From positions 1,815-65,814 of the forward strand of contig DHVB01000062.1 of assembly GCA_002412425.1 (NCBI GenBank): a stretch of DNA of 64,000 nucleotides, written 5' to 3'. The stretch comes from Bacteroidales bacterium UBA5219 (GTDB lineage: Bacteria; Bacteroidota; Bacteroidia; Bacteroidales; ML635J-15). This document shows positions 1 through 64,000 of the stretch, one piece after another (positions within the stretch are counted from its first letter, which is position 1; every line of letters starts with the position of its first letter). Made by a program: the position numbers and the translations under genes. The notes under the pieces are model-generated. The model was given only the letters and a program-made list of their open reading frames with translations. It did not search any database and was not told the DNA's origin.

Positions 1-1
1 T

Positions 2-970
2 ATTGACGAGCCTATCCCTGTTGTTGTAACCACATCCAAATTATTGAGTACAGGCGTTGATGTTCCAACTTGTAAAATCATTGTGCTTTTCCGAATGGTC
101 AACTCTATGACCGAGTTTAAACAAATTGTTGGTAGAGGTACAAGAGTAAGAGAAGACAAGGAAAAACTATTTTTCACCATTCTTGACTATACAGGAAGTG
201 CAACAAGAAACTTTGCCGACCCTGATTTTGATGGTGAACCACCATTAATCACCGAAGATGAAATTGATGATGATGGAAACATAATTGACGGTGATGAATT
301 GGTGCCAGATGATGCCGACACAGGTGATGAAGATTGGGAAGATGAAGACAATGAAGATGATGAGCCACCAACAGGCGGTGAAACAGGTGGTGAACCAAGA
401 AGAAAATACTACATCAGCGAAGGCGAAGTAAGTATTGCAGCGGAGAGTGTTCAAATATTAGACGCGAATGGAAAACTTCGCACTATTCAATTTACACAAT
501 ACGCAAAGGAGCAGATCACTACTCTCTTCCCATCAATAAATGAGTTTAAATCAAAATGGAACAATCTTGAAGAACGTAAACACATTCTTGAAGAGCTTGA
601 AAATAATGGTGTATCAGTAGACCAACTAATGGAGATAACCAGAAACAAAGACGCTGACCCATTTGACTTACTCTGCTTTGTTGCTTTCGATTTGAAACCG
701 CTTACTCGTAAACAACGAGCAGATTTACTGAAAAAGAACAAACCTGACTTGTTTCAAGACCTAAGCGAGAAAGCAAAAGATGTTTTGAACCTTATTTTGG
801 AAAAATATGTGGAATATGGGCCAAATCAATTGAGACCTGATATTATTTCAGTTGACCCAATATCAGAAAAAGGGAACGCTTACGAAATCGTGAATGAATT
901 TGGCGGAATTGACCAATTCAAAAAAATAATAGAAGAAATACAAACCCTGCTTTATGCAGATGCAGCTTAA
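2..970 (+). CDS. hsdR: Type I restriction endonuclease R subunit (HsdR), C-terminal part; 5' end outside window
   Basis: The frame of the 44..970 ORF stays open to the window edge. It has helicase C-terminal motifs (TSKLLSTGVDVP, QIVGRGTRV), then an acidic linker and an EcoEI-type R C-terminal region. Its stop lies 9 nt before the hsdM start. Confidence 0.9.
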   Translation: MDEPIPVVVTTSKLLSTGVDVPTCKIIVLFRMVNSMTEFKQIVGRGTRVREDKEKLFFTILDYTGSATRNFADPDFDGEPPLITEDEIDDDGNIIDGDELVPDDADTGDEDWEDEDNEDDEPPTGGETGGEPRRKYYISEGEVSIAAESVQILDANGKLRTIQFTQYAKEQITTLFPSINEFKSKWNNLEERKHILEELENNGVSVDQLMEITRNKDADPFDLLCFVAFDLKPLTRKQRADLLKKNKPDLFQDLSEKAKDVLNLILEKYVEYGPNQLRPDIISVDPISEKGNAYEIVNEFGGIDQFKKIIEEIQTLLYADAA

Positions 971-979
971 AAGTAAATT

Positions 980-3121
980 ATGGCAAAGACCAAAAAGACA
1001 AAATCAGTAAAACAAGAAACACCAGCTCAAAGGCTATCAGGTATTATCAAAAGTTGTCGCCAAATCATGCGAAAAGACAAAGGCATGAACGGAGATGCGG
1101 ACAGACTACCAATGTTGACTTGGATAATGTTCTTAAAGTTCTTGGATGACAATGAGCAAATGCAAGAAGTAAATGCACAGCTTGAAGGTAAGAAATATAA
1201 ACCTGCAATAGAATCCCCTTATAGATGGCGCGATTGGGCAAAAGATACCAATCTAACAGGTGACGACCTGCTTAATTTCATCAGTAATGAGAAAGTTACT
1301 CTCTCTGACGGTAAAGAAAGAACAGGTTTATTTTACTATTTAAGGAGCTTACAAAGCGAAAGTGGAACGGAACGCAAAGACGTCATTGCAACGGCATTTA
1401 AAGGAATTAGCAACCGCATGATAAATGGGTACTTGCTAAGAGATGTAGTAAATAAAATTGACGGCATTCATTTCACAAATAACGAAGAAATAAATACGCT
1501 TTCGCACTTGTACGAAAGCATCTTGAAGGAAATGAGAGATGCAAGCGGTGATGCAGGTGAATTTTATACACCAAGACCAGTGGTGCGTTTCATGGTTGAA
1601 ATGCTAGCCCCTAAAATTGGTGAAACTGTTTTAGACCCCGCTTCAGGTACAGGTGGGTTCTTAGTTGAAGCCTTTGACTATTTGAAAAAACAGGCTAAAA
1701 CCGTAGAACAGAGACAAACATTACAAAGGAATTCCATTGTTGGAGGTGAACCAAAGTCATTACCCTTTCTGCTTTGTCAAATGAACTTGCTTTTGCATGG
1801 TCTTGAGTATCCAAATATTGATAGCGGTAACAGCCTTCGGTTTCCATTAAAAGACATTGGCGATTCTGAACGTGTAGATGTTATTCTTACCAATCCACCA
1901 TTCGGGGGTGAAGAAGAGAGAGGGATTCTAAACAATTTCCCGAATGATAAGCGAACAGCAGAAACTGCCTTGCTCTTTTTGCAATTGATAATGCGAAAGT
2001 TGAAAAGGAAAAAACCAAATTCAGATGGTGGTCGAGCCGCAGTAGTTGTTCCAAACTCAACTTTGGCAGGAAACGGCATCACAGGCAGAATTTTAAAACA
2101 GCTTATTTCTGATTTCAACCTACATACCGTTGTTCGTCTTGGAGAAGGCGTTTTCGCACCATACACTGACATTCCTTCAAATTTAATTTTCTTCGATACA
2201 ACTAAAAAAACTGATACTGTTTGGTTTTATGAAGTACCAATTCCAAAGGGGAAAAAGAAATACAGTAAATCAAAACCACTTAAATCAGATGAACTAGAAA
2301 AAGTTAAAAAATGGTGGAACAAAAGAGAAGAAAGTGAGAACTCATGGAGTGTCAAGGTTGCCGAATTAGTTCAATCCGAAGATGAAAAAATTGACTTAGA
2401 CCTTAGGAATCCGAATAAAGTAGACCCTTATGAAAATTTGGATGCTAATCTTCTAATCACAAAAGTTAGAGAAGCCATCACGCAAAATCTTGCCTTAATT
2501 ACTCAAATACAAAATGAAATTAGTAATTCTTTGACTGTTAAAACTGTTAGCTTATCTACAGCAATAGAAGAAAGCACTGATTCTGTAGAAGTGAATCCCA
2601 CCGTAATGTATAATTTTGCAGGTGTTTACGGATTTGGGAAAGGACTTTTTAAGCGAGAACCACTTTCAGGTAGCAATACTTCATACAAATCATTTCACAG
2701 GCTACACAAAGATGAAATTGTCATTAGTAAAGTAAAGGGATGGGAAGGCGCTATTGCATTGATTACAGAGGAATTTGATGGATTGTATCTATCTTCTCAA
2801 TATCCGACTTTTAAGGCTAAAGAAGGAGTCAACATTAAATACATAGCTGAGTATTGCAAACACCCTAGAGTTTGGCAGGAACTGCTAGATAAATCAAAAG
2901 GCATAGGTGCAAGAAGAAATTCAATTTCAGTTGACACTTTTTTATCGTTGAAAATCCCGTTACCAGAGTTGGAAGAGCAAGACAAAATTGTAGATGCACT
3001 TGAGAAACTTTCAGAATTGAAGAGAAAGCAATCAGAGCTGAACAAATCACTTGAATTGCTCACGCCAGCAATTTTGGAAACAGCTTTCAATTCTAAACCA
3101 GTTGAAGAAGTAGAAGTATGA
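980..3121 (+). CDS. hsdM: Type I N6-adenine DNA methyltransferase (HsdM) fused to one HsdS-type target recognition domain
   Basis: HsdM N-terminal region (LPMLTWIMFLKFLDD), AdoMet motif DPASGTGGFL and catalytic motif NPPFGG. Residues ~540-713 look like one HsdS TRD plus the conserved helix (LPLPELEEQDKIVDALEKL). There is no stand-alone hsdS in the window. Confidence 0.85.
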   Translation: MAKTKKTKSVKQETPAQRLSGIIKSCRQIMRKDKGMNGDADRLPMLTWIMFLKFLDDNEQMQEVNAQLEGKKYKPAIESPYRWRDWAKDTNLTGDDLLNFISNEKVTLSDGKERTGLFYYLRSLQSESGTERKDVIATAFKGISNRMINGYLLRDVVNKIDGIHFTNNEEINTLSHLYESILKEMRDASGDAGEFYTPRPVVRFMVEMLAPKIGETVLDPASGTGGFLVEAFDYLKKQAKTVEQRQTLQRNSIVGGEPKSLPFLLCQMNLLLHGLEYPNIDSGNSLRFPLKDIGDSERVDVILTNPPFGGEEERGILNNFPNDKRTAETALLFLQLIMRKLKRKKPNSDGGRAAVVVPNSTLAGNGITGRILKQLISDFNLHTVVRLGEGVFAPYTDIPSNLIFFDTTKKTDTVWFYEVPIPKGKKKYSKSKPLKSDELEKVKKWWNKREESENSWSVKVAELVQSEDEKIDLDLRNPNKVDPYENLDANLLITKVREAITQNLALITQIQNEISNSLTVKTVSLSTAIEESTDSVEVNPTVMYNFAGVYGFGKGLFKREPLSGSNTSYKSFHRLHKDEIVISKVKGWEGAIALITEEFDGLYLSSQYPTFKAKEGVNIKYIAEYCKHPRVWQELLDKSKGIGARRNSISVDTFLSLKIPLPELEEQDKIVDALEKLSELKRKQSELNKSLELLTPAILETAFNSKPVEEVEV

Positions 3122-3678
3122 AACCCAAACCATTAACAGCAATTCTATTATTCATAAGTGCTTACTCGCCTTTGTTTTTGATATTGGCAGTAAAGGATTT
3201 TGATTTCTATTGCAGTTACAGTTTTGGGCATCCAGTAGCCATTTCAATCCTTCTTGGCTTATCAGCATTGAGTGTAATACTGCTATTCGTAACTATAGGC
3301 TCAATTAAAAGAGGAAATATGCCTGTTACTGTGAAAGCAGTTAAAAACCGTTCGGTTGATTTAATTAACTACACAATCCCTTACATCGTTTCATTTTTTG
3401 GTTTTGACCTTGCGAAGGTTGAAGACATTATTTCGCTTTCAATATTCCTTTTGTTGCTTTTGCTTCTCACAATAAAAAGCAAGTCTGTATTCATGAACCC
3501 AATCCTACTTTTAGCAGGCTATAATCTTTACGATTTGGAATATGAATATGATGGCAAGCCAACTTCAACAATCGTAATTAGCAAGCATGAAATGAAAGCA
3601 GGAGAAAGATTTTACATAAGGAGCTTAACCCGCTTCTTGTACTTTGTAACAGAAAAAGAGACCACAAATGCCCAATAG
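3118..3678 (+). CDS. Small ~4-TM membrane protein, KwaA-like (candidate Kiwa component)
   Basis: ATGA start/stop overlap with hsdM. Four hydrophobic helices by eye (res ~6-25, 38-60, 82-96, 103-119) plus a soluble tail. The CDS call is strong; the Kiwa assignment rests only on architecture and gene pairing. Confidence 0.6.
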   Translation: MKPKPLTAILLFISAYSPLFLILAVKDFDFYCSYSFGHPVAISILLGLSALSVILLFVTIGSIKRGNMPVTVKAVKNRSVDLINYTIPYIVSFFGFDLAKVEDIISLSIFLLLLLLLTIKSKSVFMNPILLLAGYNLYDLEYEYDGKPTSTIVISKHEMKAGERFYIRSLTRFLYFVTEKETTNAQ

Positions 3679-4624
3679 ACAAAGACAAACGCTAAGACAA
3701 TTAAAAGACCTTGATTTAAGAGGGGCTAATGTGACATTGGCTGTTGTAAAAGAATACAAAAGAGACAGAGTTTCTCAGTACACGGTCAAATACGTTCCAA
3801 TTGACCAAAGACTTGAAACCAGACTAAGAAATATCGTTGTAAACCACATCAACAATTCAAACACAGTTGAAGAATACACCTATGATTGTCCTGAACCCGA
3901 AGAAGACCAGGTAAGGGCTATCAGTTATGAAGAAACTGACTTTTACAGAATATTTGAGCAGCTCGAAGATTTAAACCCAGAGGAAGATATTATTGAGGAT
4001 GTAGAAGAACTTGTAAAGTCCAAAGCCTACATGATAATTCTTCGGAATGCAGAAGGCATTCAAGTTGTCGGTTTCAAAACCCTGCCTGAGAATTGGAGAA
4101 TGAAACGAAACAAAGGTTTGATTCCCCTTTTGTACAACGAAAACCGATTTGAAGATTTAGAACAGGACAACGTTTTCAGTATTTCAAGCATTGTCGACCT
4201 TTTCTATTTTAATGAGTTTCTGTTCATTCTTTCCAAGAAAGATTTTGAAAGAGGCTTGAACTTCCGTGAAGGCATGATTAACAATGCGAACGAACTATAT
4301 CAGGAAGTTACTCAGTTGAACATTTTCGTGAATATGGAAATTCTGACTGACCGAGTTGGAAACAATCAGCGCTACTTAAGGAAAATTGCGACAATCAGAA
4401 ATTTAGGCCATTATAGAAATCCTGTTTACTTGCAGAGATTACAGCAACTAATTGTAACTAAAGGATGGAACATCCAATTTGAAGAAGAACAAATTGTAAT
4501 AACGGACGAGACACTTGACGATATTTTGACTTTGCTTCAAAACAAACGGCTTCATTCAGAATTAACCGAAGAAGATTTTGATGTGGAAAGTACAAAACCA
4601 GTAAACCCCAACGCAAACTTGTAA
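3668..4624 (+). CDS. 318-aa soluble protein, KwaB/DUF4868-like (candidate Kiwa component)
   Basis: 11-nt overlap with the upstream membrane-protein gene. Its size (~315 aa) and its pairing with a small multi-TM protein fit Kiwa. The central region VFSISSIVDLFYFNEFLFILSKKDFERGLNF resembles my recollection of DUF4868; this is not verified by a search. Confidence 0.55.
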   Translation: MPNRQRQTLRQLKDLDLRGANVTLAVVKEYKRDRVSQYTVKYVPIDQRLETRLRNIVVNHINNSNTVEEYTYDCPEPEEDQVRAISYEETDFYRIFEQLEDLNPEEDIIEDVEELVKSKAYMIILRNAEGIQVVGFKTLPENWRMKRNKGLIPLLYNENRFEDLEQDNVFSISSIVDLFYFNEFLFILSKKDFERGLNFREGMINNANELYQEVTQLNIFVNMEILTDRVGNNQRYLRKIATIRNLGHYRNPVYLQRLQQLIVTKGWNIQFEEEQIVITDETLDDILTLLQNKRLHSELTEEDFDVESTKPVNPNANL

Positions 4625-4779
4625 GCACATTTGCAGGTCACACAAAGCCACCGCTCGACCAAAACCTGTAAAAGAGCTTCCAAGTCCCTGCCCGATAAAA
4701 GAGAAATTTTAAGAATGCCCCAATACAAGGAAGATATGAGAATTACCATTGAAATATCGAGAGATGAAGAAGCACGATT

Positions 4780-4913
4780 GCCTAACAGCGTGTATGTGGC
4801 AATAGCGGGTGAAGAGGTAAATCGAAGGTCTATGCTTCTAAGAAACTTTGTGCAAAACGGACAGGAAAGTGCTTCTAATCCGCTACTGCACATACACGCA
4901 AAACGTTACCAGC
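4780..4913 (+). repeat. attC-like imperfect palindrome 0
   Basis: Left box GCCTAAC (4780-4786, fits RYYYAAC). The stem 4788-4808 pairs with 4880-4899 (20 bp, one bulged G4799, one A4802/C4886 mismatch). The loop is ~71 nt. Right box G4905|TTACCAGC. Confidence 0.65.
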
Positions 4914-4933
4914 AATTAGAGTGAAAACAAATT

Positions 4934-5851
4934 ATGAAAGAATATTTCAACTTACAAATAAAATTAATCGGTCGCAAATTTCGAGAAATAGGATTGCATC
5001 CGATTTTAGCTATAATTTTGTTAATGGTAGCTTTAATCGCGTTATCAATTTATGCTTATAAAAAAACGGAATTTGCTCCTTATATTCTTTCATTTCTTGC
5101 ATTATCTTTTATAATGAAATTGTCAGAAGTAAAACGAAATGAATTCCTTAAAACTATTTTTAAATCTAATGAACATATCAAAATCAGGATAATTGAAAAT
5201 TTAATTTTAACTATTCCATTTTTAATCATTCTATTGTTTTTTTATTCTTATTTTGAAGCATCTCTATTACTCTTGATTTCTATAATTTTCGCTATTAAAA
5301 GTATGAAGTCAGATTATAAATTTACGATACCTACACCCTATTTTAAAAAACCTTTTGAATTCACTATTGGATTTAGAAAAACTTTCTATTTAATTCCATT
5401 GGCATATATTCTTACAGTAATTTCAATTTCCGTAAACAATTTTAATTTAGGAATCTTTTCATTTTTACTCGTTTTCGTTGTTTATTTCTCCTATTATTTC
5501 AAACCAGAAGAGGAATATTTTGTTTGGTCATTCGATGCTAATCCAAAATCATTTTTGTTGTATAAAATTAAAACAGCATTAATGCAATCAACCTACTTCG
5601 TTTTGCCAATTGCTTTAACACTTTCCTATTTTTATCTTTCGGAAATCCTACTCGTTTTACTATTTCTAATTATTGGATACACTTTTCTTATATTTTTTAT
5701 CGTGGCTAAATATTCCACATATCCAGATGAAATAGGAATCGTTCAAGGAATCATTTTAGCACTTAGCATTTTCTTTCCTCCAATATTGTTAATGATTATT
5801 CCGTTATTATTTAACCAGTCTCAAAAACGTTTAAATTACTTGTTACAATGA
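4934..5851 (+). CDS. Polytopic membrane protein, probable permease partner of the downstream ABC ATPase
   Basis: 305 aa, very hydrophobic (about 8 helices by eye). ATGA overlap with the ATPase gene at 5848-5851. Confidence 0.7.
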   Translation: MKEYFNLQIKLIGRKFREIGLHPILAIILLMVALIALSIYAYKKTEFAPYILSFLALSFIMKLSEVKRNEFLKTIFKSNEHIKIRIIENLILTIPFLIILLFFYSYFEASLLLLISIIFAIKSMKSDYKFTIPTPYFKKPFEFTIGFRKTFYLIPLAYILTVISISVNNFNLGIFSFLLVFVVYFSYYFKPEEEYFVWSFDANPKSFLLYKIKTALMQSTYFVLPIALTLSYFYLSEILLVLLFLIIGYTFLIFFIVAKYSTYPDEIGIVQGIILALSIFFPPILLMIIPLLFNQSQKRLNYLLQ

Positions 5852-6528
5852 TTGAAATAAAAGATTTAACAAAAAAGTATGGCGATAAAATAGTTTTAAA
5901 AAATATTAACTTGCAATTTAACAAAGGCAAAGTGTATGGAATCGTTGGCGAAAATGGAGCAGGTAAAACGACATTATTTAGATGTATTTCGGGGTTAGAA
6001 AAATACGATGGAGAAATAAAATCGGAACTTAATCCGTTAAAAAATTATATTGGTTTATTGCTTACGAATCCGTATTTCTTTACAAGAATTACTGGACGAG
6101 AGTATTTGCAATTACTATGCAATGCAAGAAAGATTAAAATTGAAGATTTTGAAAAACAAAATATTTTTAATTTGCCATTAAATCAATATGCTTCTACCTA
6201 TTCGACAGGTATGAAAAAGAAATTGGCTATTACTGCCATTTTATTACAAAAAAATAAAGTTTTTATTCTTGATGAACCCTATAATGGCGTCGATATTCAA
6301 AGTAATTTAATAATTACTGAGCTCATTTTAGAATTGAAAAAGTTGAATAAAACTTTAATAATATCATCACATATTTTCTCTACATTGAATGATACTTGTG
6401 ATGAAATTCACTTATTAGAGAAAGGTGAATTAATTAAAACGGTGCAAAAGGAAGATTTTAAAAAATTAGAAGAAGAAATGAAAACAACAGCAATAGGAAA
6501 TAAGGTAAAAAAAATGAACTTAAAATAA
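5848..6528 (+). CDS. ABC transporter ATP-binding protein
   Basis: Walker A GENGAGKTT, signature-like YSTGMKKKL, Walker B VFILDEP. Confidence 0.9.
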   Translation: MIEIKDLTKKYGDKIVLKNINLQFNKGKVYGIVGENGAGKTTLFRCISGLEKYDGEIKSELNPLKNYIGLLLTNPYFFTRITGREYLQLLCNARKIKIEDFEKQNIFNLPLNQYASTYSTGMKKKLAITAILLQKNKVFILDEPYNGVDIQSNLIITELILELKKLNKTLIISSHIFSTLNDTCDEIHLLEKGELIKTVQKEDFKKLEEEMKTTAIGNKVKKMNLK

Positions 6529-6532
6529 AAAA

Positions 6533-6670
6533 GCTGGTAACAAGTCGTTTTACGTCAGGCGGGTTAATCACTTCGTTTCAAAGTTTTTCGTATATTTGAA
6601 CTTTGGTGCTTCGGTTCAAAATTTATGGTAAAGAACCCGCCCGAACGCAAAGCGCCGAAGCGTTCTCGGC
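6533..6670 (+). repeat. attC-like imperfect palindrome 1
   Basis: Left box GCTGGTAAC (6533-6541) begins 5 nt after the ABC stop. The inner clamp 6558-6565 pairs with 6634-6641, with an A6557/C6642 mismatch. The stem extends with a bulge to about 6544/6656. The loop is ~68 nt. Right box G6662|TTCTCGGC. Confidence 0.6.
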
Positions 6671-6695
6671 AATTTATAAACAAAAAACAAATACT

Positions 6696-8654
6696 ATGAA
6701 AAAAACACTGTTATTTGGATTAAGCATGTTAATATGCTTATTAAGTATTTCACAAGAATTACCTCAGTATGCACCTGGACAAATAATAGTTAAGGTCAAG
6801 GGCGATTTGTCTAAAACTTGTGAAAATATTGTCAACCAAGTCCCCACAAAATCAGGGAATGAATTGATTGTAAAAGATTCAATTCTTCAAAAATTCGGTA
6901 TATATAAAATAGAATCCTTGCATTATTTTGATGAGTCTAAAAAAACTTTGTTGAAAAGTGGATCGGAAAAAACATTTGTTTTCTATACCAATGAGACAGA
7001 TTTACCTCAACTAATTGAAAATATTAAAAAAACACCTGATGTAGAAGATGCTTATTTTAACTTTTTATTTATTTCTCATGTTGAACCTGATGATGACAAA
7101 TATGATGATCAATGGTCATTGCCCAAAATAAGTATGCCAGAAGCATGGGATATTCAGAAAGGATGTACAGATTTAAAAATTGCCATACTTGACGTGGGTT
7201 TTAGAGATTTGGAACATAATGATGTAGATGATAAATTTCTGTCAACAAGAAGAGATGAAACAGATATTGATGTCAGTTCATATACAAATAATGGATATTC
7301 AACTGTATCAGGAGAGGATTATACAACACCTGATGATAATCCAGAGGGAGAAAGTTTTCATGGCTTACAGGTTTCAGGTGTTGCTGCTGCAGAAACTAAC
7401 AATAATAAAGGTATAGCCGGAGTTGGATGGGATATTTATATTGTACCTGTCAGATGTGGTTTTACGATTAAGTATTTCGGACAGGAATATGGTCTATTTG
7501 AAATGGATGATATAATACGTGCAATTGATTGGGTAGTTGCAGGTAACAGAGCAAGAGTTATTAATATGAGTTTGGGAGGAATTGCTCCAACAGGAAATGC
7601 CCTTATTGAATATGAAAATTCATTGGAAGCTGCTTATAATAGCGGAATTGTTATTGTTGCATCAAGTGGTAACGACAACAATAATCAAGCTTCTTACCCT
7701 GCTTCATCTCAATTTACAATAGCCGTTGGCGCATCAAATGAGAATGATAATCGTGCAAGTTTTTCAAATTATGGACAAGATTTAGATATTATTGCTCCCG
7801 GAATAAATATTCTTACAGTAAATAGAAAACTAGTTAATCAATATAAAGAAGTTGATGGTACTTCATTCTCTGCTCCTATTGTATCAGGAATTACTGCACT
7901 TATTTTATCTCAAAATCCTGAATTAAATCCCGAACAAGTTAGAGATATATTAAATGAGAGTGCAGACGAGGTAAGTGGCATGAGTGGTCAAAACTTTCAT
8001 GTTGAATATGGTTTTGGTAGAGTAAATGCTAAAAAAGCATTAGAATTTGTGCCAGAAATAAAATATGATATTACTCTAAATAATGAAGTGATTACAGATT
8101 TACAAATTGTTCATGCACAAAACTCCATTACTGCTTCAAATTATTCAGTTGAACCAGGAGCAACGGTAATATTTAAAGCAGGAAATTCCATACATTTAAC
8201 AAATGGATTCCATGCTAAAGCAGGTTCAAATTTTCACGCCTATATTGATGACGTAGGCGTTTCCTGTTCTTCTAAATCATTAAAATCGGGGGAAACGGCA
8301 GGTAATGATACTATTACAAATGACGGAATAATTAAGGAAGAAGAAAATTTGAACAGTAACACTATACCGACCAACGTCATTACATCAGAATCCATGAATA
8401 TAATAGTATTTCCTAATCCTTTTTCAGACAAGGCAACAATACAATTTGAAATAGGAACGAATCCTCAAATAGTTAACATTTATATTAATGACTTGATTGG
8501 CAGAACAATAAAAACAATAGTCAAATCAAACAACAATCCCAATGGAAAATATTCAGTTGATTTTAATTTATCAGGATTTAAACAAGGGATATACTTTGTT
8601 ATTTTAGAAATTGATAAACAGAAATATACTCGTAAAATAATATACAAACACTAA
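6696..8654 (+). CDS. Secreted subtilisin-family (S8) serine peptidase with T9SS C-terminal sorting domain
   Basis: The start is placed at M32 of the 6603 ORF, where a signal peptide begins (MKKTLLFGLSMLICLLSISQ). Catalytic motifs are AILDVGF (D), HGLQVSGVAAA (H) and GTSFSAPIVSG (S). The C-terminus (VFPNPFSDKATIQFE...GIYFVILEI) is typical of a Por/T9SS sorting domain. Confidence 0.9.
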   Translation: MKKTLLFGLSMLICLLSISQELPQYAPGQIIVKVKGDLSKTCENIVNQVPTKSGNELIVKDSILQKFGIYKIESLHYFDESKKTLLKSGSEKTFVFYTNETDLPQLIENIKKTPDVEDAYFNFLFISHVEPDDDKYDDQWSLPKISMPEAWDIQKGCTDLKIAILDVGFRDLEHNDVDDKFLSTRRDETDIDVSSYTNNGYSTVSGEDYTTPDDNPEGESFHGLQVSGVAAAETNNNKGIAGVGWDIYIVPVRCGFTIKYFGQEYGLFEMDDIIRAIDWVVAGNRARVINMSLGGIAPTGNALIEYENSLEAAYNSGIVIVASSGNDNNNQASYPASSQFTIAVGASNENDNRASFSNYGQDLDIIAPGINILTVNRKLVNQYKEVDGTSFSAPIVSGITALILSQNPELNPEQVRDILNESADEVSGMSGQNFHVEYGFGRVNAKKALEFVPEIKYDITLNNEVITDLQIVHAQNSITASNYSVEPGATVIFKAGNSIHLTNGFHAKAGSNFHAYIDDVGVSCSSKSLKSGETAGNDTITNDGIIKEEENLNSNTIPTNVITSESMNIIVFPNPFSDKATIQFEIGTNPQIVNIYINDLIGRTIKTIVKSNNNPNGKYSVDFNLSGFKQGIYFVILEIDKQKYTRKIIYKH

Positions 8655-8666
8655 ATTGACCATTAT

Positions 8667-9257
8667 ATGAAAAAAACCGCATTTACATATTTTATTTTGT
8701 TTCTTATTTCTCTAAATGTCCTTGCTCAAAAAGTAGATAAAAATAATTTCAGTTTAGGTCTTTTTATTGGCGAGGGAACAGGAGTCTTAACAGATTTTAG
8801 TATTAATGATAAATTTGGAATTGAGTGGAATATATCCTATAATGAAATGTTTTATAAATACAGATATACAAACAAATATTCAGATTTTATAAATCAAAAA
8901 TATAACAATATATATAGCTCATCTCTTTTATTAAATTACAGAAACAAATTTATGAATAATAACAAATTAGATTATCATTTTGCTATCGGCAGCCAAATGA
9001 GGATTATTACTGATTTTTATCAGGGAATACCTGTTTTGACACCTCCAAATACTATAATTATTGTTGACCCAACAACAAAAAATAAAATAGATATAGGTAT
9101 TAGTTTATTGATGGGTACTGAATATTGTTTGACTGAAAACATTTCCGTATTCTTTGACTTAGGGACATATATTGAAATAACAGATATTTTTTTATGGTCA
9201 AATTTTCAATTTAGAACAGGATTAATGTATCGTATAAATTATAAAAAGAAAGAATAA
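8667..9257 (+). CDS. Putative outer-membrane beta-barrel protein
   Basis: Signal peptide MKKTAFTYFILFLISLNVLAQ. Alternating aromatic/polar pattern, 196 aa. No recognisable enzyme motifs. Confidence 0.6.
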   Translation: MKKTAFTYFILFLISLNVLAQKVDKNNFSLGLFIGEGTGVLTDFSINDKFGIEWNISYNEMFYKYRYTNKYSDFINQKYNNIYSSSLLLNYRNKFMNNNKLDYHFAIGSQMRIITDFYQGIPVLTPPNTIIIVDPTTKNKIDIGISLLMGTEYCLTENISVFFDLGTYIEITDIFLWSNFQFRTGLMYRINYKKKE

Positions 9258-9260
9258 ACA

Positions 9261-9397
9261 GCCGAGAACAGCAGCTACACGCAAGTGGGGGTTCAGTGCT
9301 TCTATGAAAGTGAAGTGCCAAATCAAAGTTCTGTACTTTTAATGGAGTTCAGTGCTAAAAATCCCCACCTGCGTGTAGCTGCCAACCGTTAGCCAAC
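9261..9397 (+). repeat. attC-like imperfect palindrome 2
   Basis: Left box GCCGAGAAC (9261-9269) begins 4 nt after the stop at 9257. The stem 9271-9290 pairs with 9363-9382 (19/20, with an A9284/C9369 mismatch). The loop is ~72 nt. Right box G9388|TTAGCCAAC. Confidence 0.65.
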
Positions 9398-9642
9398 ATA
9401 TTACAATACGCACCCTTAGTAAAAAAATCGATTTATCCAAATTTTTCATCAAAAATATTTTGTGGTTTGATTTATTATTATTATCATTGCATTATCATTT
9501 CATATCTTATGAAAATTAGGTGTAGTAATATTGTTGTTTTTACTGCTTTTCAACCCAATCCTCTAAAAATAAGCAAATCCACACTAATTTTTTTTGATGA
9601 TTTTAATTCAGCTTTTATTTATTCTCTTAAAAATTAAATATT

Positions 9643-9747
9643 ATGAAAAGAAAACTTTACATGCTAGTATTATTTATGTTTGCTTTCTATTTAGGAGATG
9701 CACAAAGTAATATTATTACTACTACAACAATAGTAAAGTGTTTTTAA
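9643..9747 (+). CDS. Orphan signal-peptide ORF (N-terminus of the downstream S8 peptidase, out of frame)
   Basis: An ATG at 9643 encodes MKRKLYMLVLFMFAFYLGDAQSNIITTTTIVKCF*. The stop lies immediately after a T5 run (9741-9745). One extra T would fuse it to the 9738..12632 frame. Confidence 0.6.
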   Translation: MKRKLYMLVLFMFAFYLGDAQSNIITTTTIVKCF

Positions 9748-12632
9748 ATCTTGACAATTCTAGTGTAACATTAATAACAGAAAATGATTTTCAGAAAAGT
9801 TCTGTTAGTACATTAAATTTTAAAGAATTCAATTTAGAACAAGAAAGTCCAAGTGCTAATTATAAATATTCTAATATTGAATTTCAACAAATACCATCTT
9901 CTGTAGAATATTTTCAAAAAATAAATTTATTAAATTCTAACGCTAAAATAATAAAAGCAAATCCAAATTTCACTAACTCCTTTGGTAAAAAATTTGGATT
10001 ATCAAATTATTTTTATGTAAAATTAAAAAACGCTTCTGATTATCAATTATTGGTTTCAAAAGTATTAGAGAGAAATGTAATTATTGTAGAACAAAATCAA
10101 TTTATGCCGTTATGGTATACATTGAAAATTACTAAAAATACTATTGGAAATACTTTAGAAGTTGCAAATCAATTTTTTGAAACTGGACTATTTGCTTCTA
10201 GTCAGCCTGATTTCCTTTCAGATGATAGATTTTGTAGTAATGACCCAATGTTTGGAAGTTTGTGGGGATTAAATAACACCTCAAACACAAATCATGATAT
10301 AAATATTTGTCAAGCTTGGAATATAACACAGGGAGCCAATGTCAATGTAGCAGTATTAGATCAAGGCATTTTTAAAACACATATTGATTTATATTCAAAT
10401 ATTCATCCATTAAGTTATAACACTGAAACAAACACAAGTCCAAGTCAATTATTTGGTGACCATGGAACGCATTGTGCAGGAACAATAGCAGCAATAAAAG
10501 ATAATAATATTCAGGTTGTTGGAGTATCGCCGTTATCAAAACTTATGGATATTAGTAATTCATTAGCAGGAACTCCAAATAGTAGAATGAAAAGAGCTGA
10601 TGGTATTAATTGGGCTTGGCAAAATGGGGCTGATATTATTAGCAATTCATGGGGGTCTGGCGTGCAATATCAAGTTATTGATGATGCAATAAATAATGCT
10701 CTACAAAATGGAAGAAATGGTAAAGGTACTATAATTGTTTTTGCAACTGGAAACAACAATAATTCAGTCAGCTACCCAGCTAATTCAAATCCAAGTATTC
10801 TTTCTGTTGGTGCAATGACATCTAGTGGTACCAGGTCTAGTTTTTCTAATTATGGAACACAGCTTGATGTTGTTGCTCCTGGAAGTAACATTCTATCAAC
10901 AGTACCAAATAATCAAACTGCAAGTTGGGATGGTACATCAATGGCAACTCCACACGTAGCAGGAGTGGCTGCTTTAATACTTTCCGTAAATCCTTACTTA
11001 TCAGCACAGCAAGTAAGTGATATAATAGAGCAAACTGCTCAAAAAGTTGGAGGTTATGATTACCAAAACCAGCCTAATAGACCAAATGGTACGTGGCACG
11101 AACAAATGGGCTATGGTTTAGTTGATGCCTATGCTGCAGTGAAATTGGCGCAAAATATGTATTCTACAACTTTAGATTTATACATAAAGGACAAACCTGA
11201 TGATATGGGAATTGAACCTAATCCGAACACACAGCTTATGTGGACAAGTAAAGACATATGGATAAGGAATAACGATGACGGTGGATTAACACATCAAAAT
11301 CCTGAATATAGAAGCAATGGAAGTCCAAACTATATTTATGTAAGGATAATTAATAAGAGTAGTGTGCCATCAACAGGTAATGAAATATTAAATCTTAATT
11401 GGGCTAAAGCAAGTACTGCTCTTATTTGGCCTCAAAATTGGGATGGTAGTTTACAAAATTCCGCTGGTTATAACTTAGGTGGCGCCTTTCCTATTTCAAC
11501 AATACCCGTTTTGCAACCTGGCAACGAAACAATAGTTAAAATACCTTGGGTAGTTCCAAATCCCAGTAACTATTCAGACAATAACGAGCCATGGCACTTT
11601 TGTTTATTGGCAAGAATAGATGGTATAGGAGACCCTTTACAGCCAGTATTATCGTCAATAAATGAAATGGCAATAAACGATAATAATGTTGCTTGGACAA
11701 ATATCACAATTGTAGATTTAGAAACAGAAATAACAGGAGCAAGTGTTTTGGTTGCCAACCCATCACAGATACAAAGAACTTTCTTTTTGGAATTACACAA
11801 AGAGGTAAATGAAAGCGGAAAGGCTATTTTTAATGAAGCCGAAGTAAGCCTAAAAATGGATGATGTTTTATATAGTGCATGGGAAAGAGGTGGAAAAATT
11901 GCACAAAAATTAGCTCCAACACAAGAAGAAAAACGAAAATTGGTTAAAGGTGATAATGTTATATTAGACAATATTGCCTTTAATTCAAATGAAATGGGCT
12001 TACTAACTTTAGACTTTAATTTTTTGATAAAAGAGTTAACAGATAAAGACGAATATACCTACCACGTAGTGCAAAAAGATGCTAACACAGGCGAAGTATT
12101 AGGTGGTGAAACTTTTATTATCAGAAAAAGTTCAAGACAGACTTTTGTAGCCGATGCAGGCGATGATAAAGAAGTTGCAAAAAATGAAACCATTACTATA
12201 AGTGCAAAAGATATAAATGAACCTGCGGTTTACAATTGGTATGACAGTAAAGGTGATTTAATTTATCAAGGAAAAGATTTAACCGTTACGGCAGATGTGG
12301 TAGAGAAATATAAACTTGAAGTCATTGCAACTACCGATGGTTTTAAAGATTATGCAAGCATAGGAGTTAAATTTAAACCCAATATCATTGAAAGTATATC
12401 GCCAAATCCTGCTTTAGATAATATTGTAGTAAATTACAAGATAAACGAAGCAAGCTCTGCGTATTTAATGGTCTTAGGATATTACGGAAGTGGCACATCG
12501 TACAATTATATCTTAGATGTCAATTTACAAGAAATACAAATTAACACAAGCAGCTATCAAAATGGATTTTATACTGTTGCTTTAGTTTGTGATGGAGAAA
12601 TTGCAGATGCCAAAACATTATTAAAACAATAA
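9738..12632 (+). CDS. Subtilisin-family (S8) serine peptidase with T9SS C-terminal sorting domain; apparent frameshift removes its signal peptide
   Basis: Catalytic motifs VAVLDQGI (D), HGTHCAGTIAA (H) and GTSMATPHVAGVAAL (S). The C-terminal ISPNPALDNIVVNYK...GFYTVALVCDG is T9SS CTD-like. As listed, the ORF starts at a GTG with no signal peptide. Confidence 0.85.
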   Translation: MFLNLDNSSVTLITENDFQKSSVSTLNFKEFNLEQESPSANYKYSNIEFQQIPSSVEYFQKINLLNSNAKIIKANPNFTNSFGKKFGLSNYFYVKLKNASDYQLLVSKVLERNVIIVEQNQFMPLWYTLKITKNTIGNTLEVANQFFETGLFASSQPDFLSDDRFCSNDPMFGSLWGLNNTSNTNHDINICQAWNITQGANVNVAVLDQGIFKTHIDLYSNIHPLSYNTETNTSPSQLFGDHGTHCAGTIAAIKDNNIQVVGVSPLSKLMDISNSLAGTPNSRMKRADGINWAWQNGADIISNSWGSGVQYQVIDDAINNALQNGRNGKGTIIVFATGNNNNSVSYPANSNPSILSVGAMTSSGTRSSFSNYGTQLDVVAPGSNILSTVPNNQTASWDGTSMATPHVAGVAALILSVNPYLSAQQVSDIIEQTAQKVGGYDYQNQPNRPNGTWHEQMGYGLVDAYAAVKLAQNMYSTTLDLYIKDKPDDMGIEPNPNTQLMWTSKDIWIRNNDDGGLTHQNPEYRSNGSPNYIYVRIINKSSVPSTGNEILNLNWAKASTALIWPQNWDGSLQNSAGYNLGGAFPISTIPVLQPGNETIVKIPWVVPNPSNYSDNNEPWHFCLLARIDGIGDPLQPVLSSINEMAINDNNVAWTNITIVDLETEITGASVLVANPSQIQRTFFLELHKEVNESGKAIFNEAEVSLKMDDVLYSAWERGGKIAQKLAPTQEEKRKLVKGDNVILDNIAFNSNEMGLLTLDFNFLIKELTDKDEYTYHVVQKDANTGEVLGGETFIIRKSSRQTFVADAGDDKEVAKNETITISAKDINEPAVYNWYDSKGDLIYQGKDLTVTADVVEKYKLEVIATTDGFKDYASIGVKFKPNIIESISPNPALDNIVVNYKINEASSAYLMVLGYYGSGTSYNYILDVNLQEIQINTSSYQNGFYTVALVCDGEIADAKTLLKQ

Positions 12633-12661
12633 CATTTCATAACATTTTAAATACAAATATC

Positions 12662-13138
12662 ATGAAGTCAAAAATAATTATAATTTTAATCCTTGGTTCG
12701 TTTCTTTTAATAAACTTTGGTTGCGAAAAAAACGCAGGTGACGATTCTACTCATAGTACATATCCGATAGATATTAGTTTTACTGAAATTGGAAAAGGAG
12801 CATTGTATGGTAATGGAGCAGAGAATATTCCACAACAGAATATTGTTATTACAAATCAAACACAATTCAATGATTTAATTAATTCTATGAATACTGTAAA
12901 TAATGTTTCAAACTCATTCACTGAAACAAGTATTGATTTTAATACATATCAAATTATTGCCGTTTTTAAGGAAGTAAAACCAACAAGTTGGAAAGTTGAA
13001 ATAACCAGTGTTATTGAAAATGCAGAAAACATTACTATTTTAATAATTGAAACTGAAAATGAAAGTACAGTGATAACCCAACCCTTTCACATAGTTAAAA
13101 TTCCAAAGACAACAAAACCAATAGTATTTGAACAATAG
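12662..13138 (+). CDS. Small lipoprotein, PrcB-like (protease-complex partner family)
   Basis: Lipobox LLINFGC. The C-terminal part (YQIIAVFKEVKPTSWKVEITSV...VITQPFHIVKIPK) matches my recollection of the PrcB_C domain found next to subtilisin-type proteases. It sits directly downstream of an S8 peptidase. Confidence 0.55.
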   Translation: MKSKIIIILILGSFLLINFGCEKNAGDDSTHSTYPIDISFTEIGKGALYGNGAENIPQQNIVITNQTQFNDLINSMNTVNNVSNSFTETSIDFNTYQIIAVFKEVKPTSWKVEITSVIENAENITILIIETENESTVITQPFHIVKIPKTTKPIVFEQ

Positions 13139-13144
13139 ATATAC

Positions 13145-13280
13145 GTTGGATAACAATGTATAAACACAATAGCGGGCAAATTGCAAATTTTAATATCCGA
13201 ACTTTGCTTTAATATCTTGCAAGATTTGAATGTTGGTGTTTCAAAGTCCGCTACTGTGTTTATACTAAATCGTTATGGAG
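13145..13280 (+). repeat. attC-like imperfect palindrome 3 (last in array)
   Basis: Left box GTTGGATAAC (13145-13154) begins 7 nt after the stop at 13138. The stem 13158-13175 pairs with 13248-13265 (17/18, with an A13169/C13254 mismatch). The loop is ~70 nt. Right box G13272|TTATGGAG. Confidence 0.65.
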
Positions 13281-13433
13281 ATTATTTGTAAAAATGAGCA
13301 AGACAACTTAGTTGATTTAAAAAGTGAAAACGACATTGTTGTAACACTTAAAAAAATAGAAAAATAACTATTTATACTGTTAAAAGGGAAATGGTAAAAG
13401 TCGAACCGAGCTTGCGAACTCACCGAAGGTAAA

Positions 13434-13531
13434 GTTAAAAGTGGTCTGCGGGTTTGGCTTTTCTTTATGAACTTTTTACTTTATAAACTTTCAACTGAAT
13501 TTATTGTATTGCAAATAATGCGAAAAACAGG
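13434..13531 (+). repeat. Dispersed intergenic repeat, copy 1
   Basis: About 80 nt (13434-13512) align at roughly 80-85% with 26645-26722. The tail GCGAAAAACAGG (13520-13531) matches 26862-26873. Confidence 0.7.
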
Positions 13532-13703
13532 ATTTTGCTACATAAAAATTTCAAAATACGCTTTTAAATGCACAAATAAAAAGAGTGTTTGTTGATTTGT
13601 TTTTAAAACATTTAAGCACATAAACATAAATTTTATAATATTTGATTTTCTAAAATATTAAAAATTACTTCACAAAATTCTATAAAAAATTAGAAAACTA
13701 CAT

Positions 13704-13711
13704 TATCTTTG
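13704..13711 (+). promoter_or_regulatory. Bacteroidota -7 promoter box TATCTTTG (TAnnTTTG)
   Basis: Exact consensus match with an 8-nt gap to the ATG at 13720. Confidence 0.45.
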
Positions 13712-13719
13712 ACTAAAAT

Positions 13720-14391
13720 ATGAAAAAAACTTACTTCTTTATATTGCTTTTATGTGTAACTAAACTAAGTCTTTCGCAATCAGACAGTTTGGTTAAGTGC
13801 GATTTTAGTTTTGAATTTAAACCTGGTTTGTATTTGCAGTTTTCAGATTTTAGAAGCAATTCGCCAATTCCTTTTGAATCAGTTGTTTACCCAGATTATT
13901 CTCATAAAGATTTTTATTATAATTTAGATACTGCAAAAACCATAATCTTTAACGATAAACACGGTTTGCTTATCAAAAAACAAATATCTGAAGTTTGGGG
14001 ATTTTCTAAAAATGGAAAACCATATATTTATTGGTCTAACAAAGCAAATTTAATTCCTTTTGTAGGTTCTATTTCTCATTTTATTACAACAATTAATACA
14101 ATTCGCCATATAAGTCCAGAACCTTATTATGGTTCTTATTACTACAATCCTTACTATTATTCGCCACCAATGTCGAGAACCTATCAAACCGAAGAATTAA
14201 AACAATTTATAATTGATATGGAAACTGGAAATATTCTTGAATATAGTGTGAAAAATGTAGAATCAATATTAAAACGAGAGCCACAAATTTATGATGAATT
14301 TTCAAAATTAAGGAAAAGAAAAAAGACTAAACAACTGTTTTATTACGTTAGACTTTATAACGAAAAACGAGTTTTAATGATGAATGAGTAA
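13720..14391 (+). CDS. Hypothetical secreted protein
   Basis: Signal peptide MKKTYFFILLLCVTKLSLSQ. 223 aa, no recognisable motifs. Confidence 0.7.
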   Translation: MKKTYFFILLLCVTKLSLSQSDSLVKCDFSFEFKPGLYLQFSDFRSNSPIPFESVVYPDYSHKDFYYNLDTAKTIIFNDKHGLLIKKQISEVWGFSKNGKPYIYWSNKANLIPFVGSISHFITTINTIRHISPEPYYGSYYYNPYYYSPPMSRTYQTEELKQFIIDMETGNILEYSVKNVESILKREPQIYDEFSKLRKRKKTKQLFYYVRLYNEKRVLMMNE

Positions 14392-14411
14392 ATTTTTAAA
14401 AACCATGTATA

Positions 14412-15269
14412 ATGTTAAGATTAGTAATTTTTATTTTTTTAATTAACTCCTATTTAATAGGTTTTGCACAAATTAATATTTCTCGCGGAAGTCAAGCAGA
14501 AATCAATACTTTTTTAAACTCAAAAACTTATATTGTACTAAACAACACATTAATGTCTGACTACAATATGGAAATGAAAGAAGCCATCTTAAAACATTGG
14601 ACAATAACAGATTACGAGTTTATTACTGAATCAGAGTTTAAAAAACACAAATCAAATCCTAAAAATTCTTTTTTGATGATAAACCAAGTTTATTTTGAAA
14701 AAGACAAAACACAAACATTGTTTGATTTTTTAATTTTATGTTTAGGTGGAAATTACAAAACCGTAAACGACATGCCAACTCTTTGTGCCATACCGCTTTG
14801 CTATCATGGTGCTTTGCAAGAAGCATATGCTTATAAATTAGGATTAATGGTAAAATTCACTCAATTACATATAAAAACTTGCAAAAATAATCCAACTATA
14901 AGCGAGGATAAATTAGCAGAATATTATATGAATAAAACAGGTAGTCCTAAAACCAAAACTTTTTATTTATTAAAAGAAGAAGTTGAACCTGAAATTAGAA
15001 CAAAAAATTCTTTTGCTACAGCATATCCATTTAATTTTGAATATGCAGACAAAGAAAAAATTAAAAACTTAATTGACAACAATGATGAAGATGCAATAAT
15101 CCTACATATTTTAGGACCACAAACAAGCAACACACTTTCTTACTGTATAAAAATAATTATTGACACTCAGGAAGGCAATATTTATTATTACGACATGCAC
15201 AAACTGAGCAATAAAAATGCAGACAGATTATTAAAAAGCGATTTAAAGAAATTAGCAAGTAAAAAATGA
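14412..15269 (+). CDS. Hypothetical secreted protein
   Basis: N-terminal signal-like segment MLRLVIFIFLINSYLIGFAQ. 285 aa. The stop overlaps the folC start. Confidence 0.7.
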   Translation: MLRLVIFIFLINSYLIGFAQINISRGSQAEINTFLNSKTYIVLNNTLMSDYNMEMKEAILKHWTITDYEFITESEFKKHKSNPKNSFLMINQVYFEKDKTQTLFDFLILCLGGNYKTVNDMPTLCAIPLCYHGALQEAYAYKLGLMVKFTQLHIKTCKNNPTISEDKLAEYYMNKTGSPKTKTFYLLKEEVEPEIRTKNSFATAYPFNFEYADKEKIKNLIDNNDEDAIILHILGPQTSNTLSYCIKIIIDTQEGNIYYYDMHKLSNKNADRLLKSDLKKLASKK

Positions 15270-16564
15270 ATTACCAAGAAGTAATTGAATTTATGTTCAA
15301 CTCTTTACCTATGTATCAAAGAGTTGGGGCAGCCGCTTATAAAGCAAATTTAGACAATACTCTAGCATTTGATAAAATTACTGGCTCGCCACATAAAAAA
15401 TACAAAACCATTCATATTGCAGGTACTAATGGCAAAGGTTCTGTTTCGCATAGTTTAGCATCAATTTTACAAGAAGCGGGCTACAAAACTGGTCTTTACA
15501 CCTCGCCTCATCTTACCGATTATCGCGAAAGAATTAGAGTAAATGGAAAAAAAATAGAGGAAAGTTTTATTACAGAGTTTATAAATAGCCATAAAAATTT
15601 TATCAAAAATGTAAAACCTTCTTTCTTTGAAATGTCGGTAGCCTTAGCTTTTAAATATTTTGAGTTACAACAAGTTGAGGTCGCTGTTATTGAAGTTGGA
15701 ATGGGCGGAAGATTGGATTCCACAAATATTATTTTGCCAGAATTATCAGTAATTACAAATATTGGATTAGACCACACACAATTTTTAGGTAATAGTTTGG
15801 CTGAAATTGCCGGCGAAAAAGCTGGAATAATAAAGCAAAATATTCCTGTAGTAATTGGAGAAAGACAGAAAGAAACAGAAGAAGTTTTCTTAAAAAAAGC
15901 CAAAGAAAAGAACAGTAAAATAAGTTTTGCATCAGATAATTATGCTTGTAAAATTTTAAACTCAAATCTTAAATATTCAAATTTTGAGGTGGAGAAAAAA
16001 ACAAGTGATAAATCTTACACTTTAAATTTTAACTTATCGGGAAAATATCAAGAAAAAAACTTAGCTACAATACTTGAAACTGTTGATAATTTGAGAAATC
16101 AAGGATTTTGTATTTCTGATGAAAATTTGAAACAAGGTTTAGAAAATCTTATAAAAAACACTGGTTTTCATGGCAGATGGGAAACTTTAAATGCCGAACC
16201 ACTAACAATCTGTGACACAGGACATAACAAAGATGGATTAAGCTATACTATCGAACAATTATTAAGTCTTGAGTTTAAAAAACTAAGATTTGTGCTTGGT
16301 TTTGTTAATGATAAAAATGTTGATGAAGTATTAAAGCTATTTCCAAAAAATGCTGAGTATTATTTTTGTAAAGCACAAATTCCACGAGCTTTAGATGAAA
16401 AAATACTGTTAGAAAAAGCAAATTTAGTTAGTATAAACGGCAAATCTTTTGAAAATGTAAGTTCGGCTTATCATGCTGCTAAAAAAGATGCTGATAAAAA
16501 CGATGTGATTTTTATTGGAGGAAGCACTTTTGTTGTGGCTGATTTGTTGCAAGAATTTGCATAA
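15266..16564 (+). CDS. folC: Bifunctional folylpolyglutamate synthase / dihydrofolate synthase
   Basis: Mur-ligase P-loop HIAGTNGKGSV, and TSPHL and VIEVGMGGRLDSTN motifs typical of FolC. Confidence 0.9.
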   Translation: MNYQEVIEFMFNSLPMYQRVGAAAYKANLDNTLAFDKITGSPHKKYKTIHIAGTNGKGSVSHSLASILQEAGYKTGLYTSPHLTDYRERIRVNGKKIEESFITEFINSHKNFIKNVKPSFFEMSVALAFKYFELQQVEVAVIEVGMGGRLDSTNIILPELSVITNIGLDHTQFLGNSLAEIAGEKAGIIKQNIPVVIGERQKETEEVFLKKAKEKNSKISFASDNYACKILNSNLKYSNFEVEKKTSDKSYTLNFNLSGKYQEKNLATILETVDNLRNQGFCISDENLKQGLENLIKNTGFHGRWETLNAEPLTICDTGHNKDGLSYTIEQLLSLEFKKLRFVLGFVNDKNVDEVLKLFPKNAEYYFCKAQIPRALDEKILLEKANLVSINGKSFENVSSAYHAAKKDADKNDVIFIGGSTFVVADLLQEFA

Positions 16565-16591
16565 AGTTTTACGAATTGATATATATTTATA

Positions 16592-16599
16592 TATTTTTG
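16592..16599 (+). promoter_or_regulatory. -7 promoter box TATTTTTG
   Basis: TAnnTTTG match 19 nt upstream of the GTG start at 16619. Confidence 0.4.
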
Positions 16600-16618
16600 C
16601 AAAAATAAAAAAAACGAA

Positions 16619-19555
16619 GTGAAAGTTAAGTGTTTGCTGAAAGGGAAAAAACTATGGATTTTAATATCAATACTTTTAGCAGTAGTGATAAGTGTTTGTG
16701 TAGTTTTATTAACAAAAGAAAAAACTAAAAGTCCTGAAACTGGTAAAGCATTTTTTTATAATTTTCCTGCAAAAATTTGTGATTCAATTACTGATTTGCG
16801 CACTACTGATGAGCAAATTGCTAGTTTGTTTATTTTAGCAAACCCACAAGATAGTTTAATAGCAACAAATGACTTTTTTTCTGGCTTTTTTTTCATTGAA
16901 TATAATGGGCAAACTCTTCTTAATCGACAAAATGACAGCTGCACTAATAAATTAATTAGAGGAATTCACGAAAAAGAACTTAGAAATTTATTTGCAGATT
17001 CTATAAAAACTTTTTCATCTGAACTTTTAAATACAATTAGCGATACTGTTGTTCTGCTTAATTATTATAATTACCAAACAGACTTGCTTGTTAAACACAA
17101 TATAAACGCATTGCTTATTGATGCAAATATTCCTGAAAAATTGGATTCTATAGCTGTGAAATTAATTTCAGATAGGCTGAAAATTAAATTAGACATTTTA
17201 CATAAAAACAATATTCTGAGCATCTTGCATTTAGATAAAATTGACACAAAAGATGAAAAATCAGAACAATATTTACAAGAACTTTATTCAAACATAATTA
17301 ATTCGGGTTTATGTGGTATAATAATTTCAGAAAGTGAGCAGCTTAATTATTTTTCAGATTTTGATGGACTTGTTTTTAAGTTAACTAAACTGGGTGAGAC
17401 AATAAATGAAAATCTTATTTGCTCAACAAATGCATTTATTCTTTACGATGAAAAAGATATTAATAGTTTGAAAAACGACATTAAAAAACATACAAAAAAG
17501 AAGGATATATTTCTAAAAAGTTCTAAGTTTTTACGTGCTAGCATGTGGGCAAATCAAAAAACAGCACAAGACAGCACAAAACAATTGCTTGACCTAAATT
17601 TATTAGAAGCAAGAATTACAGAAGCATCTATTACATTGCTAAAAAACTCTAATAATTTAATTCCTATTTCAGATATAAATCAAAAAATTCATATTTTAAT
17701 TGCCAGTAAATCAAAATACACTGATTTTATTAATATTATTTCAAATTACATTAATAATTATACCGTATCGTATTTTAATACTGATTCTAAAAAACCGCCT
17801 GTTATTCCAAGAGCTACAAACACTTTAATAGTTTTGTACGACACTAACTTTTCGGATTCTATTCCTAATCTTTTAAAAACAAGTCTATTAGAGTTTAAGC
17901 AACAAAAAATATTTTTAAATTTTGGCAAGCTTAGTTCTGAAATTTGCGAAATAGATGCAGATGCAATCTTACAAACTTATGACGACAGCTTTTTCTCACA
18001 ATCATTTGTTGCACAAGCTATTTTTGGAGGAGTTGCTATTAAAGGAAGTCTTGCAAACAAATTAAACGACAGCATAAACTATGGACATGGAATAAAAACT
18101 ACAAAAACTAGACTTAAATATTCTGTACCTGAAGAAGTGGGTTTAAATTCCGAAATATTATTAAAAATTGATAGCATTTTAAATTATGCTATATCTAGTG
18201 GTGTGTTTCCTGGATGTCAAATTTTTGTTGCTAAAAACGGAGTTGTTGTTCATAATAAATCTTATGGTTATCTTGATTATTCAAAAACAAATTCTGTAAA
18301 AAGTTCGGTTTTATACGATGTGGCTTCTTTAACAAAAATTTGTGCTACAACTCTTGCTACAATGAAAATGTATGAAACTGACAAAATTAATCTAAATGAC
18401 AAATTATCTAAATATTTTAAAAACACTTCTATTGATTATGGAAATATAAAACCCGACACTTTAATTTTTATCGACACTATTTCTATTAAAGGAAAATCCT
18501 TATCTGAAATCGAAGACTTGGTGCAAGATAAAGACACTATTCATTTAAACGACACATTAGTAGAGCTAACAGAAATTATCCTTACAAAAACAACACCTAA
18601 ATCTAATATTTTTCAAGTTCCTGTTCGAGCTTTACTTGTTCATCAAAGTGGAATAAGTCCTTCATTGCCTATTTTAAAATACATGTTTTATTTAAAGTCT
18701 TATAAAGAATTTTTACAAAACGAACATTTAAAAACCGATAGTTTAGATTTTCTTGATTTAGACGATATTACACAAGAAGAAGCTTTTGATTTTTATTATA
18801 GTAAAAAATGGATTAAAGATTCTGCTGAACTAAAAATTGCAGAAAACATGTATTTAAAAAAGCGTTGGCAAGATAGTTTATATGAAGATGTAAAAAGATT
18901 GGGAACCTTTAAGCGAGAAGTTTATCAATACACTGATATGAATATGATTTTAATGCAAGCAATTATTGATACAACAAATGAAAAAAGTTTAGATGTTTAT
19001 GTAAAAACTGAATTTTACAAGAATTTAGGAATGAATAATACAACATTTTTACCTTTAGAGCAAAAAATTCCAAAAACAAGAATTGCACCAACCGAAAACG
19101 AAAAATTTTGGCGAAAACAAGTAATACATGGCAATGTACATGATCCTTCGGCGGCAATGCTAGGTGGAATATCAGGAAATGCTGGCTTATTTTCTACCGC
19201 CTCTGACTTGGGAATACTTGGACAAATGTGGCTAAATGGAGGAACTTATGGAGGAAAAAGATATTTAAAACAAAATACTATAAAAATGTTTTCTTCTACT
19301 CAACCCGAAAATCATAGAGGATTGGGCTTTGATAAAGTGTCGATAAAAAATCTAAATGCAGCTTCAGCACCAGCAACAACATTTGGTCATACAGGTTTTA
19401 CTGGCTGTGCTATGTGGATTGACCCAGAAAATGAAATTGTATATGTGTTTTTATCAAACCGCATACATCCCGATGTAAATAATAAAGGTATTTATGGACA
19501 AAATATTGTTAGGAAAACTCATCAATGTATATACGATGCGATGATAAAAAACTGA
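16619..19555 (+). CDS. Large membrane-anchored protein with a C-terminal serine hydrolase (class C beta-lactamase/PBP-like) domain
   Basis: N-terminal TM segment. The C-terminal half has an SxxK motif (VASLTKI), YTD and HTGFTG motifs. The N-terminal ~500 aa occupies the position of a GH3-like domain in similar fusions, but no GH3 motifs are recognisable by eye. Confidence 0.75.
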   Translation: MKVKCLLKGKKLWILISILLAVVISVCVVLLTKEKTKSPETGKAFFYNFPAKICDSITDLRTTDEQIASLFILANPQDSLIATNDFFSGFFFIEYNGQTLLNRQNDSCTNKLIRGIHEKELRNLFADSIKTFSSELLNTISDTVVLLNYYNYQTDLLVKHNINALLIDANIPEKLDSIAVKLISDRLKIKLDILHKNNILSILHLDKIDTKDEKSEQYLQELYSNIINSGLCGIIISESEQLNYFSDFDGLVFKLTKLGETINENLICSTNAFILYDEKDINSLKNDIKKHTKKKDIFLKSSKFLRASMWANQKTAQDSTKQLLDLNLLEARITEASITLLKNSNNLIPISDINQKIHILIASKSKYTDFINIISNYINNYTVSYFNTDSKKPPVIPRATNTLIVLYDTNFSDSIPNLLKTSLLEFKQQKIFLNFGKLSSEICEIDADAILQTYDDSFFSQSFVAQAIFGGVAIKGSLANKLNDSINYGHGIKTTKTRLKYSVPEEVGLNSEILLKIDSILNYAISSGVFPGCQIFVAKNGVVVHNKSYGYLDYSKTNSVKSSVLYDVASLTKICATTLATMKMYETDKINLNDKLSKYFKNTSIDYGNIKPDTLIFIDTISIKGKSLSEIEDLVQDKDTIHLNDTLVELTEIILTKTTPKSNIFQVPVRALLVHQSGISPSLPILKYMFYLKSYKEFLQNEHLKTDSLDFLDLDDITQEEAFDFYYSKKWIKDSAELKIAENMYLKKRWQDSLYEDVKRLGTFKREVYQYTDMNMILMQAIIDTTNEKSLDVYVKTEFYKNLGMNNTTFLPLEQKIPKTRIAPTENEKFWRKQVIHGNVHDPSAAMLGGISGNAGLFSTASDLGILGQMWLNGGTYGGKRYLKQNTIKMFSSTQPENHRGLGFDKVSIKNLNAASAPATTFGHTGFTGCAMWIDPENEIVYVFLSNRIHPDVNNKGIYGQNIVRKTHQCIYDAMIKN

Positions 19556-19623
19556 AAATTATAATAAAAAAAACAAAATAAACGTTTTATTTTACAGCAT
19601 AATTAATCATAAACTTCAACAAT

Positions 19624-20271
19624 ATGAGAAAAACAATATTTTGCATACTATTATTATTTTTGACGATAAAAACCTACAGTCAAAATAAAAACATTTGTTC
19701 AATAGAAACTGATGCAAACTACTATTATTACTTCATTGGAGACCATAAAGCCAATAATTTTAATTATGGCTTCTCATTGTTAATTTCCCATTATATAAGA
19801 AACTTAAAACTTAGTACAGGAATAAATTATTCTACGAAATATTATGATTCTGCAGGAAGCGCATTTTATTCTACTGAAAAGCATAAACATTATTTACAAT
19901 ATTTAAATTTTCCAATTACTGCAAATATTAAAATTTTTTCACGTAACAAATTTAGTTCAAGCATTCTTGCTGGATTTGTATTTAACCATATTATAGATTA
20001 CAAAGTTAAGTTCTATTACATGAACGGTAATATTGCAACTAAAAATAATTTATTAGCTAATAGACAATTAGGCGTAAGTTTTATGCTTGGCTCAACCTTC
20101 TCACAAACAATTGAAAACAAATGGATATTAAATTTATCTCCTTTTGTTAGTTGTAGTTTAGTTCGTGACCATAAAGACCAAAGACCTGATTATACAAACA
20201 TACCTAACAACAATTTATTTATAGGTTTAAAAATAGGAGTAGAATATATATTTTTATCAGTTAAAAGTTAA
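19624..20271 (+). CDS. Putative outer-membrane beta-barrel (porin-family) protein
   Basis: Signal peptide MRKTIFCILLLFLTIKTYSQ. Beta-strand-like alternation, 215 aa. Confidence 0.6.
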   Translation: MRKTIFCILLLFLTIKTYSQNKNICSIETDANYYYYFIGDHKANNFNYGFSLLISHYIRNLKLSTGINYSTKYYDSAGSAFYSTEKHKHYLQYLNFPITANIKIFSRNKFSSSILAGFVFNHIIDYKVKFYYMNGNIATKNNLLANRQLGVSFMLGSTFSQTIENKWILNLSPFVSCSLVRDHKDQRPDYTNIPNNNLFIGLKIGVEYIFLSVKS

Positions 20272-20334
20272 TAAAGTTTTTAAAGTTCGTAAAGTTGGAT
20301 TGGATTAAATCATAATTCTAATCTACATTTTAAC

Positions 20335-20403
20335 ATCGGGTGTTGAGCGATTCCAATATCGGGTGTTGAGCGATTCCAATATCGGGTGTTGAGCGAAGTC
20401 GAA
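20335..20403. repeat. 23-bp tandem repeat x3 (ATCGGGTGTTGAGCGATTCCAAT)
   Basis: Units are 20335-20357 and 20358-20380 (identical) and 20381-20403 (diverged at its 3' end). The last unit forms a hairpin, GGTGTT..AACACC (20385-20407). Confidence 0.85.
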
Positions 20404-20443
20404 ACACCGAAATTCTTTCAACTTTTAACTTTTAACTGCGTTG

Positions 20444-21319
20444 TTATCCTTTAAGTGCTTCTGCACCACTAGTAATTTCGATAAGTTCGTTTGTAATAGC
20501 TGCTTGACGAGCTTTATTATACATTAAAGTTAATTCTTTAATCATTTCTGTTGCATTATCAGTTGCTTGATGCATTGCTGTCATTCTAGCTCCTTGTTCT
20601 GCAGCGTTAGTATCTAAAATAGTTTTAAAAAATTGAATTTTTAAAGCTTTGGGAAGCATTTCGTCTAAGATCTTATTAATTTCTGGCTCGAAAATATACT
20701 CAGATGGATTAGTTTTTTCTTCAACTTCTAGTGTCATTGGTAAAAATCGCTCTACTATTTGTTCGTGAACAGCGGCGTTTTTAAAGCTATTGTAAACCAA
20801 ATCTATTCTTTCAAACTCTTCATTAGCAAATATTTCCATCAAAGATTCGCTAATTTTATTTGCATTAGAGTAAGTTAAATCGTCATAAATACCAATTTCT
20901 GTCTTATAGATTTCATAATTTGATTTTCTAATATAATCTATAGCTTTTTTACCTATACAATAAAATTTAACTTTTCCTTCTTTTGCTTGTTCTGCATAGT
21001 TTTCTTCTACATGGCTAATAGCTTTTTTACAAATATTTGTATTAAACGCACCACAAAGCCCTCTGTTTGAAGCCATTAGAACAATAAGTACAGTTTTAGA
21101 TTCATTATCGTTAATAAAAATGTTTTTATGATTTTTATCTAAACCAGAACTTACTTCTTGTAACACTTCTGTTAGCTTTTCTGAATAAGGTCTAATTTGC
21201 GTAACCATATTTTGAGCTCTTTTCAACTTAGCAGCCGCAACCATTTTCATAGCTGAAGTAATTTGCCTTGTTGACCTTACAGAAGCAATTCTATTACGTA
21301 TATCTTTTAATCCTGCCAT
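20444..21319 (-). CDS. atpG: F-type ATP synthase gamma subunit
   Basis: MAGLKDIRNRIASVRSTRQITSAMKMVAAAKLKRAQ is the canonical gamma N-terminus. Operon context agrees. Confidence 0.95.
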   Translation of the reverse strand: MAGLKDIRNRIASVRSTRQITSAMKMVAAAKLKRAQNMVTQIRPYSEKLTEVLQEVSSGLDKNHKNIFINDNESKTVLIVLMASNRGLCGAFNTNICKKAISHVEENYAEQAKEGKVKFYCIGKKAIDYIRKSNYEIYKTEIGIYDDLTYSNANKISESLMEIFANEEFERIDLVYNSFKNAAVHEQIVERFLPMTLEVEEKTNPSEYIFEPEINKILDEMLPKALKIQFFKTILDTNAAEQGARMTAMHQATDNATEMIKELTLMYNKARQAAITNELIEITSGAEALKG

Positions 21320-21327
21320 GAATTAAT

Positions 21328-22908
21328 TTATTTTTTATATTTAGCTGTAAATTCCTGTGCTACTTTTGTTAAAACCCCTGTAATTTCATCGTTATATTCA
21401 CCTCTTGCAAGGCTTGCCATTGTATCTTTATGATTTAAGTTCAAGTAATCAATATATTCAGCTTCAAATTCGCTAATTTTATTTATTGGTACATCTCTTA
21501 ACAAGGCATTTGTTCCACAGAAAATAATTGCTGCTTGATTTTCTACTTTAATAGGAGAATGTAGTCCTTGTTTTAATATTTCTACATTTTTTCTTCCTTT
21601 GTCGATTACTGCAAGAGTAACAGCATCAAGGTCGGAACCAAATTTTGAGAAAGCTTCTAACTCTTCGAATTGAGCTTGGTCAATTTTTAATGTTCCTGCA
21701 ATTTTTTTCATACATTTAATTTGAGCATTTCCACCAACTCTAGATACAGAAATACCAACATTAATAGCTGGACGAATACCTGCATTAAACAAGTCAGACT
21801 CTAAGAAGATTTGTCCGTCTGTAATTGAAATAACGTTTGTTGGAATATATGCAGAAATATCACCTGCTTGGGTTTCGATTATTGGAAGAGCAGTAAGCGA
21901 ACCACCACCTTTTACTTTACCTTTAAGGCTTTCGGGTAGGTCGTTCATTTTTGCAGCAATTTCATCAGATTGAATAATTTTAGCGGCTCTTTCAAGCAAT
22001 CTTGAGTGCAAGTAGAAAACGTCACCAGGATATGCTTCACGTCCTGGGGGTCTTCTTAGCAACAACGACACTTCACGATATGAAACTGCTTGTTTTGACA
22101 AGTCGTCGTAAACAATTAAAGCAGGACGTCCTGTGTCGCGGAAATATTCACCAATAGCACAACCAGCGAATGGAGCATAGAACTGCATCGCTGCTGGCTC
22201 AGAAGCCGAAGCGGTAACAATAACTGTATAATCTAAAGCACCTGCTTCTTCTAAAGTTCTTGCGATACTAGCAACTGTAGAACCTTTTTGACCTATTGCT
22301 ACATAAATACAATATACAGGTTCGCCTTTATCATAAAAAGATTTTTGATTTATGATAGTATCTATCGCAATTGTACTTTTTCCTGTTTGACGGTCGCCGA
22401 TAATAAGCTCACGTTGACCACGTCCGATAGGAATCATAGAGTCTATTGCTTTAATACCTGTTTGCAAAGGTTCGTTTACAGGTTGACGAAAAATAACACC
22501 TGGAGCAACTCTTTCAAGAGGCATTTCGTATAATTCGCCACCTATAGGACCTTTACCGTCCAATGGTTCTCCGATAGTATTAACAACTCTACCTAGCATT
22601 TCTTCACCCACCATAATTGAAGCAATACGTCTTAATCTTTTAACAGTAGTACCTTCTTTTATATCTGTACTATGACCCAAAAGCACAGCTCCAACATTAT
22701 CTTCTTCAAGATTTAATACTATACCTTTAACTCCATTTTCAAATTCTATTAATTCATTTGCTTGAACATTATCCAAGCCATGAATACGAGCAATACCGTC
22801 TCCAATTTGTAAAACAGTTCCAACTTCTTCAAGGTTTGTTTTTAAACTTAAACCTTCTAATTGTTGTTTTAAAATTTGTGATACTTCTGATGGTTTAATG
22901 TCTGCCAT
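21328..22908 (-). CDS. atpA: F-type ATP synthase alpha subunit
   Basis: Walker A GDRQTGKS. 526 aa with typical alpha-subunit sequence. Confidence 0.97.
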
Positions 22909-22937
22909 AACTGCTATATTATTTTTTTAATTTTTAA

Positions 22938-23480
22938 TTATTTTTCTATTCTTAACTCTGATTTAATATTTCTTAATTGAGTTTCAACACTCATATCTAA
23001 TAATAAATTGTCAATTCTTACAACTACGCCCCCGATTATTTCAGGTTTAACATTAGTTACAATTTCTACATCGCAATTTAATTTTTCTTCAACATTATTA
23101 GCAAATTGCTGAGAAATAGATTTGTCAATGTCTATAGCTGTTGTTAACACAACTTCTTTTATGTTTTTATGTTCTCTGTAAAAAGATGAAAAATCACGAA
23201 TAATATCAGATATGTAAGCTTCTCTTTTGTTTTCTATTAACATGAGTAAAAACCTCATGCTTAATTCGTTAATAGAATTTGAAAACACATTTTTCAACAC
23301 ATCTTTTTTATCCTTAGATTTTACTACAGGACTTGTAAAAACGCTATAAAAGTTTTCATTTGCTTTAATGCTTGTTTTAATTAATTGAAAATCTTCATAA
23401 ATTTTATCAAGAAGATTTTTCTCTTTTGCTGATTCAAAAATTGCTTTCGAATACCTTACCGATATTTTACTTTGATTCAT
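22938..23480 (-). CDS. atpH: F-type ATP synthase delta (OSCP) subunit
   Basis: 180 aa. Sits between atpF and atpA. N-terminus RYSKAIFESAKEK is typical. Confidence 0.9.
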   Translation of the reverse strand: MNQSKISVRYSKAIFESAKEKNLLDKIYEDFQLIKTSIKANENFYSVFTSPVVKSKDKKDVLKNVFSNSINELSMRFLLMLIENKREAYISDIIRDFSSFYREHKNIKEVVLTTAIDIDKSISQQFANNVEEKLNCDVEIVTNVKPEIIGGVVVRIDNLLLDMSVETQLRNIKSELRIEK

Positions 23481-23482
23481 AA

Positions 23483-23977
23483 TTAATTAAACTTTACATC
23501 TTTTAAAATGTCATCTACCAAAACTTGATTGTCTTTTTTGTCTTTTACTTCTCGTCTGATAACTTTTTCGGCGACTAAAATTGACAAATCTAAGACTTGG
23601 TTTCTGATTTCTTCAACAGCAGCAGCTTTTTGTGCAGCGATTTCCATTGAAGCATTTTTCTTTAGTTTTTCAACTTCTTTTCCTGCTTCTTGCTTAGCTT
23701 CTGCAACGATTTGTTCTTTTAATTCTCTAGCTTCTTTAAGAATATTGTCTCTTTCTATTCTTGCCTCAATCATAATTTGTTCGTTGCCAGCTTTTAGCTG
23801 TTTCATTTCTTCGCGAGCTTTTTCTGCCATATTCAAAGCGTCTTCAATACTTTGATTTCTGTTGTTAATCATCTTGTTGATAGGTTTCCATGCTACTTTT
23901 CCAAGGATAAGTAATAATATTATGAAAATTATACTTGTCCAAAAAATTAAACCTACACCGGGCATTATAAGATCCAT
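23483..23977 (-). CDS. atpF: F-type ATP synthase b subunit
   Basis: Single N-terminal TM followed by a long charged coiled coil. Operon position agrees. Confidence 0.9.
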   Translation of the reverse strand: MDLIMPGVGLIFWTSIIFIILLLILGKVAWKPINKMINNRNQSIEDALNMAEKAREEMKQLKAGNEQIMIEARIERDNILKEARELKEQIVAEAKQEAGKEVEKLKKNASMEIAAQKAAAVEEIRNQVLDLSILVAEKVIRREVKDKKDNQVLVDDILKDVKFN

Positions 23978-24066
23978 ACTGCAATTATTTTATATTATTT
24001 TTTTATAAATTACTTTTAAAAAACATTTCCCGTAGCCAATCGCTAGTCGGGAAATGTAAAATTGTT

Positions 24067-24267
24067 TTACTGTAACAAAGCAACTACAACGCCAAATAAT
24101 GCCACACCCTCGATAAGAGCGCATGAAATAATCATTGAAGTTTGGATGTTACCTGCAGCTTCAGGTTGTCTTGCTATTGCGTCCATTGCTGCGTGTCCAA
24201 TTTTTCCAATACCATAGCCTGCACCAATTACTGCTAGTGCAGCGCCGATTGCTGGAAGTCCTACCAT
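24067..24267 (-). CDS. atpE: F-type ATP synthase c subunit
   Basis: 66-aa hairpin proteolipid with an ARQPE loop and a conserved carboxylate (LIEG). Confidence 0.9.
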   Translation of the reverse strand: MVGLPAIGAALAVIGAGYGIGKIGHAAMDAIARQPEAAGNIQTSMIISCALIEGVALFGVVVALLQ

Positions 24268-24303
24268 AATTTTAAATTATTTAAGTTAAACATAAAAAAA
24301 ATT

Positions 24304-25395
24304 CTAATGTTCTGGTTCTGCTACTGCTATGCCTATAAACAAAGCAGAAAGCATTGTAAATACGTATGCCTGTAAAAATGCAACCAGCAACTCTAAAACG
24401 TCCATAAAAAGTACGAATAAGAAAGTTACTGGAGCTATTGCTAATGATTTAAAAACAAATATTAAACCCACTAAGCTCAAAATGATAATATGTCCTGCAG
24501 TTATATTTGCAAAAAGACGAATGGTTAAAGCCACTGGCTTAACAAACATTCCCATAATTTCAACTACTGTTAAAATTGGACGAACAAAAACTGGCACACC
24601 AGGCATCCACAAATTATGTTGCCAATAATGTTTGTTTCCATTCAAGTTTATCATTAAAAAGGTAAACGTTGCTAAAGTCATTGTAACAGCGATATTACCT
24701 GTTACATTTGCCCCACCTGGGAAAAATGGAATTATACCAAATAAATTATTAAATAAAATAAAGAAAAAGACTGTTAGCAAAAACGGTAAAAACTTATCTG
24801 TTTTCTTGCCTAAGTTTGGATAAACGATATCATTTTTCACAAACAGTATCAATGGCTCCATAAGGGCTTGCAAACCTTTTGGTCTTCCAGGACGTTTTTC
24901 GTATGCTTTTGCTACAGATATAAATATCCATAATATAACAATGGAAACTATAATCATTGCACAAACATTTTTAGTAATAGAAATATCTAAAGGTGTTGCA
25001 TTCATTATTTTTTCTTCGCCATCTTGAATTTCGGTTGTCAATCCTCCATTTTCATCAGCTAAATAAATTTTATCGTGGTGAAGTATATATTTATTTGTTC
25101 CTCTATCCACAACTTTATTGCCATGTTCAAATTTAGAAGACATAAAAACATCTAATTTCCCATTTGCATACACAATTATTGGTAAAGGAATAGAAACAAT
25201 TTTTTCGCTTCCATCAGATTTTTTATAATCTAGAATATGCCATTCGTGAGAGTCTTTCAAATGGTGCATTATCATTCCTTTAATATCAAAAGCCTCATCT
25301 GCATCTGCTTGTTTTGCGTCTGATGCAAAAGCTTGTATTGACAACAAACTTGCAAAAATTACACTTATAAATAATACTCGTCTCATTACAATCAA
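24304..25395 (-). CDS. atpB: F-type ATP synthase a subunit (with N-terminal extension)
   Basis: The C-terminal half has the conserved LTIRLFANITAGH motif. Operon position agrees. Confidence 0.92.
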   Translation of the reverse strand: MIVMRRVLFISVIFASLLSIQAFASDAKQADADEAFDIKGMIMHHLKDSHEWHILDYKKSDGSEKIVSIPLPIIVYANGKLDVFMSSKFEHGNKVVDRGTNKYILHHDKIYLADENGGLTTEIQDGEEKIMNATPLDISITKNVCAMIIVSIVILWIFISVAKAYEKRPGRPKGLQALMEPLILFVKNDIVYPNLGKKTDKFLPFLLTVFFFILFNNLFGIIPFFPGGANVTGNIAVTMTLATFTFLMINLNGNKHYWQHNLWMPGVPVFVRPILTVVEIMGMFVKPVALTIRLFANITAGHIIILSLVGLIFVFKSLAIAPVTFLFVLFMDVLELLVAFLQAYVFTMLSALFIGIAVAEPEH

Positions 25396-25471
25396 AAAAG
25401 TTTTTTAATGTAGCATACAAATTTACAACTTCAATTTTAATATCCTAATATTATTTGTCATTTTTTTTCAA

Positions 25472-25861
25472 TTAACTATTTTTGGTTATTTTTATCAAAC
25501 AAAACAGCTCAATTATTAGATAAACGAAATAAAATATAAAAAACTGTATTACAAATTCTTTTTTAAAAACACTATTATTTATAAAAAGTGGTAGCAAAAA
25601 CAAGAGAGAAAAAATAATTTTTCCCAATATGGTAAACATATATACATTTGTTATATTTTTTCTTCTATTTTTTCTCAATATTAAACTTATAATAAGAATA
25701 GAAAAAAAACTTAACACAAATAAAAAAGGGTTTATCCAAAGTACATTAGGAGCATAAAAATATCTTCTAAAATAAAACAATAAAAAATAATGTACTGCAA
25801 AAATTAATATTGCTACAAAGCTAAAGTTTATAAAAAGTTTAAATTGTTCTTTACTTGTCAT
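25472..25861 (-). CDS. Hypothetical small membrane protein in atp operon
   Basis: 129 aa, about four hydrophobic segments. Located between the AtpZ-like gene and atpB. Confidence 0.6.
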   Translation of the reverse strand: MTSKEQFKLFINFSFVAILIFAVHYFLLFYFRRYFYAPNVLWINPFLFVLSFFSILIISLILRKNRRKNITNVYMFTILGKIIFSLLFLLPLFINNSVFKKEFVIQFFIFYFVYLIIELFCLIKITKNS

Positions 25862-26204
25862 TCAACACTCTTTTTATAACAAGATACAAGGATCCAAAAA
25901 TTGAAAAAAGAGACAAACCGATAGTGAATCCAGGAGTAGAATTGTCGAAATGTTTATCTAAAGCAACTCCTGCCCATGTTCCTAAACCAATCATAATAGC
26001 CATTTCAAAAGCTAAGGTAGAGTATTTTATAAACTTATCTAAGCTTTCTTTTCCTGTTTTTTTTTTATTTTTATCTTCGTTATTGTTGTCTTTATTATTT
26101 TCCAATTTATATATTTTCTTTATCTTGGATATTTGTACACATATTACAAGTTCCTGTAAAAACAGCTCCTGGCTCAATAGAAATTTTTGTAGTTTGAATA
26201 TCAC
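25851..26204 (-). CDS. AtpZ/AtpI-family small membrane protein; true start probably internal (TTG at 26105)
   Basis: C-terminal FIKYSTLAFEMAIMIGLGTWAGVALDKHF...LSLFSIFGSLYLVIKRV is AtpZ-like. The 5' 99 nt of the ORF overlap the bactofilin gene. An in-frame TTG (26105) follows directly after the bactofilin stop. Confidence 0.65.
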   Translation of the reverse strand: MIFKLQKFLLSQELFLQELVICVQISKIKKIYKLENNKDNNNEDKNKKKTGKESLDKFIKYSTLAFEMAIMIGLGTWAGVALDKHFDNSTPGFTIGLSLFSIFGSLYLVIKRVLNDK

Positions 26205-26472
26205 CTATTATTTGTGCTGTAGATTTCAAAGCCAAAATATCTTCAACGCTAATCTTTCCTTCTATAAGTCCGGAAATTTCGCTTGTTGCACAAATAATTT
26301 CTCCTTTTATTTTACCAGTTTCTCCTAGAACAAGTTTAGCTTTAGTTTCTACATTTCCTTCTAAACTACCATCAATTCTAATATCTCCATTTGAAACAAT
26401 ATTTCCAATTATGGAAGTTCCATTACTAATAATATTAAGATTTTTTAAATCTTCGTCGTGATTTTTTGCCAT
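26107..26472 (-). CDS. Bactofilin-family polymer-forming cytoskeletal protein
   Basis: Repetitive beta-helix pattern IIGNIVSNGDIRIDGSLEGNVETKAKLVLGETGKIKGEI... typical of bactofilin (CcmA-like). Confidence 0.85.
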   Translation of the reverse strand: MAKNHDEDLKNLNIISNGTSIIGNIVSNGDIRIDGSLEGNVETKAKLVLGETGKIKGEIICATSEISGLIEGKISVEDILALKSTAQIIGDIQTTKISIEPGAVFTGTCNMCTNIQDKENI

Positions 26473-26495
26473 AATATTGTTTTGTTTTTCTTAGG

Positions 26496-26503
26496 CAAAT
26501 ATA
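26496..26503 (-). promoter_or_regulatory. -7 promoter box TATATTTG (minus strand), candidate atp operon promoter
   Basis: TAnnTTTG match on the minus strand, 23 nt upstream of the bactofilin ATG (26472). Confidence 0.4.
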
Positions 26504-26644
26504 AAAACATTGTTTACAAAATGAAAAAAATATTAAGTATTTTTTAATGCTATTGTATAAAAATACCTAACGAATACTTATTTTCAGCGTTTCAGCCCCA
26601 TACCGAACAATTACGCCCTGCCCATAAGTGCACCCCAGTTAAAA

Positions 26645-26722
26645 GTTAAAAGCGGTTTTCTGTTTGGCATTTCTTTACAAACTTTTTACTTTATAAATTT
26701 TTAACTGAGTTTATTGTGTTGC
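26645..26722 (+). repeat. Dispersed intergenic repeat, copy 2
   Basis: Aligns with 13434-13512 (GTTAAAAG...CTTTTTACTTTATAAA...TTTATTGTrTTGC). The similarity resumes at 26862-26873 after a ~139-nt insertion. Confidence 0.7.
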
Positions 26723-26860
26723 CCTACGGGCAAGGCTTTCGAGGGTTTAAATACCGCAGGCTACGCCTACGGTTAATCACATGTTGTCCTACGGACAAAC
26801 CCTTGATAGTCTTATATTGTCCTTCGGACAATTAAATGAGTTAGCGTGTGGTTCAAAAAA
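26719..26860 (+). other. Hairpin-rich GC-elevated block (candidate structured RNA or REP/MITE-like insertion)
   Basis: Hairpins: TTGCCC-TAC-GGGCAA (26719-26733), CCGCAGGC-TAC-GCCTACGG (26754-26772, one mismatch), TTGTCC-TAC-GGACAA (26784-26798) and TTGTCC-TTC-GGACAA (26817-26831). A long-range pair AGGGTTT (26743-26749) / AAACCCT (26798-26804) encloses the two middle hairpins. Confidence 0.5.
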
Positions 26861-27243
26861 AACGAAAAACAGGCGATACTATTATGTAAAATATCTAATG
26901 AATTATCAAGCTCAAACAAATTTTTATTCATCTTTCTAAAACTTATACAATTAATTAATGGTTTTTTTCTTTAACAATTATATTTGTCTTAAACCTTATT
27001 TTGACACATAACTCAACTTATTAAATAAGATAGACAAAAATTGTTAATAAAAATATTTCACAAAATTTGCTCAAAACAATTAATTTTTGCTTGCTTATCG
27101 ACAAATAAAAAAGTTTAAACTTTAGAAAAAAAGTTTTTTTACAAAACCAATTTTTCTACACATATTGCTATTAGAGGCAAACGGAGTTGTTGTAGATTTA
27201 TTTTTTATTTATTAAAAAATTCTTGTTTAAATAAAAAAAATAC

Positions 27244-27257
27244 TATTTTTGCAGTCC
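27244..27257 (+). promoter_or_regulatory. -7 promoter box plus shared extension TATTTTTGCAGTCC upstream of rplM
   Basis: TAnnTTTG match 64 nt upstream of the rplM GTG. The same 14-mer lies upstream of rpsU, and a 12/14 variant lies upstream of the tRNA-tuf cluster. Confidence 0.5.
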
Positions 27258-27315
27258 GTTTGGTCATCCAGCCTAATGTAAAAAATAATTTATTATTATT
27301 TAAAATTTTAAAATT

Positions 27316-27771
27316 GTGAAAACATTGAAGTACAGAACATTATCAGCTAACAAAGAAACTGTAAATAAACAGTGGTTTGTTGTTGATGCAGATGGTGAAA
27401 TTTTAGGGCGTTTAGCGTCTAAAGTGGCTTTCGTTCTTCGTGGCAAACATAAAACAGATTTTACTCCTCATGTTGATTGTGGAGATAATGTTATTGTTAT
27501 TAATGCTGAGAAAATTGCAGTTACTGGCAACAAGTTAGTTGACAAAACTTATATTAGACATTCTGGTTATCCAGGTGGTCAAAAGCAAACCACATTAGAA
27601 GAAATGATGGAAAAACAGCCAGGCAGAGCAGTTGAAAAAGCAATAAAAGGAATGTTGCCTAAAAACGCTTTAGGTCGCCAATTATTTAGAAATTTATATG
27701 TTTATGTTGGTCCTGAGCACAAACACGAAGCTCAAAAGCCAACTAAATTGGATTTAAATACAATTAAATAG
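27316..27771 (+). CDS. rplM: 50S ribosomal protein L13
   Basis: GTG start. [18 protein letters not shown]...GYPGG is typical L13. Confidence 0.95.
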
Positions 27772-27775
27772 TATT

Positions 27776-28162
27776 ATGGAAGTTTTAAATGCAATAGGAC
27801 GTAGAAAAGCCGCTATAGCAAGAGTATATCTAAGAAGCGGAAAAGGAAATATTACAATTAACAACAGAAAACTTGAGGATTATTTCACGCTAACTCAACA
27901 TCAATATATCGTAAAACAACCTTTTGCAACATTAGGTAAATTAGAAGAATTTGATGTTAAAGCGAATTTAGAAGGTGGTGGAATTAAAGGACAAGCCGAA
28001 GCTTTGCGTTTAGGCATAGCAAGAGCACTGCTTAAAGTAGATCCTGAATTCCGTGCTAGCTTAAAAGCTCAAGGTTTTCTTACTAGAGATCCAAGAATTG
28101 TTGAAAGGAAAAAACCTGGACAACCTGGTGCTCGTAAGAAATTTCAATTTAGTAAACGTTAA
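27776..28162 (+). CDS. rpsI: 30S ribosomal protein S9
   Basis: GRRKAAIARVYL...C-terminal KKFQFSKR is typical S9. Confidence 0.95.
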   Translation: MEVLNAIGRRKAAIARVYLRSGKGNITINNRKLEDYFTLTQHQYIVKQPFATLGKLEEFDVKANLEGGGIKGQAEALRLGIARALLKVDPEFRASLKAQGFLTRDPRIVERKKPGQPGARKKFQFSKR

Positions 28163-28276
28163 TATTTTTAGTGAGTGTAAACAAAGTTTAGTATCTAAAT
28201 TATGGGGACAGTTTTTGTTGTTCAAGATTCTACCTCATAATTGTTACTACAGAATGTAAACTTAAATTTAAAAAAA

Positions 28277-29170
28277 ATGCCAAAAGTAACATTTGAAGAA
28301 TTACTTGACGCTGGTGTACATTTCGGACACCTAAAGCGTAAATGGAATCCTGCTATGGCTCCTTATATTTTTATGGAGCGTAACGGTATTCACATTATCG
28401 ACCTACACAAAACTGCAGTGAAAATTGAAGAAGCTGCTAATGCAATGAAAAACATTGCTAAATCTGGTCGTAAAATTTTATTTGTAGCAACAAAAAAACA
28501 AGCAAAAGACATTGTTGCTGAAGAAGTTAAAAAAATAGACATGCCTTACGTTACCGAACGTTGGCCCGGTGGTATGCTAACAAACTTCCCAACTATTCGT
28601 AAAGCTGTGAAAAAAATGTCTTCTATTGACAAAATGCACACTGACGGAACATTTAACACCTTGTCAAAACGTGAAAAACTCCAAATTACTCGTCAAAGAG
28701 CAAAATTGGAAAAAAACTTAGGTTCAATCGCTGATTTGTCAAGACTTCCTGCTGCACTTTTTGTTGTTGACATGATGAAAGAAAAAATAGCTATTAACGA
28801 GGCTGCAAAATTAAACATCCCTGTTTTTGCTATGGTTGACACTAATAGCGATCCTAGAGTGGTTGATTTTCCTATTCCAGCAAACGACGATGCATCAAAA
28901 TCAATACAGCTTATCGTAAGAATCATGACTGAAGCAATTCAAGAAGGTTTAAACGAAAGAATGGTTGAAAAAGAAAATACTGCAAAACCTATTAAGGATA
29001 GCGATGATGAAGAAGAAGTTGTTGCTAAAAAAAGACCTGCTCGCAAAACTAGAGCAAGAAAAGAAAGCATAAAGCCTAAAGCAGAAGAAAAAGAAGAAAC
29101 CGAAAGTAAAGAAGAGACAACTAAAAAAAGTGAAAGCATAGACGCTGAAGCTAAAGAAGAAAATAACTAA
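28277..29170 (+). CDS. rpsB: 30S ribosomal protein S2 (with lysine/glutamate-rich C-terminal tail)
   Basis: The start is placed at the ATG 28277 (MPKVTFEELLDAGVHFGH), not the TTG at 28241. Confidence 0.93.
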   Translation: MPKVTFEELLDAGVHFGHLKRKWNPAMAPYIFMERNGIHIIDLHKTAVKIEEAANAMKNIAKSGRKILFVATKKQAKDIVAEEVKKIDMPYVTERWPGGMLTNFPTIRKAVKKMSSIDKMHTDGTFNTLSKREKLQITRQRAKLEKNLGSIADLSRLPAALFVVDMMKEKIAINEAAKLNIPVFAMVDTNSDPRVVDFPIPANDDASKSIQLIVRIMTEAIQEGLNERMVEKENTAKPIKDSDDEEEVVAKKRPARKTRARKESIKPKAEEKEETESKEETTKKSESIDAEAKEENN

Positions 29171-29187
29171 TTTTAAAATTTGATAAA

Positions 29188-30015
29188 ATGGCAAATATAA
29201 CAGCTGCTGATGTAAGCAAATTAAGACAAATGACTGGTGCAGGCATGATGGACTGCAAAAAAGCCTTAGTTGAAGCTAATGGTGATTTTGAAAGAGCAAA
29301 AGAACTAATTCGCGAAAGAGGATTAGCTATTGCTAACAAAAGAGCCGACAGAGAAGCTTCTGAAGGTGTTGTACTAACAAAACTTACTAAAAACAATACT
29401 GTAGGAGTAATGGTTGCACTTAGTTGTGAAACCGATTTTGTTGCAAAAAACGTAGATTTTATTGCTATGGCTAAAACAATTTTAGATTTTGCAGCAGACA
29501 ATTTATTCGAAAATATAGACCAACTTAAAGAAGCAAAAATCAACAACCAAAGTGTTGCTGATATGATTACTGAAAGAAGTGGTGTTACTGGCGAAAAAAT
29601 GGAGTTGGCTTATTACGAAAAAATTGAAGCTCCTCTTGTTTGTGCATACGAACATATGGGAAATAAATTAGCAACTTTAGTAGGATTAAACAAAGCTGTT
29701 GACAAACAAATAGGCGTTAACATTGCTATGCAAATTGCAGCAATGAACCCAGTTGCTATTGATAAAGATTCTGTATGCCAAAAAGTTATTGATAAAGAAT
29801 TAGAAGTTGGACGCGAACAAGCTCGCAACGAAGGTAAAGCAGAAGAACTTCTTGACAAAATTGCTCAAGGTAAACTTCAAAAATTCTTTAAAGAAAATAC
29901 TTTGCTAAATCAAGAATATGTTCAAGAATCAAAAACATCAGTAAGAGAATATCTACAAAAACAAGATAAAGACCTTACAGTAACTGTTTTTAAAAGATTT
30001 GGATTGGCAAATTAA
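29188..30015 (+). CDS. tsf: Translation elongation factor Ts
   Basis: ITAADVSKLRQMTGAGMMDCKKAL is the canonical EF-Ts N-terminus. Follows rpsB. Confidence 0.95.
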   Translation: MANITAADVSKLRQMTGAGMMDCKKALVEANGDFERAKELIRERGLAIANKRADREASEGVVLTKLTKNNTVGVMVALSCETDFVAKNVDFIAMAKTILDFAADNLFENIDQLKEAKINNQSVADMITERSGVTGEKMELAYYEKIEAPLVCAYEHMGNKLATLVGLNKAVDKQIGVNIAMQIAAMNPVAIDKDSVCQKVIDKELEVGREQARNEGKAEELLDKIAQGKLQKFFKENTLLNQEYVQESKTSVREYLQKQDKDLTVTVFKRFGLAN

Positions 30016-30044
30016 AAATTAATATTTTGTTTAATGTTAAAAAA

Positions 30045-30076
30045 AGTCTCGGCATTTTGTTCGAGACTTTTTTTAT
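30045..30076 (+). terminator. Rho-independent terminator after tsf
   Basis: Stem AGTCTCG (30045-30051) / CGAGACT (30062-30068), followed by a T-run 30069-30076. Confidence 0.8.
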
Positions 30077-30106
30077 TTAATAATTTATTAGCTTCAATAT
30101 GTTTAT

Positions 30107-30114
30107 TATTTTTG
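30107..30114 (+). promoter_or_regulatory. -7 promoter box TATTTTTG upstream of miaB
   Basis: TAnnTTTG match 18 nt upstream of the ATG at 30133. Confidence 0.45.
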
Positions 30115-30132
30115 CAAGCATTATTAAACCTT

Positions 30133-31461
30133 ATGAATAAGAAAATTTATATAGAAACCTATGGCTGTCAAATGAATGCTGCAGACTCAGAGACTGTTGC
30201 AGGAATTATGATAGCAAAAAATTATTTTGGAGTCAACAAAATTAATGATGCCGACCTCATCATAATAAACACTTGCTCGGTAAGAGATAATGCAGAACAA
30301 AAAATTTGGAACAGATTAGACCACATAAAAGCCTTAAAAAAGAAAAACAAAAATCTTAAAGTTGGCATTATTGGCTGCATGGCACAGAGAATTGGCGAAA
30401 AACTTCTCGAACATGACGCTGTTGATTTTGTTGCTGGACCTGATGCTTACAGATCCTTACCAGAATTAATTGATGACAATAATGATTGTTTAAAACAAAA
30501 AAATCTAATTCTCGATATTAACGAAACTTATTCTGGAGTTGAACAAATAAAACAAAACCAAGACGAAATTTCTGGATTTGTTCCTATTACTAGAGGTTGT
30601 AATAATTTTTGCTCATATTGCATTGTGCCTTATACGCGTGGCAGAGAAAGAAGCAGTTCTTATATTGATATAATTAACGAAGTTAAAAATCTTGAAAGCA
30701 AAAATTTTAAAGAAGTAACATTATTGGGACAAAATGTAAATTCTTATTATTTTGAAGATGAAAACCATAAAGTAAATTTCCCAAAATTAATGGAAATGGT
30801 TGCCAAAGCTGCTCCAAATATGAGAATTAGATTTACAACTTCTCACCCAAAAGATTTATCAGACGACCTGATTGAAGTAATGGCAAAATATAAAAATATT
30901 TGCAAGCACATTCATTTGCCTGTGCAATCTGGAAGTAGTAAAATTTTGGAAAGAATGAATAGAAAATACACAAGAGAATGGTATTTAAATCGTATTGAAG
31001 CAATAAAATCAAAAATGCCAGATTGTGGTTTGTCTTCTGATATTTTCTGTGGTTTTTCGAGTGAAAGTGAAGAAGATTTTCAAGAAACTTTAAGTTTAAT
31101 GCAAATTGTGGGTTATGATTTAGCTTTTATGTTTAAATATTCTGAAAGACCTGGGACATTTGCTGCTAATCATTTAGATGATAACATTCCAGAAGAAGTG
31201 AAAAAAGAAAGATTAGCAAGAATGATAAAACTGCAAAATGAAATTTCTTTAAAGAAAAACAAAGCAGATATAGGCAAAACCTTTGAAGTTTTAGTTGAAG
31301 GAAAATCTAAAAGATCAGAAAAAATGTTGTTTGGTAGAACCGAACAAAATAAAGTTGTTGTCTTTAATGCTGGCAGTGCAAAACGTGGCGATTATGTAAA
31401 TGTAAAAATTTTAAGTGCCAGTTCTGCAACTTTAAAAGGAGAGATTGTTAATAAAATTTAA
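30133..31461 (+). CDS. miaB: tRNA (N6-isopentenyl-A37) methylthiotransferase
   Basis: The start is placed at MNKKIYIETYGCQMN (the listed 30034 start would run through the tsf terminator). Radical-SAM motif CNNFCSYC and a TRAM-like C-terminus. Confidence 0.92.
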   Translation: MNKKIYIETYGCQMNAADSETVAGIMIAKNYFGVNKINDADLIIINTCSVRDNAEQKIWNRLDHIKALKKKNKNLKVGIIGCMAQRIGEKLLEHDAVDFVAGPDAYRSLPELIDDNNDCLKQKNLILDINETYSGVEQIKQNQDEISGFVPITRGCNNFCSYCIVPYTRGRERSSSYIDIINEVKNLESKNFKEVTLLGQNVNSYYFEDENHKVNFPKLMEMVAKAAPNMRIRFTTSHPKDLSDDLIEVMAKYKNICKHIHLPVQSGSSKILERMNRKYTREWYLNRIEAIKSKMPDCGLSSDIFCGFSSESEEDFQETLSLMQIVGYDLAFMFKYSERPGTFAANHLDDNIPEEVKKERLARMIKLQNEISLKKNKADIGKTFEVLVEGKSKRSEKMLFGRTEQNKVVVFNAGSAKRGDYVNVKILSASSATLKGEIVNKI

Positions 31462-31765
31462 TAAATTAATCTGCGTTTTTACCTTAAAAACCTCCTTTAT
31501 CTTAAAAAAAAGCATATCTTTACAATAATTAAATTTTAAATATTTTTTACAATATAGTTTGGTATTAATGTGTGATTATAAAACTTAACTAATTTGTAAT
31601 ATAGATTAAAGGCTTATGTGAAAATTTTAGCATATTTTTGCCTTGAAATGTAAATTATATTAATGAATGAAATTTTTAAATGAGATTTACCAAATTTGTG
31701 TGAAAATTGAATTTTAAAATTGTTTGAAGTAAGAAAAATAAATTAGTAATAAAAAAATTACTCTT

Positions 31766-34450
31766 ATGAAAAAGATATTTACAATAATATTAAGCGTTGT
31801 TATAGGATTAAACTTGAGCGTAAAAGTATGGGGACAAGTAAATATTTCGGAAGGAAATACGATTACACAAGATTTTAACATAATGGGAACAAGTGATACA
31901 GCAACTTTACCTGCTGGATGGAAAGTTGATAAAAACGATAATAATGTTAGAAAAGTTGGAAGTTACTCTAATGCAATTGGTAATACAGAAATAATAGCCG
32001 GCAATAACATGCAAAATAATGCTCAAAATGGCATTTACAATTTTGCAGCTGGCAATCCGACTTCAGCGACAGATCGTGCTGTTGGTGGGATATCCTCTGG
32101 TAGCGGTTCTAAATCCGTAAACGTTTATGTACAACTTAAAAACATGGGATCAACCGACATCAACTCTTTTACAATATCTTACGATGTAGAAAAATATAGA
32201 AAAGGATCAAATAGTGCAGGTTTTACAATTCAAATGTATTATTCCACAAATGACACTACTTGGACTCCTGCAGGAACTGATTTTTCAACTAGCTTTAGTA
32301 AAGATAGTGACAATAATGGATATAATCCTGCACCTGGTGAAACAAAAAGTGTCAGCTCTAAAACTCTAAACCAAGCCTTAGCAGTTGGGAGTTCAATTTA
32401 TCTTGCATGGAATTATTCTGTTACTTCTGGCTCCACAACTTCAAATGCTCAAGCACTTGGCATAGACAATGTTAGTATATCCGCAAATGGCACTCCCACT
32501 CCCACAATTGTCGTTTCGCCCGCTACACTTACAGATTTCACTTATGACCTCGGACAAGGTCCTAGTGCCACACAAACATTTTCTATTTCCGGCTCTAATT
32601 TAACATCAAATATTAGCTTAGCTGCTCCAACAAATTACGAAATTTCAACAAGTTCAGGCACAGGTTTTACAAATTCACTAACATTAAACCAAAGCGGTGG
32701 AACAGTCTCAAATACAACAATTTACGTAAGATTAAAAGCCGGCTTAAGTATAGGAGTTTATAATAACGAAAATATTACAGCAAGCTCAACCGGAGCAACT
32801 AGTAAAACTGTTTCTTGCAGTGGTGAGGTAAGTTTAGCCCCTGTTTCAAATTTAAGTGTAATATGTTCATCAAATACAACAGCCCAAATTGTTTGGTCAG
32901 AACCCGAAAGCGACTATGACGGAGTAGTTATTGCTTTTAGACAATCAACAAATGTTCCACATAGTTTAAGCGCCGACCCAACTACAATTACAGCAAGTGC
33001 AAATTTTGGAACCACCGATACTCAATTTGGTGGTTCAACTCCATTTTCTTACGTAGTGTATAAAGGCACAGGAAATTCTGTTGAAGTAACAGGTTTAACA
33101 GCCGGGCAAACATATAAAGTAAAAGCTTATGTTTATAAAGGCACAACTTGGATTCCCGATAATAAATGTCCTACATTAACAATTTCTAATCTTGGCTTGT
33201 CTAATGTAAGTGCTTTTCAAAATACTGATGGAGATTCAAATTCGCAACTTTCATGGGTTTTGCCTTCTGTTGCTTGCTTTGACGAAGTATTAATTCTAGC
33301 AAGACAAACTTCAAATATCAGCTTTACACCCTCAGGCGATGGCTCAGAATATACTGCTAATTCAGCTTTTGGCTTCGGAACAGACTTAGGCTCTAACCAA
33401 TATGTGGTTTACAAAGGAACAAGTACTAGTATGACAATAAGTGATTTGACAAATAATCAAAAATATTATGCAAAAATCTTTGTACGTAAAGGAAACGAAT
33501 GGTCTAGCGGTATAGAATTAGAGCTTAATCCTAAAATTTCTTCAGTTCTCGAACATGGCGATTTAGCTATTCTTGCCGTAAACACTACTAGCGATTTCGG
33601 AGACGAGTTTTCTTTTGTTTGCTTTAAAGATATTGCTCCGGGTACGGCAATTGATTTTACCGACAATGGTTACGAAAGAGTTAGTGCTGGCAAATGGGGC
33701 GACACAGAAGGAACTATTAGGCTAACGCGAAAAAACTCAAATTTGTCCGCAGGAAAAGTTATTAGTTTAGAAATAAAACAATCCGGCTCAAGTTTGGGTT
33801 GGGGAACACAAGCAAATATTTATATTGACGGAAATTTAGACAACACAAATTGGAGTTTAGAAAGTCTTAATGGTTCAAGTCAGTTTGATTTAAATAAAGA
33901 AGACCAGCTTTGGATAATGCAAAATGGCAACTGGGTAAATCCTTCCGATTCGCATGATGCAGTTTACACAGGCAATGTTTTGTATGGGTGGACAGCCACA
34001 GGTTGGAAAAGCTCACCAAATTACGCAGATACCAAAGGCTCAACAATTTACCCGGGTTGCGAATGTGCAAACACAAATTTATATGGTATAGAAAGCTCTA
34101 AAAAAGATAAAGTAAAATATACCGGAATAACAACTCAAGCGGATAAATTTGAATGGATAGCCAGAATAAATAATCCGGCAAATTGGACAGGATTCTCCTC
34201 AAACGCGGATTACAATGCTGCAAGTCCTAAATTCAAATCCGATGGGCTTAGTTTAGACATTATTCCTATACAAGGTTATGAGGCAAAATGGAGGGGCTAT
34301 AAATCAGCTGGCTGGTGCGATTGCTCAAATTGGTATAATTTAAAAGTGCCTGACGAAAATACTGATGTTGAAATTTCCGGTCATATTGAAGGATGTTTTT
34401 ATTTAAGACTTAGTGCTAATCCTGATTCTTTGGCAGTTTGTAAAGTGTAA
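31766..34450 (+). CDS. Large secreted surface protein, N-terminal fragment (gene split by a 7-bp duplication)
   Basis: Signal peptide MKKIFTIILSVVIGLNLSVKVWGQ. Ser/Thr/Asn-rich repetitive beta-type sequence. Ends at a stop created inside TGTAAAG-TGTAAAG (34439-34452). Confidence 0.8.
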   Translation: MKKIFTIILSVVIGLNLSVKVWGQVNISEGNTITQDFNIMGTSDTATLPAGWKVDKNDNNVRKVGSYSNAIGNTEIIAGNNMQNNAQNGIYNFAAGNPTSATDRAVGGISSGSGSKSVNVYVQLKNMGSTDINSFTISYDVEKYRKGSNSAGFTIQMYYSTNDTTWTPAGTDFSTSFSKDSDNNGYNPAPGETKSVSSKTLNQALAVGSSIYLAWNYSVTSGSTTSNAQALGIDNVSISANGTPTPTIVVSPATLTDFTYDLGQGPSATQTFSISGSNLTSNISLAAPTNYEISTSSGTGFTNSLTLNQSGGTVSNTTIYVRLKAGLSIGVYNNENITASSTGATSKTVSCSGEVSLAPVSNLSVICSSNTTAQIVWSEPESDYDGVVIAFRQSTNVPHSLSADPTTITASANFGTTDTQFGGSTPFSYVVYKGTGNSVEVTGLTAGQTYKVKAYVYKGTTWIPDNKCPTLTISNLGLSNVSAFQNTDGDSNSQLSWVLPSVACFDEVLILARQTSNISFTPSGDGSEYTANSAFGFGTDLGSNQYVVYKGTSTSMTISDLTNNQKYYAKIFVRKGNEWSSGIELELNPKISSVLEHGDLAILAVNTTSDFGDEFSFVCFKDIAPGTAIDFTDNGYERVSAGKWGDTEGTIRLTRKNSNLSAGKVISLEIKQSGSSLGWGTQANIYIDGNLDNTNWSLESLNGSSQFDLNKEDQLWIMQNGNWVNPSDSHDAVYTGNVLYGWTATGWKSSPNYADTKGSTIYPGCECANTNLYGIESSKKDKVKYTGITTQADKFEWIARINNPANWTGFSSNADYNAASPKFKSDGLSLDIIPIQGYEAKWRGYKSAGWCDCSNWYNLKVPDENTDVEISGHIEGCFYLRLSANPDSLAVCKV

Positions 34451-35831
34451 AGATTTAATAGTAAAAGGCGATGTATATAATGCTGCAAATGCTTCTTTAA
34501 AAGTAAAGGGCAACTTTACTTTAGACGGTGGAAGCGTGAACTTTAATACTAATGCAATCAATTTTGAAATTGGTGGAGATATGAGTATTGATAATGTGAA
34601 TAGCTTTAAAACTTCACAAGCAAATACAAAACTAAATGGAACCTCAATTCAAAATATCAACGGAATTAGCGAAGTTGTTTTCGGAACATTAACTATTGAT
34701 AAACCTTCAGCTCATGTCGTTCTTGCTAAAAATATTAAAGTAAGCAATATAAATTTCATCAAAGGAAAAATTAACACTGGAACTAATCGTGTTTTTATTG
34801 ACAATACTGCAACAAATGCAATTGGAAGCATATCGCCTTTATCGTATATAAACGGAAATTTAAGACGAGCTGTTGCTTCAACTGGTTCTTACACATTACC
34901 TGTAGGAAACGATTCAAATTTTGAATTAGCAACAGTAGAATTAAATTCAAGTTTAGGATTAACTCACCTTGATGCGAGATTTGACAGTCATGTAACAAGT
35001 ACAGATATTTCGTCATTAAATCTTTTTGTTGATGGAACTATTTTACAATCTCTTTTAGATGCTGGTTATTGGACAATTGCCCCAAATTCAGGATTAAGTT
35101 CAATTAATTATGATATAAGTTTAGATATGCGTGGAGCAACAAATGCTGGAGCTCAAGCTGGACAACATACTGTTATTAAACGCGACAACTCGTCAAGCAA
35201 TTGGTATTTGCAAGGAAATCACACAAATGCAACTCAGTCAATTTCTGGTGGTTCAGTACATGCTGTAAGAACTGGATTAACTTCCTTCTCAGAATTTTCA
35301 ATTGCAAAACATAATTTGTTTATTTTACCTGTTGAATTAATTAGTTTTGAAGCTAATTGCAATACAGATTTTGTTGAATTAAATTGGATTACTGTAAGCG
35401 AAACCAATAATGATTATTTTATTGTTCAAAGAAGCCAAGACGCAACAAATTGGAAAAATCTAAGCAAAATTCAAGGAGCTGGATTTTCATCATCAGAAAA
35501 AGAATATGAGTATATTGATAATACTCAAGTTTCTGGAAACATGTATTATCGCTTAGTACAAGTTGATTTTGACGGAACAAAAACTATTTCAAATATTGTA
35601 AATGTAAATTGCATAAATAAATTTGAAATTCCTAATATTTCAATTTATCCAAATCCAGCTAATGATATTCTAAACTTTAGTCAAGCACAAACTTACGAAA
35701 TTCTTGATATTCAAGGAAGAGTGCTAATGCAAAGCAAAACAAAACAAAACTCTGTGAATATAAGCGAGTTAAAAGAAGGAATGTACTTTATAAAATTTGA
35801 AAACGAACTTTTAAAATTTATAAAATATTAA
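34413..35831 (+). CDS. Large secreted surface protein, C-terminal fragment with T9SS sorting domain
   Basis: Meaningful sequence starts at about 34446 (CKDLIVKGD...). The C-terminus ISIYPNPANDILNF...EGMYFIKFENE is a T9SS CTD. There is no signal peptide of its own. Confidence 0.8.
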   Translation: MLILILWQFVKCKDLIVKGDVYNAANASLKVKGNFTLDGGSVNFNTNAINFEIGGDMSIDNVNSFKTSQANTKLNGTSIQNINGISEVVFGTLTIDKPSAHVVLAKNIKVSNINFIKGKINTGTNRVFIDNTATNAIGSISPLSYINGNLRRAVASTGSYTLPVGNDSNFELATVELNSSLGLTHLDARFDSHVTSTDISSLNLFVDGTILQSLLDAGYWTIAPNSGLSSINYDISLDMRGATNAGAQAGQHTVIKRDNSSSNWYLQGNHTNATQSISGGSVHAVRTGLTSFSEFSIAKHNLFILPVELISFEANCNTDFVELNWITVSETNNDYFIVQRSQDATNWKNLSKIQGAGFSSSEKEYEYIDNTQVSGNMYYRLVQVDFDGTKTISNIVNVNCINKFEIPNISIYPNPANDILNFSQAQTYEILDIQGRVLMQSKTKQNSVNISELKEGMYFIKFENELLKFIKY

Positions 35832-35860
35832 TGTTTATTTGCTTACTTCATTTAATAAAA

Positions 35861-35886
35861 AACCTGTAACCCTACAGGTTTTTTTA
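35861..35886 (+). terminator. Rho-independent terminator
   Basis: Stem AACCTGTA (35861-35868) / TACAGGTT (35873-35880), followed by TTTTT. Confidence 0.8.
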
Positions 35887-35890
35887 TAAG

Positions 35891-35959
35891 TTTACTTTGT
35901 GTTTTTGGGGTGTTTTACTTTGTGTTTTTGGGGCATTTTACTTTGTGTTTTTGGGATTG
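35891..35959. repeat. 23-bp tandem repeat x3 (TTTACTTTGTGTTTTTGGGGTGT)
   Basis: Units are 35891-35913, 35914-35936 and 35937-35959. They differ only in the last 3-4 nt. Confidence 0.85.
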
Positions 35960-36052
35960 TTTTAAATTAAAAACCTCATTAGTTTAAAATTTTCAAAATA
36001 TAAACTTTAAACTTGGTGGACTAGTTTGCATCTTTTTGAAATTTCTCTAAAC

Positions 36053-36080
36053 AAAAAAAGCGACAAATAAGTCGCTTTTT
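36053..36080 (-). terminator. Bidirectional-type terminator hairpin
   Basis: Stem AGCGAC (36059-36064) / GTCGCT (36071-36076), flanked by an A-run and a T-run. Lies downstream of the minus-strand gene 36111..36722. Confidence 0.65.
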
Positions 36081-36110
36081 AATTTTAGTTTTTTAGTTTT
36101 ACTTAATATA

Positions 36111-36722
36111 TTAATTTTCTACTATTTCTGGATTGTCTGCTGAAGGAACATGAGCAGTTAATTTACCGTAGAAAAATGCTGTAGCTCCCAATAAAATAGG
36201 CATAAACAAAACAAAAGCGATAACACCCAAGATTGGAGTTATAAAGCCTAAAATCAAAAATACAATCCAAATAACTACAAAAAGTACTAAATGAGTAAAA
36301 AACATTTTCCATTTATATCCATAAGTACATTTGTTGCTAAGACTTATTGCTTCGCTAGGATTTATTCCTTTATCAACAACAAATAAAGTTGCGAAAGAGA
36401 AAGCATATTGAAGAACTAAACCTGGAAAATACATAAATAAAAAAGCTGGGAACATTATAATAGACTTTAAACCTGTAACGAGGAAGAACTCTCCCATGTA
36501 CTTGCGATACTTACTAGCAAAAATTTCTGTAGGAGAAATTATAGCTCCTCTACTCATTTTTGCAGGCAAAGTAATCATACCTATTGTAGTTCCAACATTT
36601 AGATAAGGAATCCAAATGGTTAATCCCCAAAGAATTACCGCACCTATTAACGATAAAAAATTTTTCAAACCAAGCTTTATTGATTCAATAATAGCTTCTT
36701 TTACTGTAAAATTTGCTTCCAT
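36111..36722 (-). CDS. Hypothetical integral membrane protein
   Basis: 203 aa with about 5-6 hydrophobic helices and no enzymatic motifs. Confidence 0.7.
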   Translation of the reverse strand: MEANFTVKEAIIESIKLGLKNFLSLIGAVILWGLTIWIPYLNVGTTIGMITLPAKMSRGAIISPTEIFASKYRKYMGEFFLVTGLKSIIMFPAFLFMYFPGLVLQYAFSFATLFVVDKGINPSEAISLSNKCTYGYKWKMFFTHLVLFVVIWIVFLILGFITPILGVIAFVLFMPILLGATAFFYGKLTAHVPSADNPEIVEN

Positions 36723-36999
36723 AATTTTTAGTATTTTAATTAAACTTAATGATAATAATTATCCAAAAATAATAAATAATATTCAAATTCTAGCAATAAT
36801 TTATTAACATTATGTTAATAACATGGTTTTATTAATTAAAATAGACATTCCTTTTTTACTGTACTATGTGCTATATAAGCGAGTTAGCAAAAATTATAAT
36901 CTAATAAATACGACATAAACATTTTTAAAAAGTTTATGTGATTTTGATATTTTTACATTAAATACGCAACTTTGCTATCAAAATAAAACAGGAATTTCT

Positions 37000-37007
37000 T
37001 ATTTTTG
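37000..37007 (+). promoter_or_regulatory. -7 promoter box TATTTTTG
   Basis: TAnnTTTG match 43 nt upstream of the ATG at 37051. Confidence 0.4.
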
Positions 37008-37050
37008 CCCAACACACCTACCAATTGGTAGGATTTTTAAAAATATTTTT

Positions 37051-37560
37051 ATGAAAATTGGCCTTCTTTCAGATACTCATGGATATTTAGACAAAGAAAT
37101 TTTAGATTTTTTTGCAGAATGTGATGAAATTTGGCATGCCGGCGATATTGGTTCTGAACAAATTTTAGATGATTTAGAAAAATTTAAACCAACAAAAGCC
37201 GTTTGGGGAAATATTGATGGCACTAAAATCAGAGCTAGAACTAAAGAATTTTTAAATTTTGTTTGCGAAGGACAAAAAGTGCTAATAACACATATTGGAG
37301 GCTATCCTGGGAAATATGCTCCTAACATTAAAAACTTGCTATTAGATATAAAACCCGATATTTTTATTGCTGGTCATTCCCATATTTTAAAAGTAATTTA
37401 TGATAATAATCTGAAACTTTTACACCTAAATCCTGGTGCGGCAGGAAACACAGGCTGGCATAAATTTATCACAGCAATAAGATTTGAAATTGAAAACAAT
37501 ACCGTTAATCCTAACGAAGTAATTAAAAACATTGATATTTTTGAGAAAAAAAGAAGTTAA
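37051..37560 (+). CDS. Metallophosphoesterase, YfcE/MJ0936 family
   Basis: Motifs LSDTHG, HAGDIG, GNIDG and GHSH in the canonical order. 169 aa. Confidence 0.85.
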   Translation: MKIGLLSDTHGYLDKEILDFFAECDEIWHAGDIGSEQILDDLEKFKPTKAVWGNIDGTKIRARTKEFLNFVCEGQKVLITHIGGYPGKYAPNIKNLLLDIKPDIFIAGHSHILKVIYDNNLKLLHLNPGAAGNTGWHKFITAIRFEIENNTVNPNEVIKNIDIFEKKRS

Positions 37561-37661
37561 AAACACTCTATAATCAACTTCACTAATCTCAATAAAAAAC
37601 CTTTGACTACGCCAAAACTGAAAAATAAATATGAAACAATGATAATATTCTATTTTTTATA

Positions 37662-37669
37662 TATTTTTG
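37662..37669 (+). promoter_or_regulatory. -7 promoter box TATTTTTG
   Basis: TAnnTTTG match only 6 nt upstream of the ATG at 37676. Confidence 0.4.
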
Positions 37670-37675
37670 TTTTGT

Positions 37676-38449
37676 ATGAAACAAGTTTCTAAGTCGAAAA
37701 TATCATTTATTAATTCTTTAAAACTTAAAAAGTATAGAATTAAGGAAAAACTTTTTGTTGTTGAAGGTGAAAAAATTGTGAGCGAAGTTTTAAAATCAAA
37801 TTTAGATATAAAATTAATTTGTGGTTCGCCAGAATACTTAGAAAAAAATGAATATGACTTAGAAAAATTTCAGGATTTAGTTTTTGAAGCCAAACCTGAA
37901 GAAATGAAAAAGATAAGCAGTTTTGTTACTCCTTCTAATGTGTTGGCTATAGTTTCAATGCCGGAATCTCGTAATATTTTATATAAAAATGAAGATTTAT
38001 ATCTAGCTTTAGATGAAATTCAAGACCCGGGAAATTTGGGAACAATTATTCGTATTTGCGATTGGTTTGGAATAAAAAATTTAATTTGTTCTCTCAATTC
38101 TGCAGATTTATACTCTCCAAAAACTTTACAAGCTACAATGGGAGCTTTTTTAAGGGTTAATGTTATTTATGCCAATATTGCTGAAGAAATTGTTAAATTT
38201 AAAAACAATACCAAAAACCATGTGTTTGGAACTTTTTTAAATGGCGAAAATATTTACAAATCATCGTTGCCAAAAGCAGGATTTATTATTATGGGCAACG
38301 AAGGAAAAGGCATAAATAAAAATTTAGAAGCTATGGTTGACAAAAAACTTTTTATTCCAAGTTTTTCTGAATTAGATATACATGCCGAATCTTTAAATGT
38401 ATCTGTTGCAAGTGCAATTATTTGTTCCGAATTTAGAAGAAATTTATGA
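37676..38449 (+). CDS. TrmH/SpoU-family RNA 2'-O-methyltransferase
   Basis: The start is placed at the ATG 37676 (the listed start is the TTG at 37667). SpoU motifs: LDEIQDPGNLGTIIR, IMGNEGKGI, LNVSVASAI. Confidence 0.85.
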   Translation: MKQVSKSKISFINSLKLKKYRIKEKLFVVEGEKIVSEVLKSNLDIKLICGSPEYLEKNEYDLEKFQDLVFEAKPEEMKKISSFVTPSNVLAIVSMPESRNILYKNEDLYLALDEIQDPGNLGTIIRICDWFGIKNLICSLNSADLYSPKTLQATMGAFLRVNVIYANIAEEIVKFKNNTKNHVFGTFLNGENIYKSSLPKAGFIIMGNEGKGINKNLEAMVDKKLFIPSFSELDIHAESLNVSVASAIICSEFRRNL

Positions 38450-39135
38450 TAAAACATTCTAAAATATTTTTTACCTGCATAGCTCTAAGTCTTGTTGTTA
38501 GTACTACAAATGCTCAAGAAGTGGCTGTTACAAATGATATTGGCTCATGGTTGACAGCAGGTTTCGAGAAAAAGTTATATAAAGGTTTCAAACTAGAATT
38601 TGAACAAGAATTAAGATTGTTTAAAAATTTCACAAAAATTGATGATATAATCTCCAATATTGAATTTTCTTATAAAATAAATAAAAAATTTTCGATAGCC
38701 GCAGGGGGAAGATACACTTACGACATGGATTATTTAAACAATTTTCAACACGATTTAAGATATAATCTTGACTTTTCATATCAGATAAAACTTAGTTCTG
38801 TTATTAGACTTGGTTACAGATTGCGTTATCAAAATGAATATTTGAATTGCTTTAGAAGCCGAGAAATTGATAACTTGCAAGAAATTAAGTTTAGGAATAG
38901 GATAAAACTTGAATACTATCACAAACAAGCTAATAAATTTTATTTTTCAGCTGAAATTTTCAGACTGCATAAAATTTTTAGATTACCATATTTTAGTAAA
39001 ATTAGACTTTTTATAGGTGATAAATATAGTTTTGGAAAACATAGTTTAGACATATCGCTTGGCTTTCACCATTTTTTAAAAAAAGAATCCCCAGCTAAAC
39101 TTGGTGTTTTATCATTAAAATATAGTTTTAATTAA
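38446..39135 (+). CDS. Putative outer-membrane protein (DUF2490-like)
   Basis: Signal peptide. Repeated aromatic-rich beta-strand pattern (RYNLDFSYQI, RNRIKLEYY). The family call comes from memory only. Confidence 0.55.
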   Translation: MIKHSKIFFTCIALSLVVSTTNAQEVAVTNDIGSWLTAGFEKKLYKGFKLEFEQELRLFKNFTKIDDIISNIEFSYKINKKFSIAAGGRYTYDMDYLNNFQHDLRYNLDFSYQIKLSSVIRLGYRLRYQNEYLNCFRSREIDNLQEIKFRNRIKLEYYHKQANKFYFSAEIFRLHKIFRLPYFSKIRLFIGDKYSFGKHSLDISLGFHHFLKKESPAKLGVLSLKYSFN

Positions 39136-39210
39136 AAATTTCTACTTTTCAACAGCATGAATTTAATAAACTATCAACTACTTACTATATGTTTTCTAAT
39201 TTTATTTATT

Positions 39211-39218
39211 TACTTTTG
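39211..39218 (+). promoter_or_regulatory. -7 promoter box TACTTTTG upstream of dxs
   Basis: TAnnTTTG match with an 8-nt gap to the ATG at 39227. Confidence 0.45.
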
Positions 39219-39226
39219 CATTAACT

Positions 39227-41131
39227 ATGATTGATGATAAAAAATATCAACTTTTGAAAGACATTAATTCGCCTGATGATTTAAAAAAAATCGACTTAAG
39301 TGAATTACCAACTGTTTGTGAAGAGTTAAGAAATTTTATCATTGAATCAGCATCAAAAAATCCTGGTCATTTTGGAGCAAGTTTAGGAGTAGTTGAATTA
39401 ACAGTTGCATTGCATTACGCATACAACACACCTGTTGATCAATTGGTTTGGGACGTTGGTCATCAAGCTTATGGACATAAAATTTTAACTGGAAGAAGAG
39501 ATTTATTTCACACAAACAGGGCTTATGGTGGCATTAGTGGATTTCCAAGTCCCAAAGAAAGCGAATATGACAATTTCGGCGTAGGACATGCATCTACAAG
39601 CATTTCGGCTGCGTTAGGAATTGCAAAAGCAGCAAATTTACAAGGCGAAAAAATAAACACTGTTGCAATAATTGGCGATGGTTCTTTAACTGGAGGAATT
39701 GCTTTTGAAGGCTTAAATAACCTAGGTGCGTCTGGCGAAAATGTTTTAATTGTCCTAAACGATAATAAAATTGCAATTGACGAAAACCGTGGGGCACTCA
39801 AAGAATATTTAACAGATATTGCTACTTCCAAAACTTATAATAAAGTTAAAGACGATGTTTGGTATTTCTTGGGCAGGCTTAATCGTTTGGGTTCAAATGT
39901 TCAGTCTTTTTCACAAAAAATTGATAATGCGATAAAATCTATTGTTTTAAAAAACAGCAATTTATTTGAATCTTTAAACATTAGATATTTTGGACCTGTT
40001 GATGGACATGATGTTGTTTTATTAGTAAAACTATTTGAAGACATCAAAAATATTCCAGGACCAAAGCTATTGCATATTATCACTAAAAAAGGTAAAGGAT
40101 TTAAGGCTGCTGAAGAAAATCAAACATTATGGCATGCTGCACCCGGTAAATTTGACATTACAACAGGCAAACTTACCGACACTAGTCATTGCGAAAACGA
40201 ACCTCAAAAATTTCAAGATATTTTTGGAGATGCTATTATTGAATTAGCAAAAGCAAACCCAAAAATTTGTGCAATTACTCCAGCTATGATAAGTGGTTCT
40301 TCTTTGTGCAAAATGTTTGAAGAATTTCCTGAACGAAGTTTTGATGTTGGTATTTCAGAACAACATGCTGTTACTTTTGCTGCTGGCTTAGCAATAAAAG
40401 GAATGCTACCTTTTTGCAATATTTATAGTTCGTTTATGCAAAGAGCATACGACCAAGTAATTCACGATGTGGCTTTACAAAATTTAAAAGTAATATTTTG
40501 TTTAGACAGAGCTGGCTTGGTTGGACAAGATGGACCTACCCACCACGGCAGTTTCGACTTATCATATATGCGTTGTGTCCCAAACTTAGTTATTGCAGCT
40601 CCTAGAGATGAATTTCAACTTAGAAATTTAATGTTTACCTTACAATTAGAAAAACATAATTTTCCATCTGTAATTAGGTATCCACGTGGTAAATCTACAC
40701 AAGCAAAATCTAAAATTGAATTTAAAGAAATTGAAATTGGAAAAGGAGAAAAAATTAAAGATGGAAAAGATATTGCAATACTTAGTATTGGCACTCCTGG
40801 AAATACTGCAATAAAGCTAGCTAACGATTTAGAAGAAGAAAATTTAAACATTGCTGTTTTTGATATGATTTTTGTAAAACCTCTTGACAATAAACTATTA
40901 ACAGAAATATTTAACAATTATAAACATATCATAACTATTGAAGACAACAGTATTATTGGTGGATTTGGCTCTGCAATATCTGAATTTATGGTTGACAACA
41001 AATTTAATTCAAAAATATATCGCTTTGGTATTCCTGACAGATTTATTTCTCATGGAAGCCAACAACAATTAATAGAAGAATGTGAGTTCGATTATAATAC
41101 CCTAAAATTATTTATTAAAAATTTAAATTAA
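39227..41131 (+). CDS. dxs: 1-deoxy-D-xylulose-5-phosphate synthase
   Basis: HFGASLGVVELTVALHY, VWDVGHQAYGHKILTGRR and GDGSLTGG (TPP-binding) motifs. 634 aa. Confidence 0.95.
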   Translation: MIDDKKYQLLKDINSPDDLKKIDLSELPTVCEELRNFIIESASKNPGHFGASLGVVELTVALHYAYNTPVDQLVWDVGHQAYGHKILTGRRDLFHTNRAYGGISGFPSPKESEYDNFGVGHASTSISAALGIAKAANLQGEKINTVAIIGDGSLTGGIAFEGLNNLGASGENVLIVLNDNKIAIDENRGALKEYLTDIATSKTYNKVKDDVWYFLGRLNRLGSNVQSFSQKIDNAIKSIVLKNSNLFESLNIRYFGPVDGHDVVLLVKLFEDIKNIPGPKLLHIITKKGKGFKAAEENQTLWHAAPGKFDITTGKLTDTSHCENEPQKFQDIFGDAIIELAKANPKICAITPAMISGSSLCKMFEEFPERSFDVGISEQHAVTFAAGLAIKGMLPFCNIYSSFMQRAYDQVIHDVALQNLKVIFCLDRAGLVGQDGPTHHGSFDLSYMRCVPNLVIAAPRDEFQLRNLMFTLQLEKHNFPSVIRYPRGKSTQAKSKIEFKEIEIGKGEKIKDGKDIAILSIGTPGNTAIKLANDLEEENLNIAVFDMIFVKPLDNKLLTEIFNNYKHIITIEDNSIIGGFGSAISEFMVDNKFNSKIYRFGIPDRFISHGSQQQLIEECEFDYNTLKLFIKNLN

Positions 41132-41138
41132 TTTTTTT

Positions 41139-43775
41139 ATGAATATGCAAAAGACAGTATTTCTTTCTTTACTAATGCTTGTTAACGTTCTAGCACACAC
41201 TCAAGAATTAAAACCTGATAGAACTAGCATTAATTATTTTTATGATGCTGAAGCATTTATGTACGAAGGTAATTACGATGAAGCCTTAGACTTGTTGTTA
41301 AAATTAGATAACATAAGTCCTGACAACCCAAACATTTGGTATAAAATAGGCGTATGTTACTTAAATACAAGACTTTACAAAACACAGGCTCTTGAGTATT
41401 TAAAAAAAGCATCAAACTACACTTCGCCAAATTATAAAGAAAATAACCATAAAGAAAAAAATACACCTTTAGAATCTTATTTATATTTAGGAATTGCTTA
41501 TAGGGTAAATTACATGTTTCAGGAAAGTCTCGATAGCTTTGATAAGCTTAAAGGCATGCTTAGTCCTTCAAAAACAGAAGACAAGGCTCTATTAAAAATA
41601 ATAAAAAGAGAAATTGAAATTACAGAAAACGCAATTTATAATGTTGCAAACCCAATAAAAGCTGAATTAATCAACTTAGGAGAGGTTATCAATTCTGAAT
41701 TTACCGATCACTCCCCTATTGTTGATTTATATGAAAATTACTTAATCTTTACATCTAGGCGACCACGCGAAGGACAAGAAATGAAAAATCAAGATGAAGA
41801 TATTTTTATTTCTAAAAAAGTTAATAATAAGTGGGAAACTCCTATTAGATTAGGAGAACCTGTTAATACAATTGATAACAATGAAGCTGCAATTGGATTG
41901 TCTATAGATTCTAAACAGTTATTCTTTTACAGGTCGGGAGAAAATAACTCTGGCAGTATTTTTATAACAGAAAGTGATGATATGTATAATTGGTCAACTC
42001 CAACTTTGCTAAAAGAAAATGTGAACTCAAGATTTAAGGAAACTCATGCTACAATTAGCCCAGATGGAAATGCTATATTTTTTACTAGTAACAGAAAAGG
42101 AGGATTTGGTGGTTTAGATATATATGTTATGAGGAAGTTACCAAACGGAAAATGGAGCGAAGCTTTGCCTTTACCCAAACAAATTAACACAGAATATGAT
42201 GAAGAATCTCCTTTTATTCACCCTGACGGCATTACTTTGTATTTTAGTTCCAAAGGACACAATTCTATGGGAGTTTATGACGTGTTTTCATCTATTATGA
42301 GCAGGAATGGCAAATTTACAGAACCTGTAAATATTGGATACCCAATAAATACGCCAGACGATGATGTTTCTTATGTTGTAAATCTTGATGGACAAAAAGG
42401 CTATATAGCAACAATAAAAGCTGATGACGGTTATGGAGACTTAGATTTGTACGAAATATTACAAGAAGATGTTCATAAAAACAATATAATTATTTATGAA
42501 GGAATTATTGCTGATAAAAATAATAATCTCACTGAAAATGTAACCATAACTTTAAAAAATAAAGATTCTAATGAAGAACCAAAAGTATCTCGTTTAAATC
42601 AAAATAATTCAAAATATGTATTAACTATGATTCCAGACAACACTTATGAAATTATTTATCAAATACACGGACATACCATTCGTTCTATTGATTACACTCC
42701 AACTATAGATGAATTAACACAACAAACAAAACTATATAACCCAATAGAATTAGACCCTATTATTTTAAGTTCGTTTTATAATCATGCATATGTATATTTT
42801 GATGAAAACGATAATAACTTAAATGATGATGCTATAAGTTTACTTGATAAAGTGATTGAAAAGTATGTAGAATTTGAAGCTAAAAACGAAAAACTTGCAA
42901 TAAATATTGTTACACCAAAACAAGACGCAAATCCATTATATGATGAAAAACGTTCAAAAGAAATTTTTGAATATTTAAGCAAAAACAATATAGCTAAAAA
43001 CGATATATACAGCGATGGTGTATTTGATAATAACTCAACCAATATTTATGGATTAGAAATTGTTGAAAACAAAAAATTGCTAGCTATCGAAGAAAAAGAA
43101 GAAGTTATAGTAGATAAAGCAATACTTAAAGTTGAAAATATTTTATTTGATTTTGATAAATACAATATAAAACCTGAATATTTTGATAATTTAGATTTAC
43201 TAGCAAATTACTTAAATGATAATCCTACTGCCAAAATTGAAATCGGCGGACATACCGACTGGTTAGGTACTAGCGAGTATAATTATTTACTTTCTTATCA
43301 TCGTTCAAAAGCAGTAAAGGATTATTTAGTTGCAAAAGGTAATAATGCTGAAAACATTATAACTGCAAAATATGGTAAACACACTCCTATAGCTGCCAAT
43401 CAAACTCCAGATGGTCGTGATAATCCGACTGGTAGAAAATACAATAGAAGAGCAGAATTTAAAGTGCTAGTTCAAGGTAATAAAACAATATTAGAAATTC
43501 TCCCAATAGTAATTGAAGAAGGCGATTATATTGATATTTCTAAAACTCCTTCAAATAAAAAATATACTGTTCAAATATATGCTTTGAAAAATCAAAAAGC
43601 ACTTGAAACCTTCTCTGAATTGGTTGGTGTAAAAATGCATGTTTCTAGTGACGGTTGGTATAGATATTATGTTGGCGAATACACTTCATACAAAATGGCG
43701 GTTGAAGCTGCTACAAACCTAAAATCTATGGGTTATGATACATTAATAAGAAAACTTAGCTTTTATGAAGAGTAG
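41139..43775 (+). CDS. OmpA-family protein with TPR, TolB-like beta-propeller repeats and a C-terminal SPOR-like domain
   Basis: Signal peptide. WD40-like/TolB repeats (SPDGNAIFFTSNR, HPDGITLYFSS). OmpA_C motif (FDFDKYNI...GHTDWLGTSEYNYLLSYHRSKAV...NRRAEF). The terminal YTVQIYALKN...GWYRYYVGEY is SPOR-like. Confidence 0.85.
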   Translation: MNMQKTVFLSLLMLVNVLAHTQELKPDRTSINYFYDAEAFMYEGNYDEALDLLLKLDNISPDNPNIWYKIGVCYLNTRLYKTQALEYLKKASNYTSPNYKENNHKEKNTPLESYLYLGIAYRVNYMFQESLDSFDKLKGMLSPSKTEDKALLKIIKREIEITENAIYNVANPIKAELINLGEVINSEFTDHSPIVDLYENYLIFTSRRPREGQEMKNQDEDIFISKKVNNKWETPIRLGEPVNTIDNNEAAIGLSIDSKQLFFYRSGENNSGSIFITESDDMYNWSTPTLLKENVNSRFKETHATISPDGNAIFFTSNRKGGFGGLDIYVMRKLPNGKWSEALPLPKQINTEYDEESPFIHPDGITLYFSSKGHNSMGVYDVFSSIMSRNGKFTEPVNIGYPINTPDDDVSYVVNLDGQKGYIATIKADDGYGDLDLYEILQEDVHKNNIIIYEGIIADKNNNLTENVTITLKNKDSNEEPKVSRLNQNNSKYVLTMIPDNTYEIIYQIHGHTIRSIDYTPTIDELTQQTKLYNPIELDPIILSSFYNHAYVYFDENDNNLNDDAISLLDKVIEKYVEFEAKNEKLAINIVTPKQDANPLYDEKRSKEIFEYLSKNNIAKNDIYSDGVFDNNSTNIYGLEIVENKKLLAIEEKEEVIVDKAILKVENILFDFDKYNIKPEYFDNLDLLANYLNDNPTAKIEIGGHTDWLGTSEYNYLLSYHRSKAVKDYLVAKGNNAENIITAKYGKHTPIAANQTPDGRDNPTGRKYNRRAEFKVLVQGNKTILEILPIVIEEGDYIDISKTPSNKKYTVQIYALKNQKALETFSELVGVKMHVSSDGWYRYYVGEYTSYKMAVEAATNLKSMGYDTLIRKLSFYEE

Positions 43776-43820
43776 TGGGATAAAGAATATAATAAAAAAG
43801 TAAAGTTGGAATAGGAATAA

Positions 43821-45761
43821 CTACAAAATCACCCTCCCCTGCATATTAGATAAATCTTTTAAAATGCCTTTTATTTTTTTAAAATCTTCTAATGTGCTTT
43901 GGAGTTCTTCGTCATTTTTGCTTTCCGTAAGTAATTTTATTTTATTTTTCACATTAGTTTCGAACTCTTTAGCAATTTTTAATTTATATTTTATAAAAAC
44001 ATCTTCTAATATTTCTTGCAATCGCTTTTCTTCTTTAAGAATTGGCGAGCCTCTTTTTTCCCATATTGGACTAAGTTCATATTTTGACGAACATAAATTT
44101 ACAGAAACCTGACTAATTTCAGGGTCTAAATTATGAGTAAATAATTCTATTTTTATAGGTTCATCATTGTTTATCAATTCTTCAGCAAAAAGAAATATTT
44201 TTTTATTTATTACATTTTTAAATTCCAATCCTTCGCTTCTAAGCTCGTTTATAATAAATTGAGCAACACTTATTTCTAATTCTGTTTCGGTTGCACCATC
44301 TTTTATGTCTATGATATTATTGCCATATAACAACAATAATCTAATAATTTCTTTTTCTTGTGATTCGAAATAAATACCCTCAAACGAATCGGGTAAACTA
44401 GGTGTAAGCTTTACTGGTTGAGAATATCTATATTCTTGTTTTTTAATGCTTTCGATTTTTGATCTTCTAATCTTTAAAACTTCGGCATACAAAACACTTT
44501 GGTCAACATCTAAAATCTTGCTACACTCTTGAATATAAATAGATTGCTTAATGTTGTCGTTGATAATTGCAATAGACCTAACAATATCTGTAATTAAAGA
44601 AGCTCGTTTTATTGGGTCATTTTTAGCCTCATCAAACAGTAAATTTGCCTTAAATGAAATAAAATCTGTTTCATTTTTTTCGATATATTCAATAGTTTTA
44701 GAGCTTCCATGTTTTTTAGCGTAAGAATCGGGATCTTCTCCTTCTGGGAAAAGTACAATTCTAACATTTAAACCTTGCTCTAAAATCATATCTATGGCTC
44801 TTAGGGAGGCTTTTATTCCTGCTAGGTCTCCGTCATAAAGAATGGTAATATCATCTGCAAACCTATGTATTTGTCGTATTTGGTCTTCGGTTAATGAGGT
44901 TCCTGATGAAGAAACAACATTTTTTATTCCAGTCATAAACAAGGATATAACATCCATATAACCTTCTACCAAATAGCATTTTTTATTTTGCTTAATTATT
45001 TCATTTTTTGCATGAAATAAACCATATACAACTTTACTTTTATTATAAACTAAAGATTCTGGTGAATTTAGATATTTTGCTGTTTTTTTATCATTGCTCA
45101 AAGTTCTTGCACCAAAGCCTACTACTTGTCCTGCGATACTTAAAATTGGGAACATTACCCTTGCTGCAAACCTATCGAAATAGTAATTTTCTTTAAAAAA
45201 GCTTAGTCCTGTTGACTCTAAAAATTCTTTTTTATATCCGTTTTTTAAAGCCCATTCTGTAAAGGCATTTTTTTGCTCAAGACTATAACCCAATCTAAAT
45301 TCTTTTATAACTTGCTCATTAAAACCTCTTTCTTTAAAATAACTTAAACCTATTGATATTCCCTCATCTGAATTAAATAATGTGTTTTCAAAATATTTAC
45401 AAGCAGCTTCGTTTACAATATTCATACTTTCTCTTTCTGTATTGGCACGAATATCTTCTTCGGTCAATTCTTTTTCTTCTATATGAATATTGTATTTTTT
45501 TGCTAAATATCTTAAAGCTTCGGGATAAGAAAGTTGTTCGTGAGCCATAATAAAACTTACGGCATTACCTGCCTTTCCACAGCCAAAACATTTAAAAATT
45601 CCTTTTGATGGACTTACTGTAAACGATGGAGTTTTTTCATTATGAAAAGGACACAAACCTAAATAATTTGCTCCTCTTCTTTTTAAAGATACAAATTCTT
45701 GAATAAGGCTTGTAATCTCAGCTGCATCAATAATTTTCTGAACGGTTACTTGATCAATCAT
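43821..45761 (-). CDS. dnaG: DNA primase
   Basis: Zinc-finger CPFHNEKTPSFTVSPSKGIFKCFGCGKAGN. TOPRIM region EGYMDV...DGDLAG. Confidence 0.95.
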   Translation of the reverse strand: MIDQVTVQKIIDAAEITSLIQEFVSLKRRGANYLGLCPFHNEKTPSFTVSPSKGIFKCFGCGKAGNAVSFIMAHEQLSYPEALRYLAKKYNIHIEEKELTEEDIRANTERESMNIVNEAACKYFENTLFNSDEGISIGLSYFKERGFNEQVIKEFRLGYSLEQKNAFTEWALKNGYKKEFLESTGLSFFKENYYFDRFAARVMFPILSIAGQVVGFGARTLSNDKKTAKYLNSPESLVYNKSKVVYGLFHAKNEIIKQNKKCYLVEGYMDVISLFMTGIKNVVSSSGTSLTEDQIRQIHRFADDITILYDGDLAGIKASLRAIDMILEQGLNVRIVLFPEGEDPDSYAKKHGSSKTIEYIEKNETDFISFKANLLFDEAKNDPIKRASLITDIVRSIAIINDNIKQSIYIQECSKILDVDQSVLYAEVLKIRRSKIESIKKQEYRYSQPVKLTPSLPDSFEGIYFESQEKEIIRLLLLYGNNIIDIKDGATETELEISVAQFIINELRSEGLEFKNVINKKIFLFAEELINNDEPIKIELFTHNLDPEISQVSVNLCSSKYELSPIWEKRGSPILKEEKRLQEILEDVFIKYKLKIAKEFETNVKNKIKLLTESKNDEELQSTLEDFKKIKGILKDLSNMQGRVIL

Positions 45762-45824
45762 GTTTGGTTTTTATTTTTCTCTAAATTAGAAATTATTAAT
45801 AAGATAACAAACCTATAACTTTTG

Positions 45825-46349
45825 TTATTGTAAATAGTTATTCACAATAATGTACCCTGTAGATGCTACATTGCTTTTATTGCCAGCTCTGTCTTTTATG
45901 TAAAATTTATACATTATTGTGTCGTTTTCAAAAGGAAAGGTTTCGTTTAAATCTTTAACAAACATTTCGCCTTGCAAAGCTTCGTCTTGAATGTTTCTTT
46001 TAAACTTAGGCACAAAGTACTCTAATGGTACTTGCATATTAATCAAAACTTCTTGCTTATTTTCAATTTTATATTTTTGTAAAAAGATTGTGTTTTGTCT
46101 GGGGCTAGTTGTATCATAACCTATATCGCCATCTCCATCAACAAAATAAAAATGTAATGTGCCATTTAATACACGATTTTGCAAAATATCAAAAGTATCT
46201 TTAACTATAAAATCAATAAATTCAATATTTGGTTCTTTGGGAAATGTTTGTGGTTTAAAACATGATGAGAATGAGAATAAAAGTAAAAACAAAATAATAG
46301 CAATACCATCATTCTTTCTTTTTCTTCTTATCTCAACTAAATATTTCAT
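45825..46349 (-). CDS. Hypothetical lipoprotein
   Basis: Lipobox-like LLFSFSSC after a charged N-terminus. 174 aa. Confidence 0.65.
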   Translation of the reverse strand: MKYLVEIRRKRKNDGIAIILFLLLFSFSSCFKPQTFPKEPNIEFIDFIVKDTFDILQNRVLNGTLHFYFVDGDGDIGYDTTSPRQNTIFLQKYKIENKQEVLINMQVPLEYFVPKFKRNIQDEALQGEMFVKDLNETFPFENDTIMYKFYIKDRAGNKSNVASTGYIIVNNYLQ

Positions 46350-46417
46350 TACCTATAAAATCTAATAAGCAAAGATAACATAAAATTTATTGTAAAGCAG
46401 ACTTAATAATATAAAAA

Positions 46418-46448
46418 TTGGGGAAAACTAAAATTTAATTTTCCCCAA
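46418..46448 (-). terminator. Rho-independent terminator at the end of the rpoBC-DUF3467 operon
   Basis: Stem TTGGGGAAAA (46418-46427) / TTTTCCCCAA (46439-46448). On the minus strand it is followed by TTTTTAT. Confidence 0.8.
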
Positions 46449-46483
46449 GATCACTCTAAGTTTAATTATTTAATATCACTTAC

Positions 46484-46801
46484 TTATGCTTGAGCTGTTG
46501 GTCCTCCAAAATTCATTGGAATAGGTGTTCCTGGTTTATTGTTACTAATTTTTATTTCGCCATTAATGCTTTCAAATTTAACAACATTTTCTTGCAAAGC
46601 CCCTAATAATCTTTTTGCGTGTTCTGGAGTAAGAATTATTCTAGATTGTACTTTAGCCTTAGGCATTCCTGGCATAATTCTAACAAAATCCAGCACAAAC
46701 TCCGATGAAGAGTGTGTTATTACTGCAAGATTAGAATAAACACCTTGTCCAACCTCTTCGCTTAGTTCAATATTTATTTGATTTTGCTTTTTTTCGTCCA
46801 T
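46484..46801 (-). CDS. DUF3467-family protein
   Basis: 105 aa. GVYSNLAVITHSSSEFVLDFVRIMPGMPKAKVQSRIILTPEHAKRLL fits the family usually found just downstream of rpoC in Bacteroidota (from memory). Confidence 0.75.
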   Translation of the reverse strand: MDEKKQNQINIELSEEVGQGVYSNLAVITHSSSEFVLDFVRIMPGMPKAKVQSRIILTPEHAKRLLGALQENVVKFESINGEIKISNNKPGTPIPMNFGGPTAQA

Positions 46802-46806
46802 AATTT

Positions 46807-49800
46807 TTAAATTTCAGTTTCTTCAAATTTTTCTTCTTCAATACTTATTTCATCTTGATTTAAGTATTGTTCTGCAATCATCTTAGATGTAACTCTAATA
46901 TTTTCAAATTCTTTTTGTCCGGTTCCTCCAGGAATTTTATGTCCAACAATAACGTTTTCTTTCAATCCTTCAAGTTCGTCAACTTTTGCACGTATTGCTG
47001 CTTCGTTTAGAACTTTAGTTGTTTCTTGGAAAGAAGCTGCTGACATAAAGCTATTTGTTTGAAGAGCTGCTCTAGTAATTCCTTGTAACACTTGACTAGA
47101 AGTAGCTGGCAAAGCATCTCTAACTTCAACTAGTTTCATGTCTTTACGTTTTAATATTGAGTTTTCATCTCTCAACCTACGATAAGAAATCATTTGTCCT
47201 TTAGAGAAATTTGTAGAGTCTCCTGGGTCAACAACAATTTTCTTATCGAAAATAGCGTCATTTTCTTCTCTAAACTCCCATTTGTCAACTAGTTGTTTTT
47301 CAAGGAATTGAGTATCACCAGGTTCAACAACTTCAACTTTTCTCATCATTTGGCGTACAATCACTTCAAAGTGTTTGTCATTAATTTTCACACCTTGTAA
47401 ACGATATACGTCTTGGATTTCATTCACTAAATATTCTTGAACTTCGGTAGGACCTTTAATTGCTAAAATATCGCTAGGAGTAATTGCTCCATCGATAAGT
47501 GGTGTACCAGCTTTAACATAGTCGTTTGGTTGAACTAAAATTTGTTTTGAAAGAGGTACTAAATACTTATTAACCTTACCGTCTTTTGCGGTAATTTCAA
47601 TTTCTCTATTTCCTCTTTTAATTTTACCAAAAGATACTTCCCCGTCAATTTCTGAAACTACAGCAGGATTAGATGGATTTCTAGCCTCAAACAACTCTGT
47701 TACTCTAGGCAAACCACCGGTAATATCTCCACCTTTTCCGACAATTCTAGGCATTTTAATCAAGATATCTCCAGATTCAACTTTTTCGTTTTCTTCAATT
47801 TGCAAACGAGCACCTACAGGTAAATTATAAGTTGCTAATACTTCGTTATTTTTATCAACAATTTTGGCAACTGGAATTTTAGTTTTATCCTTAGTTTCGA
47901 TTATAATTTTTTCTGTTAAACCAGTTTGAATTATCAATTCATCTTTATAGTTGACACCTTCGATAACGTCTTCAAACACTAGTTTTCCCGAAACTTCACT
48001 AACAATAACGATATTATATAAGTCCCAATCACAGATTCTATCTCCCTTTTTAAAACTATTACCTTGCTTAAAGTACAATTTAGAACCATAAGGTATAGGT
48101 TTGTTTACTAAAGGTATTTTTGTATTTGGGTCTAAAATTTTCATTTCAGCCATACGAGTTACTACAATATCAACAAGAGAACCATCTTTTTCTTTATGTT
48201 CAACTGTTCTTAACTCATCAATTTCTAGGATACCGTCATATTTTGCGTCTATAAATGATTCTCCCGCAATTTTACCAGCAACCCCTCCCATGTGGAATGT
48301 ACGTAGAGTTAACTGAGTACCAGGCTCTCCGATAGATTGTGCTGCAATAACTCCTACAGCTTCTCCTTTTTGAACCATTCTGCGAGTTGCCAAATTACGT
48401 CCATAACATTTTGCACAAACTCCTTTTCGAGATTCACAAGTTAATACCGAACGAATTTCAACTTTTTCAATTGGAGATTCGTCAATAATTTTTGCAATTC
48501 TTTCAGTAATTTCTTCACCTGCAGCAACTATTAATTCTTCAGTTTGTGGATGGTAAATATCATGAACACTAGTACGACCTAAGATACGTTCATAAAGAGA
48601 TTCAATTACTTCTTCATCATTTTTCTTTAGTTCAACAGCTACCAATCCTCTTAATGTTCCACAATCTTCTTCGGTAATAATAACGTCTTGTGCAACGTCA
48701 ACTAATCTTCTTGTTAAATATCCCGCATCGGCAGTTTTTAAAGCTGTATCTGCAAGACCTTTACGAGCACCGTGAGTAGAAACGAAATATTCAATAATTG
48801 ACAAACCTTCTTTAAAGTTTGCTAAAATTGGGTTTTCAATAATTTCGCTAGTTGCAACACCTGATTTTTGTGGTTTTGCCATAAGTCCCCTCATTCCGCA
48901 CAATTGGCTAATTTGCTCTTTAGAACCTCTAGCTCCAGAGTCAAGCATCATATAAACTGCATTAAAGCCTTGGTCATCAGTAGAAAGCTTTTTCATAACA
49001 TCGATAGATAACCTAGCGTTTATATTAGTCCATACGTCAATTACTTGATTGTAGCGTTCAGTATCGGTAATAAAACCATTTTCATAGTTAAACATGATTT
49101 CATCAACCTCAGCATATCCTTCTTGAATTAATTCTTGTTTTGTTTCAGGAATAATAACGTCATTCAAATTAAACGACAATCCACCTTTAAACGCATGAGA
49201 ATATCCTAAGTCTTTTATATCATCTAGGAATCTTGAAGTTACGTCTGTTCCAAACCTTCCTACAAGGTTTCCAATAATATCGCGTAATGATTTTTTTGTA
49301 AGAATTTCATTAATATATCCGTATTCTTTAGGAACGATTTGGTTAAATAATACTCTACCTGTAGTAGTTTCTATCATTCTTGTAACCGCTTCTCCTTTTT
49401 CGTTTACATCGTCAACTCTTACTTTTATATTAGCATGAAGATCTAATTGTCCTTCGTTATTAGCGATAATAACTTCTTCAGGAGAATAATATGTATATCC
49501 TTCTCCTTTTACTCCTTTTCTACCTTTAGTTAGATAATACAAACCTAAAACCATGTCTTGAGAAGGAACAGTAATAGGAGCTCCATTAGCTGGATTTAGA
49601 ATATTATGAGAAGCCAACATTAAAACTTGTGCTTCAAGAATAGCTGCGTTACCGAGTGGTAAATGCACTGCCATTTGGTCACCGTCGAAGTCAGCATTAA
49701 ATGCTGTACAAACTAATGGGTGCAATTGAATTGCTTTTCCTTCGATAAGTTTTGGTTGAAATGCCTGAATACCTAAGCGGTGCAAAGTAGGAGCACGGTT

Positions 49801-51105
49801 TAACAAAACTGGATGACCTTTTAAAACGTTTTCAAGTATATCCCAAATAACTGGATCTTTTCTTTCAACAATTTTTTTAGCAGATTTAACAGTTTTTACT
49901 ATTCCGCGTTCAGTTAACTTACGAATAATAAAAGGTTTGTATAATTCTGCTGCCATTTCTTTAGGTAATCCACATTCGTGCATTTTTAAATCTGGACCAA
50001 CAACAATTACCGAACGAGCAGAAAAGTCAACGCGTTTACCTAATAAGTTTTGACGGAAACGACCTTGTTTTCCTTTTAAGCTATCACTAAGAGATTTTAA
50101 AGGTCTATTTGCTTTAGTTTTTACAGCATTTGATTTTCTTGAGTTATCAAAAAGAGAATCTACTGCTTCTTGTAACATACGTTTTTCGTTACGTAATATT
50201 ACTTCTGGAGCTTTAATTTCGATTAAACGTTTAAGCCTATTATTTCTGATAATAACTCTACGATACAAATCATTTAGGTCGGAAGTTGCAAAACGTCCAC
50301 CATCTAGTGGTACTAATGGTCTTAACTCTGGTGGAATAACTGGGATAACATTGATTATCATCCACTCAGGTTTATTTCTATCAGCAGAAAGTCTAAATGC
50401 TTCTACAACATTCAAACGTTTTAGCGCCTCGCTTTTTCTTTGTTGTGAAGTTTCATTACTTGCTTTATCTCTCAAAGAATATGACAATTGATCTAAATCA
50501 ATTCTTTTAAGCAAATCTTGGATAGCTTCAGCACCCATTTTTGCGATAAATTTATTTGGGTCTGTATCTTCTAAAAGTTGATTTTCGCGTGGCAGGCTAT
50601 CTAAAATTTCCAAATATTCATCTTCTGTTAAAAAGTCTAATTCTTGAATACCATCAATAGCTTTTACTCCTGGCTGCACAACGATATAACGTTCGTAATA
50701 AATTACAGAATCGAGTTTTTTACTTGGTAGTCCGAGCAAATAACCTATTTTGTTTGGCAAAGTCTTAAAGTACCAAATATGCGCTACTGGAACTTCAAGT
50801 TTAATATGTCCAATTCTTTCGCGTCTTACTTTTTTCTCGGTAACTTCAACACCACATCTATCACAAACTATTCCTTTGTATCTAATTCTTTTGTATTTAC
50901 CGCAATGACATTCATAATCTTTTACTGGACCAAATATTCTTTCGCAAAACAAACCATCTCTTTCTGGTTTATAAGTACGATAGTTTACAGTTTCTGGTTT
51001 AGTTACTTCGCCACTAGACATCTCCTGAATTTCTTCAGAAGAAGCAAGACTAATAGTAATTTTTGAAAATTTTGTTTTTATTTTTTTATCTTTTCTAAAA
51101 GCCAT
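46807..51105 (-). CDS. rpoC: DNA-directed RNA polymerase beta' subunit
   Basis: 1432 aa. Zinc-binding [23 protein letters not shown] and catalytic [12 protein letters not shown]. Confidence 0.98.
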
Positions 51106-51131
51106 ATTTTTATCAGCTATTAAATTATTTT

Positions 51132-54100
51132 TTAATCAAGATCTACTCTCAAACACAAACCTCTTAACTCATGTACCAACACATTTAGAGATTCTGGGAT
51201 TCCTGGTTCTGGCATTTGTTCGCCTTTAACTATTGCTTCATAAGTTTTTGCACGACCAACCACATCATCAGACTTAACAGTTAGAATTTCTTGAAGTATA
51301 TTAGCAGCACCAAATGCTTCGAGTGCCCAAACCTCCATTTCTCCAAAACGTTGACCTCCAAATTGTGCTTTACCACCAAGAGGTTGTTGTGTAATTAATG
51401 AATAAGGACCAATAGAACGCGCGTGCATTTTATCTTCAACCATGTGTCTTAATTTTAACATATAAATTACTCCAACCGTTGCTGGCTGGTCAAATCTATC
51501 GCCTGTTCCACCGTCATACAAATAAGTGCTTCCGTACTCTGGTAAACCAGCTTTTTTAGTATATTCATTAATTTGGTCTATATTAGCACCATCAAAAATT
51601 GGAGTTGAAAATCTACAACCCAAAACACTACCTGCCCAACCTAAAATTGTTTCATAAATTTGTCCTAAGTTCATACGAGAAGGCACGCCCAAAGGATTCA
51701 AAACAATATCAACAGGTGTACCATCTTCTAAGAAAGGCATATCTTCTTGACGTACAATTTTTGCCAAGATACCTTTATTACCATGACGACCAGCAAATTT
51801 ATCACCAACTTTAACAACCCATTTACTTGCAATATAAACTTTTGCCAATTGAATTATTCCAGCAGGAAGTTCGTCTCCAATAGTAATTTCGAGTTTTTTA
51901 CGACGATTATCACCATCTATTTTCTTTTGTTCAACCATATAATTAAACAAAAGTTTTGAAATAGTTTCGTTTCTATTTTTGTCGGTTGTCCAACGTCCAG
52001 GACTTACATTAATAAAATCTAATTCTGCTAATAATTTTTGAGTAAATTTTGTTCCTTTTGGAATTAAATCATTGTTAAAATTATCTTTAACACCTTGTGA
52101 TGTTTTTCCATTCACAAGAGTGAAAAGTTTTTCAATCAATATACTTTTTAGAGCAGCAGATTCTTCTGCATGTTTTTTATCAAGATTTTCAACTAAAATT
52201 TTATCTTGATTTCTAAGTTTACGATCTTTAATTGTTTTTGAGAACAATTTTTTATCAATCACAACTCCACTAGTTGATGGCGAAGCTTTTAATGAAGCAT
52301 CTTTTACATCACCAGCTTTTTCACCAAAAATAGCTCTCAAAAGTTTTTCTTCTGGAGAAGGATCAGATTCTCCTTTTGGAGTAATTTTACCTATAATTAC
52401 ATCTCCAGGTTTCACATATGCACCTACCCTAATAATTCCATTCTCATCTAAATCTTTAGTTGCAGTTTCGCTTACATTAGGAATATCTGAAGTTAATTCT
52501 TCTAGTCCTCGTTTTGTTTCGCGTACTTCTAATTGATAATCTGCAATATGGATAGATGTAAAATAATCTTCTTTAACTATATTTTCATTTAATACAATAG
52601 CGTCTTCAAAGTTGTAACCTTTCCAAGGCATAAAAGCAACTTTAAGATTACGTCCCAAAGCTAATTCTCCTTTTTCTGTTCCATAACCTTCGGTTAATAA
52701 ATCGCCTTTTTTAACTTTATCGCCTTTTTTAACAAGTGGACGTAGGTTTACACAAGTATTTTGGTTAGTTTTTTGAAATTTTGGAATATTATAAGTAACA
52801 AAATTATCTGTAAAACTTATAAATTCTTCTTCTTCGGTTCTATCGTACTTAACTATAATTTTTTCTGCGTCCACATATTCAACCACACCGTTATTTTCAG
52901 CAGTAATTAAAATTCGTGAATCGCGAGCAACCATTTCTTCTATACCTGTTCCTACAATTGGAGCTTCTGCTCTTAACAAAGGCACAGCTTGACGCATCAT
53001 GTTAGATCCCATTAAAGCACGGTTAGCATCGTCATGCTCTAAAAATGGAATTAAAGAAGCTGCTATTGACGCTATTTGATTTGGTGCAACGTCCATTAAC
53101 TCAATTTGTTGAGGATCTGTTACTACAAAATCACCTTCATCTCTTGATTTTACTCTTGATGACAAGAAGTTTCCGTCATCATCAATCAGAGCATTAGCTT
53201 GAGCAATAACTTTTTCTTCTTCTTCTGCACTTAAATAAACTATATCATCGAAATATACTTTTCCATCAACAACTTTTCGATAAGGAGTTTCAATAAATCC
53301 GAGTTTATTTATTTTTGCATAAACACAAAGTGAAGAAATCAAACCAATATTTGGACCTTCTGGAGTTTCGATAGGACACAAACGTCCATAGTGAGTATAG
53401 TGAACGTCTCTAACCTCAAAACCGGCTCTTTCGCGAGAAAGTCCACCTGGACCTAATGCTGAAAGTCGTCTTTTATGAGTAATTTCTGCTAATGGATTTA
53501 TTTGATCCATAAATTGAGACAATTGATTTGTCCCAAAAAATGAATTTATTACAGACGATAATGTTTTTGAGTTGATAAGATCAATTGGATGGAAAATCTC
53601 ATTGTCTCTAACATTCATTCTTTCGCGAATAGTACGAGCCATACGAGCTAAACCAACACCAAATTGATTGGCTAATTGTTCTCCAACTGTTCTTACTCTA
53701 CGGTTACTTAAGTGGTCGATATCATCAACATCTGCCTTTGAGTTTACTAACTCAATTAAATATTTTATTATTTCAATTATATCTTCTTTAGTAAGAATGC
53801 GGATTTCGTCAGGAATATTCAAGTTTAATTTCTTGTTCATTCTAAAACGACCAACATCTCCTAAGTCGTAACGTTTGTCGGAAAAGAATAATTTATCAAT
53901 AACATCACGTGCAGTAGCTTCGTCTGGTGGTTCGCTACTACGTAACTGACGATAAATACTTACAACAGCTTCTTTTTCCGAGTTACATGGGTCTTTTTGT
54001 AAAGTGTTGTAAATTATTGCATAATCAGAAACTTTTTGATTTTCTTTATGTAAAAGAATAGTTTTAGTTCCTGATTCTAAAATCAAATCTATATGCTGTG

Positions 54101-54932
54101 GTTCTAGGACTATTTCTCTATCAATAACAACTTCGTTACGTTCTATTGATACTACTTCAGCTGTATCTTCATCAACGAAATCTTCTATCCACGTTTTTAA
54201 AACTCTTGCTACTAATCTTCGACCGACAACTCTTTTAAGAGCAGTTTTAGACACTTTTATTTCATCGGCTAAGTCAAAAATTTCTAAAATATCTTTATCA
54301 CTTTCAAAACCGATAGCTCGAAGTAAAGTTGTAACAGGTAATTTCTTTTTTCTATCAATATATGCGTACATTACACTATTGATATCTGTTGCAAACTCAA
54401 TCCAAGAACCTTTAAATGGGATAATACGAGCTGAATATAATTTAGTTCCATTAGTATGAATAGATTGACTAAAGAATACGCCTGGCGACCTATGTAGTTG
54501 CGAAACGATTACTCTTTCTGCTCCATTTATCACAAAAGTTCCACTTGGTGTCATGTATGGCACTGCACCTAGCCAAACATCTTGAACCGAAGTTTCAAAA
54601 TCTTCATGTTCTGTATCAGTACAATACAGTTTTAGCTTTGCTTTTAAAGGCACGCTATAAGTTAATCCACGTTCAACACATTCTTGTATGCTGTATCGTG
54701 GTGCATCTAAAGTATAATCTAAAAATTCTAATACAAAATTATTTCTAGTATCGTTTATTGGAAAATTATCCATAAACACTTGATACAAACCTTCAGATTT
54801 TCTTTGTTCTGCGGTGGAGTTTAGTTGAAAAAACTCCTCAAATGACTTTATTTGTATTTCTAAAAAATCAGGATACTCTAACTGATTTTTTGTTGTAGAA
54901 AAATTAATTCTTTGTTTCTTATTACTAATCAT
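51132..54932 (-). CDS. rpoB: DNA-directed RNA polymerase beta subunit
   Basis: 1266 aa with conserved beta motifs ([21 protein letters not shown]). Confidence 0.98.
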
Positions 54933-54974
54933 TGTTTTTTATTATTTAAAAGAACCTAAACATTAACAACGAAA

Positions 54975-55002
54975 GGTTTAAAGCCCTTTTGGGCTTTAAA
55001 CC
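54975..55002 (-). terminator. Strong hairpin between rplL and rpoB (attenuator/partial terminator)
   Basis: 12-bp perfect stem GGTTTAAAGCCC (54975-54986) / GGGCTTTAAACC (54991-55002) with a 4-nt loop. On the minus strand it is followed by TTTC. Confidence 0.7.
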
Positions 55003-55027
55003 TATAATTTAATACAACAAAAGTTGT

Positions 55028-55408
55028 TTATTTAAGTTCGACTTCTGCACCAGCCTCTTCTAATTGAGTTTTAAGTGCATTTGCCTCGTCTTTTGGAACT
55101 CCTTCTTTAATTGGTTTTGGAGCTTCATCAACAAGGGCTTTAGCTTCTTTAAGACCTAGTCCTGTTAATTCTTTTACTAATTTAACAATTTGTAATTTTT
55201 GAGCGCCTGCGCTTTTCAAAATAACGTCAAACTCTGTTTTTTCAGCTTCAGCAACTTCACCAGCGCCACCTGCAACTGGTCCTGCTACTGCAACTGCTGC
55301 AGCTGCTGGCTCAATACCATATTCTTCTTTTAGGATGTTTGCTAATTCATTTACATCCTTAACAGTAAGGTTAACTAATTCTTCTGCTAACTTCTTAAGA
55401 TCTGCCAT
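55028..55408 (-). CDS. rplL: 50S ribosomal protein L7/L12
   Basis: Ala-rich hinge and a C-terminal [20 protein letters not shown] motif. Confidence 0.96.
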
Positions 55409-55444
55409 TTTAATTTGTTTTTAATTTGTTTTAAACTAAATTTT

Positions 55445-55963
55445 CTATTCTCTTTCTGATAAGGTTTTTACTAAACCTCCTAATAAATTTTTACCTGATT
55501 CAAGTTGTCCAAGAACTGTTTTTATTGGTGATTGTAACAATAAAATAATATCTCCAATAAGTTCTTCTTTAGATTTAAGACTTGCTAAAGCGCTTAACTG
55601 GTCTGCACCAATATAAAACGATTCTTCAGCATAAGCTCCTTTGAAAAGCGGTTTATCACTTTTTTTATTAAGTTCTTGAATTAATTTACCAGGAACATTT
55701 GCAACATTAGTAAACATTACTGTAGTGTTTTCTTTTAAAACACCATATAGTTCCTGAAAATCACGACCGCTTCGTTCTAAAGCTTGCTTAAAAAAAGTAT
55801 TCTTAACAACAATCAGTTCTATGCCTTTTTCGAAACATTTTTTTCTTAATTCAAAAGTATCTGCCGCATTTAACCCCGAAATATCTGTTAGATAAAAGTG
55901 GTTATATTCGTTGATAGTATCTTTCAAACTTTCGATAAGTGCATTTTTATCTTCTCGTTTCAT
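55445..55963 (-). CDS. rplJ: 50S ribosomal protein L10
   Basis: The start is placed at MKREDKNALIE (fourth codon of the listed ORF). Sits between rplA and rplL. Confidence 0.9.
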   Translation of the reverse strand: MKREDKNALIESLKDTINEYNHFYLTDISGLNAADTFELRKKCFEKGIELIVVKNTFFKQALERSGRDFQELYGVLKENTTVMFTNVANVPGKLIQELNKKSDKPLFKGAYAEESFYIGADQLSALASLKSKEELIGDIILLLQSPIKTVLGQLESGKNLLGGLVKTLSERE

Positions 55964-55983
55964 AACTGGCAATTTGTTAATTA

Positions 55984-56676
55984 CTAATTAATTGACTTAA
56001 GATTGATTTCAATACCTGGACTCATTGTGCTAGACAAGTAGATACTTCTTACATAAGTTCCTTTTGCTGCTGTTGGTTTAAGTTTTATAATTGTCTGAAT
56101 TATTTCAGTTGCGTTATCAACTATTTTTTCAGGACTAAATGAAACTTTACCAATACCTGCATGGATTATACCGTATTTATCCACTTTAAAATCAATCTTT
56201 CCTTTTTTCACATCTTCAACTGCTTTGCCGATCTCCATAGTTACTGTACCAGCTTTTGGGTTTGGCATTAAACCTCTAGGGCCTAAGATTCTACCTAGTT
56301 TTCCTAGTTTTGCCATTACCTGAGGCATAGTAATTATAATATCGATATCTGTCCAGCCTCCTGAAAGTTGTTCAATATAATTATCTAATCCAACATAATC
56401 AGCACCAGCATCTTTTGCTTCTTGCTCTTTATCTGGAGTACATAATACCAAAACTCGAACTTCTTTACCAGTTCCGTGAGGTAATGTTGTAATTCCTCTA
56501 ACCATTTGATTGGCTTTACGAGGGTCAACACCTAAACGAACATCAATATCAACAGAAGCATCAAACTTTGTAAAAGTAATCTCTTTTACAAGTTTTGCAG
56601 CCTCTTGAAGATCGTACTTCTTTCCTTTTTCAAGTTTAGCTAAAGCGTTTTTTCTATTTTTGCTAATTTTTGCCAT
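55984..56676 (-). CDS. rplA: 50S ribosomal protein L1
   Basis: Typical L1 sequence ([24 protein letters not shown]). 230 aa. Confidence 0.96.
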
Positions 56677-56693
56677 TTCAAAAAGTACTTTAA

Positions 56694-57137
56694 TTATTTT
56701 TTAATTGGTGATTGTCCTTTTACAGAAATCCCCATACTTCTAGCTGTGCCTGCAACCATACTCATTGCTGAATCTAATGTGAAAGCATTTAAGTCAACCA
56801 TTTTAGCTTCTGCAATAGCTTTAACTTGATCCCAAGTTACTGAACCAACTTTATTTCTATTTGGTTCTGCAGAGCCTTTGTTAACTTTTGATTGCTCTAA
56901 CAATTGAATCGCAACCGGTGGAGTCTTTACGATAAAATCAAAAGATTTATCACTATAATAAGTGATAATCACAGGTAAAACTTTACCTACTTGATCTTGG
57001 GTTCTACCATTAAATTGTTTGCAGAACTCCATGATATTTAAACCTTTTGATCCTAAAGCAGGACCCAAGGGTGGAGATGGATTTGCGGCACCACCTTTAA
57101 CTTGTAGTTTAATAAAACCACTAATTTGTTTTGCCAT
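56694..57137 (-). CDS. rplK: 50S ribosomal protein L11
   Basis: [20 protein letters not shown] is the canonical L11 N-terminus. Confidence 0.96.
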
Positions 57138-57160
57138 AAACTTTTTTTCTTAATAAAAGA

Positions 57161-57715
57161 TTACTCTTTTTCAACTTGTATGAATCGAAGTTCTAGTGGA
57201 GTTCTACGACCAAAAATCTTAACCATTACTTTCACTTTTTTCTTCTCATCATACACTTCTTCTATCACACCACTAAAACCGCTAAATGGACCATCGATAA
57301 CCTTTACTGGTTCTCCAACATAAAAGAGCATATTTACCTCTTCATCACTCTCAGCTAGCTCGTCAACTTTTCCAAGTATTCTAGCTACCTCATCATTTCG
57401 CAAAGGTATTGCGTGTCCATCTTGGGTTTTTAAAAAACCAATTACTCCGCTTACATTTTTTATACTGTGCTCTATTTCACCGTCTAAAGCAGCATGTATC
57501 AAAATATAACCTGGAAAAAAATTTCTTTCCTTTGTAATAGGTTTTCCATTTCTGACCTGATAAACTTTTTCTGTCGGTATAAGAACCTGAGAAACTTGAT
57601 CTTGTAGTCCAAGCCTAGCAATCTCTGCTTCAAGGTATTCTTTTACCTTTTTCTCTTTTCCGCTAAGAGCTCTAACAACATACCATTTTTTTTCAATCTC
57701 TGACATATCCGACAA
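57161..57715 (-). CDS. nusG: Transcription termination/antitermination factor NusG
   Basis: KKWYVVRALSGKEKKV NGN domain and a C-terminal KOW domain (GEPVKVIDGPF). Sits between secE and rplK. Confidence 0.95.
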   Translation of the reverse strand: MSDMSEIEKKWYVVRALSGKEKKVKEYLEAEIARLGLQDQVSQVLIPTEKVYQVRNGKPITKERNFFPGYILIHAALDGEIEHSIKNVSGVIGFLKTQDGHAIPLRNDEVARILGKVDELAESDEEVNMLFYVGEPVKVIDGPFSGFSGVIEEVYDEKKKVKVMVKIFGRRTPLELRFIQVEKE

Positions 57716-57723
57716 AATTAGGT

Positions 57724-57918
57724 TTAATAAAATATGCCGTAAATAACTTCGAGAAGATTTTTAAAACTATAATCCATCACGAAGATAATTAGGGCAAATA
57801 TTAAGGAAGCAACCATAACCACAACTGCACTGCCCTGAAGTTCTGACCATTTGGGCCAAGTAACTTTATGAACTAGTTCGTTGTAAGTATCTTTGAAATA
57901 TTCTTTAATTTTTCTCAT
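57724..57918 (-). CDS. secE: Preprotein translocase subunit SecE
   Basis: 64 aa. ELVHKVTWPKWSEL followed by a single TM. Conserved position. Confidence 0.9.
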   Translation of the reverse strand: MRKIKEYFKDTYNELVHKVTWPKWSELQGSAVVVMVASLIFALIIFVMDYSFKNLLEVIYGIFY

Positions 57919-57934
57919 CTTAATATCTCGTTTG

Positions 57935-58007
57935 CACGGGAGGAGCGACTCGAACGCCCGACACCTAGTTTTGGAGACTAGTGCTCTACCAACTGAGCTA
58001 CACCCGT
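57935..58007 (-). tRNA. trnW: tRNA-Trp (anticodon CCA)
   Basis: Hand-folded cloverleaf with anticodon loop CTCCAAA, A1-U72, discriminator G and T-loop TTCGAGT. Acceptor position 6:67 is a U-U mismatch. CCA is not encoded. Confidence 0.9.
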
Positions 58008-58057
58008 AGAAAGAAGAAGCAAGGAAAACCTCGCTTCATCTATCATATTGGTTTTAA

Positions 58058-59245
58058 TTATTCAATAATTTCAGTAATTTGTCCTGCTCCAACTGTTCTA
58101 CCACCTTCACGGATAGCAAAACGAAGACCTACGTTACAAGCTACTGGGTAAATTAATTCAACTTCAATTGAAACATTATCACCAGGCATAACCATTTGAA
58201 CGCCTTCTGGTAAATGAATTTCACCAGTAATATCTAATGTTCTCAAGAAGAATTGTGGACGATATTTATCGTGGAAAGGAGTGTGACGACCACCTTCTTC
58301 TTTTTTCAAGATATAAACTTCAGCTTTAAATCTTGTATGTGGTTTAATTGTTCCTGGTTGTGCAATTACTTGACCTCTTTTAACTTCGTCTTTATCAACA
58401 CCACGAAGTAATAGACCAACGTTATCACCAGCTTCGCCTCTGTCTAATATTTTACGGAACATTTCAACTCCTGTAACAACAGTTTTGCGAGCTTCTTCAC
58501 CTAAACCGATAATATGAACTTCGTTACCTGTATTGATAACGCCAGTTTCGATACGACCAGTAGCAACTGTACCACGACCTGTAATAGAGAATACGTCTTC
58601 AACAGGCATTAAGAATGGTTTTTCGTTATCACGTGGAGGAATTGGAATCCAAGTATCAACAGCTTCCATTAATTCCATAACTTTGTCTTCCCATTGTGGT
58701 TCACCATTTAATGCACCTAATGCAGAACCTCTAATAACTGGACAATCATCACCTTCAAAACCGTAGAAATTCAATAAATCACGAACTTCCATTTCAACTA
58801 ATTCTAAAAGTTCTTCGTCATCAACTAAGTCAACTTTGTTCAAGAATACTACAATTCTTGGAACGTTTACCTGACGAGCTAAAAGGATATGCTCACGAGT
58901 TTGAGGCATAGGTCCATCAGTTGCAGCAACAACTATAATAGCTCCGTCCATTTGAGCAGCACCTGTAACCATGTTTTTAACGTAGTCAGCGTGACCAGGA
59001 CAGTCAACGTGTGCATAGTGACGTGATACAGTTTGGTATTCAACATGTGAAGTATTAATAGTAATACCTCTTTCTTTTTCTTCTGGAGCATTGTCAATAG
59101 AATCAAAGCTCTTTACAGCCGACAAACCTTTTTTTCCTAAAACTGTTGTAATAGCAGCAGTTAAGGTGGTTTTACCATGGTCAACGTGACCAATTGTACC
59201 AATATTTACGTGCGGTTTCGACCTATCAAATTTTTCTTTAGCCAT
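58058..59245 (-). CDS. tuf: Translation elongation factor Tu
   Basis: [18 protein letters not shown] and NKVD GTPase motifs. 395 aa. Confidence 0.98.
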
Positions 59246-59306
59246 GGCTTAAAAATATTAAATATTAATAATTAAACTTTTTTTAATTTATACTTACAAA
59301 AAATTG

Positions 59307-59378
<72 letters not shown>

Positions 59379-59384
59379 ACCTTC

Positions 59385-59458
<74 letters not shown>

Positions 59459-59472
59459 AACCTAAGTGTTAG

Positions 59473-59555
59473 TGGGGGGAGAAGGATTCGAACCTCCGAA
59501 GTCGTTCGACAACAGATTTACAGTCTGCCCCAGTTGGCCACTTTGGTATCCCCCC
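59473..59555 (-). tRNA. trnY: tRNA-Tyr (anticodon GTA), long variable arm
   Basis: Acceptor GGGGGGA/TCCCCCC, anticodon loop CTGTAAA, extended variable arm. 83 nt. Confidence 0.9.
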
Positions 59556-59567
59556 AAGAAATCTTGG

Positions 59568-59640
59568 AGCCGATGAACGGACTCGAACCGCCGACCGGCT
59601 GATTACAAATCAGCTGCTCTACCAACTGAGCTACATCGGC
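59568..59640 (-). tRNA. trnT: tRNA-Thr (anticodon TGT)
   Basis: Acceptor GCCGATG/CATCGGC, anticodon stem-loop GCTGA-TTTGTAA-TCAGC. 3' CCA is encoded at 59565-59567. Confidence 0.9.
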
Positions 59641-59694
59641 CAAAATATAAATTAATTCATACTTTTTAAAGAACATCTTTTTACTTACGAAAAA

Positions 59695-59708
59695 GGTCTG
59701 CAAATTTA
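59695..59708 (-). promoter_or_regulatory. -7 promoter box plus extension TAAATTTGCAGACC upstream of the tRNA-tuf cluster
   Basis: TAnnTTTG match on the minus strand, 60 nt upstream of the first tRNA 5' end (59640). It shares the TTTGCAGwCC extension with the rplM and rpsU boxes. Confidence 0.45.
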
Positions 59709-59762
59709 TGAATTATTTATTTCTTTCCAAAATTTTTTAATTATTTTTTTAATTATTTTTAA

Positions 59763-60059
59763 TTATCTTAATTTTTCTTTATACTTTTTCAACTGGCGAC
59801 GTAACGCAACCGTTGCTAAATCTACAGATTCTTCAAAAGTACTTTTTTGACGTTTTGCAAAAATATCTTTAGCATATGGGACATTTATTTTGATTTCTGC
59901 CACTTTATTGTCCTTTGTTTCCGAATTTTCTAAGCGTAAAACGACTTCTGCATCGATAATATTGTCTGCAACTTGACTTAATTTGCCAACTTTGTTCTCA
60001 ATATAAGCGATTAATTTTTTATCCGCATCAAAACGAACTGATTGAATTTTAATATCCAT
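59763..60059 (-). CDS. hpf: Ribosome hibernation promoting factor (HPF/RaiA family)
   Basis: 98 aa. MDIKIQSVRFDADKKLIAYIENKVGKL is typical of short HPF. Confidence 0.88.
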   Translation of the reverse strand: MDIKIQSVRFDADKKLIAYIENKVGKLSQVADNIIDAEVVLRLENSETKDNKVAEIKINVPYAKDIFAKRQKSTFEESVDLATVALRRQLKKYKEKLR

Positions 60060-60077
60060 ATTGTAGTCCTTTCTTTT

Positions 60078-60965
60078 TTATTGTGCTCTCGGATGAGCTT
60101 GTTTATAAATAGTTTTAATTTTTGAAAATGTATTATGTGTATAAACTTGTGTTGCCGCTAAACTTGTATGTCCTAATAATTCTTTTATTGAATTCAAATC
60201 TGCACCATTGTTCAACATGTGAGTAGCAAAACTATGTCGCAACACGTGAGGAGAACGTTTCTCTAATTGACTTACTAATCCTAAATAATGTTGAATTTTT
60301 CTGTAAACGAAATTTGGATACATTTTTTCGCCTTTATCGGTAACAAATATAAAATCTTTTGCTTCACATGAAAAACCAAAATCACTTTTTTGAGAAACGT
60401 ACAATTTATACATATTATTAATATAGGTATTAAATGGCACTATTCTTTCCTTATTTCCTTTTCCTAAAATTTTTATATTGCCCCTAGAAACATCAATATC
60501 TATATGCTTTAAATTTATCAATTCTGAAAGACGCATTCCAGTATTATAAAAAAGCTCAATCATAAACCTATCTCTAATACCAAAAAAGTCATCTGAAAAC
60601 AAACTAGCATTATCTAAATTGTTCATTTGATTTTCTTGAACAAACTCTGGCAATCTTTTTTTAGCCTTTGGTAACACTATTTTTAGCATAGGGTTTTTAG
60701 AAATATGTCCAAATTTCATTAAATATTTCACGTAAGATTTTAAGCTCGACACTTTCCTATTAATGCTAACTGCTGATAATCCTTGTTCTGACAAAGATGC
60801 TATCCAAGCTCTAATTTTTTGATATTCGGGATTTAATTCATCATCATTTGATTCTACAAATACAAAATTACGAAACTGAATTAAATCTGTTTCGTAAGAA
60901 TTTATTGTATGTTCAGAAAGCCGTTTCTCGTAACGGATATATTTAATGAAATTATTAATATTCAT
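60078..60965 (-). CDS. xerC: Tyrosine site-specific recombinase, XerC/XerD-like
   Basis: C-terminal catalytic region with RHSFATHML and LGHTSLAATQVYTH (R-H-R-Y family). Lies between hpf and rpsU, as is common in Bacteroidota. Confidence 0.85.
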   Translation of the reverse strand: MNINNFIKYIRYEKRLSEHTINSYETDLIQFRNFVFVESNDDELNPEYQKIRAWIASLSEQGLSAVSINRKVSSLKSYVKYLMKFGHISKNPMLKIVLPKAKKRLPEFVQENQMNNLDNASLFSDDFFGIRDRFMIELFYNTGMRLSELINLKHIDIDVSRGNIKILGKGNKERIVPFNTYINNMYKLYVSQKSDFGFSCEAKDFIFVTDKGEKMYPNFVYRKIQHYLGLVSQLEKRSPHVLRHSFATHMLNNGADLNSIKELLGHTSLAATQVYTHNTFSKIKTIYKQAHPRAQ

Positions 60966-61044
60966 ATTAATTTAATTATCACTACCAAGAAATCTATTAA
61001 TTAATACGAATGTTTTAATTAAAAGTTACATTAAATGTGAATTT

Positions 61045-61242
61045 TTAATTATTTTCTTGCATTGTTAACAAACGTTGAACATAGCGTGCGCGAATCATTT
61101 GTTGACGCTTTGTTACTGAAGGTTTTTCAAAAGCTTGACGTCTTCTTAATTCTTTTACAACGCCTGTTTTTTCATATTTTCTTTTAAAACGTTTCAAGGC
61201 TCTGTCAATGTTTTCGCCGTCTTTTACTGGTACAATAATCAT
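61045..61242 (-). CDS. rpsU: 30S ribosomal protein S21
   Basis: 65 aa. ENIDRALKRFKRKYEKTGVVKELRRRQ is canonical S21. Confidence 0.95.
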   Translation of the reverse strand: MIIVPVKDGENIDRALKRFKRKYEKTGVVKELRRRQAFEKPSVTKRQQMIRARYVQRLLTMQENN

Positions 61243-61288
61243 TGTTATTATTTTTTATTTAAACTTATTTTTATTTCTTTTAAATTTT

Positions 61289-61302
61289 GGACTGCAAAAA
61301 TA
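61289..61302 (-). promoter_or_regulatory. -7 promoter box plus extension TATTTTTGCAGTCC upstream of rpsU
   Basis: The minus-strand 14-mer is identical to the one upstream of rplM. It lies 52 nt upstream of the rpsU ATG. Confidence 0.5.
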
Positions 61303-61414
61303 TACAATTTATATTATTTAACAAACTTTTTCAACTAATATTTTTGTAATTTTCATATTAGGACTTTTTGCATTAAAAATCATTTTTTTGCTTCATTCTT
61401 ATCATAACTAATGT

Positions 61415-61422
61415 TATTTTTG
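61415..61422 (+). promoter_or_regulatory. -7 promoter box TATTTTTG upstream of glmM
   Basis: TAnnTTTG match 16 nt upstream of the ATG at 61439. Confidence 0.45.
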
Positions 61423-61438
61423 CATAAAATTAAAAAGA

Positions 61439-62827
61439 ATGACTTTAATAAAATCTATTTCTGGAATTAGAGGTACTATAGGAGGTTTCGCTGGCGAAAA
61501 CTTAACTCCAATTGATATTGTAAAATTTATAACTGCCTATTCGTTGTGGCAAAAAGAAACAAACCCAAAAGCTAAAACAATAGTTGTTGGTCGTGATGCT
61601 CGTCCTTCTGGCAAAATGGTTGAAAATATTGTAGTTTCAGTTTTTAATTCTTTGGGTTTTGATGTTATTAATATTGGCTTAGCCACAACTCCCACAACAG
61701 AATTTGCTGTAATAAACGAAAAAGCTGATGGCGGAATAATTATAACTGCCAGCCACAATCCTAAAAATTGGAACGCACTTAAACTTTTGAATAATAAAGG
61801 CGAGTTTTTAAGTGCTAGCGAAGGACAAAGAATTTTAGAACTTGCAGAAACTGCAAATGCGGAATTTGCTCAAGTTGATGATTTAGGAAAAACTACAAAA
61901 CTTAGAAATTACGAAAATCTACATATTGATTCTATTCTAAAGCTAAAATTAGTAAACAAAGAATTAATAAAAGCTGCTGATTTTACAGTTGCTATAGATT
62001 GTGTAAACTCTGTTGGAGGCTTTGCTATTCCAAAATTATTAAAAAGTTTAGGTGTAAAAAATATTATTGAGCTTTATTGTACCCCAAATGGTCAGTTTCC
62101 ACATAATCCAGAGCCGTTACCAGAACATCTTACAGAAATTAGCAATCTTATAAAAGAAAAAAATGCAGATGTTGGTTTTGTTGTTGACCCTGACGTGGAC
62201 AGACTTGCAATAATTTGTGAAGATGGTTCTATGTTTGGCGAAGAATATACTTTAGTAGCTGTTGCAGACTATGTTTTATCAAAAACTCCTGGCAATACTG
62301 TGTCAAATCTTTCATCAACCAGAGCTTTGAGAGATGTTTCTGAAAAATACGGAGTTGAATACAATTCTGCTGCTGTAGGCGAAGTAAATGTTGTAGCAAA
62401 AATGAAAGAAACAAATGCTGTAATTGGTGGCGAAGGGAATGGTGGTGTAATCTATCCAGAATCTCACTACGGAAGAGATGCCTTGGTAGGAATTGCTTTG
62501 TTTTTAAGTTTCTTAGCTGAAAAACAACTTAAAGTTTCTGAATTAAAAAAAACATACCCAAATTATTTTATTTCAAAAAATAAAATTGAACTTACAAAAG
62601 ACATTAATTTAAATAATATTTTTGAAAAACTTCTAGAAAAATACAAAAACAACCCTCATCACACAATAGATGGCTTAAAAATCGAATTTCCAGAAACCAA
62701 AGAATGGGTGCATTTACGCTCATCAAATACAGAACCTATTATTAGAATTTATTGCGAAAGTTTAAACCAAAAAAATGCTGAAGCTTTAGCAAAAAAATTT
62801 ATCGAAGAAATAAAAAATTTAATGTAA
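61439..62827 (+). CDS. glmM: Phosphoglucosamine mutase (alpha-D-phosphohexomutase family)
   Basis: Active-site TASHNPKNWNALK, metal site DPDVDR. 462 aa. Confidence 0.88.
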   Translation: MTLIKSISGIRGTIGGFAGENLTPIDIVKFITAYSLWQKETNPKAKTIVVGRDARPSGKMVENIVVSVFNSLGFDVINIGLATTPTTEFAVINEKADGGIIITASHNPKNWNALKLLNNKGEFLSASEGQRILELAETANAEFAQVDDLGKTTKLRNYENLHIDSILKLKLVNKELIKAADFTVAIDCVNSVGGFAIPKLLKSLGVKNIIELYCTPNGQFPHNPEPLPEHLTEISNLIKEKNADVGFVVDPDVDRLAIICEDGSMFGEEYTLVAVADYVLSKTPGNTVSNLSSTRALRDVSEKYGVEYNSAAVGEVNVVAKMKETNAVIGGEGNGGVIYPESHYGRDALVGIALFLSFLAEKQLKVSELKKTYPNYFISKNKIELTKDINLNNIFEKLLEKYKNNPHHTIDGLKIEFPETKEWVHLRSSNTEPIIRIYCESLNQKNAEALAKKFIEEIKNLM

Positions 62828-62894
62828 ACTATACAAAACAAATTGATATAAACACAAATACAGATTTGTTATTTTTATTTTGTAATTTTACATC

Positions 62895-64000
62895 ATGATT
62901 TCTAAAGATGATTTAGACATTAAAGTAAAGGCTTTGCCACAAAATCCTGGCGTTTACAAATATCTTGATAAAGCTGGGAATATTATTTATGTAGGAAAAG
63001 CTAAAAACTTAAAAAAACGAGTGTCTTCATATTTTGCAAAAAATCACCAATCATTCAAAACTAATGTTTTAGTAAAAAGAATAAAAGACATTGAATACAT
63101 TGTTACAGAAACTGAAAACGATGCTCTTCTTTTAGAAAATGTTTTGATAAAATCTCTTCAACCACGATATAATGTAATGTTGAAAGATGATAAAACATAT
63201 CCGTGGATTTGCATTAAAAACGAAACCTTTCCACGAGTATTTTACACTCGACAAAAAACAAAAGGTAATGAATATTTTGGACCATTTACTTCGGTTTACA
63301 CAATAAAAACTTTGTTAAATTTAATTACTCAGCTCTACCCTATTCGTAACTGTAATTTGAATCTTAGTAAAGAAAAAGTAAAAGAAGGAAAATATAAAGT
63401 TTGTTTAGAATATCATATTGGAAATTGCAAGGCTCCTTGCATTGGTGAAATTGACGAAAAAACTTACCTACAATTGATTTCGGATATTAGAAAAATTTTA
63501 AAGGGCAATTTGCACCAAGTTCAAACATACTTTACAAAAGAAATGAAAAATCATGCAGATAAACTTGAGTTTGAAAAAGCAGCTGAAATAAAATCAAAAT
63601 TAAGTATTATCGAAAACTACAAAAGCAAATCAACTATTGTAAACACAAATATTTCAGATACCGAAGCTTTTGGTTTTGCAAAAGATATTAATTCTGCTTA
63701 TGTATCATATATACGAATACAATCTGGCACAATAATTTCGGCTCATTCTGTTGAAATCCGCAAAAAAATTGATGAATCTGATGAAGATATGCTTTTGTTT
63801 GCTGTTTTAGAACTTCGCGAAAGTTTAAACTCTGATGCAAAAACCACTTTACTACCATTTGAGGTTGATTTTGAGGTAGAAAACACTAAAATAGAAGTTC
63901 CAAAGCGTGGCGACAAGCTTAGTGTAATAGAACTTGCCAATAGAAATGCAAAATTTTTCATGTTGGAAAAACACAAACAAATCGAAAATAAAAATCCCGA
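62895..64000 (+). CDS. uvrC: Excinuclease ABC subunit C, N-terminal part; 3' end outside window
   Basis: ATG at 62895, and the frame stays open to the window end (so it is absent from the ORF track). GIY-YIG N-terminus: PGVYKYLDKAGNIIYVGKAKNLKKRVSSYF ... YNVMLKDDKTYP. Confidence 0.9.
   Translation, partial: MISKDDLDIKVKALPQNPGVYKYLDKAGNIIYVGKAKNLKKRVSSYFAKNHQSFKTNVLVKRIKDIEYIVTETENDALLLENVLIKSLQPRYNVMLKDDKTYPWICIKNETFPRVFYTRQKTKGNEYFGPFTSVYTIKTLLNLITQLYPIRNCNLNLSKEKVKEGKYKVCLEYHIGNCKAPCIGEIDEKTYLQLISDIRKILKGNLHQVQTYFTKEMKNHADKLEFEKAAEIKSKLSIIENYKSKSTIVNTNISDTEAFGFAKDINSAYVSYIRIQSGTIISAHSVEIRKKIDESDEDMLLFAVLELRESLNSDAKTTLLPFEVDFEVENTKIEVPKRGDKLSVIELANRNAKFFMLEKHKQIENKNP

What the first reader, a model, noticed from the sequence alone, without database searches (positions are those of the whole stretch)
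1..4913. Type I R-M plus Kiwa-like operon lies upstream of the first attC-like site; the integrase is missing from the window
Site 0 (4780-4913) has a canonical GCCTAAC left box. Its expected partner (G)TTAGGC does not occur anywhere in 1-4779, and there is no other palindrome of this family between the window edge and 4780.

Two readings are possible. In the first, the whole hsdR-hsdM/S-kwaA-kwaB-like operon is one very large defence cassette (more than 4.9 kb here, and more with the missing hsdR 5' end) whose start lies beyond the left edge. In the second, site 0 is a remnant at the array edge.

The only tyrosine recombinase in the window (60078-60965) is 47 kb away in a conserved housekeeping context. 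The array is therefore either a CALIN-type cluster or its intI lies upstream of position 1.
Basis: inference. Interest (0 to 1): 0.7.

Follow-up and report, generated by a model that had tools for sequence, protein, structure and literature searches.

The report
Giant defence cassette in Bacteroidota integron-like array
The restriction-modification plus Kiwa operon is a single 6.6-kb mobile gene cassette in an integron-like array of an uncultured Bacteroidales bacterium. The array is served by a neighbouring recombinase that is not a classical integron integrase, and I found no description of this widespread system in the literature I could search.

Summary
Window 2-4624 encodes the hsdR 3' part, an hsdM-S fusion, kwaA and kwaB, followed by a 124-nt imperfect hairpin (AAC 4784 to GTT 4907).

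In identical contigs from other samples the missing partner GTTAGGCAA lies 1,739 nt upstream of window position 1. The same operon sits in other arrays, and homology breaks exactly at the GTT on both sides. It is therefore one 6,644-bp cassette.

The window holds four such sites (4778-4913, 6533-6670, 9261-9396, 13146-13280) and four cassettes. Each site's 9-nt right box is complementary to the next site's left box. Natural variants lack or swap single cassettes precisely at GTT.

A tyrosine recombinase lies 184 nt upstream of the first junction. It is co-oriented with the cassettes and lacks the IntI-specific insertion; its closest relative is XerA, then IntI. It also carries an extra N-terminal domain.

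In 80 other Bacteroidota and Ignavibacteriota loci, all 101 independent model hits lie downstream of this recombinase on its strand. An attI-like junction follows the gene by about 100 nt. No paper found describes this system, so I call it a new variant of the integron principle. The recombination mechanism is inferred, not shown.

The parts
1..4905 (+). Window part of cassette 1. The full cassette is 6,644 bp and begins at TT of GTTAGGCAA, 1,739 nt upstream of window position 1 (L001 2060). It ends at the G of GTT at 4905.
   Evidence: L001 and L004 become identical exactly at GTTAGGCAAC. The window and L004 diverge exactly after GTT 4905-4907. The 9-nt boxes GTTAGGCAA and TTGCCTAAC are perfectly complementary.
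2..970 (+). hsdR, 3' part (last 322 codons of an 802-aa type I restriction subunit)
   Evidence: Pfam EcoEI_R_C 4.8e-28 and Helicase_C; PADLOC REase_I 3.7e-68. The full gene is seen in L001 at 2360-4768.
980..3121 (+). hsdM-hsdS fusion (713 aa): methyltransferase plus a single target-recognition domain
   Evidence: N6_Mtase 2.3e-61, HsdM_N, and Methylase_S at residues 562-685; PADLOC MTase_I 2.2e-173 and Specificity_I.
3118..3678 (+). kwaA (186 aa); its start overlaps the hsdMS stop
   Evidence: PADLOC KwaA PDLC00215 3.6e-55. NCBIfam KwaA scores 62.7 bits, below the cutoff of 100. Pfam PF28043 is on record.
3668..4624 (+). kwaB (318 aa, DUF4868); its start overlaps the kwaA end
   Evidence: Pfam KwaB 1.1e-32; PADLOC KwaB PDLC00235 9.5e-116.
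Left box TTGCCTAAC (AAC at 4784-4786), stem arms about 4787-4808 and 4880-4899, right box GTT at 4905-4907.
   Evidence: Covariance model 99 bits, E 1.7e-21. Both strands fold as a long hairpin. Variant contigs break at GTT.
4906..6662 (+). Cassette 2: 305-aa membrane-like ORF (4934-5851) plus ABC-type ATPase (5848-6528)
   Evidence: ABC_tran 1.6e-23. The right box of site A, GTTACCAGC, is 9/9 complementary to the left box GCTGGTAAC of the next site. L090 carries this cassette behind different neighbours.
6533..6670 (+). attC-like site A2, which my simple hairpin scan missed (AAC 6539-6541, GTT 6662-6664)
   Evidence: Covariance model 65.6 bits, E 1.3e-13; sequence.
6663..9388 (+). Cassette 3: S8 subtilase with a T9SS sorting domain (6696-8654) plus a 196-aa ORF (8667-9257)
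   Evidence: Peptidase_S8 8.1e-49 and Por_Secre_tail. The cassette is precisely absent in L090, L091 and L094, where the junction reads ...GAAGCGTT|AGCCAAC. Boxes GTTCTCGGC and GCCGAGAAC match 9/9.
9261..9396 (+). attC-like site B (AAC 9267-9269, GTT 9388-9390)
   Evidence: Covariance model 114 bits, E 4.3e-25. L095 diverges right after this GTT.
9389..13272 (+). Cassette 4: 964-aa S8 subtilase (9738-12632) plus a 158-aa ORF (12662-13138)
   Evidence: Peptidase_S8 1e-57. Boxes GTTAGCCAA and TTGGATAAC match 8/9.
13146..13280 (+). attC-like site C, the last site of the array (AAC 13152-13154, GTT 13272-13274). Downstream are non-cassette genes, the ATP synthase operon and ribosomal genes.
   Evidence: Covariance model 82.9 bits, E 1.1e-17, and no further site up to 64000. 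Downstream annotation. The same downstream genes occur in the variant contig L090.

Best explanation
Window 1-4913 is the 3' three-quarters of one 6,644-bp mobile gene cassette plus its recombination site. The cassette carries a four-gene anti-phage operon: type I R-M (HsdR and an HsdM-S fusion) translationally coupled to Kiwa (KwaA and KwaB).

It is the first of four cassettes in an integron-like array on the chromosome of an uncultured Bacteroidales bacterium from anaerobic digesters. Just upstream of the window lie three elements:
- a UpxY-type NusG paralogue;
- a 345-aa tyrosine recombinase on the same strand as the cassettes;
- an attI-like junction 184 nt after the recombinase stop codon, made of a roughly 60-nt imperfect hairpin, then TATAAACAA, then G|TT.

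Each cassette ends in a site of about 124 nt: left box ...AAC, one unpaired A, a covarying stem of about 20 bp with an invariant A/C mismatch, a loop of about 65 nt, the return arm, 4-5 unpaired nt, then GTT.

Shown here: cassettes are gained, lost and re-ordered by exchange inside the GTT, so each cassette carries TT plus 6 nt of its own right box at its 5' end. The same site family always lies downstream of this recombinase family.

Inferred by analogy with IntI/attC: the neighbouring recombinase catalyses attI x site and site x site exchange on folded single-stranded hairpins. The strand is probably the bottom one, where the invariant mismatch becomes a G-T wobble. Cassettes would be excised as circles and re-inserted at the attI-like site.

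Also inferred: the co-orientation, and in this lineage the UpxY-like antiterminator, allow read-through expression of the array.
For: - **Cassette boundaries.** L001 (integrase side) and L004 (preceded by another site) become identical exactly at GTTAGGCAAC. The window and L004 diverge right after GTT 4905-4907.
- **Variants at every site.** L090, L091 and L094 lack cassette 3 precisely. L090 and L095 carry other cassettes joined at GTT.
- **Box complementarity.** Successive 9-nt boxes match 9/9, 9/9, 9/9 and 8/9 in the window. The same holds along the 14-site array of L055.
- **Site family.** In 31 sites from distant genomes, 90% of pair cells are paired against about 32% when the partners are slid. 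17 of 20 pairs show compensatory changes. AACA and CGTT are invariant, and so is an A/C mismatch.
- **Association with the recombinase.** Of 103 hits at E<=0.01 in 81 loci, 101 lie on the recombinase strand and the other two are reverse-strand echoes of two of them. Two of the 101 are in L004, which does not include a recombinase gene. The 99 in the 80 recombinase loci all lie downstream of the gene. None fall in 580 kb of upstream flank, against 256 kb of downstream flank.
- **attI-like junction.** The predicted partner of the first site's left box is found 57-184 nt after the recombinase stop in 29 of 33 loci.
- **Recombinase.** The catalytic R, K, H, R, H and Y residues are invariant. It scores 223.9 bits on the XerA/integron-integrase model (cutoff 220) but only 195 on IntI (cutoff 265). 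IntI4 residues 189-242 have no counterpart. The AF2 model shows no extra helix there and a beta-beta-alpha-beta-beta-alpha N-terminal domain.
- **Spread of the cassette.** It recurs, with the same site, in many arrays and samples.
- **Isolate example.** A complete Chryseobacterium plasmid carries the recombinase plus 6 sites.
Against: - Nothing here is experimental. No circular cassette, and no activity of this recombinase, has been shown.
- The recombinase lacks the insertion that Messier & Roy 2001 reported as necessary for IntI activity (cited in PMC2426708 and PMC9668308). Its mechanism may therefore differ from that of IntI.
- The integrase is seen only in a contig from another sample (L001). 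That contig is 100% identical to the window's contig over the 14.9 kb they share. The window's own contig stops inside the attI-like hairpin.
- Both DNA strands fold about equally well in silico, so strand choice is unproven.
- The 31 sites used for covariation were first picked by a scan that required AAC, a stem and GTT. Stem pairing and the AAC and GTT triplets are therefore partly built in. The flanking A and C of AACA/CGTT, the invariant A/C mismatch, the common length, the position relative to the recombinase and the box complementarity were not required by the scan.
- The UpxY-like gene precedes the recombinase in only 3 lineages.
- Cassette 1 has a 300-nt leader and may carry its own promoter.
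Confidence: 0.85

Rival explanations
1. This is a canonical integron or CALIN. The sites are ordinary attC sites served by a true IntI encoded elsewhere in the genome, and the adjacent recombinase is a bystander.
For: The sites share the attC logic: an imperfect palindrome...AAC and GTT... boxes, and crossover in GTT. NCBI names the recombinase family 'site-specific tyrosine recombinase/integron integrase'.
Against: All 99 hits in the 80 recombinase loci lie just downstream of this recombinase family. An attI-like junction sits at a fixed distance from its stop codon. The protein is below the IntI cutoff and lacks the insertion. IntegronFinder surveys report almost no integrons in Bacteroidetes (PMC9024848). 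I could not search whole genomes for an intI.
Confidence: 0.05
2. These are Xer/dif-type modules. The housekeeping XerC/D-like enzyme (window 60078-60965) moves the modules, as proposed for pdif modules on Acinetobacter plasmids.
For: The window encodes a XerC/D-like protein. The array recombinase is itself Xer-related, with XerA its best structural match.
Against: The sites are 124-nt covarying hairpins, not 28-bp dif-like sites. They are strictly linked to a dedicated recombinase that has its own attI-like site. The Xer gene is 47 kb away in a housekeeping block.
Confidence: 0.05
3. The hairpins are intergenic repeats of REP or terminator type, or RNA elements. The cassette-like variation arises by homologous recombination between repeats. 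The R-M/Kiwa operon would then be ordinary neighbouring DNA.
For: The hairpins follow operons and could terminate transcription. Both strands fold.
Against: The four window sites share little sequence beyond AACA...CGTT, yet all breakpoints fall within the same 3 nt. The 9-nt box complementarity between successive sites has no explanation under homologous exchange. The sites have one orientation and one side relative to the recombinase. No Rfam family matches.
Confidence: 0.03

Closest known systems
Chromosomal (sedentary) integrons: IntI, attI and attC cassette arrays, including those recently shown to store anti-phage systems
   Same: - A tyrosine recombinase of the Xer/IntI branch sits next to an insertion site.
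- Co-oriented cassettes each end in a structured imperfect palindrome with ...AAC and GTT... boxes.
- Crossover is inside GTT, so the right box of one site belongs to the next cassette.
- Site sequences vary but the structure is kept through compensatory changes.
- Cargo is accessory, including defence genes.
- An intI co-oriented with its cassettes, with attI just downstream of the gene, is also described for archaeal integrons (PMC9668308).
   Different: - The recombinase lacks the IntI-specific insertion and carries an extra N-terminal domain of about 55 aa.
- The sites have a nearly fixed length of 120-127 nt across a whole phylum.
- The box complementarity spans 9 bp.
- The internal loop is 1 x 4-5 nt, and an invariant A/C mismatch replaces the classical extrahelical bases.
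- Many loops hold four direct repeats about 18.5 nt apart.
- Multi-gene cassettes of 4-7 kb occur among the 76 site spacings measured (median about 0.95 kb; 6 spacings above 4 kb, which are upper bounds on cassette size). The defence preprint describes mostly streamlined systems and does not mention Kiwa.
- The hosts are Bacteroidota and Ignavibacteriota.
Archaeal XerA / bacterial XerC-XerD chromosome-dimer resolvases
   Same: XerA is the best sequence and structure match of the recombinase core (5hxy 1.1e-43; Foldseek 9e-17). There is no insertion in the catalytic domain.
   Different: Xer enzymes act on one short dif site per replicon. They are not followed by arrays of hairpin sites and have no N-terminal extra domain. 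The window has its own Xer gene elsewhere.
Kiwa (KwaA/KwaB) and type I R-M defence systems
   Same: All defining genes are present and adjacent, forming one operon with overlapping stop and start codons.
   Different: The two systems are fused into one transcription unit and packaged as a single recombination cassette. HsdM and HsdS are one polypeptide with a single target-recognition domain. KwaA and KwaB are divergent: they score below the NCBIfam equivalog cutoffs but are strong on the PADLOC subfamily models.

Membership tests
Integron (sensu IntegronFinder / Mazel) | Integrase is a tyrosine recombinase carrying the IntI-specific additional domain around patch III | tested here: not met
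   TIGR02249 scores 195 bits against a cutoff of 265, with the match split in two. PRK15417 scores 112 against 435. The alignment to VchIntIA 2A3V leaves chain residues 189-242 without a counterpart; the query has only 12 residues there. The AF2 model has no helix at that place.
Integron (sensu IntegronFinder / Mazel) | Recombinase gene directly adjacent to the cassette array, with an attI-type insertion site | tested here: met
   In L001 the recombinase occupies 838-1875 and the first cassette junction is at 2059. The predicted junction lies 57-184 nt after the stop codon in 29 of 33 loci, preceded by a hairpin and TATAaAcaA.
Integron (sensu IntegronFinder / Mazel) | Cassettes bounded by attC-type sites: structured imperfect palindromes with ...AAC / GTT... 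boxes, crossover within GTT, and a right box complementary to the next site's left box | tested here: met
Integron (sensu IntegronFinder / Mazel) | Sites recognised by the curated attC covariance model, with RYYYAAC/GTTRRRY consensus and classical extrahelical bases | not testable with these tools
   The attC model is not available here and no Rfam family matches. By eye, only site A fits RYYYAAC. The other left boxes (TGGTAAC, CGAGAAC, GGATAAC) do not.
Integron (sensu IntegronFinder / Mazel) | Recombination of the folded bottom strand (single-stranded substrate) | not testable with these tools
   Only indirect evidence is available. The stems covary. The invariant A/C mismatch would be a G-T wobble on the bottom strand. 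Folding energies do not discriminate between the strands.
[quoted passage not shown] | No integrase near the array | tested here: not met
   A recombinase lies 184 nt from the first cassette in the identical contig L001. It only looks like a CALIN because the window's contig breaks there.
Type I restriction-modification | HsdR (helicase/nuclease), HsdM (N6-adenine methyltransferase) and HsdS (target-recognition domain) encoded together | tested here: met
   HsdS is present as a single target-recognition domain fused to HsdM.
Kiwa | Adjacent kwaA (small membrane protein) and kwaB (DUF4868) | tested here: met
   PADLOC KwaA 3.6e-55 and KwaB 9.5e-116; Pfam KwaB 1.1e-32. The NCBIfam equivalogs score below cutoff, so this is a divergent subtype. 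Membrane topology was not tested.
Xer/dif modules | Modules flanked by about 28-bp dif-like XerC/XerD binding sites | tested here: not met
   The module boundaries are 120-127-nt hairpin sites.

The most novel reading that the evidence does not exclude
Bacteroidota and Ignavibacteriota, phyla regarded as almost devoid of integrons, carry a widespread and so far undescribed second class of integron. Its recombinase descends from the Xer/IntI branch but lacks the IntI insertion. It may instead use a small N-terminal domain, possibly HARP-like and able to sense DNA junctions, together with repeats in the site loop, to recognise folded sites of about 124 nt. These arrays routinely capture multi-gene defence operons such as this 6.6-kb R-M plus Kiwa cassette and spread them between taxa and onto plasmids.
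Probability: 0.5. Interest if true: 0.9.

Novelty: new variant of a known kind. Interest (0 to 1): 0.85.

Why it matters
Integron surveys define the element by the IntI-specific domain (PMC2426708, PMC9668308) and by a curated attC model. On that basis they report almost nothing in Bacteroidetes (PMC9024848). The arrays found here follow the same cassette logic but would escape that definition.

They are nevertheless common. The arrays also occur on plasmids.

If the recombinase is active, three things follow:
- The IntI insertion is not the only route to hairpin-site recombination. That bears on how integrons evolved from Xer.
- A large, unexplored cassette pool opens up in gut, aquatic and digester Bacteroidota, holding defence systems, T9SS-secreted enzymes and possible counter-defence genes.
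- Whole multi-gene defence systems, here type I R-M fused to Kiwa, can travel as single site-specific cassettes. The size limits assumed for integron cargo would need revising.

The arrays also explain why assemblies break right after this gene.

Tried and rejected
- **Heptamer significance.** GCCTAAC alone is not significant.
- **Generic inverted-repeat scan.** It found sites B and C but not A or A2. My AAC-stem-GTT scan missed A2. The covariance model was needed.
- **Rfam.** At E<=1 on 1-20000 nothing relevant matched; in particular the DUF1874 candidate attC motif of PMC5737381 did not.
- **UpxY-like antiterminator as a general component.** Rejected. tblastn finds it upstream of the recombinase only in L059 and L056, besides L001.
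- **Strand preference from DNA folding energies.** Inconclusive.
- **N-terminal domain identity.** Only weak leads emerged. Foldseek's best hit is the SMARCAL1 HARP domain at E 0.098. Pfam HARP matches 5 of 16 members (best E 0.036) and DUF5710 matches 10 of 16 (best E 0.0018). A profile search of PDB sequences gave nothing.
- **Phase-variable hsdS shufflon.** I considered a shufflon driven by the adjacent recombinase and rejected it. There is no second hsdS copy or inverted hsdS fragment, and the recombinase family is linked to arrays regardless of their cargo.
- **Literature.** Eight full-text searches on integron-like, Bacteroidota, attC, CALIN, NusG and Flavobacteri* found no description of this system. 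Subscription journals are not covered.
- **Organism.** RpoB is 99% identical to 'Bacteroidales bacterium' and 'Bacteroidetes bacterium ADurb.Bin028' MAGs. No finer name could be obtained.

Full report
**1. What is in 1-4913**

The window has about 30% G+C. Frame 2 of positions 2-970 is the last 322 codons of a type I HsdR (EcoEI_R_C 4.8e-28; PADLOC REase_I 3.7e-68). Positions 980-3121 encode a 713-aa HsdM-HsdS fusion with N6_Mtase, HsdM_N and one Methylase_S domain. Positions 3118-3678 are KwaA (PADLOC 3.6e-55) and 3668-4624 are KwaB (Pfam 1.1e-32; PADLOC 9.5e-116). The four genes are separated by 9 nt or overlap, so they form one operon.

CCGCTACTGCACATACACGC-AAAAC-GTTACCAGC. GCCTAAC is unique in the window and GTTAGGC is absent. 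The heptamer alone is no more than chance (1 found, 3.7 expected). TTAGGC occurs once in 1-4779, at 4403, also at chance level.

**2. The cassette reading is right**

An exact look-up of the HsdM-S protein returned contigs identical to the window.

- L001 (30-kb contig, another sample) extends further upstream and matches the window's source contig (L003) at every base over the 14.9 kb they share, including the 1.8 kb upstream of window position 1. It reads: a UpxY-like NusG paralogue (291-812), a 345-aa tyrosine recombinase (838-1875, same strand), 184 nt of spacer, then ...GGTATAAACAA|GTTAGGCAACATGC, and hsdR 300 nt later.
- L004, L005 and L006 carry the same operon at 99.96-100% identity. 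There it is preceded by a different cassette (RnlA-like, RNase HII-like and TPR genes) that ends in its own site...CCGCCACTGCGCCAAGCGCCAACCC|GTTAGGCAACATGC. It is followed by different DNA directly after ...CACGCAAAAC GTT|GTATGC.

Homology therefore starts and stops inside the same GTT triplets. The operon's 5' box GTTAGGCAA is the exact complement of its 3' box TTGCCTAAC. The unit runs from L001 2060 to window 4905 and is 6,644 bp long.

**3. The array in the window**

I aligned 31 sites from the window and from distant genomes and built a covariance model from them. The model finds four sites in the window, all on the + strand:

| Site | Coordinates | Score (bits) |
|---|---|---|
| A | 4778-4913 | 99 |
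| A2 | 6533-6670 | 65.6 |
| B | 9261-9396 | 114 |
| C | 13146-13280 | 83 |

The only other hit at E<=1 in the rest of the 64 kb is a partial 17.6-bit match at 46054-46121 (E 0.025).

Successive boxes are complementary: A-right GTTACCAGC with A2-left GCTGGTAAC (9/9), A2-right GTTCTCGGC with B-left GCCGAGAAC (9/9), and B-right GTTAGCCAA with C-left TTGGATAAC (8/9).

The window thus holds four cassettes:
1. R-M plus Kiwa.
2. Membrane ORF plus ABC ATPase.
3. T9SS subtilase plus a 196-aa ORF.
4. A 964-aa subtilase plus a 158-aa ORF.

After site C come non-cassette genes, the ATP synthase operon and ribosomal genes.

**4. Cassette-level polymorphism at the same locus**

Contigs carrying the cassette-2 ORF show the following:
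- Cassette 3 is precisely absent in L090, L091 and L094. Window 6664 is joined to 9391, and the junction reads ...GAAGCGTT|AGCCAAC.
- Other cassettes lie upstream of cassette 2 in L090, joined at the GTT of its preceding site.
- A different cassette, a 242-aa MBL-fold protein with a weak Anti-Pycsar Apyc1 hit, follows directly after the GTT of site B in L095.

L090 has the same downstream chromosomal genes as the window. Every site in the window except the last one (site C), and the attI-like junction, has at least one natural variant that breaks exactly at GTT.

**5. The site family is structured**

Across the 31 sites, 90% of pair cells form standard pairs, against 31-36% when the 3' partners are slid by 1-3 columns. 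17 of 20 pairs show changes on both sides. The covariation score is 0.675 against 0.06-0.13 for the slid controls.

One caveat applies. The sites were first picked by a scan that demands AAC, a stem and GTT, so pairing as such, and the invariant AAC and GTT triplets, are partly built in. Several features were not demanded by the scan:
- a common length of 120-127 nt;
- the invariant A after AAC and C before GTT (AACA ... CGTT);
- an invariant A/C mismatch inside the stem, which is a G-T wobble on the bottom strand;
- the box complementarity between neighbouring sites.

Both strands of the window sites fold as long hairpins with z-scores of -2.3 to -6.4. The top strand of A2 is the exception (z -0.5). 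The energies do not favour either strand. No Rfam family matches.

**6. The recombinase**

It keeps the catalytic R, K, H, R, H and Y residues, invariant in 16 and 30 homologues.

- It passes the NCBIfam model 'XerA / integron integrase' (223.9 bits, cutoff 220). It fails the IntI models (195 vs 265, and 112 vs 435), and the IntI match is split in two.
- Against solved structures, XerA is the best match (1.1e-43) and IntI4 comes next (3.6e-33). The IntI4 alignment skips chain residues 189-242, where the query has 12 residues.
- From memory of MacDonald et al. 2006, that segment contains the I2 helix and the residues that hold the extrahelical bases. I did not check this here.
- An AF2 model (pLDDT 81.6) shows no extra helix there. 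It does show a beta-beta-alpha-beta-beta-alpha N-terminal domain at residues 1-55. Foldseek ranks XerA first (9e-17), then IntI4 (4.5e-15).
- The N-terminal domain has only weak, non-significant resemblance to HARP and DUF5710 domains.

**7. The association is phylum-wide**

The family has more than 8,000 database relatives at 60-72% identity across Flavobacteriales, Sphingobacteriales, Cytophagales, Chitinophagales and Chlorobi/Ignavibacteria. A scan of species-representative genomes gave at least 587 loci, of which 80 were kept.

The site model gives 103 hits at E<=0.01 in 81 loci. Of these, 101 are on the recombinase strand, and the other two are reverse-strand echoes of two of them. Two of the 101 lie in L004, which does not include a recombinase gene. 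The 99 hits in the 80 recombinase loci all lie downstream of the gene, and none fall in the 580 kb of upstream flank, against 256 kb downstream.

L055 has 14 consecutive single-ORF cassettes that start about 100 nt after the recombinase.

The complement of the first site's left box is found 57-184 nt after the recombinase stop in 29 of 33 loci. It is preceded by an imperfect hairpin of about 60 nt and TATAaAcaA, which I call the attI-like site.

42 of 80 contigs end within 1.5 kb downstream of the gene, against 7 of 80 within 1.5 kb upstream. That is what variable, repeat-containing arrays would produce. It is also why the window's own contig stops inside the attI-like hairpin.

A complete 66-kb Chryseobacterium plasmid carries the recombinase and 6 sites.

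**8. Cargo and size**

The median spacing between sites is about 0.95 kb (interquartile range 0.7-1.9 kb). Six of 76 spacings exceed 4 kb, and cassette 1 is among the largest.

The R-M/Kiwa cassette (HsdM-S at >=90% identity) is listed in 278 index blocks of the collection. NCBI labels it as Marinilabiliaceae and Bacteroidetes ADurb.Bin174. In six of the eight further contigs examined it is followed by the same site, in various arrays, next to other multi-gene defence cassettes; in L097 and L098 no site was detected after kwaB. One such neighbouring cassette is a 5.1-kb HTH, N6_N4 methyltransferase and ResIII unit.

The host of the window is a Bacteroidales bacterium of anaerobic digesters (RpoB 99% identical to ADurb.Bin028).

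**9. Comparison with what is known**

Functionally this is an integron: a recombinase, an attI-type site, hairpin sites, crossover at G|TT, and co-oriented cassettes.

It fails the defining protein criterion, the IntI additional domain. Published surveys use that criterion as a filter (PMC2426708; PMC9668308). Smyshlyaev et al. describe the insertion as essential for integron function, although not fully conserved within the subgroup (PMC8138268).

IntegronFinder 2 reports only In0 elements plus one complete integron in Bacteroidetes. The preprint on integron defence systems describes them as streamlined, names Bacteroidota among the clades previously found without integrons, and does not mention Kiwa.

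Eight literature searches found no description of this system. I cannot exclude one in journals that are not held in the library.

**10. Verdict**

Its 'one giant defence cassette' reading and the 'integrase upstream' guess are correct. The expectation of a divergent, insertion-bearing IntI is not.

What is shown: the cassette boundaries, exchange at GTT, site structure and covariation, and the exclusive linkage of the sites to this recombinase family.

What is inferred: catalysis by that recombinase, single-stranded folded substrates, circular intermediates, and read-through expression.

Noticed in passing
L001 291-812 (about 3.0-3.5 kb upstream of window position 1): A UpxY/LoaP/RfaH-type NusG paralogue (UpxY model 5.9e-16, below cutoff) is the first gene of the co-oriented unit, ahead of the recombinase and the cassettes. 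It might allow antiterminated read-through of the hairpin-rich array. It precedes the recombinase in only 2 of 80 other loci (L059, L056), so it is lineage-specific.
   Followed up: partly
Loops of the sites, e.g. window 9291-9366; L014, L028, L029, L033, L045: The loop of about 65 nt contains direct repeats with a period of about 18.5 nt. Autocorrelation peaks at shifts 19 and 37 with z = 6.6 and 10. In many sites a motif GT[GAT][CG][TC] sits at loop positions about 5, 24, 42 and 61. Classical attC sites are not known for this. The repeats could be accessory binding sites, perhaps for the N-terminal domain of the recombinase. L055-type sites and window sites A and C lack the clear motif.
   Followed up: partly
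Recombinase residues 1-55 (L001 838-1002): A conserved extra N-terminal beta-beta-alpha-beta-beta-alpha domain carries the motif GARWS...K.WHLP. Only weak hints connect it to known domains: the SMARCAL1 HARP domain (Foldseek E 0.098), Pfam HARP (5 of 16 members, best E 0.036) and DUF5710 (10 of 16 members, best E 0.0018). HARP domains recognise ss/ds DNA junctions, which would suit hairpin sites, but the evidence is not significant.
   Followed up: partly
window 980-3121 and 3118-4624: HsdM and HsdS are fused into one 713-aa protein with a single target-recognition domain, which implies a symmetric target if it dimerises. Its stop overlaps the kwaA start, and the kwaA end overlaps the kwaB start. 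R-M and Kiwa are therefore one translationally coupled operon. I did not examine whether this pairing is functional or only packaging.
   Followed up: no
L107 (Chryseobacterium sp. SNU WT5 plasmid NZ_CP041688.1) 18296-22078: An IS110 transposase and a group II intron reverse transcriptase, both antisense to the cassettes, are inserted within the plasmid-borne array. From memory, group IIC introns are known to target attC sites of classical integrons, which would be a parallel worth checking.
   Followed up: no
L095 4647-5375: In one strain the cassette after site B encodes a 242-aa MBL-fold protein with a weak Pfam hit to the phage Anti-Pycsar Apyc1 family. It could be a counter-defence-type or cyclic-nucleotide-degrading gene stored in the array.
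   Followed up: no
window 6696-8654 and 9738-12632; L033 11532-14073: Two of the four window cassettes encode S8 subtilases, one with a T9SS C-terminal sorting domain. Arrays in other genomes also carry T9SS-secreted proteins. Secreted enzymes thus seem to be a second cargo class besides defence.
   Followed up: partly
window 4631-4924 (+), 4552-4893 (-), 6603-6695: ORFs that overlap the hairpin sites are probably spurious: a 97-aa and a 113-aa ORF, and the 62/68-aa gene calls in related contigs. The TTG start of the 683-aa subtilase ORF lies inside site A2, so the real start is probably ATG 6696, as called in L002.
   Followed up: partly
window 13275-13719: A 445-nt non-coding stretch follows the last site. 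It includes a G+C-richer segment at about 13400-13460 (gtcgaaccgagcttgcgaactcaccgaagg...) before the next gene. No Rfam match was found and its role is unknown. It would be the ancestral right flank of the attI-like site.
   Followed up: no
L007-L086 (80 genomes): Assemblies break just downstream of this recombinase gene far more often than upstream: 42 of 80 against 7 of 80 within 1.5 kb. MAG-based surveys will therefore systematically lose these arrays.
   Followed up: yes

What the first reader, a model, noticed from the sequence alone, without database searches (positions are those of the whole stretch)
3118..4624. Two-gene module (4-TM protein plus 318-aa soluble protein) translationally coupled to the 3' end of a type I R-M operon: Kiwa-like or a new partner system
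The 186-aa ORF overlaps the hsdM stop (ATGA at 3118-3121). The 318-aa ORF overlaps the 186-aa ORF by 11 nt. All four genes therefore look like one transcription/translation unit.

A small multi-TM protein followed by a ~315-aa soluble protein is the published Kiwa architecture (KwaA plus the DUF4868 protein KwaB). I cannot confirm the domain by eye.

If it is Kiwa, its direct fusion into an R-M operon that lacks a stand-alone hsdS is an unusual arrangement. If it is not Kiwa, this is an uncharacterised membrane-sensor/effector pair in a defence context.
Basis: partly seen in the sequence, partly recalled or inferred. Interest (0 to 1): 0.65.

Follow-up and report, generated by a model that had tools for sequence, protein, structure and literature searches.

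The report
Kiwa pair riding a restriction cassette
The two genes are an ordinary Kiwa anti-phage system (membrane sensor KwaA plus DNA-binding KwaB) joined to the end of a type I restriction-modification operon; the less ordinary part is that all four genes appear to travel as one 6.6-kb cassette in an integron-like array of a Bacteroidota chromosome.

Summary
hsdM-S (980..3121), the 186-aa ORF (3118..3678) and the 318-aa ORF (3668..4624) overlap by 4 and 11 nt.

The pair is Kiwa:
- PADLOC matches full length: KwaA E=3.6e-55, KwaB E=9.5e-116.
- Pfam KwaB scores 114 bits.
- A confident AlphaFold model of the 318-aa protein matches only solved KwaB structures.

The missing hsdS is explained. HsdM carries one fused specificity domain, a common natural M-S fusion.

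The R-M plus Kiwa operon is conserved down to about 70% protein identity, always with a tight junction. Both modules also occur apart. Kiwa stands alone in many relatives, and sister R-M operons carry Menshen in the same slot. The best reading is therefore two independent defence layers, co-expressed and moved together.

An unexpected result concerns the context. The four-gene block has sharp ends in several different flanks. It ends in a ~130-nt hairpin element with invariant AAC...GTT and strongly covarying stems. It sits in an array next to a Xer-like tyrosine recombinase that lacks the integron-integrase extra domain. Homologous recombinase-plus-array platforms elsewhere in Bacteroidota carry shuffled antibiotic-resistance cassettes.

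Kiwa itself is known. The cassette platform may be under-described.

The parts
1..970 (+). hsdR, 3' part. The gene starts about 1.44 kb upstream of the window. It encodes a type IB (EcoAI/FtnUII-family) restriction subunit.
   Evidence: Pfam EcoEI_R_C E=4.3e-28 and PADLOC REase_I E=2.4e-62 on the in-window part. The 99%-identical full-length copy L001:358-2775 scores 972 bits on NCBIfam NF046051 (cutoff 550). Identical contig L012 shows an 802-aa gene.
980..3121 (+). hsdM fused to a half hsdS (one target-recognition domain); 713 aa
   Evidence: Pfam N6_Mtase E=2.3e-61, HsdM_N, and Methylase_S at residues 562-685. PADLOC MTase_I E=2.2e-173 and Specificity_I E=1.2e-23. Roughly half of the 120 best database relatives have the same ~704-739-aa fused length.
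3118..3678 (+). kwaA, membrane component of Kiwa (186 aa). Its start overlaps the hsdM-S stop (ATGA).
   Evidence: PADLOC KwaA PDLC00215 E=3.6e-55, residues 1-180 on profile 1-194/196. phmmer hit to solved KwaA chains 9o0i_G and 9mrg_A, E=3e-6 to 5e-6. The identical gene on other contigs carries the precomputed Pfam label PF28043 KwaA. Hydropathy.
3668..4624 (+). kwaB, DUF4868 DNA-binding effector of Kiwa (318 aa). It overlaps kwaA by 11 nt.
   Evidence: PADLOC KwaB PDLC00235 E=9.5e-116, full length. Pfam PF16162 scores 114 bits against a cutoff of 26.3. A family profile hits solved KwaB 9mrx_K at E=2.2e-11. The AF2 model has pLDDT 93.8. Foldseek top six are all KwaB, E down to 8.6e-12, TM 0.61-0.68.
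4715..4924 (+). 69-aa ORF of doubtful reality. Its 3' two-thirds is the hairpin element.
   Evidence: No hit in NCBIfam or PADLOC. It overlaps the structured element 4770-4911.
4770..4911 (+). attC-like folded element that closes the cassette. Left core is GCCTAAC (4780-4786). Stem arms are 4788-4809 and 4880-4899. Right core is GTTACCA (4905-4911).
   Evidence: Pattern scan. Single-strand DNA fold z=-3.8. nhmmer E=4.6e-36. On 18 distinct copies, 15 of 17 stem pairs show compensatory changes: 93.5% paired against 60.4% in shuffles, 0/500 shuffles as high.
4905..4907 (+). GTT at which the conserved block ends (cassette 3' boundary). The matching 5' boundary GTTAGGC lies outside the window, at about -1739.
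   Evidence: The window, L001, L016/L017 and L007 are alike up to ...CACGCAAA(A/C)CGTTA and unrelated after it. L012, L015 and L001 are unrelated before GTTAGGCAAC (L002 before its own GTTGGGCAAC) and alike after it.
9253..9395 (+). second copy of the attC-like element, same strand
   Evidence: nhmmer E=8.9e-29. Stem GCAGCTACACGC / GCGTGTAGCTGC.
13139..13279 (+). third copy of the attC-like element, same strand. No further copy occurs in the remaining 50 kb.
   Evidence: nhmmer E=4.6e-26. Alignments.

Best explanation
The module is a Kiwa defence system of a Bacteroidota subfamily. It is expressed as the distal half of a four-gene operon whose proximal half is a type IB restriction-modification system (HsdR plus an HsdM-half-HsdS fusion).

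How it most likely works:
- Transcription enters from upstream of hsdR. Ribosomes finishing hsdM-S restart at the overlapping kwaA start, and those finishing kwaA restart at kwaB. This step is inferred from the overlaps.
- The R-M enzyme, probably (M-S)2R2 reading a symmetric bipartite site, methylates host DNA and cuts unmodified incoming DNA. This is inferred from family knowledge.
- By analogy with E. coli Kiwa, KwaA sits in the membrane and holds KwaB. Membrane disturbance at phage attachment or DNA entry releases KwaB activity. KwaB then binds the entering DNA and blocks replication and late transcription. This comes from PMC11785009 and was not tested here.

The two layers are mechanistically independent. 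They are kept in one transcription unit so that they are expressed and moved together. The whole block is a 6,644-bp cassette bounded by GTT cores and closed by an attC-like hairpin. It lies in an integron-like array beside a Xer-like tyrosine recombinase.
For: Identity as Kiwa:
- (details under parts).
- Basic DNA-contact residues of E. coli KwaB (R142, K187, R233) correspond to K146, K191, R238 here.

Operon:
- Overlaps of 4 and 11 nt.
- The tight junction is kept in orthologous blocks down to 70-78% protein identity, including one with a separate hsdS.
- No Bacteroidetes -7 motif (TAnnTTTG) occurs in the 300 nt before kwaA. Five of nine other Kiwa loci checked (eight stand-alone, plus L007) have one in their upstream 300 nt.

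Independence of the two modules:
- Kiwa pairs at 83-97% protein identity occur without this R-M. DNA similarity begins exactly at the kwaA ATG.
- R-M operons with 75%-identical HsdM-S carry Menshen NsnA/B/C in the same slot.

Cassette:
- Sharp shared junctions occur in at least four left and four right contexts.
- The cassette's first bases GTTAGGCAA are the exact complement of the left core of its own 3' element. In L002 both change together (GTTGGGC with GCCCAAC). In L046 the ends of the 9.5-kb R-M/Kiwa cassette match 15/16.
- The hairpin stems covary.
- Recombinase homologues in Flavobacteriales ICEs, a Cyclobacteriaceae chromosome and a Chryseobacterium plasmid are each followed by same-strand arrays of the element.
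- In the Flavobacteriales ICE arrays (L029-L032) the same cassettes occur in different order, always joined at ...G|TT.
Against: - There is no expression, methylation or phage-challenge data.
- The NCBIfam KwaA and KwaB equivalog models are hit below their cutoffs (62.7 against 100; 53.1 against 200).
- Identity to solved KwaB is only 12-13%.
- Three of six E. coli DNA-contact positions differ: N134, R167, D169 correspond to T138, S171, S173.
- KwaA could not be modelled (single-sequence pLDDT 46), and its third TM segment is weakly hydrophobic.
- An internal promoter inside hsdM-S cannot be excluded with a consensus search.
- The recombinase lacks the IntI-specific domain: 12 residues where VchIntIA has 54.
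- The window's second cassette does not show 5'-end/own-arm complementarity (5/13).
- No circular intermediate was observed.
Confidence: 0.8

Rival explanations
1. Kiwa and the R-M enzyme are functional partners rather than co-passengers. For example, KwaB could hold incoming DNA at the membrane for the R-M motor. Or KwaB could soak up DNA-mimic anti-restriction proteins so that the type I enzyme stays active, as Kiwa and RecBCD share the inhibitor Gam in E. coli.
For: - The R-M plus Kiwa operon is retained across lineages from 100% to about 70% protein identity, with the junction always within 0 to -4 nt.
- Published Kiwa work shows that a DNA mimic (Gam) binds KwaB, and that binding to one system spares the other (PMC11785009).
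Against: - Near-identical Kiwa pairs work in other contexts with no R-M upstream. About 16 uncoupled contexts were seen against about 7 coupled lineages.
- The same R-M scaffold carries Menshen instead.
- Nothing in either protein is specific to the coupled form. DNA similarity to stand-alone pairs starts precisely at the kwaA ATG.
Confidence: 0.12
2. The overlaps are incidental. kwaAB is transcribed from its own promoter inside the 3' end of hsdM-S, and the two systems are merely neighbours in a defence island.
For: - Defence systems commonly sit side by side. Relatives of this Kiwa lie next to other type I R-M genes, CBASS, PDC-M22 and a methylase/Z1 cluster without any coupling.
- The promoter scan tool does not model Bacteroidota promoters.
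Against: - There is no intergenic space at all.
- The 300 nt upstream has no TAnnTTTG motif.
- The junction stays tight even where its sequence has changed: ATGA, TAATG, and TAG followed directly by ATG.
Confidence: 0.12
3. The ~130-nt hairpins are not recombination sites. They would be REP-like or terminator elements at operon ends, and the block spread by homologous recombination or another mobile element.
For: - The adjacent recombinase is Xer-like and lacks the domain that defines integron integrases.
- Cassettes of 4-9 kb with several genes are far larger than classical integron cassettes.
- One cassette fails the end-complementarity test.
Against: - Junctions fall on the same GTT in every comparison.
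- Identical cassettes occupy different array positions behind an invariant recombinase-proximal site.
- Each cassette's 5' end covaries with its own 3' element.
- Copies cluster only next to the recombinase. There are three in the first 13 kb of the window and none in the other 50 kb.
Confidence: 0.15
4. The pair is a new, non-Kiwa membrane sensor/effector system.
For: - phmmer of the 318-aa protein alone finds no solved KwaB.
- The NCBIfam equivalog cutoffs are not reached.
Against: Full-length PADLOC KwaA and KwaB matches, Pfam KwaB above threshold, a profile hit to solved KwaB, and a fold match only to KwaB.
Confidence: 0.02

Closest known systems
Kiwa (KwaA/KwaB) of Escherichia coli (Zhang, Todeschini et al.; PMC11785009; PDB 9mrx, 9mrg, 9nyu, 9mtn)
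   Same: - Two genes in the order kwaA then kwaB.
- A ~190-aa multi-pass membrane protein and a ~315-aa DUF4868 protein.
- KwaB fold match over the whole length (TM 0.61-0.68).
- Three basic DNA-contact positions kept.
- Frequent carriage on mobile elements.
   Different: - Only 12-13% identity to the solved KwaB.
- Below the NCBIfam equivalog cutoffs.
- Three of six DNA-contact residues differ.
- Here the pair has no leader of its own and is translationally joined to an R-M operon.
- The host is Bacteroidota, where the RecBCD/Gam interplay described for E. coli was not examined.
Type I R-M loci that carry extra defence genes, and the 'Type IMS' M-S fusion concept (Roberts et al. 2012; PMC3510504). 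PrrC in the EcoprrI locus is cited from my own knowledge.
   Same: - An accessory defence module lies inside or at the end of an hsd operon.
- HsdM fused to a specificity domain, with a separate HsdR, is exactly the architecture for which the name Type IMS was proposed, including the single-TRD form.
   Different: - The cargo is Kiwa (or Menshen in sister operons), placed after the last hsd gene and not between hsdS and hsdR.
- There is no evidence that the R-M enzyme regulates the cargo, as EcoprrI regulates PrrC.
Integrons and their defence cassettes (IntI, attI, attC; Darracq et al. 2024 bioRxiv 10.1101/2024.07.02.601686; Ghaly et al. PMC8618304 and PMC9668308)
   Same: - A tyrosine recombinase lies next to a conserved insertion site.
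- A same-strand array of cassettes follows, each closed by an imperfect palindrome in which only AAC...GTT is invariant and the stems covary.
- Junctions lie at G|TT.
- Each cassette's 5' end is complementary to its own site.
- Cargo is defence and antibiotic-resistance genes, and cassette order is shuffled.
   Different: - The recombinase lacks the IntI-specific additional domain and is closest to XerA (E=1e-43).
- It is co-oriented with the array.
- Cassettes here are multi-gene and 4-9.5 kb. Published integron defence cassettes are small, and loci of BREX or CRISPR-Cas length are reported absent, with small type II and IV restriction systems prevailing.
- Complementarity extends beyond the 7-nt core.
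Menshen (NsnA/B/C)
   Same: It occupies the identical position after the orthologous hsdR/hsdM-S pair in L026-L028 (PADLOC E=3e-129, 3e-94, 7.5e-85).
   Different: Its proteins are unrelated to Kiwa. A short gap (13-59 nt) replaces the overlap.

Membership tests
Kiwa | KwaA: small integral membrane protein with four TM helices | tested here: met
   PADLOC KwaA E=3.6e-55, full length. Hit to solved KwaA E=3e-6. Hydropathy gives three strong segments and one weak one. The exact TM count is not proven, because the single-sequence model was too poor.
Kiwa | KwaB with a DUF4868 domain | tested here: met
   Pfam PF16162 scores 114 bits against a cutoff of 26.3. PADLOC KwaB E=9.5e-116.
Kiwa | KwaB three-dimensional fold | tested here: met
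   AF2 model pLDDT 93.8 and pTM 0.88. Foldseek top six are all KwaB, and the next hit has E=0.1.
Kiwa | Adjacent co-oriented kwaA-kwaB gene pair | tested here: met
   11-nt overlap. The pair recurs in every related locus with enough sequence; L011 holds only a weak partial KwaB match.
Kiwa | DNA-contacting residues of KwaB (E. coli N134, R142, R167, D169, K187, R233) | tested here: inconclusive
   K146, K191 and R238 are kept as basic residues. T138, S171 and S173 differ.
Kiwa | NCBIfam equivalog thresholds (NF041622, NF041623) | tested here: not met
   62.7 bits against 100, and 53.1 bits against 200. These models represent the E. coli-type branch, so this marks a divergent subfamily rather than non-membership.
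Kiwa | KwaA tetramer-KwaB dimer supercomplex; protection against phage and conjugation | not testable with these tools
   Needs multimer modelling and experiments.
Type I R-M, family IB (EcoAI-like) | HsdR of the EcoAI/FtnUII family | tested here: met
   NF046051 scores 972 bits (cutoff 550) on the 99%-identical full-length copy. The in-window part scores 294.7 bits over model positions 480-767.
Type I R-M, family IB (EcoAI-like) | HsdM methyltransferase and an HsdS specificity determinant | tested here: met
   N6_Mtase and HsdM_N plus one Methylase_S domain in one polypeptide. The unfused hsdM plus hsdS form is seen in L046.
Integron | Integrase with the IntI-specific additional domain around patch III | tested here: not met
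   Against VchIntIA (2a3v) the alignment splits, with 12 query residues opposite 54. TIGR02249 scores 195 bits against a cutoff of 265. The definition comes from PMC9668308.
Integron | attC sites: structure-conserved imperfect palindromes with RYYYAAC...GTTRRRY | tested here: met
   Elements of about 125-135 nt with invariant AAC/GTT. 15 of 17 stem pairs are compensatory. IntegronFinder's own attC model could not be run.
Integron | attI next to the integrase; cassettes joined at G|TT; cassette order variable | tested here: met
   A conserved ...TATAAA(C/T)(A/G)A|GTT site lies 70-180 nt after the recombinase gene in four lineages. Identical cassettes occur at different positions. The crossover can only be placed within GTT.
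Integron | Pc promoter that drives promoterless cassettes | tested here: inconclusive
   One TATTTTTG (-7-type) motif lies between the recombinase and the cassette start (L012 1972). None occurs in the 300-nt cassette leader. This is a consensus match only.

The most novel reading that the evidence does not exclude
The R-M plus Kiwa block is a giant (6.6 to 9.5 kb) multi-gene cassette of a Bacteroidota-wide integron-like platform. The platform's recombinase is Xer-like and lacks the IntI domain. It also assembles the tet(X)/ermF/aadS/OXA/sul resistance arrays of Flavobacteriales, and it has not been described as a cassette system.
Probability: 0.4. Interest if true: 0.8.

Novelty: new member of a known kind. 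Interest (0 to 1): 0.4.

Why it matters
The two genes themselves add little. They are one more divergent Kiwa, and one more case of defence systems stacked on a restriction operon.

The context would matter more. If the hairpin-bounded blocks are true cassettes, then:
- Bacteroidota have their own cassette-capture platform, which classical integron searches miss because they require the IntI domain.
- That platform moves whole multi-gene defence operons, a size class reported absent from integrons.
- The same platform shuffles clinically relevant resistance genes in Chryseobacterium- and Elizabethkingia-type elements.

The locus also offers a natural, compact test bed for whether a type I enzyme and Kiwa act additively or synergistically.

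Tried and rejected
- phmmer of KwaB alone against PDB sequences found nothing relevant. A family profile was needed.
- The sigma-70 promoter and terminator scan is uninformative for Bacteroidota and was at chance level.
- Rfam gave only tRNAs at gathering thresholds, and nothing on the hairpin elements at permissive thresholds.
- The 416-aa protein upstream of kwaA in L007 and the 69-aa ORF after kwaB hit nothing in NCBIfam or PADLOC; the 416-aa protein also hit nothing in Pfam.
The single-sequence model was too poor to search with (pLDDT 46).
- The closest recombinase relative (L055) diverges right after the gene and gave no alternative first cassette.
- My first automated end-complementarity script mis-paired elements where intermediate copies fell below threshold. 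Only the clean adjacent pairs are used.
- Window 20330-20430 looked like a weak fourth element but is a different short tandem repeat.
- Six literature searches found no description of a Xer-like/attC-like cassette system in Bacteroidota. Absence from that library is not proof of novelty.


Full report
**1. Observation**

The ORF table and the raw sequence confirm every coordinate in the finding.
- The 713-aa ORF is 980..3121 and ends in TGA at 3119-3121.
- The 186-aa ORF starts at ATG 3118-3120, giving ATGA. It ends at 3678.
- The 318-aa ORF starts at 3668, an 11-nt overlap, and ends at 4624.
- hsdR stops at 970, 9 nt before the hsdM start.

The window opens inside hsdR. Contig L012 is 100% identical over the 9 kb of the window compared and supplies the missing 3.8 kb upstream.

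**2. Identity of the pair**

PADLOC profiles match both proteins end to end: KwaA PDLC00215 at E=3.6e-55 and KwaB PDLC00235 at E=9.5e-116. Pfam KwaB (PF16162) scores 114 bits against a cutoff of 26.3.

KwaA aligns to the solved KwaA chains 9o0i_G and 9mrg_A (E=3e-6 to 5e-6). KwaB alone does not reach a solved structure. A profile of 88 diverse relatives hits KwaB 9mrx_K at E=2.2e-11.

An AlphaFold model built on that alignment is confident (pLDDT 93.8). Its only significant PDB matches are six KwaB chains (E=8.6e-12 to 1.5e-9; TM 0.61-0.68; 12-13% identity). The next hit has E=0.1.

Mapping the six DNA-contact residues mutated in E. coli KwaB (PMC11785009) gives the following:
- Kept as basic residues: K146, K191, R238.
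- Different: T138, S171, S173.

The NCBIfam equivalogs are hit below cutoff. This is therefore a divergent Kiwa branch that PADLOC already models. NCBI already names its relatives KwaB-like.

Hydropathy supports three clear membrane segments and one weaker one.

**3. The R-M half**

HsdR belongs to the EcoAI/FtnUII (type IB) family. The 713-aa protein is HsdM with one Methylase_S domain at its C-terminus. Roughly half of its 120 best database relatives share the fused length. The rest are ~520-540-aa HsdM proteins that match only the first 72%.

Roberts et al. proposed the name Type IMS for exactly this architecture, including the single-TRD form (PMC3510504). The same paper notes that half-S subunits with one TRD dimerise and read symmetric sites. 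The operon therefore does not lack specificity.

**4. How tightly R-M and Kiwa are linked**

| Lineage | Similarity to the window | Junction before kwaA |
|---|---|---|
| L001, L034, L035 | ~99% protein | -4 nt (L035 junction not measured) |
| L002, L036, L037 | 95-98% protein | -4 nt |
| L038 | 89-93% protein | -4 nt, different upstream sequence |
| L024, L025 | 72-73% nt | -1 nt (TAATG) |
| L046 (separate hsdM and full hsdS) | 70-79% protein | 0 nt |

Both halves also occur apart.
- Kiwa pairs of 83-97% protein identity occur without this R-M. DNA similarity to the window begins exactly at 3118 in eight of the nine such loci (L003-L009; within a few nt in L005 and L010).
- Their neighbours are other type I systems, CBASS, PDC-M22, a methylase/Z1 cluster, RhuM and mobile-element genes.
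- R-M operons whose HsdM-S is 75% identical carry Menshen NsnA/B/C in the Kiwa position.

Kiwa is therefore interchangeable cargo in the 3' slot of this operon family. This favours co-expression and co-transfer over a dedicated partnership.

No -7-type Bacteroidetes promoter motif lies in the 300 nt before kwaA. Five of nine other Kiwa loci checked (eight stand-alone, plus L007) have one upstream.

**5. The block is one cassette**

Independent contigs share the block with sharp ends.
- Left end: unrelated sequence, then GTTAGGCAAC... at L012 2059, which is window -1739.
- Right end: ...CACGCAAA(A/C)CGTTA at window 4905-4908. After this point the window, L001, L016/L017 and L007 all differ.
- Left contexts: a recombinase-proximal site (L012, L016), the end of an RnlA-toxin/TPR block (L015) and others.

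The last 132 nt form an imperfect palindrome:
- Left core GCCTAAC at 4780-4786.
- Stem arms GCGTGTATGTG... and ...CACATACACGC.
- Right core GTTA at 4905.
- DNA fold z=-3.8.

The cassette's first bases are the exact complement of that left core. In L002 both are changed together (GTTGGGC with GCCCAAC). In L046 the ends of a 9.5-kb cassette match 15 of 16. That cassette holds hsdR, hsdM, hsdS, kwaA, kwaB, PDC-S13 and a transposase.

A profile of the element finds two more same-strand copies in the window, at 9253-9395 and 13139-13279, and none in the other 50 kb. It also finds one directly after the kwaB of an Aequorivita locus. That locus has a 1.7-kb Kiwa-only cassette that starts GTTAGGC 44 nt before kwaA.

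On 18 distinct copies:
- 15 of 17 stem pairs show compensatory changes.
- 93.5% of cells pair, against 60.4% in shuffles (0 of 500 as high).
- The covariation score is 0.788, against at most 0.145 for slid controls.

Rfam has no matching family.

**6. The platform**

A 345-aa tyrosine recombinase lies 183 nt upstream of the cassette start in L012. An UpxY-like antiterminator precedes it.

The recombinase is closest to XerA (E=1e-43). It lacks the insertion that defines integron integrases: 12 residues where VchIntIA has 54. TIGR02249 is below cutoff.

Homologues at 61-72% identity are widespread in Bacteroidota. Four independent lineages were examined:
- Flavobacteriales ICEs (L029-L032).
- A Cyclobacteriaceae chromosome (L033).
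- A Chryseobacterium plasmid (L058).
- The window lineage.

In each, the gene is followed by a conserved ...TATAAA(C/T)(A/G)A|GTT site and a same-strand array of the hairpin element.

In the ICEs the cargo is single resistance genes: rRNA methylase, metallo- and class D beta-lactamases, a tet(X)-type monooxygenase, a sul-type synthase, and acetyl- and adenylyl-transferases. The same cassettes appear in different order, always joined at ...G|TT.

This behaviour is integron-like, but a defining integron feature is not met.

What the literature search found:
- Integron-borne defence systems are reported to be small, and loci of BREX or CRISPR-Cas length absent (10.1101/2024.07.02.601686).
- That paper counts Bacteroidota among clades previously without integrons. 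Two other papers list the phylum as having some.
- A Chryseobacterium study notes only 'XerD' next to tetX, catB and aadS.
- I found no paper that describes this system. That is weak evidence of novelty.

**7. Verdict**

Its fusion to a type I operon is conserved but modular. It is best read as two independent layers packaged for joint expression and transfer.

The more interesting result lies outside the finding's coordinates. The four genes form one cassette of an integron-like, Xer-like-recombinase platform.

The interest of the finding as stated is modest. The platform deserves its own follow-up.

Noticed in passing
window 4770-4911, 9253-9395, 13139-13279: Three same-strand copies of a ~140-nt hairpin element lie in the first 13 kb only. 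AAC...GTT is invariant and the stems covary. They divide the region into blocks of 6.6 kb (partly outside the window), 4.5 kb and 3.9 kb. The latter two encode S8 peptidases with a T9SS sorting domain, an ABC ATPase and unknown proteins.
   Followed up: yes
outside the window: L012:838-1875 and L012:291-812 (window coordinates about -2960..-1923 and -3507..-2986): A Xer-like tyrosine recombinase without the IntI-specific domain sits 183 nt upstream of the cassette start. An UpxY/NusG-like antiterminator precedes it. A TATTTTTG -7-type motif lies between the recombinase and the cassette.
   Followed up: partly
L029-L032 (Flavobacteriales ICE), L033 (Cyclobacteriaceae chromosome), L058 (Chryseobacterium plasmid NZ_CP041688.1): Homologous recombinases are followed by arrays of the same element. 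In the ICEs the cassettes are antibiotic-resistance genes (erm-type methylase, MBL, OXA-type, tet(X)-type, sul-type, aadS-type, hexapeptide acetyltransferase). Their order differs between genomes, and they are always joined at G|TT.
   Followed up: partly
window 980-3121: A natural HsdM-half-HsdS fusion ('Type IMS' with a single TRD). About half of the closest 120 database relatives are fused. The prediction is a symmetric bipartite recognition site.
   Followed up: partly
L026:8205-11379, L027, L028: Orthologous hsdR/hsdM-S operons carry Menshen (NsnA/B/C) in the position where the window has Kiwa. The 3' end of this R-M operon family therefore acts as a swappable defence slot.
   Followed up: yes
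L046:932-10587: A 9.5-kb cassette holds unfused hsdR, hsdM and hsdS, then kwaA, kwaB, a Bro-N/PDC-S13 candidate defence gene and an rve transposase. Its two ends match 15/16. Neighbouring small cassettes encode Mrr_cat and GIY-YIG nuclease-domain proteins.
   Followed up: partly
L009:9407-11108: A compact 1.7-kb Kiwa-only cassette in an Aequorivita MAG starts GTTAGGC 44 nt before kwaA, behind an attI-like GGTTATAAACAA. No recombinase lies within 10 kb. A separate type I R-M with an AAA_14/DUF4143 gene follows.
   Followed up: partly
L007:300-1550: A 416-aa protein with no Pfam, NCBIfam or PADLOC hit ends 3 nt before a 97%-identical kwaA. This is a different, unknown upstream partner in the same cassette type.
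   Followed up: partly
L015:95-3411: The cassette that precedes the R-M/Kiwa block in one contig encodes an RnlA-toxin-domain protein, an RNase HII-like protein and a TPR protein that matches a PADLOC TPR model.
   Followed up: no
window 4715-4924: A 69-aa ORF is called as a gene on several contigs, but most of it is made of the hairpin element. It has no family hits and is probably not a real gene.
   Followed up: partly
window 20330-20430: A short tandem repeat (about three copies of CCAATATCGGGTGTTGAGCGATT) lies after the 215-aa ORF. It is unrelated to the hairpin element.
   Followed up: no
window 46807-59640: Two large minus-strand ORFs (1432 and 1266 aa), small ORFs, a 395-aa ORF and five tRNA genes (Trp, Thr, Gly, Tyr, Thr) look like the rpoBC/ribosomal-protein/tuf cluster. 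The window would then be chromosomal. This is judged from sizes and order only.
   Followed up: no
plasmid hits H7-H15 (Klebsiella, Aeromonas, Acinetobacter plasmids): Truncated relatives (query residues ~120-345, about 50% identity) of the recombinase occur on Proteobacterial plasmids. One is annotated TnpF. They may be remnants that travelled with Bacteroidota resistance genes.
   Followed up: no

Follow-up and report, generated by a model that had tools for sequence, protein, structure and literature searches.

The window analyzed here, a 64-kb stretch of DNA from an uncultured Bacteroidota bacterium, carries near its left end four hairpin elements of ~148 nt (E1 to E4), each closing a group of co-oriented genes. 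The original prediction, made from the sequence alone, had described four attC-like elements sharing an AAC box, a spacer, a stem, a loop, a return stem, a second spacer and a GTT. All four were confirmed in place by the sequence and by covariance-model matches, and the same order of parts was found in each. The elements and the cassettes that they delimit are as follows.

1 to 4905, + strand: four-gene defense cassette (Pfam, PADLOC), of which the distal 4.9 kb of 6.6 kb lie in the window; hsdR C-terminal part 44-970, hsdM/hsdS fusion 980-3121, kwaA 3118-3678, kwaB 3668-4624
4772 to 4920, + strand: E1, attC-like; covariance model 119.4 bits, E = 1e-25; TAAC 4783-4786; arms 4788-4808 and 4880-4899; mismatch A4802/C4886; putative crossover G|TT 4905-4907
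4906 to 6662, + strand: Cassette 1, 1,757 bp; membrane protein 4934-5851, ABC-type ATPase 5848-6528
6527 to 6677, + strand: E2, attC-like; 113.7 bits; AAC ends at 6541; mismatch A6557/C6642; G|TT 6662-6664
6663 to 9388, + strand: Cassette 2, 2,726 bp; S8 subtilase with a T9SS sorting tail 6696-8654, 196-aa protein of unknown function 8667-9257
9255 to 9401, + strand: E3, attC-like; 129.2 bits; AAC ends at 9269; stems 9271-9290 and 9363-9382; mismatch A9284/C9369; G|TT 9388-9390
9389 to 13272, + strand: Cassette 3, 3,884 bp; second S8 subtilase 9738-12632, 158-aa protein of unknown function 12662-13138
13140 to 13286, + strand: E4, attC-like, the last of the array; 126.2 bits; AAC ends at 13154; stems 13158-13175 and 13248-13265; mismatch A13169/C13254; G|TT 13272-13274

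The covariance model recovered E1 to E4 from the window at E-values of 1e-24 to 5e-28 and matched nothing else there at E < 0.3, reverse-strand echoes of the palindromes excepted. The same scan found no more elements downstream of E4, where core genes come next. An Rfam search with the elements returned no family at E ≤ 1, and a T-run 3′ of the stems was absent. The common layout can be written TAAC-A-[13 bp]-A·C mismatch-[6-8 bp]-~70-nt loop-return stem-RRAAC-GTTA, with spacers of 1-4 nt between TAAC and the stem and of 5-7 nt between the return stem and GTT. E1 has one extra bulged G, and pairing in E2 is less clean. The four A/C mismatches had been located correctly, as had the stop codons at 6528, 9257 and 13138, which sit 4-7 nt ahead of E2 to E4. 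Other details needed revision. The stems quoted for the second and third copies are really those of the third and fourth, and the GCCTAAC of E1, read as a canonical RYYYAAC core, is not conserved; what is conserved is T-AAC-A, the preceding 7 nt being cassette-specific. The loop has the expected size of ~70 nt but is not featureless, as it consists of four ~18.5-nt direct repeats.

The defense cassette could be followed to the left of the window in a contig 100% identical to it (L001), where it starts at an attI-like site 1,740 nt away (L001:2059); it ends at the G of E1. The cassette start G|TTAGGCAA and the E1 box TTGCCTAAC are reverse complements. The starts of Cassette 1 (TTACCAGC) and Cassette 2 (TTCTCGGC) are the complements of their own 3′ boxes (GCTGGTAA and GCCGAGAA, respectively), and that of Cassette 3 (TTAGCCAACAT) shows two mismatches to its 3′ box (ACGTTGGATAA). 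All three junctions within the window obey a chain rule, by which the reverse complement of R″ of one element matches R′ of the element before it. Among 87 neighboring element pairs drawn from 30 or more genomes, this match extended over at least five consecutive nt past GTT in 90% (mean 7.2 of 9), compared with 7% when the element's own R′ was used and 3% for random pairs.

Cassettes of the wider family measure 697 bp at the median; in 73 of 87 of them the longest ORF is co-oriented, and the stop codon precedes AAC by a median of 18 nt. Two-gene units, which the original prediction took as the rule, are peculiar to the window array, and cassettes elsewhere mostly contain single ORFs. PADLOC made no defense call for the ABC-transporter cassette or for the small subtilase-partner proteins and gave only generic ATPase and subtilase matches. 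A signal-peptide start for the subtilase of Cassette 3 was seen at 9644-9745, in a different frame.

A recombinase gene and attI-like site beside the array

No recombinase gene for the array was found within the window. In contigs that match the window at 100% identity over 13,121 nt, a tyrosine recombinase gene lies 1.9 kb upstream of window position 1; the window alone does not show whether the sequenced genome has attI or another cassette upstream. The 345-aa product is an Xer/IntI-like tyrosine recombinase that lacks the ~43-residue insertion of IntI when aligned with IntI1 of R100. Against VchIntIA (2a3v), query residues 255-268 (12 residues) replace IntIA residues 188-243, and no inserted helix is present in the AlphaFold model. 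The protein additionally carries an extra ~55-residue beta-rich N-terminal domain. It scored 195 bits against TIGR02249, below the cutoff of 265 and with the match split in two stretches, and 190 and 203 bits against the XerC and XerD models, also below their cutoffs (335 and 330, respectively); its closest structural match was XerA. The window itself contains a separate XerC-like gene (60078-60965), and no IntI-type protein was seen in it.

Between the integrase stop and attI, a TAnnTTTG box, the Bacteroidetes -7 consensus, is present in L001 and many other loci as a putative promoter, without transcription data; in L001 it directly follows the recombinase stop codon. The attI-like site has the form hairpin-TATAnnnnA-G|TTA. 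The complement of R″ of the first element occurs in exactly one copy in 29 of 34 loci and as an 8-mer in a 30th, and in 27 of these loci it lies 70-145 nt (mostly 95-105) past the recombinase stop, beside an invariant TATA....A-GTT. RNAalifold yielded merely a 5-bp local hairpin on attI, and a manually specified 16-bp long-range stem was 61.8% paired versus 44% in shuffles, mainly through five loop-proximal pairs. Because this support is only moderate, attI is termed hairpin-capable and its structure remains unproven. A NusG/UpxY-like gene ahead of the recombinase in L001 was considered as a part of the system and rejected, since tblastn found it only in L001 and L007, which represent one organism.

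We examined 80 loci with homologs of the recombinase at 55-70% identity, from Flavobacterium, Kaistella, Chryseobacterium, Pedobacter, Chitinophagaceae and others. In these loci, the covariance model matched 121 elements in 235 kb downstream of the recombinase but only 2 in 604 kb upstream, nearly all of them on the strand of the recombinase, and at least one element was present in 31 of the 36 loci having at least 1.5 kb of downstream sequence. The scatter that the original prediction had named as a refutation is not observed in the loci scanned. Arrays occur in Flavobacteriia, Sphingobacteriia, Chitinophagia, Cytophagia-type and Bacteroidales-like genomes and on Chryseobacterium plasmids. 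Cultured carriers include F. psychrophilum, F. mekongense and Kaistella treverensis, and the cargo includes type I RM plus Kiwa, RnlA-type defense modules, secreted proteases and transporters.

Covariation and strand asymmetry of the hairpins

Among five local copies, compensatory changes were found in 14 of 21 stem pairs. Across 126 family members, 92.4% of cells were paired; shuffles reached 64.9% and slid controls no more than 44%. Double-change cells numbered 647 versus 175 in shuffles, with the reservation that the alignment was itself fitted to the covariance model. These data agree with the earlier inference that conservation lies in structure and not in sequence. AAC and GTT do not vary in the family, and the mismatch hardly does: A is present in 122 of 125 members and C in 107 of 123, with both together in 107 of 125. 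In common with canonical attC sites, the elements form an R″-L″...L′-R′ imperfect palindrome with conserved AAC and GTT in which structure is kept over sequence. However, canonical sites carry extrahelical bases on the L″ arm that are read by the integrase on the bottom strand, whereas this family has the conserved A·C mismatch there instead; no conserved extrahelical (bulged) base was found in the stem, whose insert columns consist largely of gaps, a bulged G being confined to E1. In In2 of plasmid R100, the best match of the model was the genuine aadA1 attC, although weakly (13.4 bits, E = 0.05).

When the R box was rebuilt as in a circular cassette, the bottom strand folded more stably in 84 of 87 sites (mean 3.4 kcal/mol, p = 1.6e-15). 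In the integrated array, the own R box of each element pairs over only ~4 bp, and with native flanks the bottom strand was better only for E2 and E4, the top strand being slightly better for E1 and E3. The bottom-strand advantage expected in the original prediction is thus a consistent feature only of the rebuilt sites. The asymmetry in G·T wobbles is mild, at 1.70 for the bottom strand versus 1.36 for the top, because a conserved T·G wobble is also present on the top strand, which it favors. This bias is too weak to be the sole basis of strand choice, and that possibility was rejected. In canonical attC sites the bottom strand is thermodynamically favored and enriched in G·T pairs (PMC5027507); the stability found here in 84 of 87 sites parallels this, whereas the G·T excess of the family is small.

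Cassette turnover and a proposed mechanism

In metagenomes, at least 10 different sequences follow one and the same 26-nt attI half, diverging right past GTT. The RM and Kiwa cassette is preceded by attI in three contigs (L001-L003) and by another cassette and its attC in three others (L004-L006), and both breakpoints fall at G|TT. The divergence of L004 from the window begins exactly past the GTT of E1 (4907). The same attC is also joined to different cassettes, again with the break exactly at G|TT. One array contains a 99.6%-identical cassette twice, and in the small sample compared no cassette was shared across genomes, within-array duplication being the only kind seen. A Chryseobacterium plasmid array contains a group II intron of opposite orientation, inserted at TGT|T of the bottom strand immediately 3′ of the hairpin. 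Group IIC-attC introns are known to behave in this way at integron attC sites (PMC7923331).

Comparison of these contigs shows cassettes exchanged as units, a crossover at or beside G|TT and entry of new cassettes at attI, as far as sequence can show it. Recombination activity is inferred from this population polymorphism, without an assay, a circular cassette or a read-level junction. We consider it very probable that the four elements are attC-type recombination sites separating mobile cassettes in a chromosomal integron-like platform. The earlier proposal of attC-like sites bounding mobile cassettes is thereby supported by the boundary signature, the linked recombinase and attI, turnover at G|TT, the absence of scatter and bottom-strand folding.

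The platform would be ordered as recombinase, promoter box, attI-like site and co-oriented cassettes, with a ~148-nt hairpin at the end of each. The recombinase would, by analogy with integrons, act on the folded bottom strand of the element. On the bottom strand of a circular cassette, two duplex arms of 11-13 bp, each ended by a G·T wobble, are predicted, one being the R box (N7-TAAC/GTTA-N7) and the other the first 13 bp of the stem. The arms would flank an asymmetric unpaired 1-nt/5-nt spacer, so that the fold resembles an Xer-type core site. Cleavage would fall in AA|C of the bottom strand, and cassettes would be transcribed from the promoter beside attI.

The I2 insertion has been described as essential to single-strand attC recombination by IntI (PMC8138268, PMC7790495). 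In integron integrases it reads the extrahelical bases. As the recombinase lacks this insertion, a single-strand mechanism is not guaranteed, and without I2 or conserved extrahelical bases, strand and site recognition must differ from that of IntI. Recognition may be based on the conserved mismatches and the extra N-terminal domain. The attP(+) hairpin of CTX phage is a case in which XerCD, without an I2 domain, recombine folded ssDNA at dif1, the core site being a hairpin with two arms around an unpaired center. Both systems thus share an I2-less Xer-type recombinase and a core site made by ssDNA folding. However, CTX involves a single phage genome at chromosomal dif and the housekeeping XerC/XerD, whereas the Bacteroidota system has a dedicated paralog beside an array of many cassettes.

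Alternative explanations and relation to known systems

The same cassettes could instead be exchanged as double-stranded DNA, as by Xer at dif or pdif, with the hairpin serving mRNA stability, processing or termination. The absence of the I2 helix tied to single-strand recombination, the structural proximity to XerA and the conserved top-strand T·G wobbles, which would suit an RNA helix of the coding strand, all speak for this reading. We nevertheless regard it as unlikely. R″ and R′ lie ~120 nt apart, so a two-arm core site needs folding, and no duplex core site can be seen, R″ and the adjoining stem arm not being inverted repeats of each other. Furthermore, it is only on the bottom strand that the A·C mismatch turns into G·T; this strand is not co-transcribed with the cassettes, and it folds better in the 84 sites noted above. 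The group II intron targets the bottom-strand hairpin, and no T-run follows the stems.

Less plausible still is a remnant of a canonical integron (CALIN), in which ordinary attC sites are recombined in trans by an IntI encoded elsewhere and the adjacent Xer-like gene is unrelated. The attC-like architecture, the G|TT boundaries and the weak recognition of a true attC by the covariance model are compatible with it, but in ~30 independent genomes the recombinase lies next to the array in the same orientation and the attI after it fits the first cassette, and no IntI-type protein was seen in the window. IntegronFinder surveys find practically no integrons or CALINs in Bacteroidetes (PMC9024848; bioRxiv 10.1101/2024.07.02.601686), and no such arrays were reported in Flavobacteriia (PMC9024848), yet cultured Flavobacterium species carry them. 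The least credible alternative, and one already contradicted by the evidence, is a REP/BIME-like intergenic palindrome or terminator family with no role in gene mobility. The elements are indeed intergenic, palindromic and placed just past stop codons; however, their concentration downstream of the recombinase, with only four in the 64-kb window, is not that of such a family, Rfam gave no match, and neither the chain rule nor the polymorphic G|TT junctions would be explained.

Measured against sedentary chromosomal integrons, such as the V. cholerae superintegron with its 120-130-nt VCR attC sites and IntIA, the platform we favor likewise has a recombinase beside attI and a putative promoter, and co-oriented, mostly single-ORF cassettes each ending in a long AAC..GTT imperfect palindrome. 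In both, structure is conserved over sequence and the crossover is at G|TT, so that a cassette begins with bases complementary to its own 3′ inverse core. The bottom strand is likewise favored by G·T/A·C asymmetry and folding energy, and defense cargo, duplicated cassettes and opposite-orientation group II introns at the bottom-strand hairpin are found in both. The differences begin with the recombinase, which has no counterpart of the ~43-residue I2 insertion, carries the ~55-residue N-terminal beta-rich domain and is transcribed in the cassette direction. The elements differ from integron attC in two A·C mismatches, a near-invariant one 13 bp into the stem and a second at R-box position 11, in a cassette-specific R box of 10-12 bp instead of the 7-nt RYYYAAC consensus, in the 1-nt/5-nt spacer, in an invariant C ahead of GTT and in the four ~18.5-nt loop repeats. 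The attI carries a moderately supported covarying inverted repeat, and the host phylum is Bacteroidota.

Among Xer-related systems, the pdif modules of Acinetobacter plasmids (PMC7399989) are likewise small gene modules with Xer-type site borders in varied contexts, but they use 28-bp duplex sites of alternating orientation, without a hairpin, a dedicated integrase, attI or a unidirectional array. Xer dimer resolution relies on the housekeeping XerC/XerD and a single 28-bp dif, and differs from the 148-nt hairpins in arrays described here. As in integrons, an attI lies beside the integrase gene and a co-oriented cassette array with 3′ attC and G|TT crossover follows, but the integrase is not an IntI with the I2 helix insertion in its catalytic domain. 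Given the missing I2 insertion and the extra N-terminal domain, the system functions as an integron without being a canonical one, and is an integron-like system of a separate kind.

Integron biology has been built on a single recombinase family, IntI, whose I2 insertion is held to enable single-strand attC recombination, and the surveys that find Bacteroidota almost free of integrons rest on this definition. The present analysis shows a complete capture-and-array system in Bacteroidota with an I2-less recombinase and a different attC grammar, and we found no description of it in the literature, subscription journals being outside our coverage. A bolder proposal, which we hold to be evenly balanced between true and false, is that it represents an undescribed second integron lineage, phylum-wide, both chromosomal and plasmid-borne and backed by at least thousands of recombinase homologs, whose integrase never acquired or has lost I2 and recombines folded ssDNA hairpins by reading mismatches instead of extrahelical bases, the N-terminal domain perhaps docking on the four 18.5-nt loop repeats. 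If so, hairpin-based cassette capture would be independent of the I2 innovation, and the cassette pool of a major phylum would be invisible to integron-finding tools. Confirmation of the capture-and-array system itself would make a large hidden cassette pool accessible, would render the evolution of hairpin-site recombination from Xer-type enzymes directly testable and would offer engineering a second structure-specific recombination system, orthogonal to the known one and usable in Bacteroidota as well. The system also accounts for the frequent breaks in assemblies of these genomes right past this "XerD-like" gene.

Hairpin elements of the window and their outer boxes

Four attC-like hairpins were confirmed in the sequence at the places proposed in the original prediction, and their common architecture was borne out: T-AAC, a short spacer, a stem of ~21 bp, a loop of ~70 nt, the return stem, a spacer of 5-7 nt ending in C, and GTT.

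4772-4920 (+): E1, attC-like hairpin
6527-6677 (+): E2, attC-like hairpin
9255-9401 (+): E3, attC-like hairpin
13140-13286 (+): E4, attC-like hairpin

In all four, an A in the 5' arm lies opposite a C in the 3' arm and interrupts the stem, as had been described, and E2, E3 and E4 do start 4-7 nt past the stops at 6528, 9257 and 13138. The two cleanest stems were also recovered independently by an inverted-repeat search. A fifth copy, E0, was found on a related contig, and the alignment of the five copies (E0-E4) upheld the view that structure is kept and sequence is not, with compensatory changes at 14 of the 21 consensus stem pairs. A covariance model made from these five copies (R1) returned exactly E1-E4 from the 64-kb window, with E-values of 1e-24 to 5e-28; the same search gave no further element in the window below E = 0.3. 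Two details of the prediction had to be corrected: its two example stems come from copies 3 and 4 and had been mislabelled, and the GCCTAAC of E1, offered as a canonical core, is not conserved beyond T-AAC-A.

The box at the 5' side of each element (R'', 9 nt ending in AAC) is the reverse complement of the box beginning with GTT at the 3' side (R') of the preceding element, and does not pair with the GTT box of its own element.

Complementary boxes of successive elements
E1 R' GTTACCAGC with E2 R'' GCTGGTAAC
E2 R' GTTCTCGGC with E3 R'' GCCGAGAAC
E3 R' GTTAGCCAACAT with E4 R'' ACGTTGGATAAC (two mismatches)

Such a chain of complementary boxes is a classical signature of integron cassettes, in which crossover at G|TT leaves the terminal part of the recombination site of a cassette at the start of the integrated cassette. 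Across the wider family, the reverse complement of R'' agreed with R' of the preceding element along at least five nucleotides in a row past GTT in 90% of 87 neighbouring pairs; the rate was 7% with R' of the same element and 3% in random pairs. Past the 9-10 matching R-box nucleotides, R' systematically shows an A where the complement of R'' has a G; in the top strand this adds another A·C mismatch, which becomes a G·T wobble in the bottom strand.

The linked recombinase, its attI-like site and array variants

The window begins inside hsdR, and a look-up of the HsdM/S protein identified metagenome contigs, from digester and fermentation samples, that match the window at 100% identity along 13,121 nt. 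The organism is an uncultured bacterium of Bacteroidota/Bacteroidales type. The contig L001 extends the locus to the left with the following features.

L001:838-1875 (window -2960 to -1923), cassette strand: 345-aa tyrosine recombinase
L001, 3' of the recombinase and before the small inverted repeat, cassette strand: TATTTTTG box
L001, between the TATTTTTG box and GTATAAACAA-G|TTAGGCAAC, cassette strand: small inverted repeat
L001, last part before the cassette, cassette strand: attI-like site GTATAAACAA-G|TTAGGCAAC

Because TTAGGCAA complements the R'' box of E1, hsdR-hsdMS-kwaA-kwaB constitute a single 6.6-kb cassette reaching from the attI-like site to E1. In three other contigs (L004-L006), this restriction-modification (RM) and Kiwa cassette is preceded by a different cassette that ends in E0, and identity with the attI-preceded version begins exactly at GTTAGGCAAC. 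L004 also leaves the window sequence exactly past the GTT of E1 (GTTGTATGCAAG versus GTTACCAGCAAT in the window). From the position of these junctions, the RM and Kiwa cassette occurs in two arrangements of the array, and both breakpoints fall at G|TT. The preceding cassette (L004:1-3662) contains three genes, for RnlA-toxin-like, RNase HII-like and TPR proteins. Its start, GTTGGCACCAATGC, agrees with its own 3' box at 12 of 14 positions, and the 122 nt upstream of it showed no resemblance to attI or to the 3' end of a standard attC.

Besides this RnlA-type module in the variant, the cargo in this organism comprises the type I RM system and Kiwa in one cassette, an ABC-transporter pair and two subtilase pairs. 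The second S8 subtilase has a signal-peptide-like start (9644-9745) out of frame with its main ORF (9738-12632), a frameshift also present in the identical contigs L001-L003; the gene is either a pseudogene or subject to a programmed shift. A NusG/UpxY-family antiterminator-like gene (L001:291-812, ~3 kb left of the window) lies directly 5' of the recombinase on the same strand; no such gene was found beside homologous recombinases elsewhere, only in this organism.

The recombinase carries SAM_4 and Phage_integrase domains, and the only NCBIfam model whose cutoff it exceeds is the generic 'XerA / integron integrase' (224 against 220 bits). Against the integron integrase (IntI) model it reached 195 bits (cutoff 265) with a match in two stretches, and against the XerC and XerD models ~190-200 bits, far under their cutoffs. 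Alignments to VchIntIA and to IntI1 of plasmid R100 showed that the ~43-residue IntI-specific insertion is absent, and that the recombinase has an extra N-terminal domain of ~55 residues which IntI1 and XerC lack; a C-terminal SP(F/L)D motif is common to the recombinase and IntI1. A 94%-identical homologue modelled by AlphaFold (mean pLDDT 80) contains no inserted helix and shows a small beta-beta-alpha-beta-beta-alpha N-terminal domain, with archaeal XerA as the best structural match and IntI4 next. At E = 1e-20 at least 8,000 homologues were found, and the family appears in databases as 'XerD', 'site-specific integrase' or 'tyrosine recombinase/integron integrase'. A separate XerC-like protein of 295 aa (window 60078-60965, - strand; 315 bits for XerC and only 98 for IntI) is encoded 47 kb away from the array in a stretch of core genes, and is presumably a housekeeping Xer outside the cassette system.

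Related arrays in other Bacteroidota

A sample of one genome per species provided 80 loci with recombinases 55-70% identical, all from Bacteroidota save a few evidently mislabelled MAGs; hosts include Flavobacterium, Kaistella, Chryseobacterium, Pedobacter, Chitinophagaceae, Crocinitomicaceae, Spirosoma and Brumimicrobium. An identical recombinase on a 2.1-kb contig (DAOPNM010000048.1) in a MAG labelled 'archaeon', and a homologue in a MAG labelled Bifidobacterium, probably reflect binning errors around a hard-to-assemble locus. R1 gave 153 matches across the 80 loci. At E <= 1e-3, 121 elements lay downstream of the recombinase (235 kb) and 2 upstream (604 kb), essentially all on the recombinase strand, and at least one was present in 31 of the 36 loci having at least 1.5 kb of downstream sequence. 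Contigs stop within 300 nt of the recombinase stop codon in 28 of 80 cases, as expected where assembly meets a variable or repetitive array. Arrays hold ~20 elements within 10 kb in F. wongokense, at least 13 in F. mekongense (complete genome) and at least 14 in F. terrisoli. Cassettes range from 400 to 6,644 bp (median 697); the longest ORF runs in the array direction in 73 and against it in 4, and 10 have none. A 272-bp cassette occurs twice in the F. wongokense array at 99.6% identity (L057:11756-12027 and 14622-14893), indicating that cassettes are duplicated within arrays.

The complement of the R'' 9-mer of the first element was found exactly once between recombinase and element in 29 of 34 loci, and as an 8-mer in one more; in 27 of these loci it lies 70-145 nt (mostly 95-105) after the recombinase stop. 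The aligned regions share an invariant TATA, four variable nucleotides and A-GTT-A, with a TAnnTTTG-like box upstream and an inverted repeat that covaries at its loop-proximal pairs. A metagenome search for exact copies of this organism's 26-nt attI half identified nine further contigs; in these and L001-L003, at least 10 unrelated sequences follow the same half, diverging immediately past GTT, and several of them end in family elements. Read from sequence, these junctions provide direct population-level evidence of cassette replacement at the putative attI.

The 126 aligned R1 matches (125 of top-strand orientation) show no variation in AAC and GTT. A single A forms the 5' spacer in 123/125, and the 3' spacer reads RRAAC, its C being invariant. 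The stem consists of 13 bp, an A (122/125) opposite a C (107/123), and ~8 bp more; its fifth pair is a conserved T·G (79/125) adjoining an invariant T-A. In this alignment, which was fitted to the model, 92.4% of cells were paired; shuffles gave 64.9% and slid partners no more than 44%. Double changes occupied 647 cells versus 175 in shuffles. When each site was rebuilt as in a circular cassette and both strands were folded as DNA, the anticipated bottom-strand advantage was seen in 84 of 87 sites (mean 3.4 kcal/mol, p = 1.6e-15), a bias shared with canonical attC sites (PMC5027507). The loop (e.g., window 9291-9362) consists of four direct repeats of ~18.5 nt with GTG(C) cores at ~7, 26, 44 and 62, and its autocorrelation shows maxima at 18-19 nt (z = 8-10) and 37 nt (z = 16).

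The recombinase was also found on two Chryseobacterium plasmids, with six elements downstream in one and one in the other. In the Chryseobacterium sp. SNU WT5 plasmid NZ_CP041688 (L097), a group II intron, assigned from Rfam D1-D4 and domain V matches and ltrA, occupies the R'' of one element in the opposite orientation (L097:20719-22561). The bottom-strand junction reads stem-T-GT|[GTGTG...intron]|T-ACCTGGAG, placing the insertion at TGT|T, immediately 3' of the hairpin. In canonical integrons, group IIC-attC introns likewise target the attC bottom-strand hairpin at TTGT/T, opposite to cassette transcription (PMC7923331). By this analogy, the target may be an independent hint of a bottom-strand hairpin in vivo. 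In another Chryseobacterium, a 95%-identical intron fragment (L018:12522-12695) occurs in the array region, 1.5 kb past the recombinase. The SNU WT5 plasmid also contains a second, shorter hairpin type without spacers (L097:19644-19790, AAC-GGCCAGCTCGGCTT...AAGCCGAGCTGGCC-GTT), directly 3' of a standard element and separated from it by a nearly empty cassette. It was missed by R1 yet obeys the R''/R' chain rule, indicating that site diversity exceeds what the model captures.

A probable integron-type system and its alternatives

The evidence shows an integron-type capture platform, with a recombinase, putative promoter box, attI and unidirectional cassette array whose structured sites recombine, as inferred from natural junctions, at G|TT, that undergoes natural turnover and occurs on chromosomes and plasmids across Bacteroidota. 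The attC-like reading of the original prediction is thus supported by the box chain, the linked recombinase and attI, and the G|TT junctions. By function the system is an integron; however, it lacks the defining IntI feature, the inserted domain I2, as well as conserved extrahelical bases. The locus is best assigned to a widespread, apparently undescribed Bacteroidota class that is integron-like with a non-IntI recombinase. IntegronFinder 2.0 reported only In0 elements and one complete integron, from Salinibacter ruber, in Bacteroidetes (PMC9024848), and a 2024 preprint placed Bacteroidota among clades without integrons (bioRxiv 10.1101/2024.07.02.601686). A tyrosine-recombinase classification includes insertion-less members in its 'integron-like subgroup' and draws no link to arrays (PMC8138268). 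No description of this system was found in the full-text literature, subscription-only papers excepted, and a prior description is not excluded.

The inferred substrate would be the folded bottom strand, offering two arms of 11-13 bp around a 1-nt/5-nt unpaired centre that would resemble a Xer-like core site, with strand choice presumably guided by mismatches, not by extrahelical bases. In IntI, I2 contacts the extrahelical bases (PMC5027507; PMC7790495), so the missing insertion and the missing conserved extrahelical bases fit together. The loop repeats may be binding sites for the extra N-terminal domain, the two together suggesting an arm-type interaction, although this is speculation.

A canonical cluster of attC sites without an integrase (CALIN), recombined by a distant IntI, is unlikely considering the strict linkage of the elements to an I2-less recombinase and its attI. 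A REP/BIME-like scatter, which would have refuted the original prediction, was not seen; both the concentration of elements downstream of the recombinase and the junction data contradict a dispersed family of REP or terminator type. Double-strand exchange of the Xer type, in which the hairpin would have some other function, is still possible, but agrees less well with the geometry of the sites, their bottom-strand bias and the target chosen by the intron.
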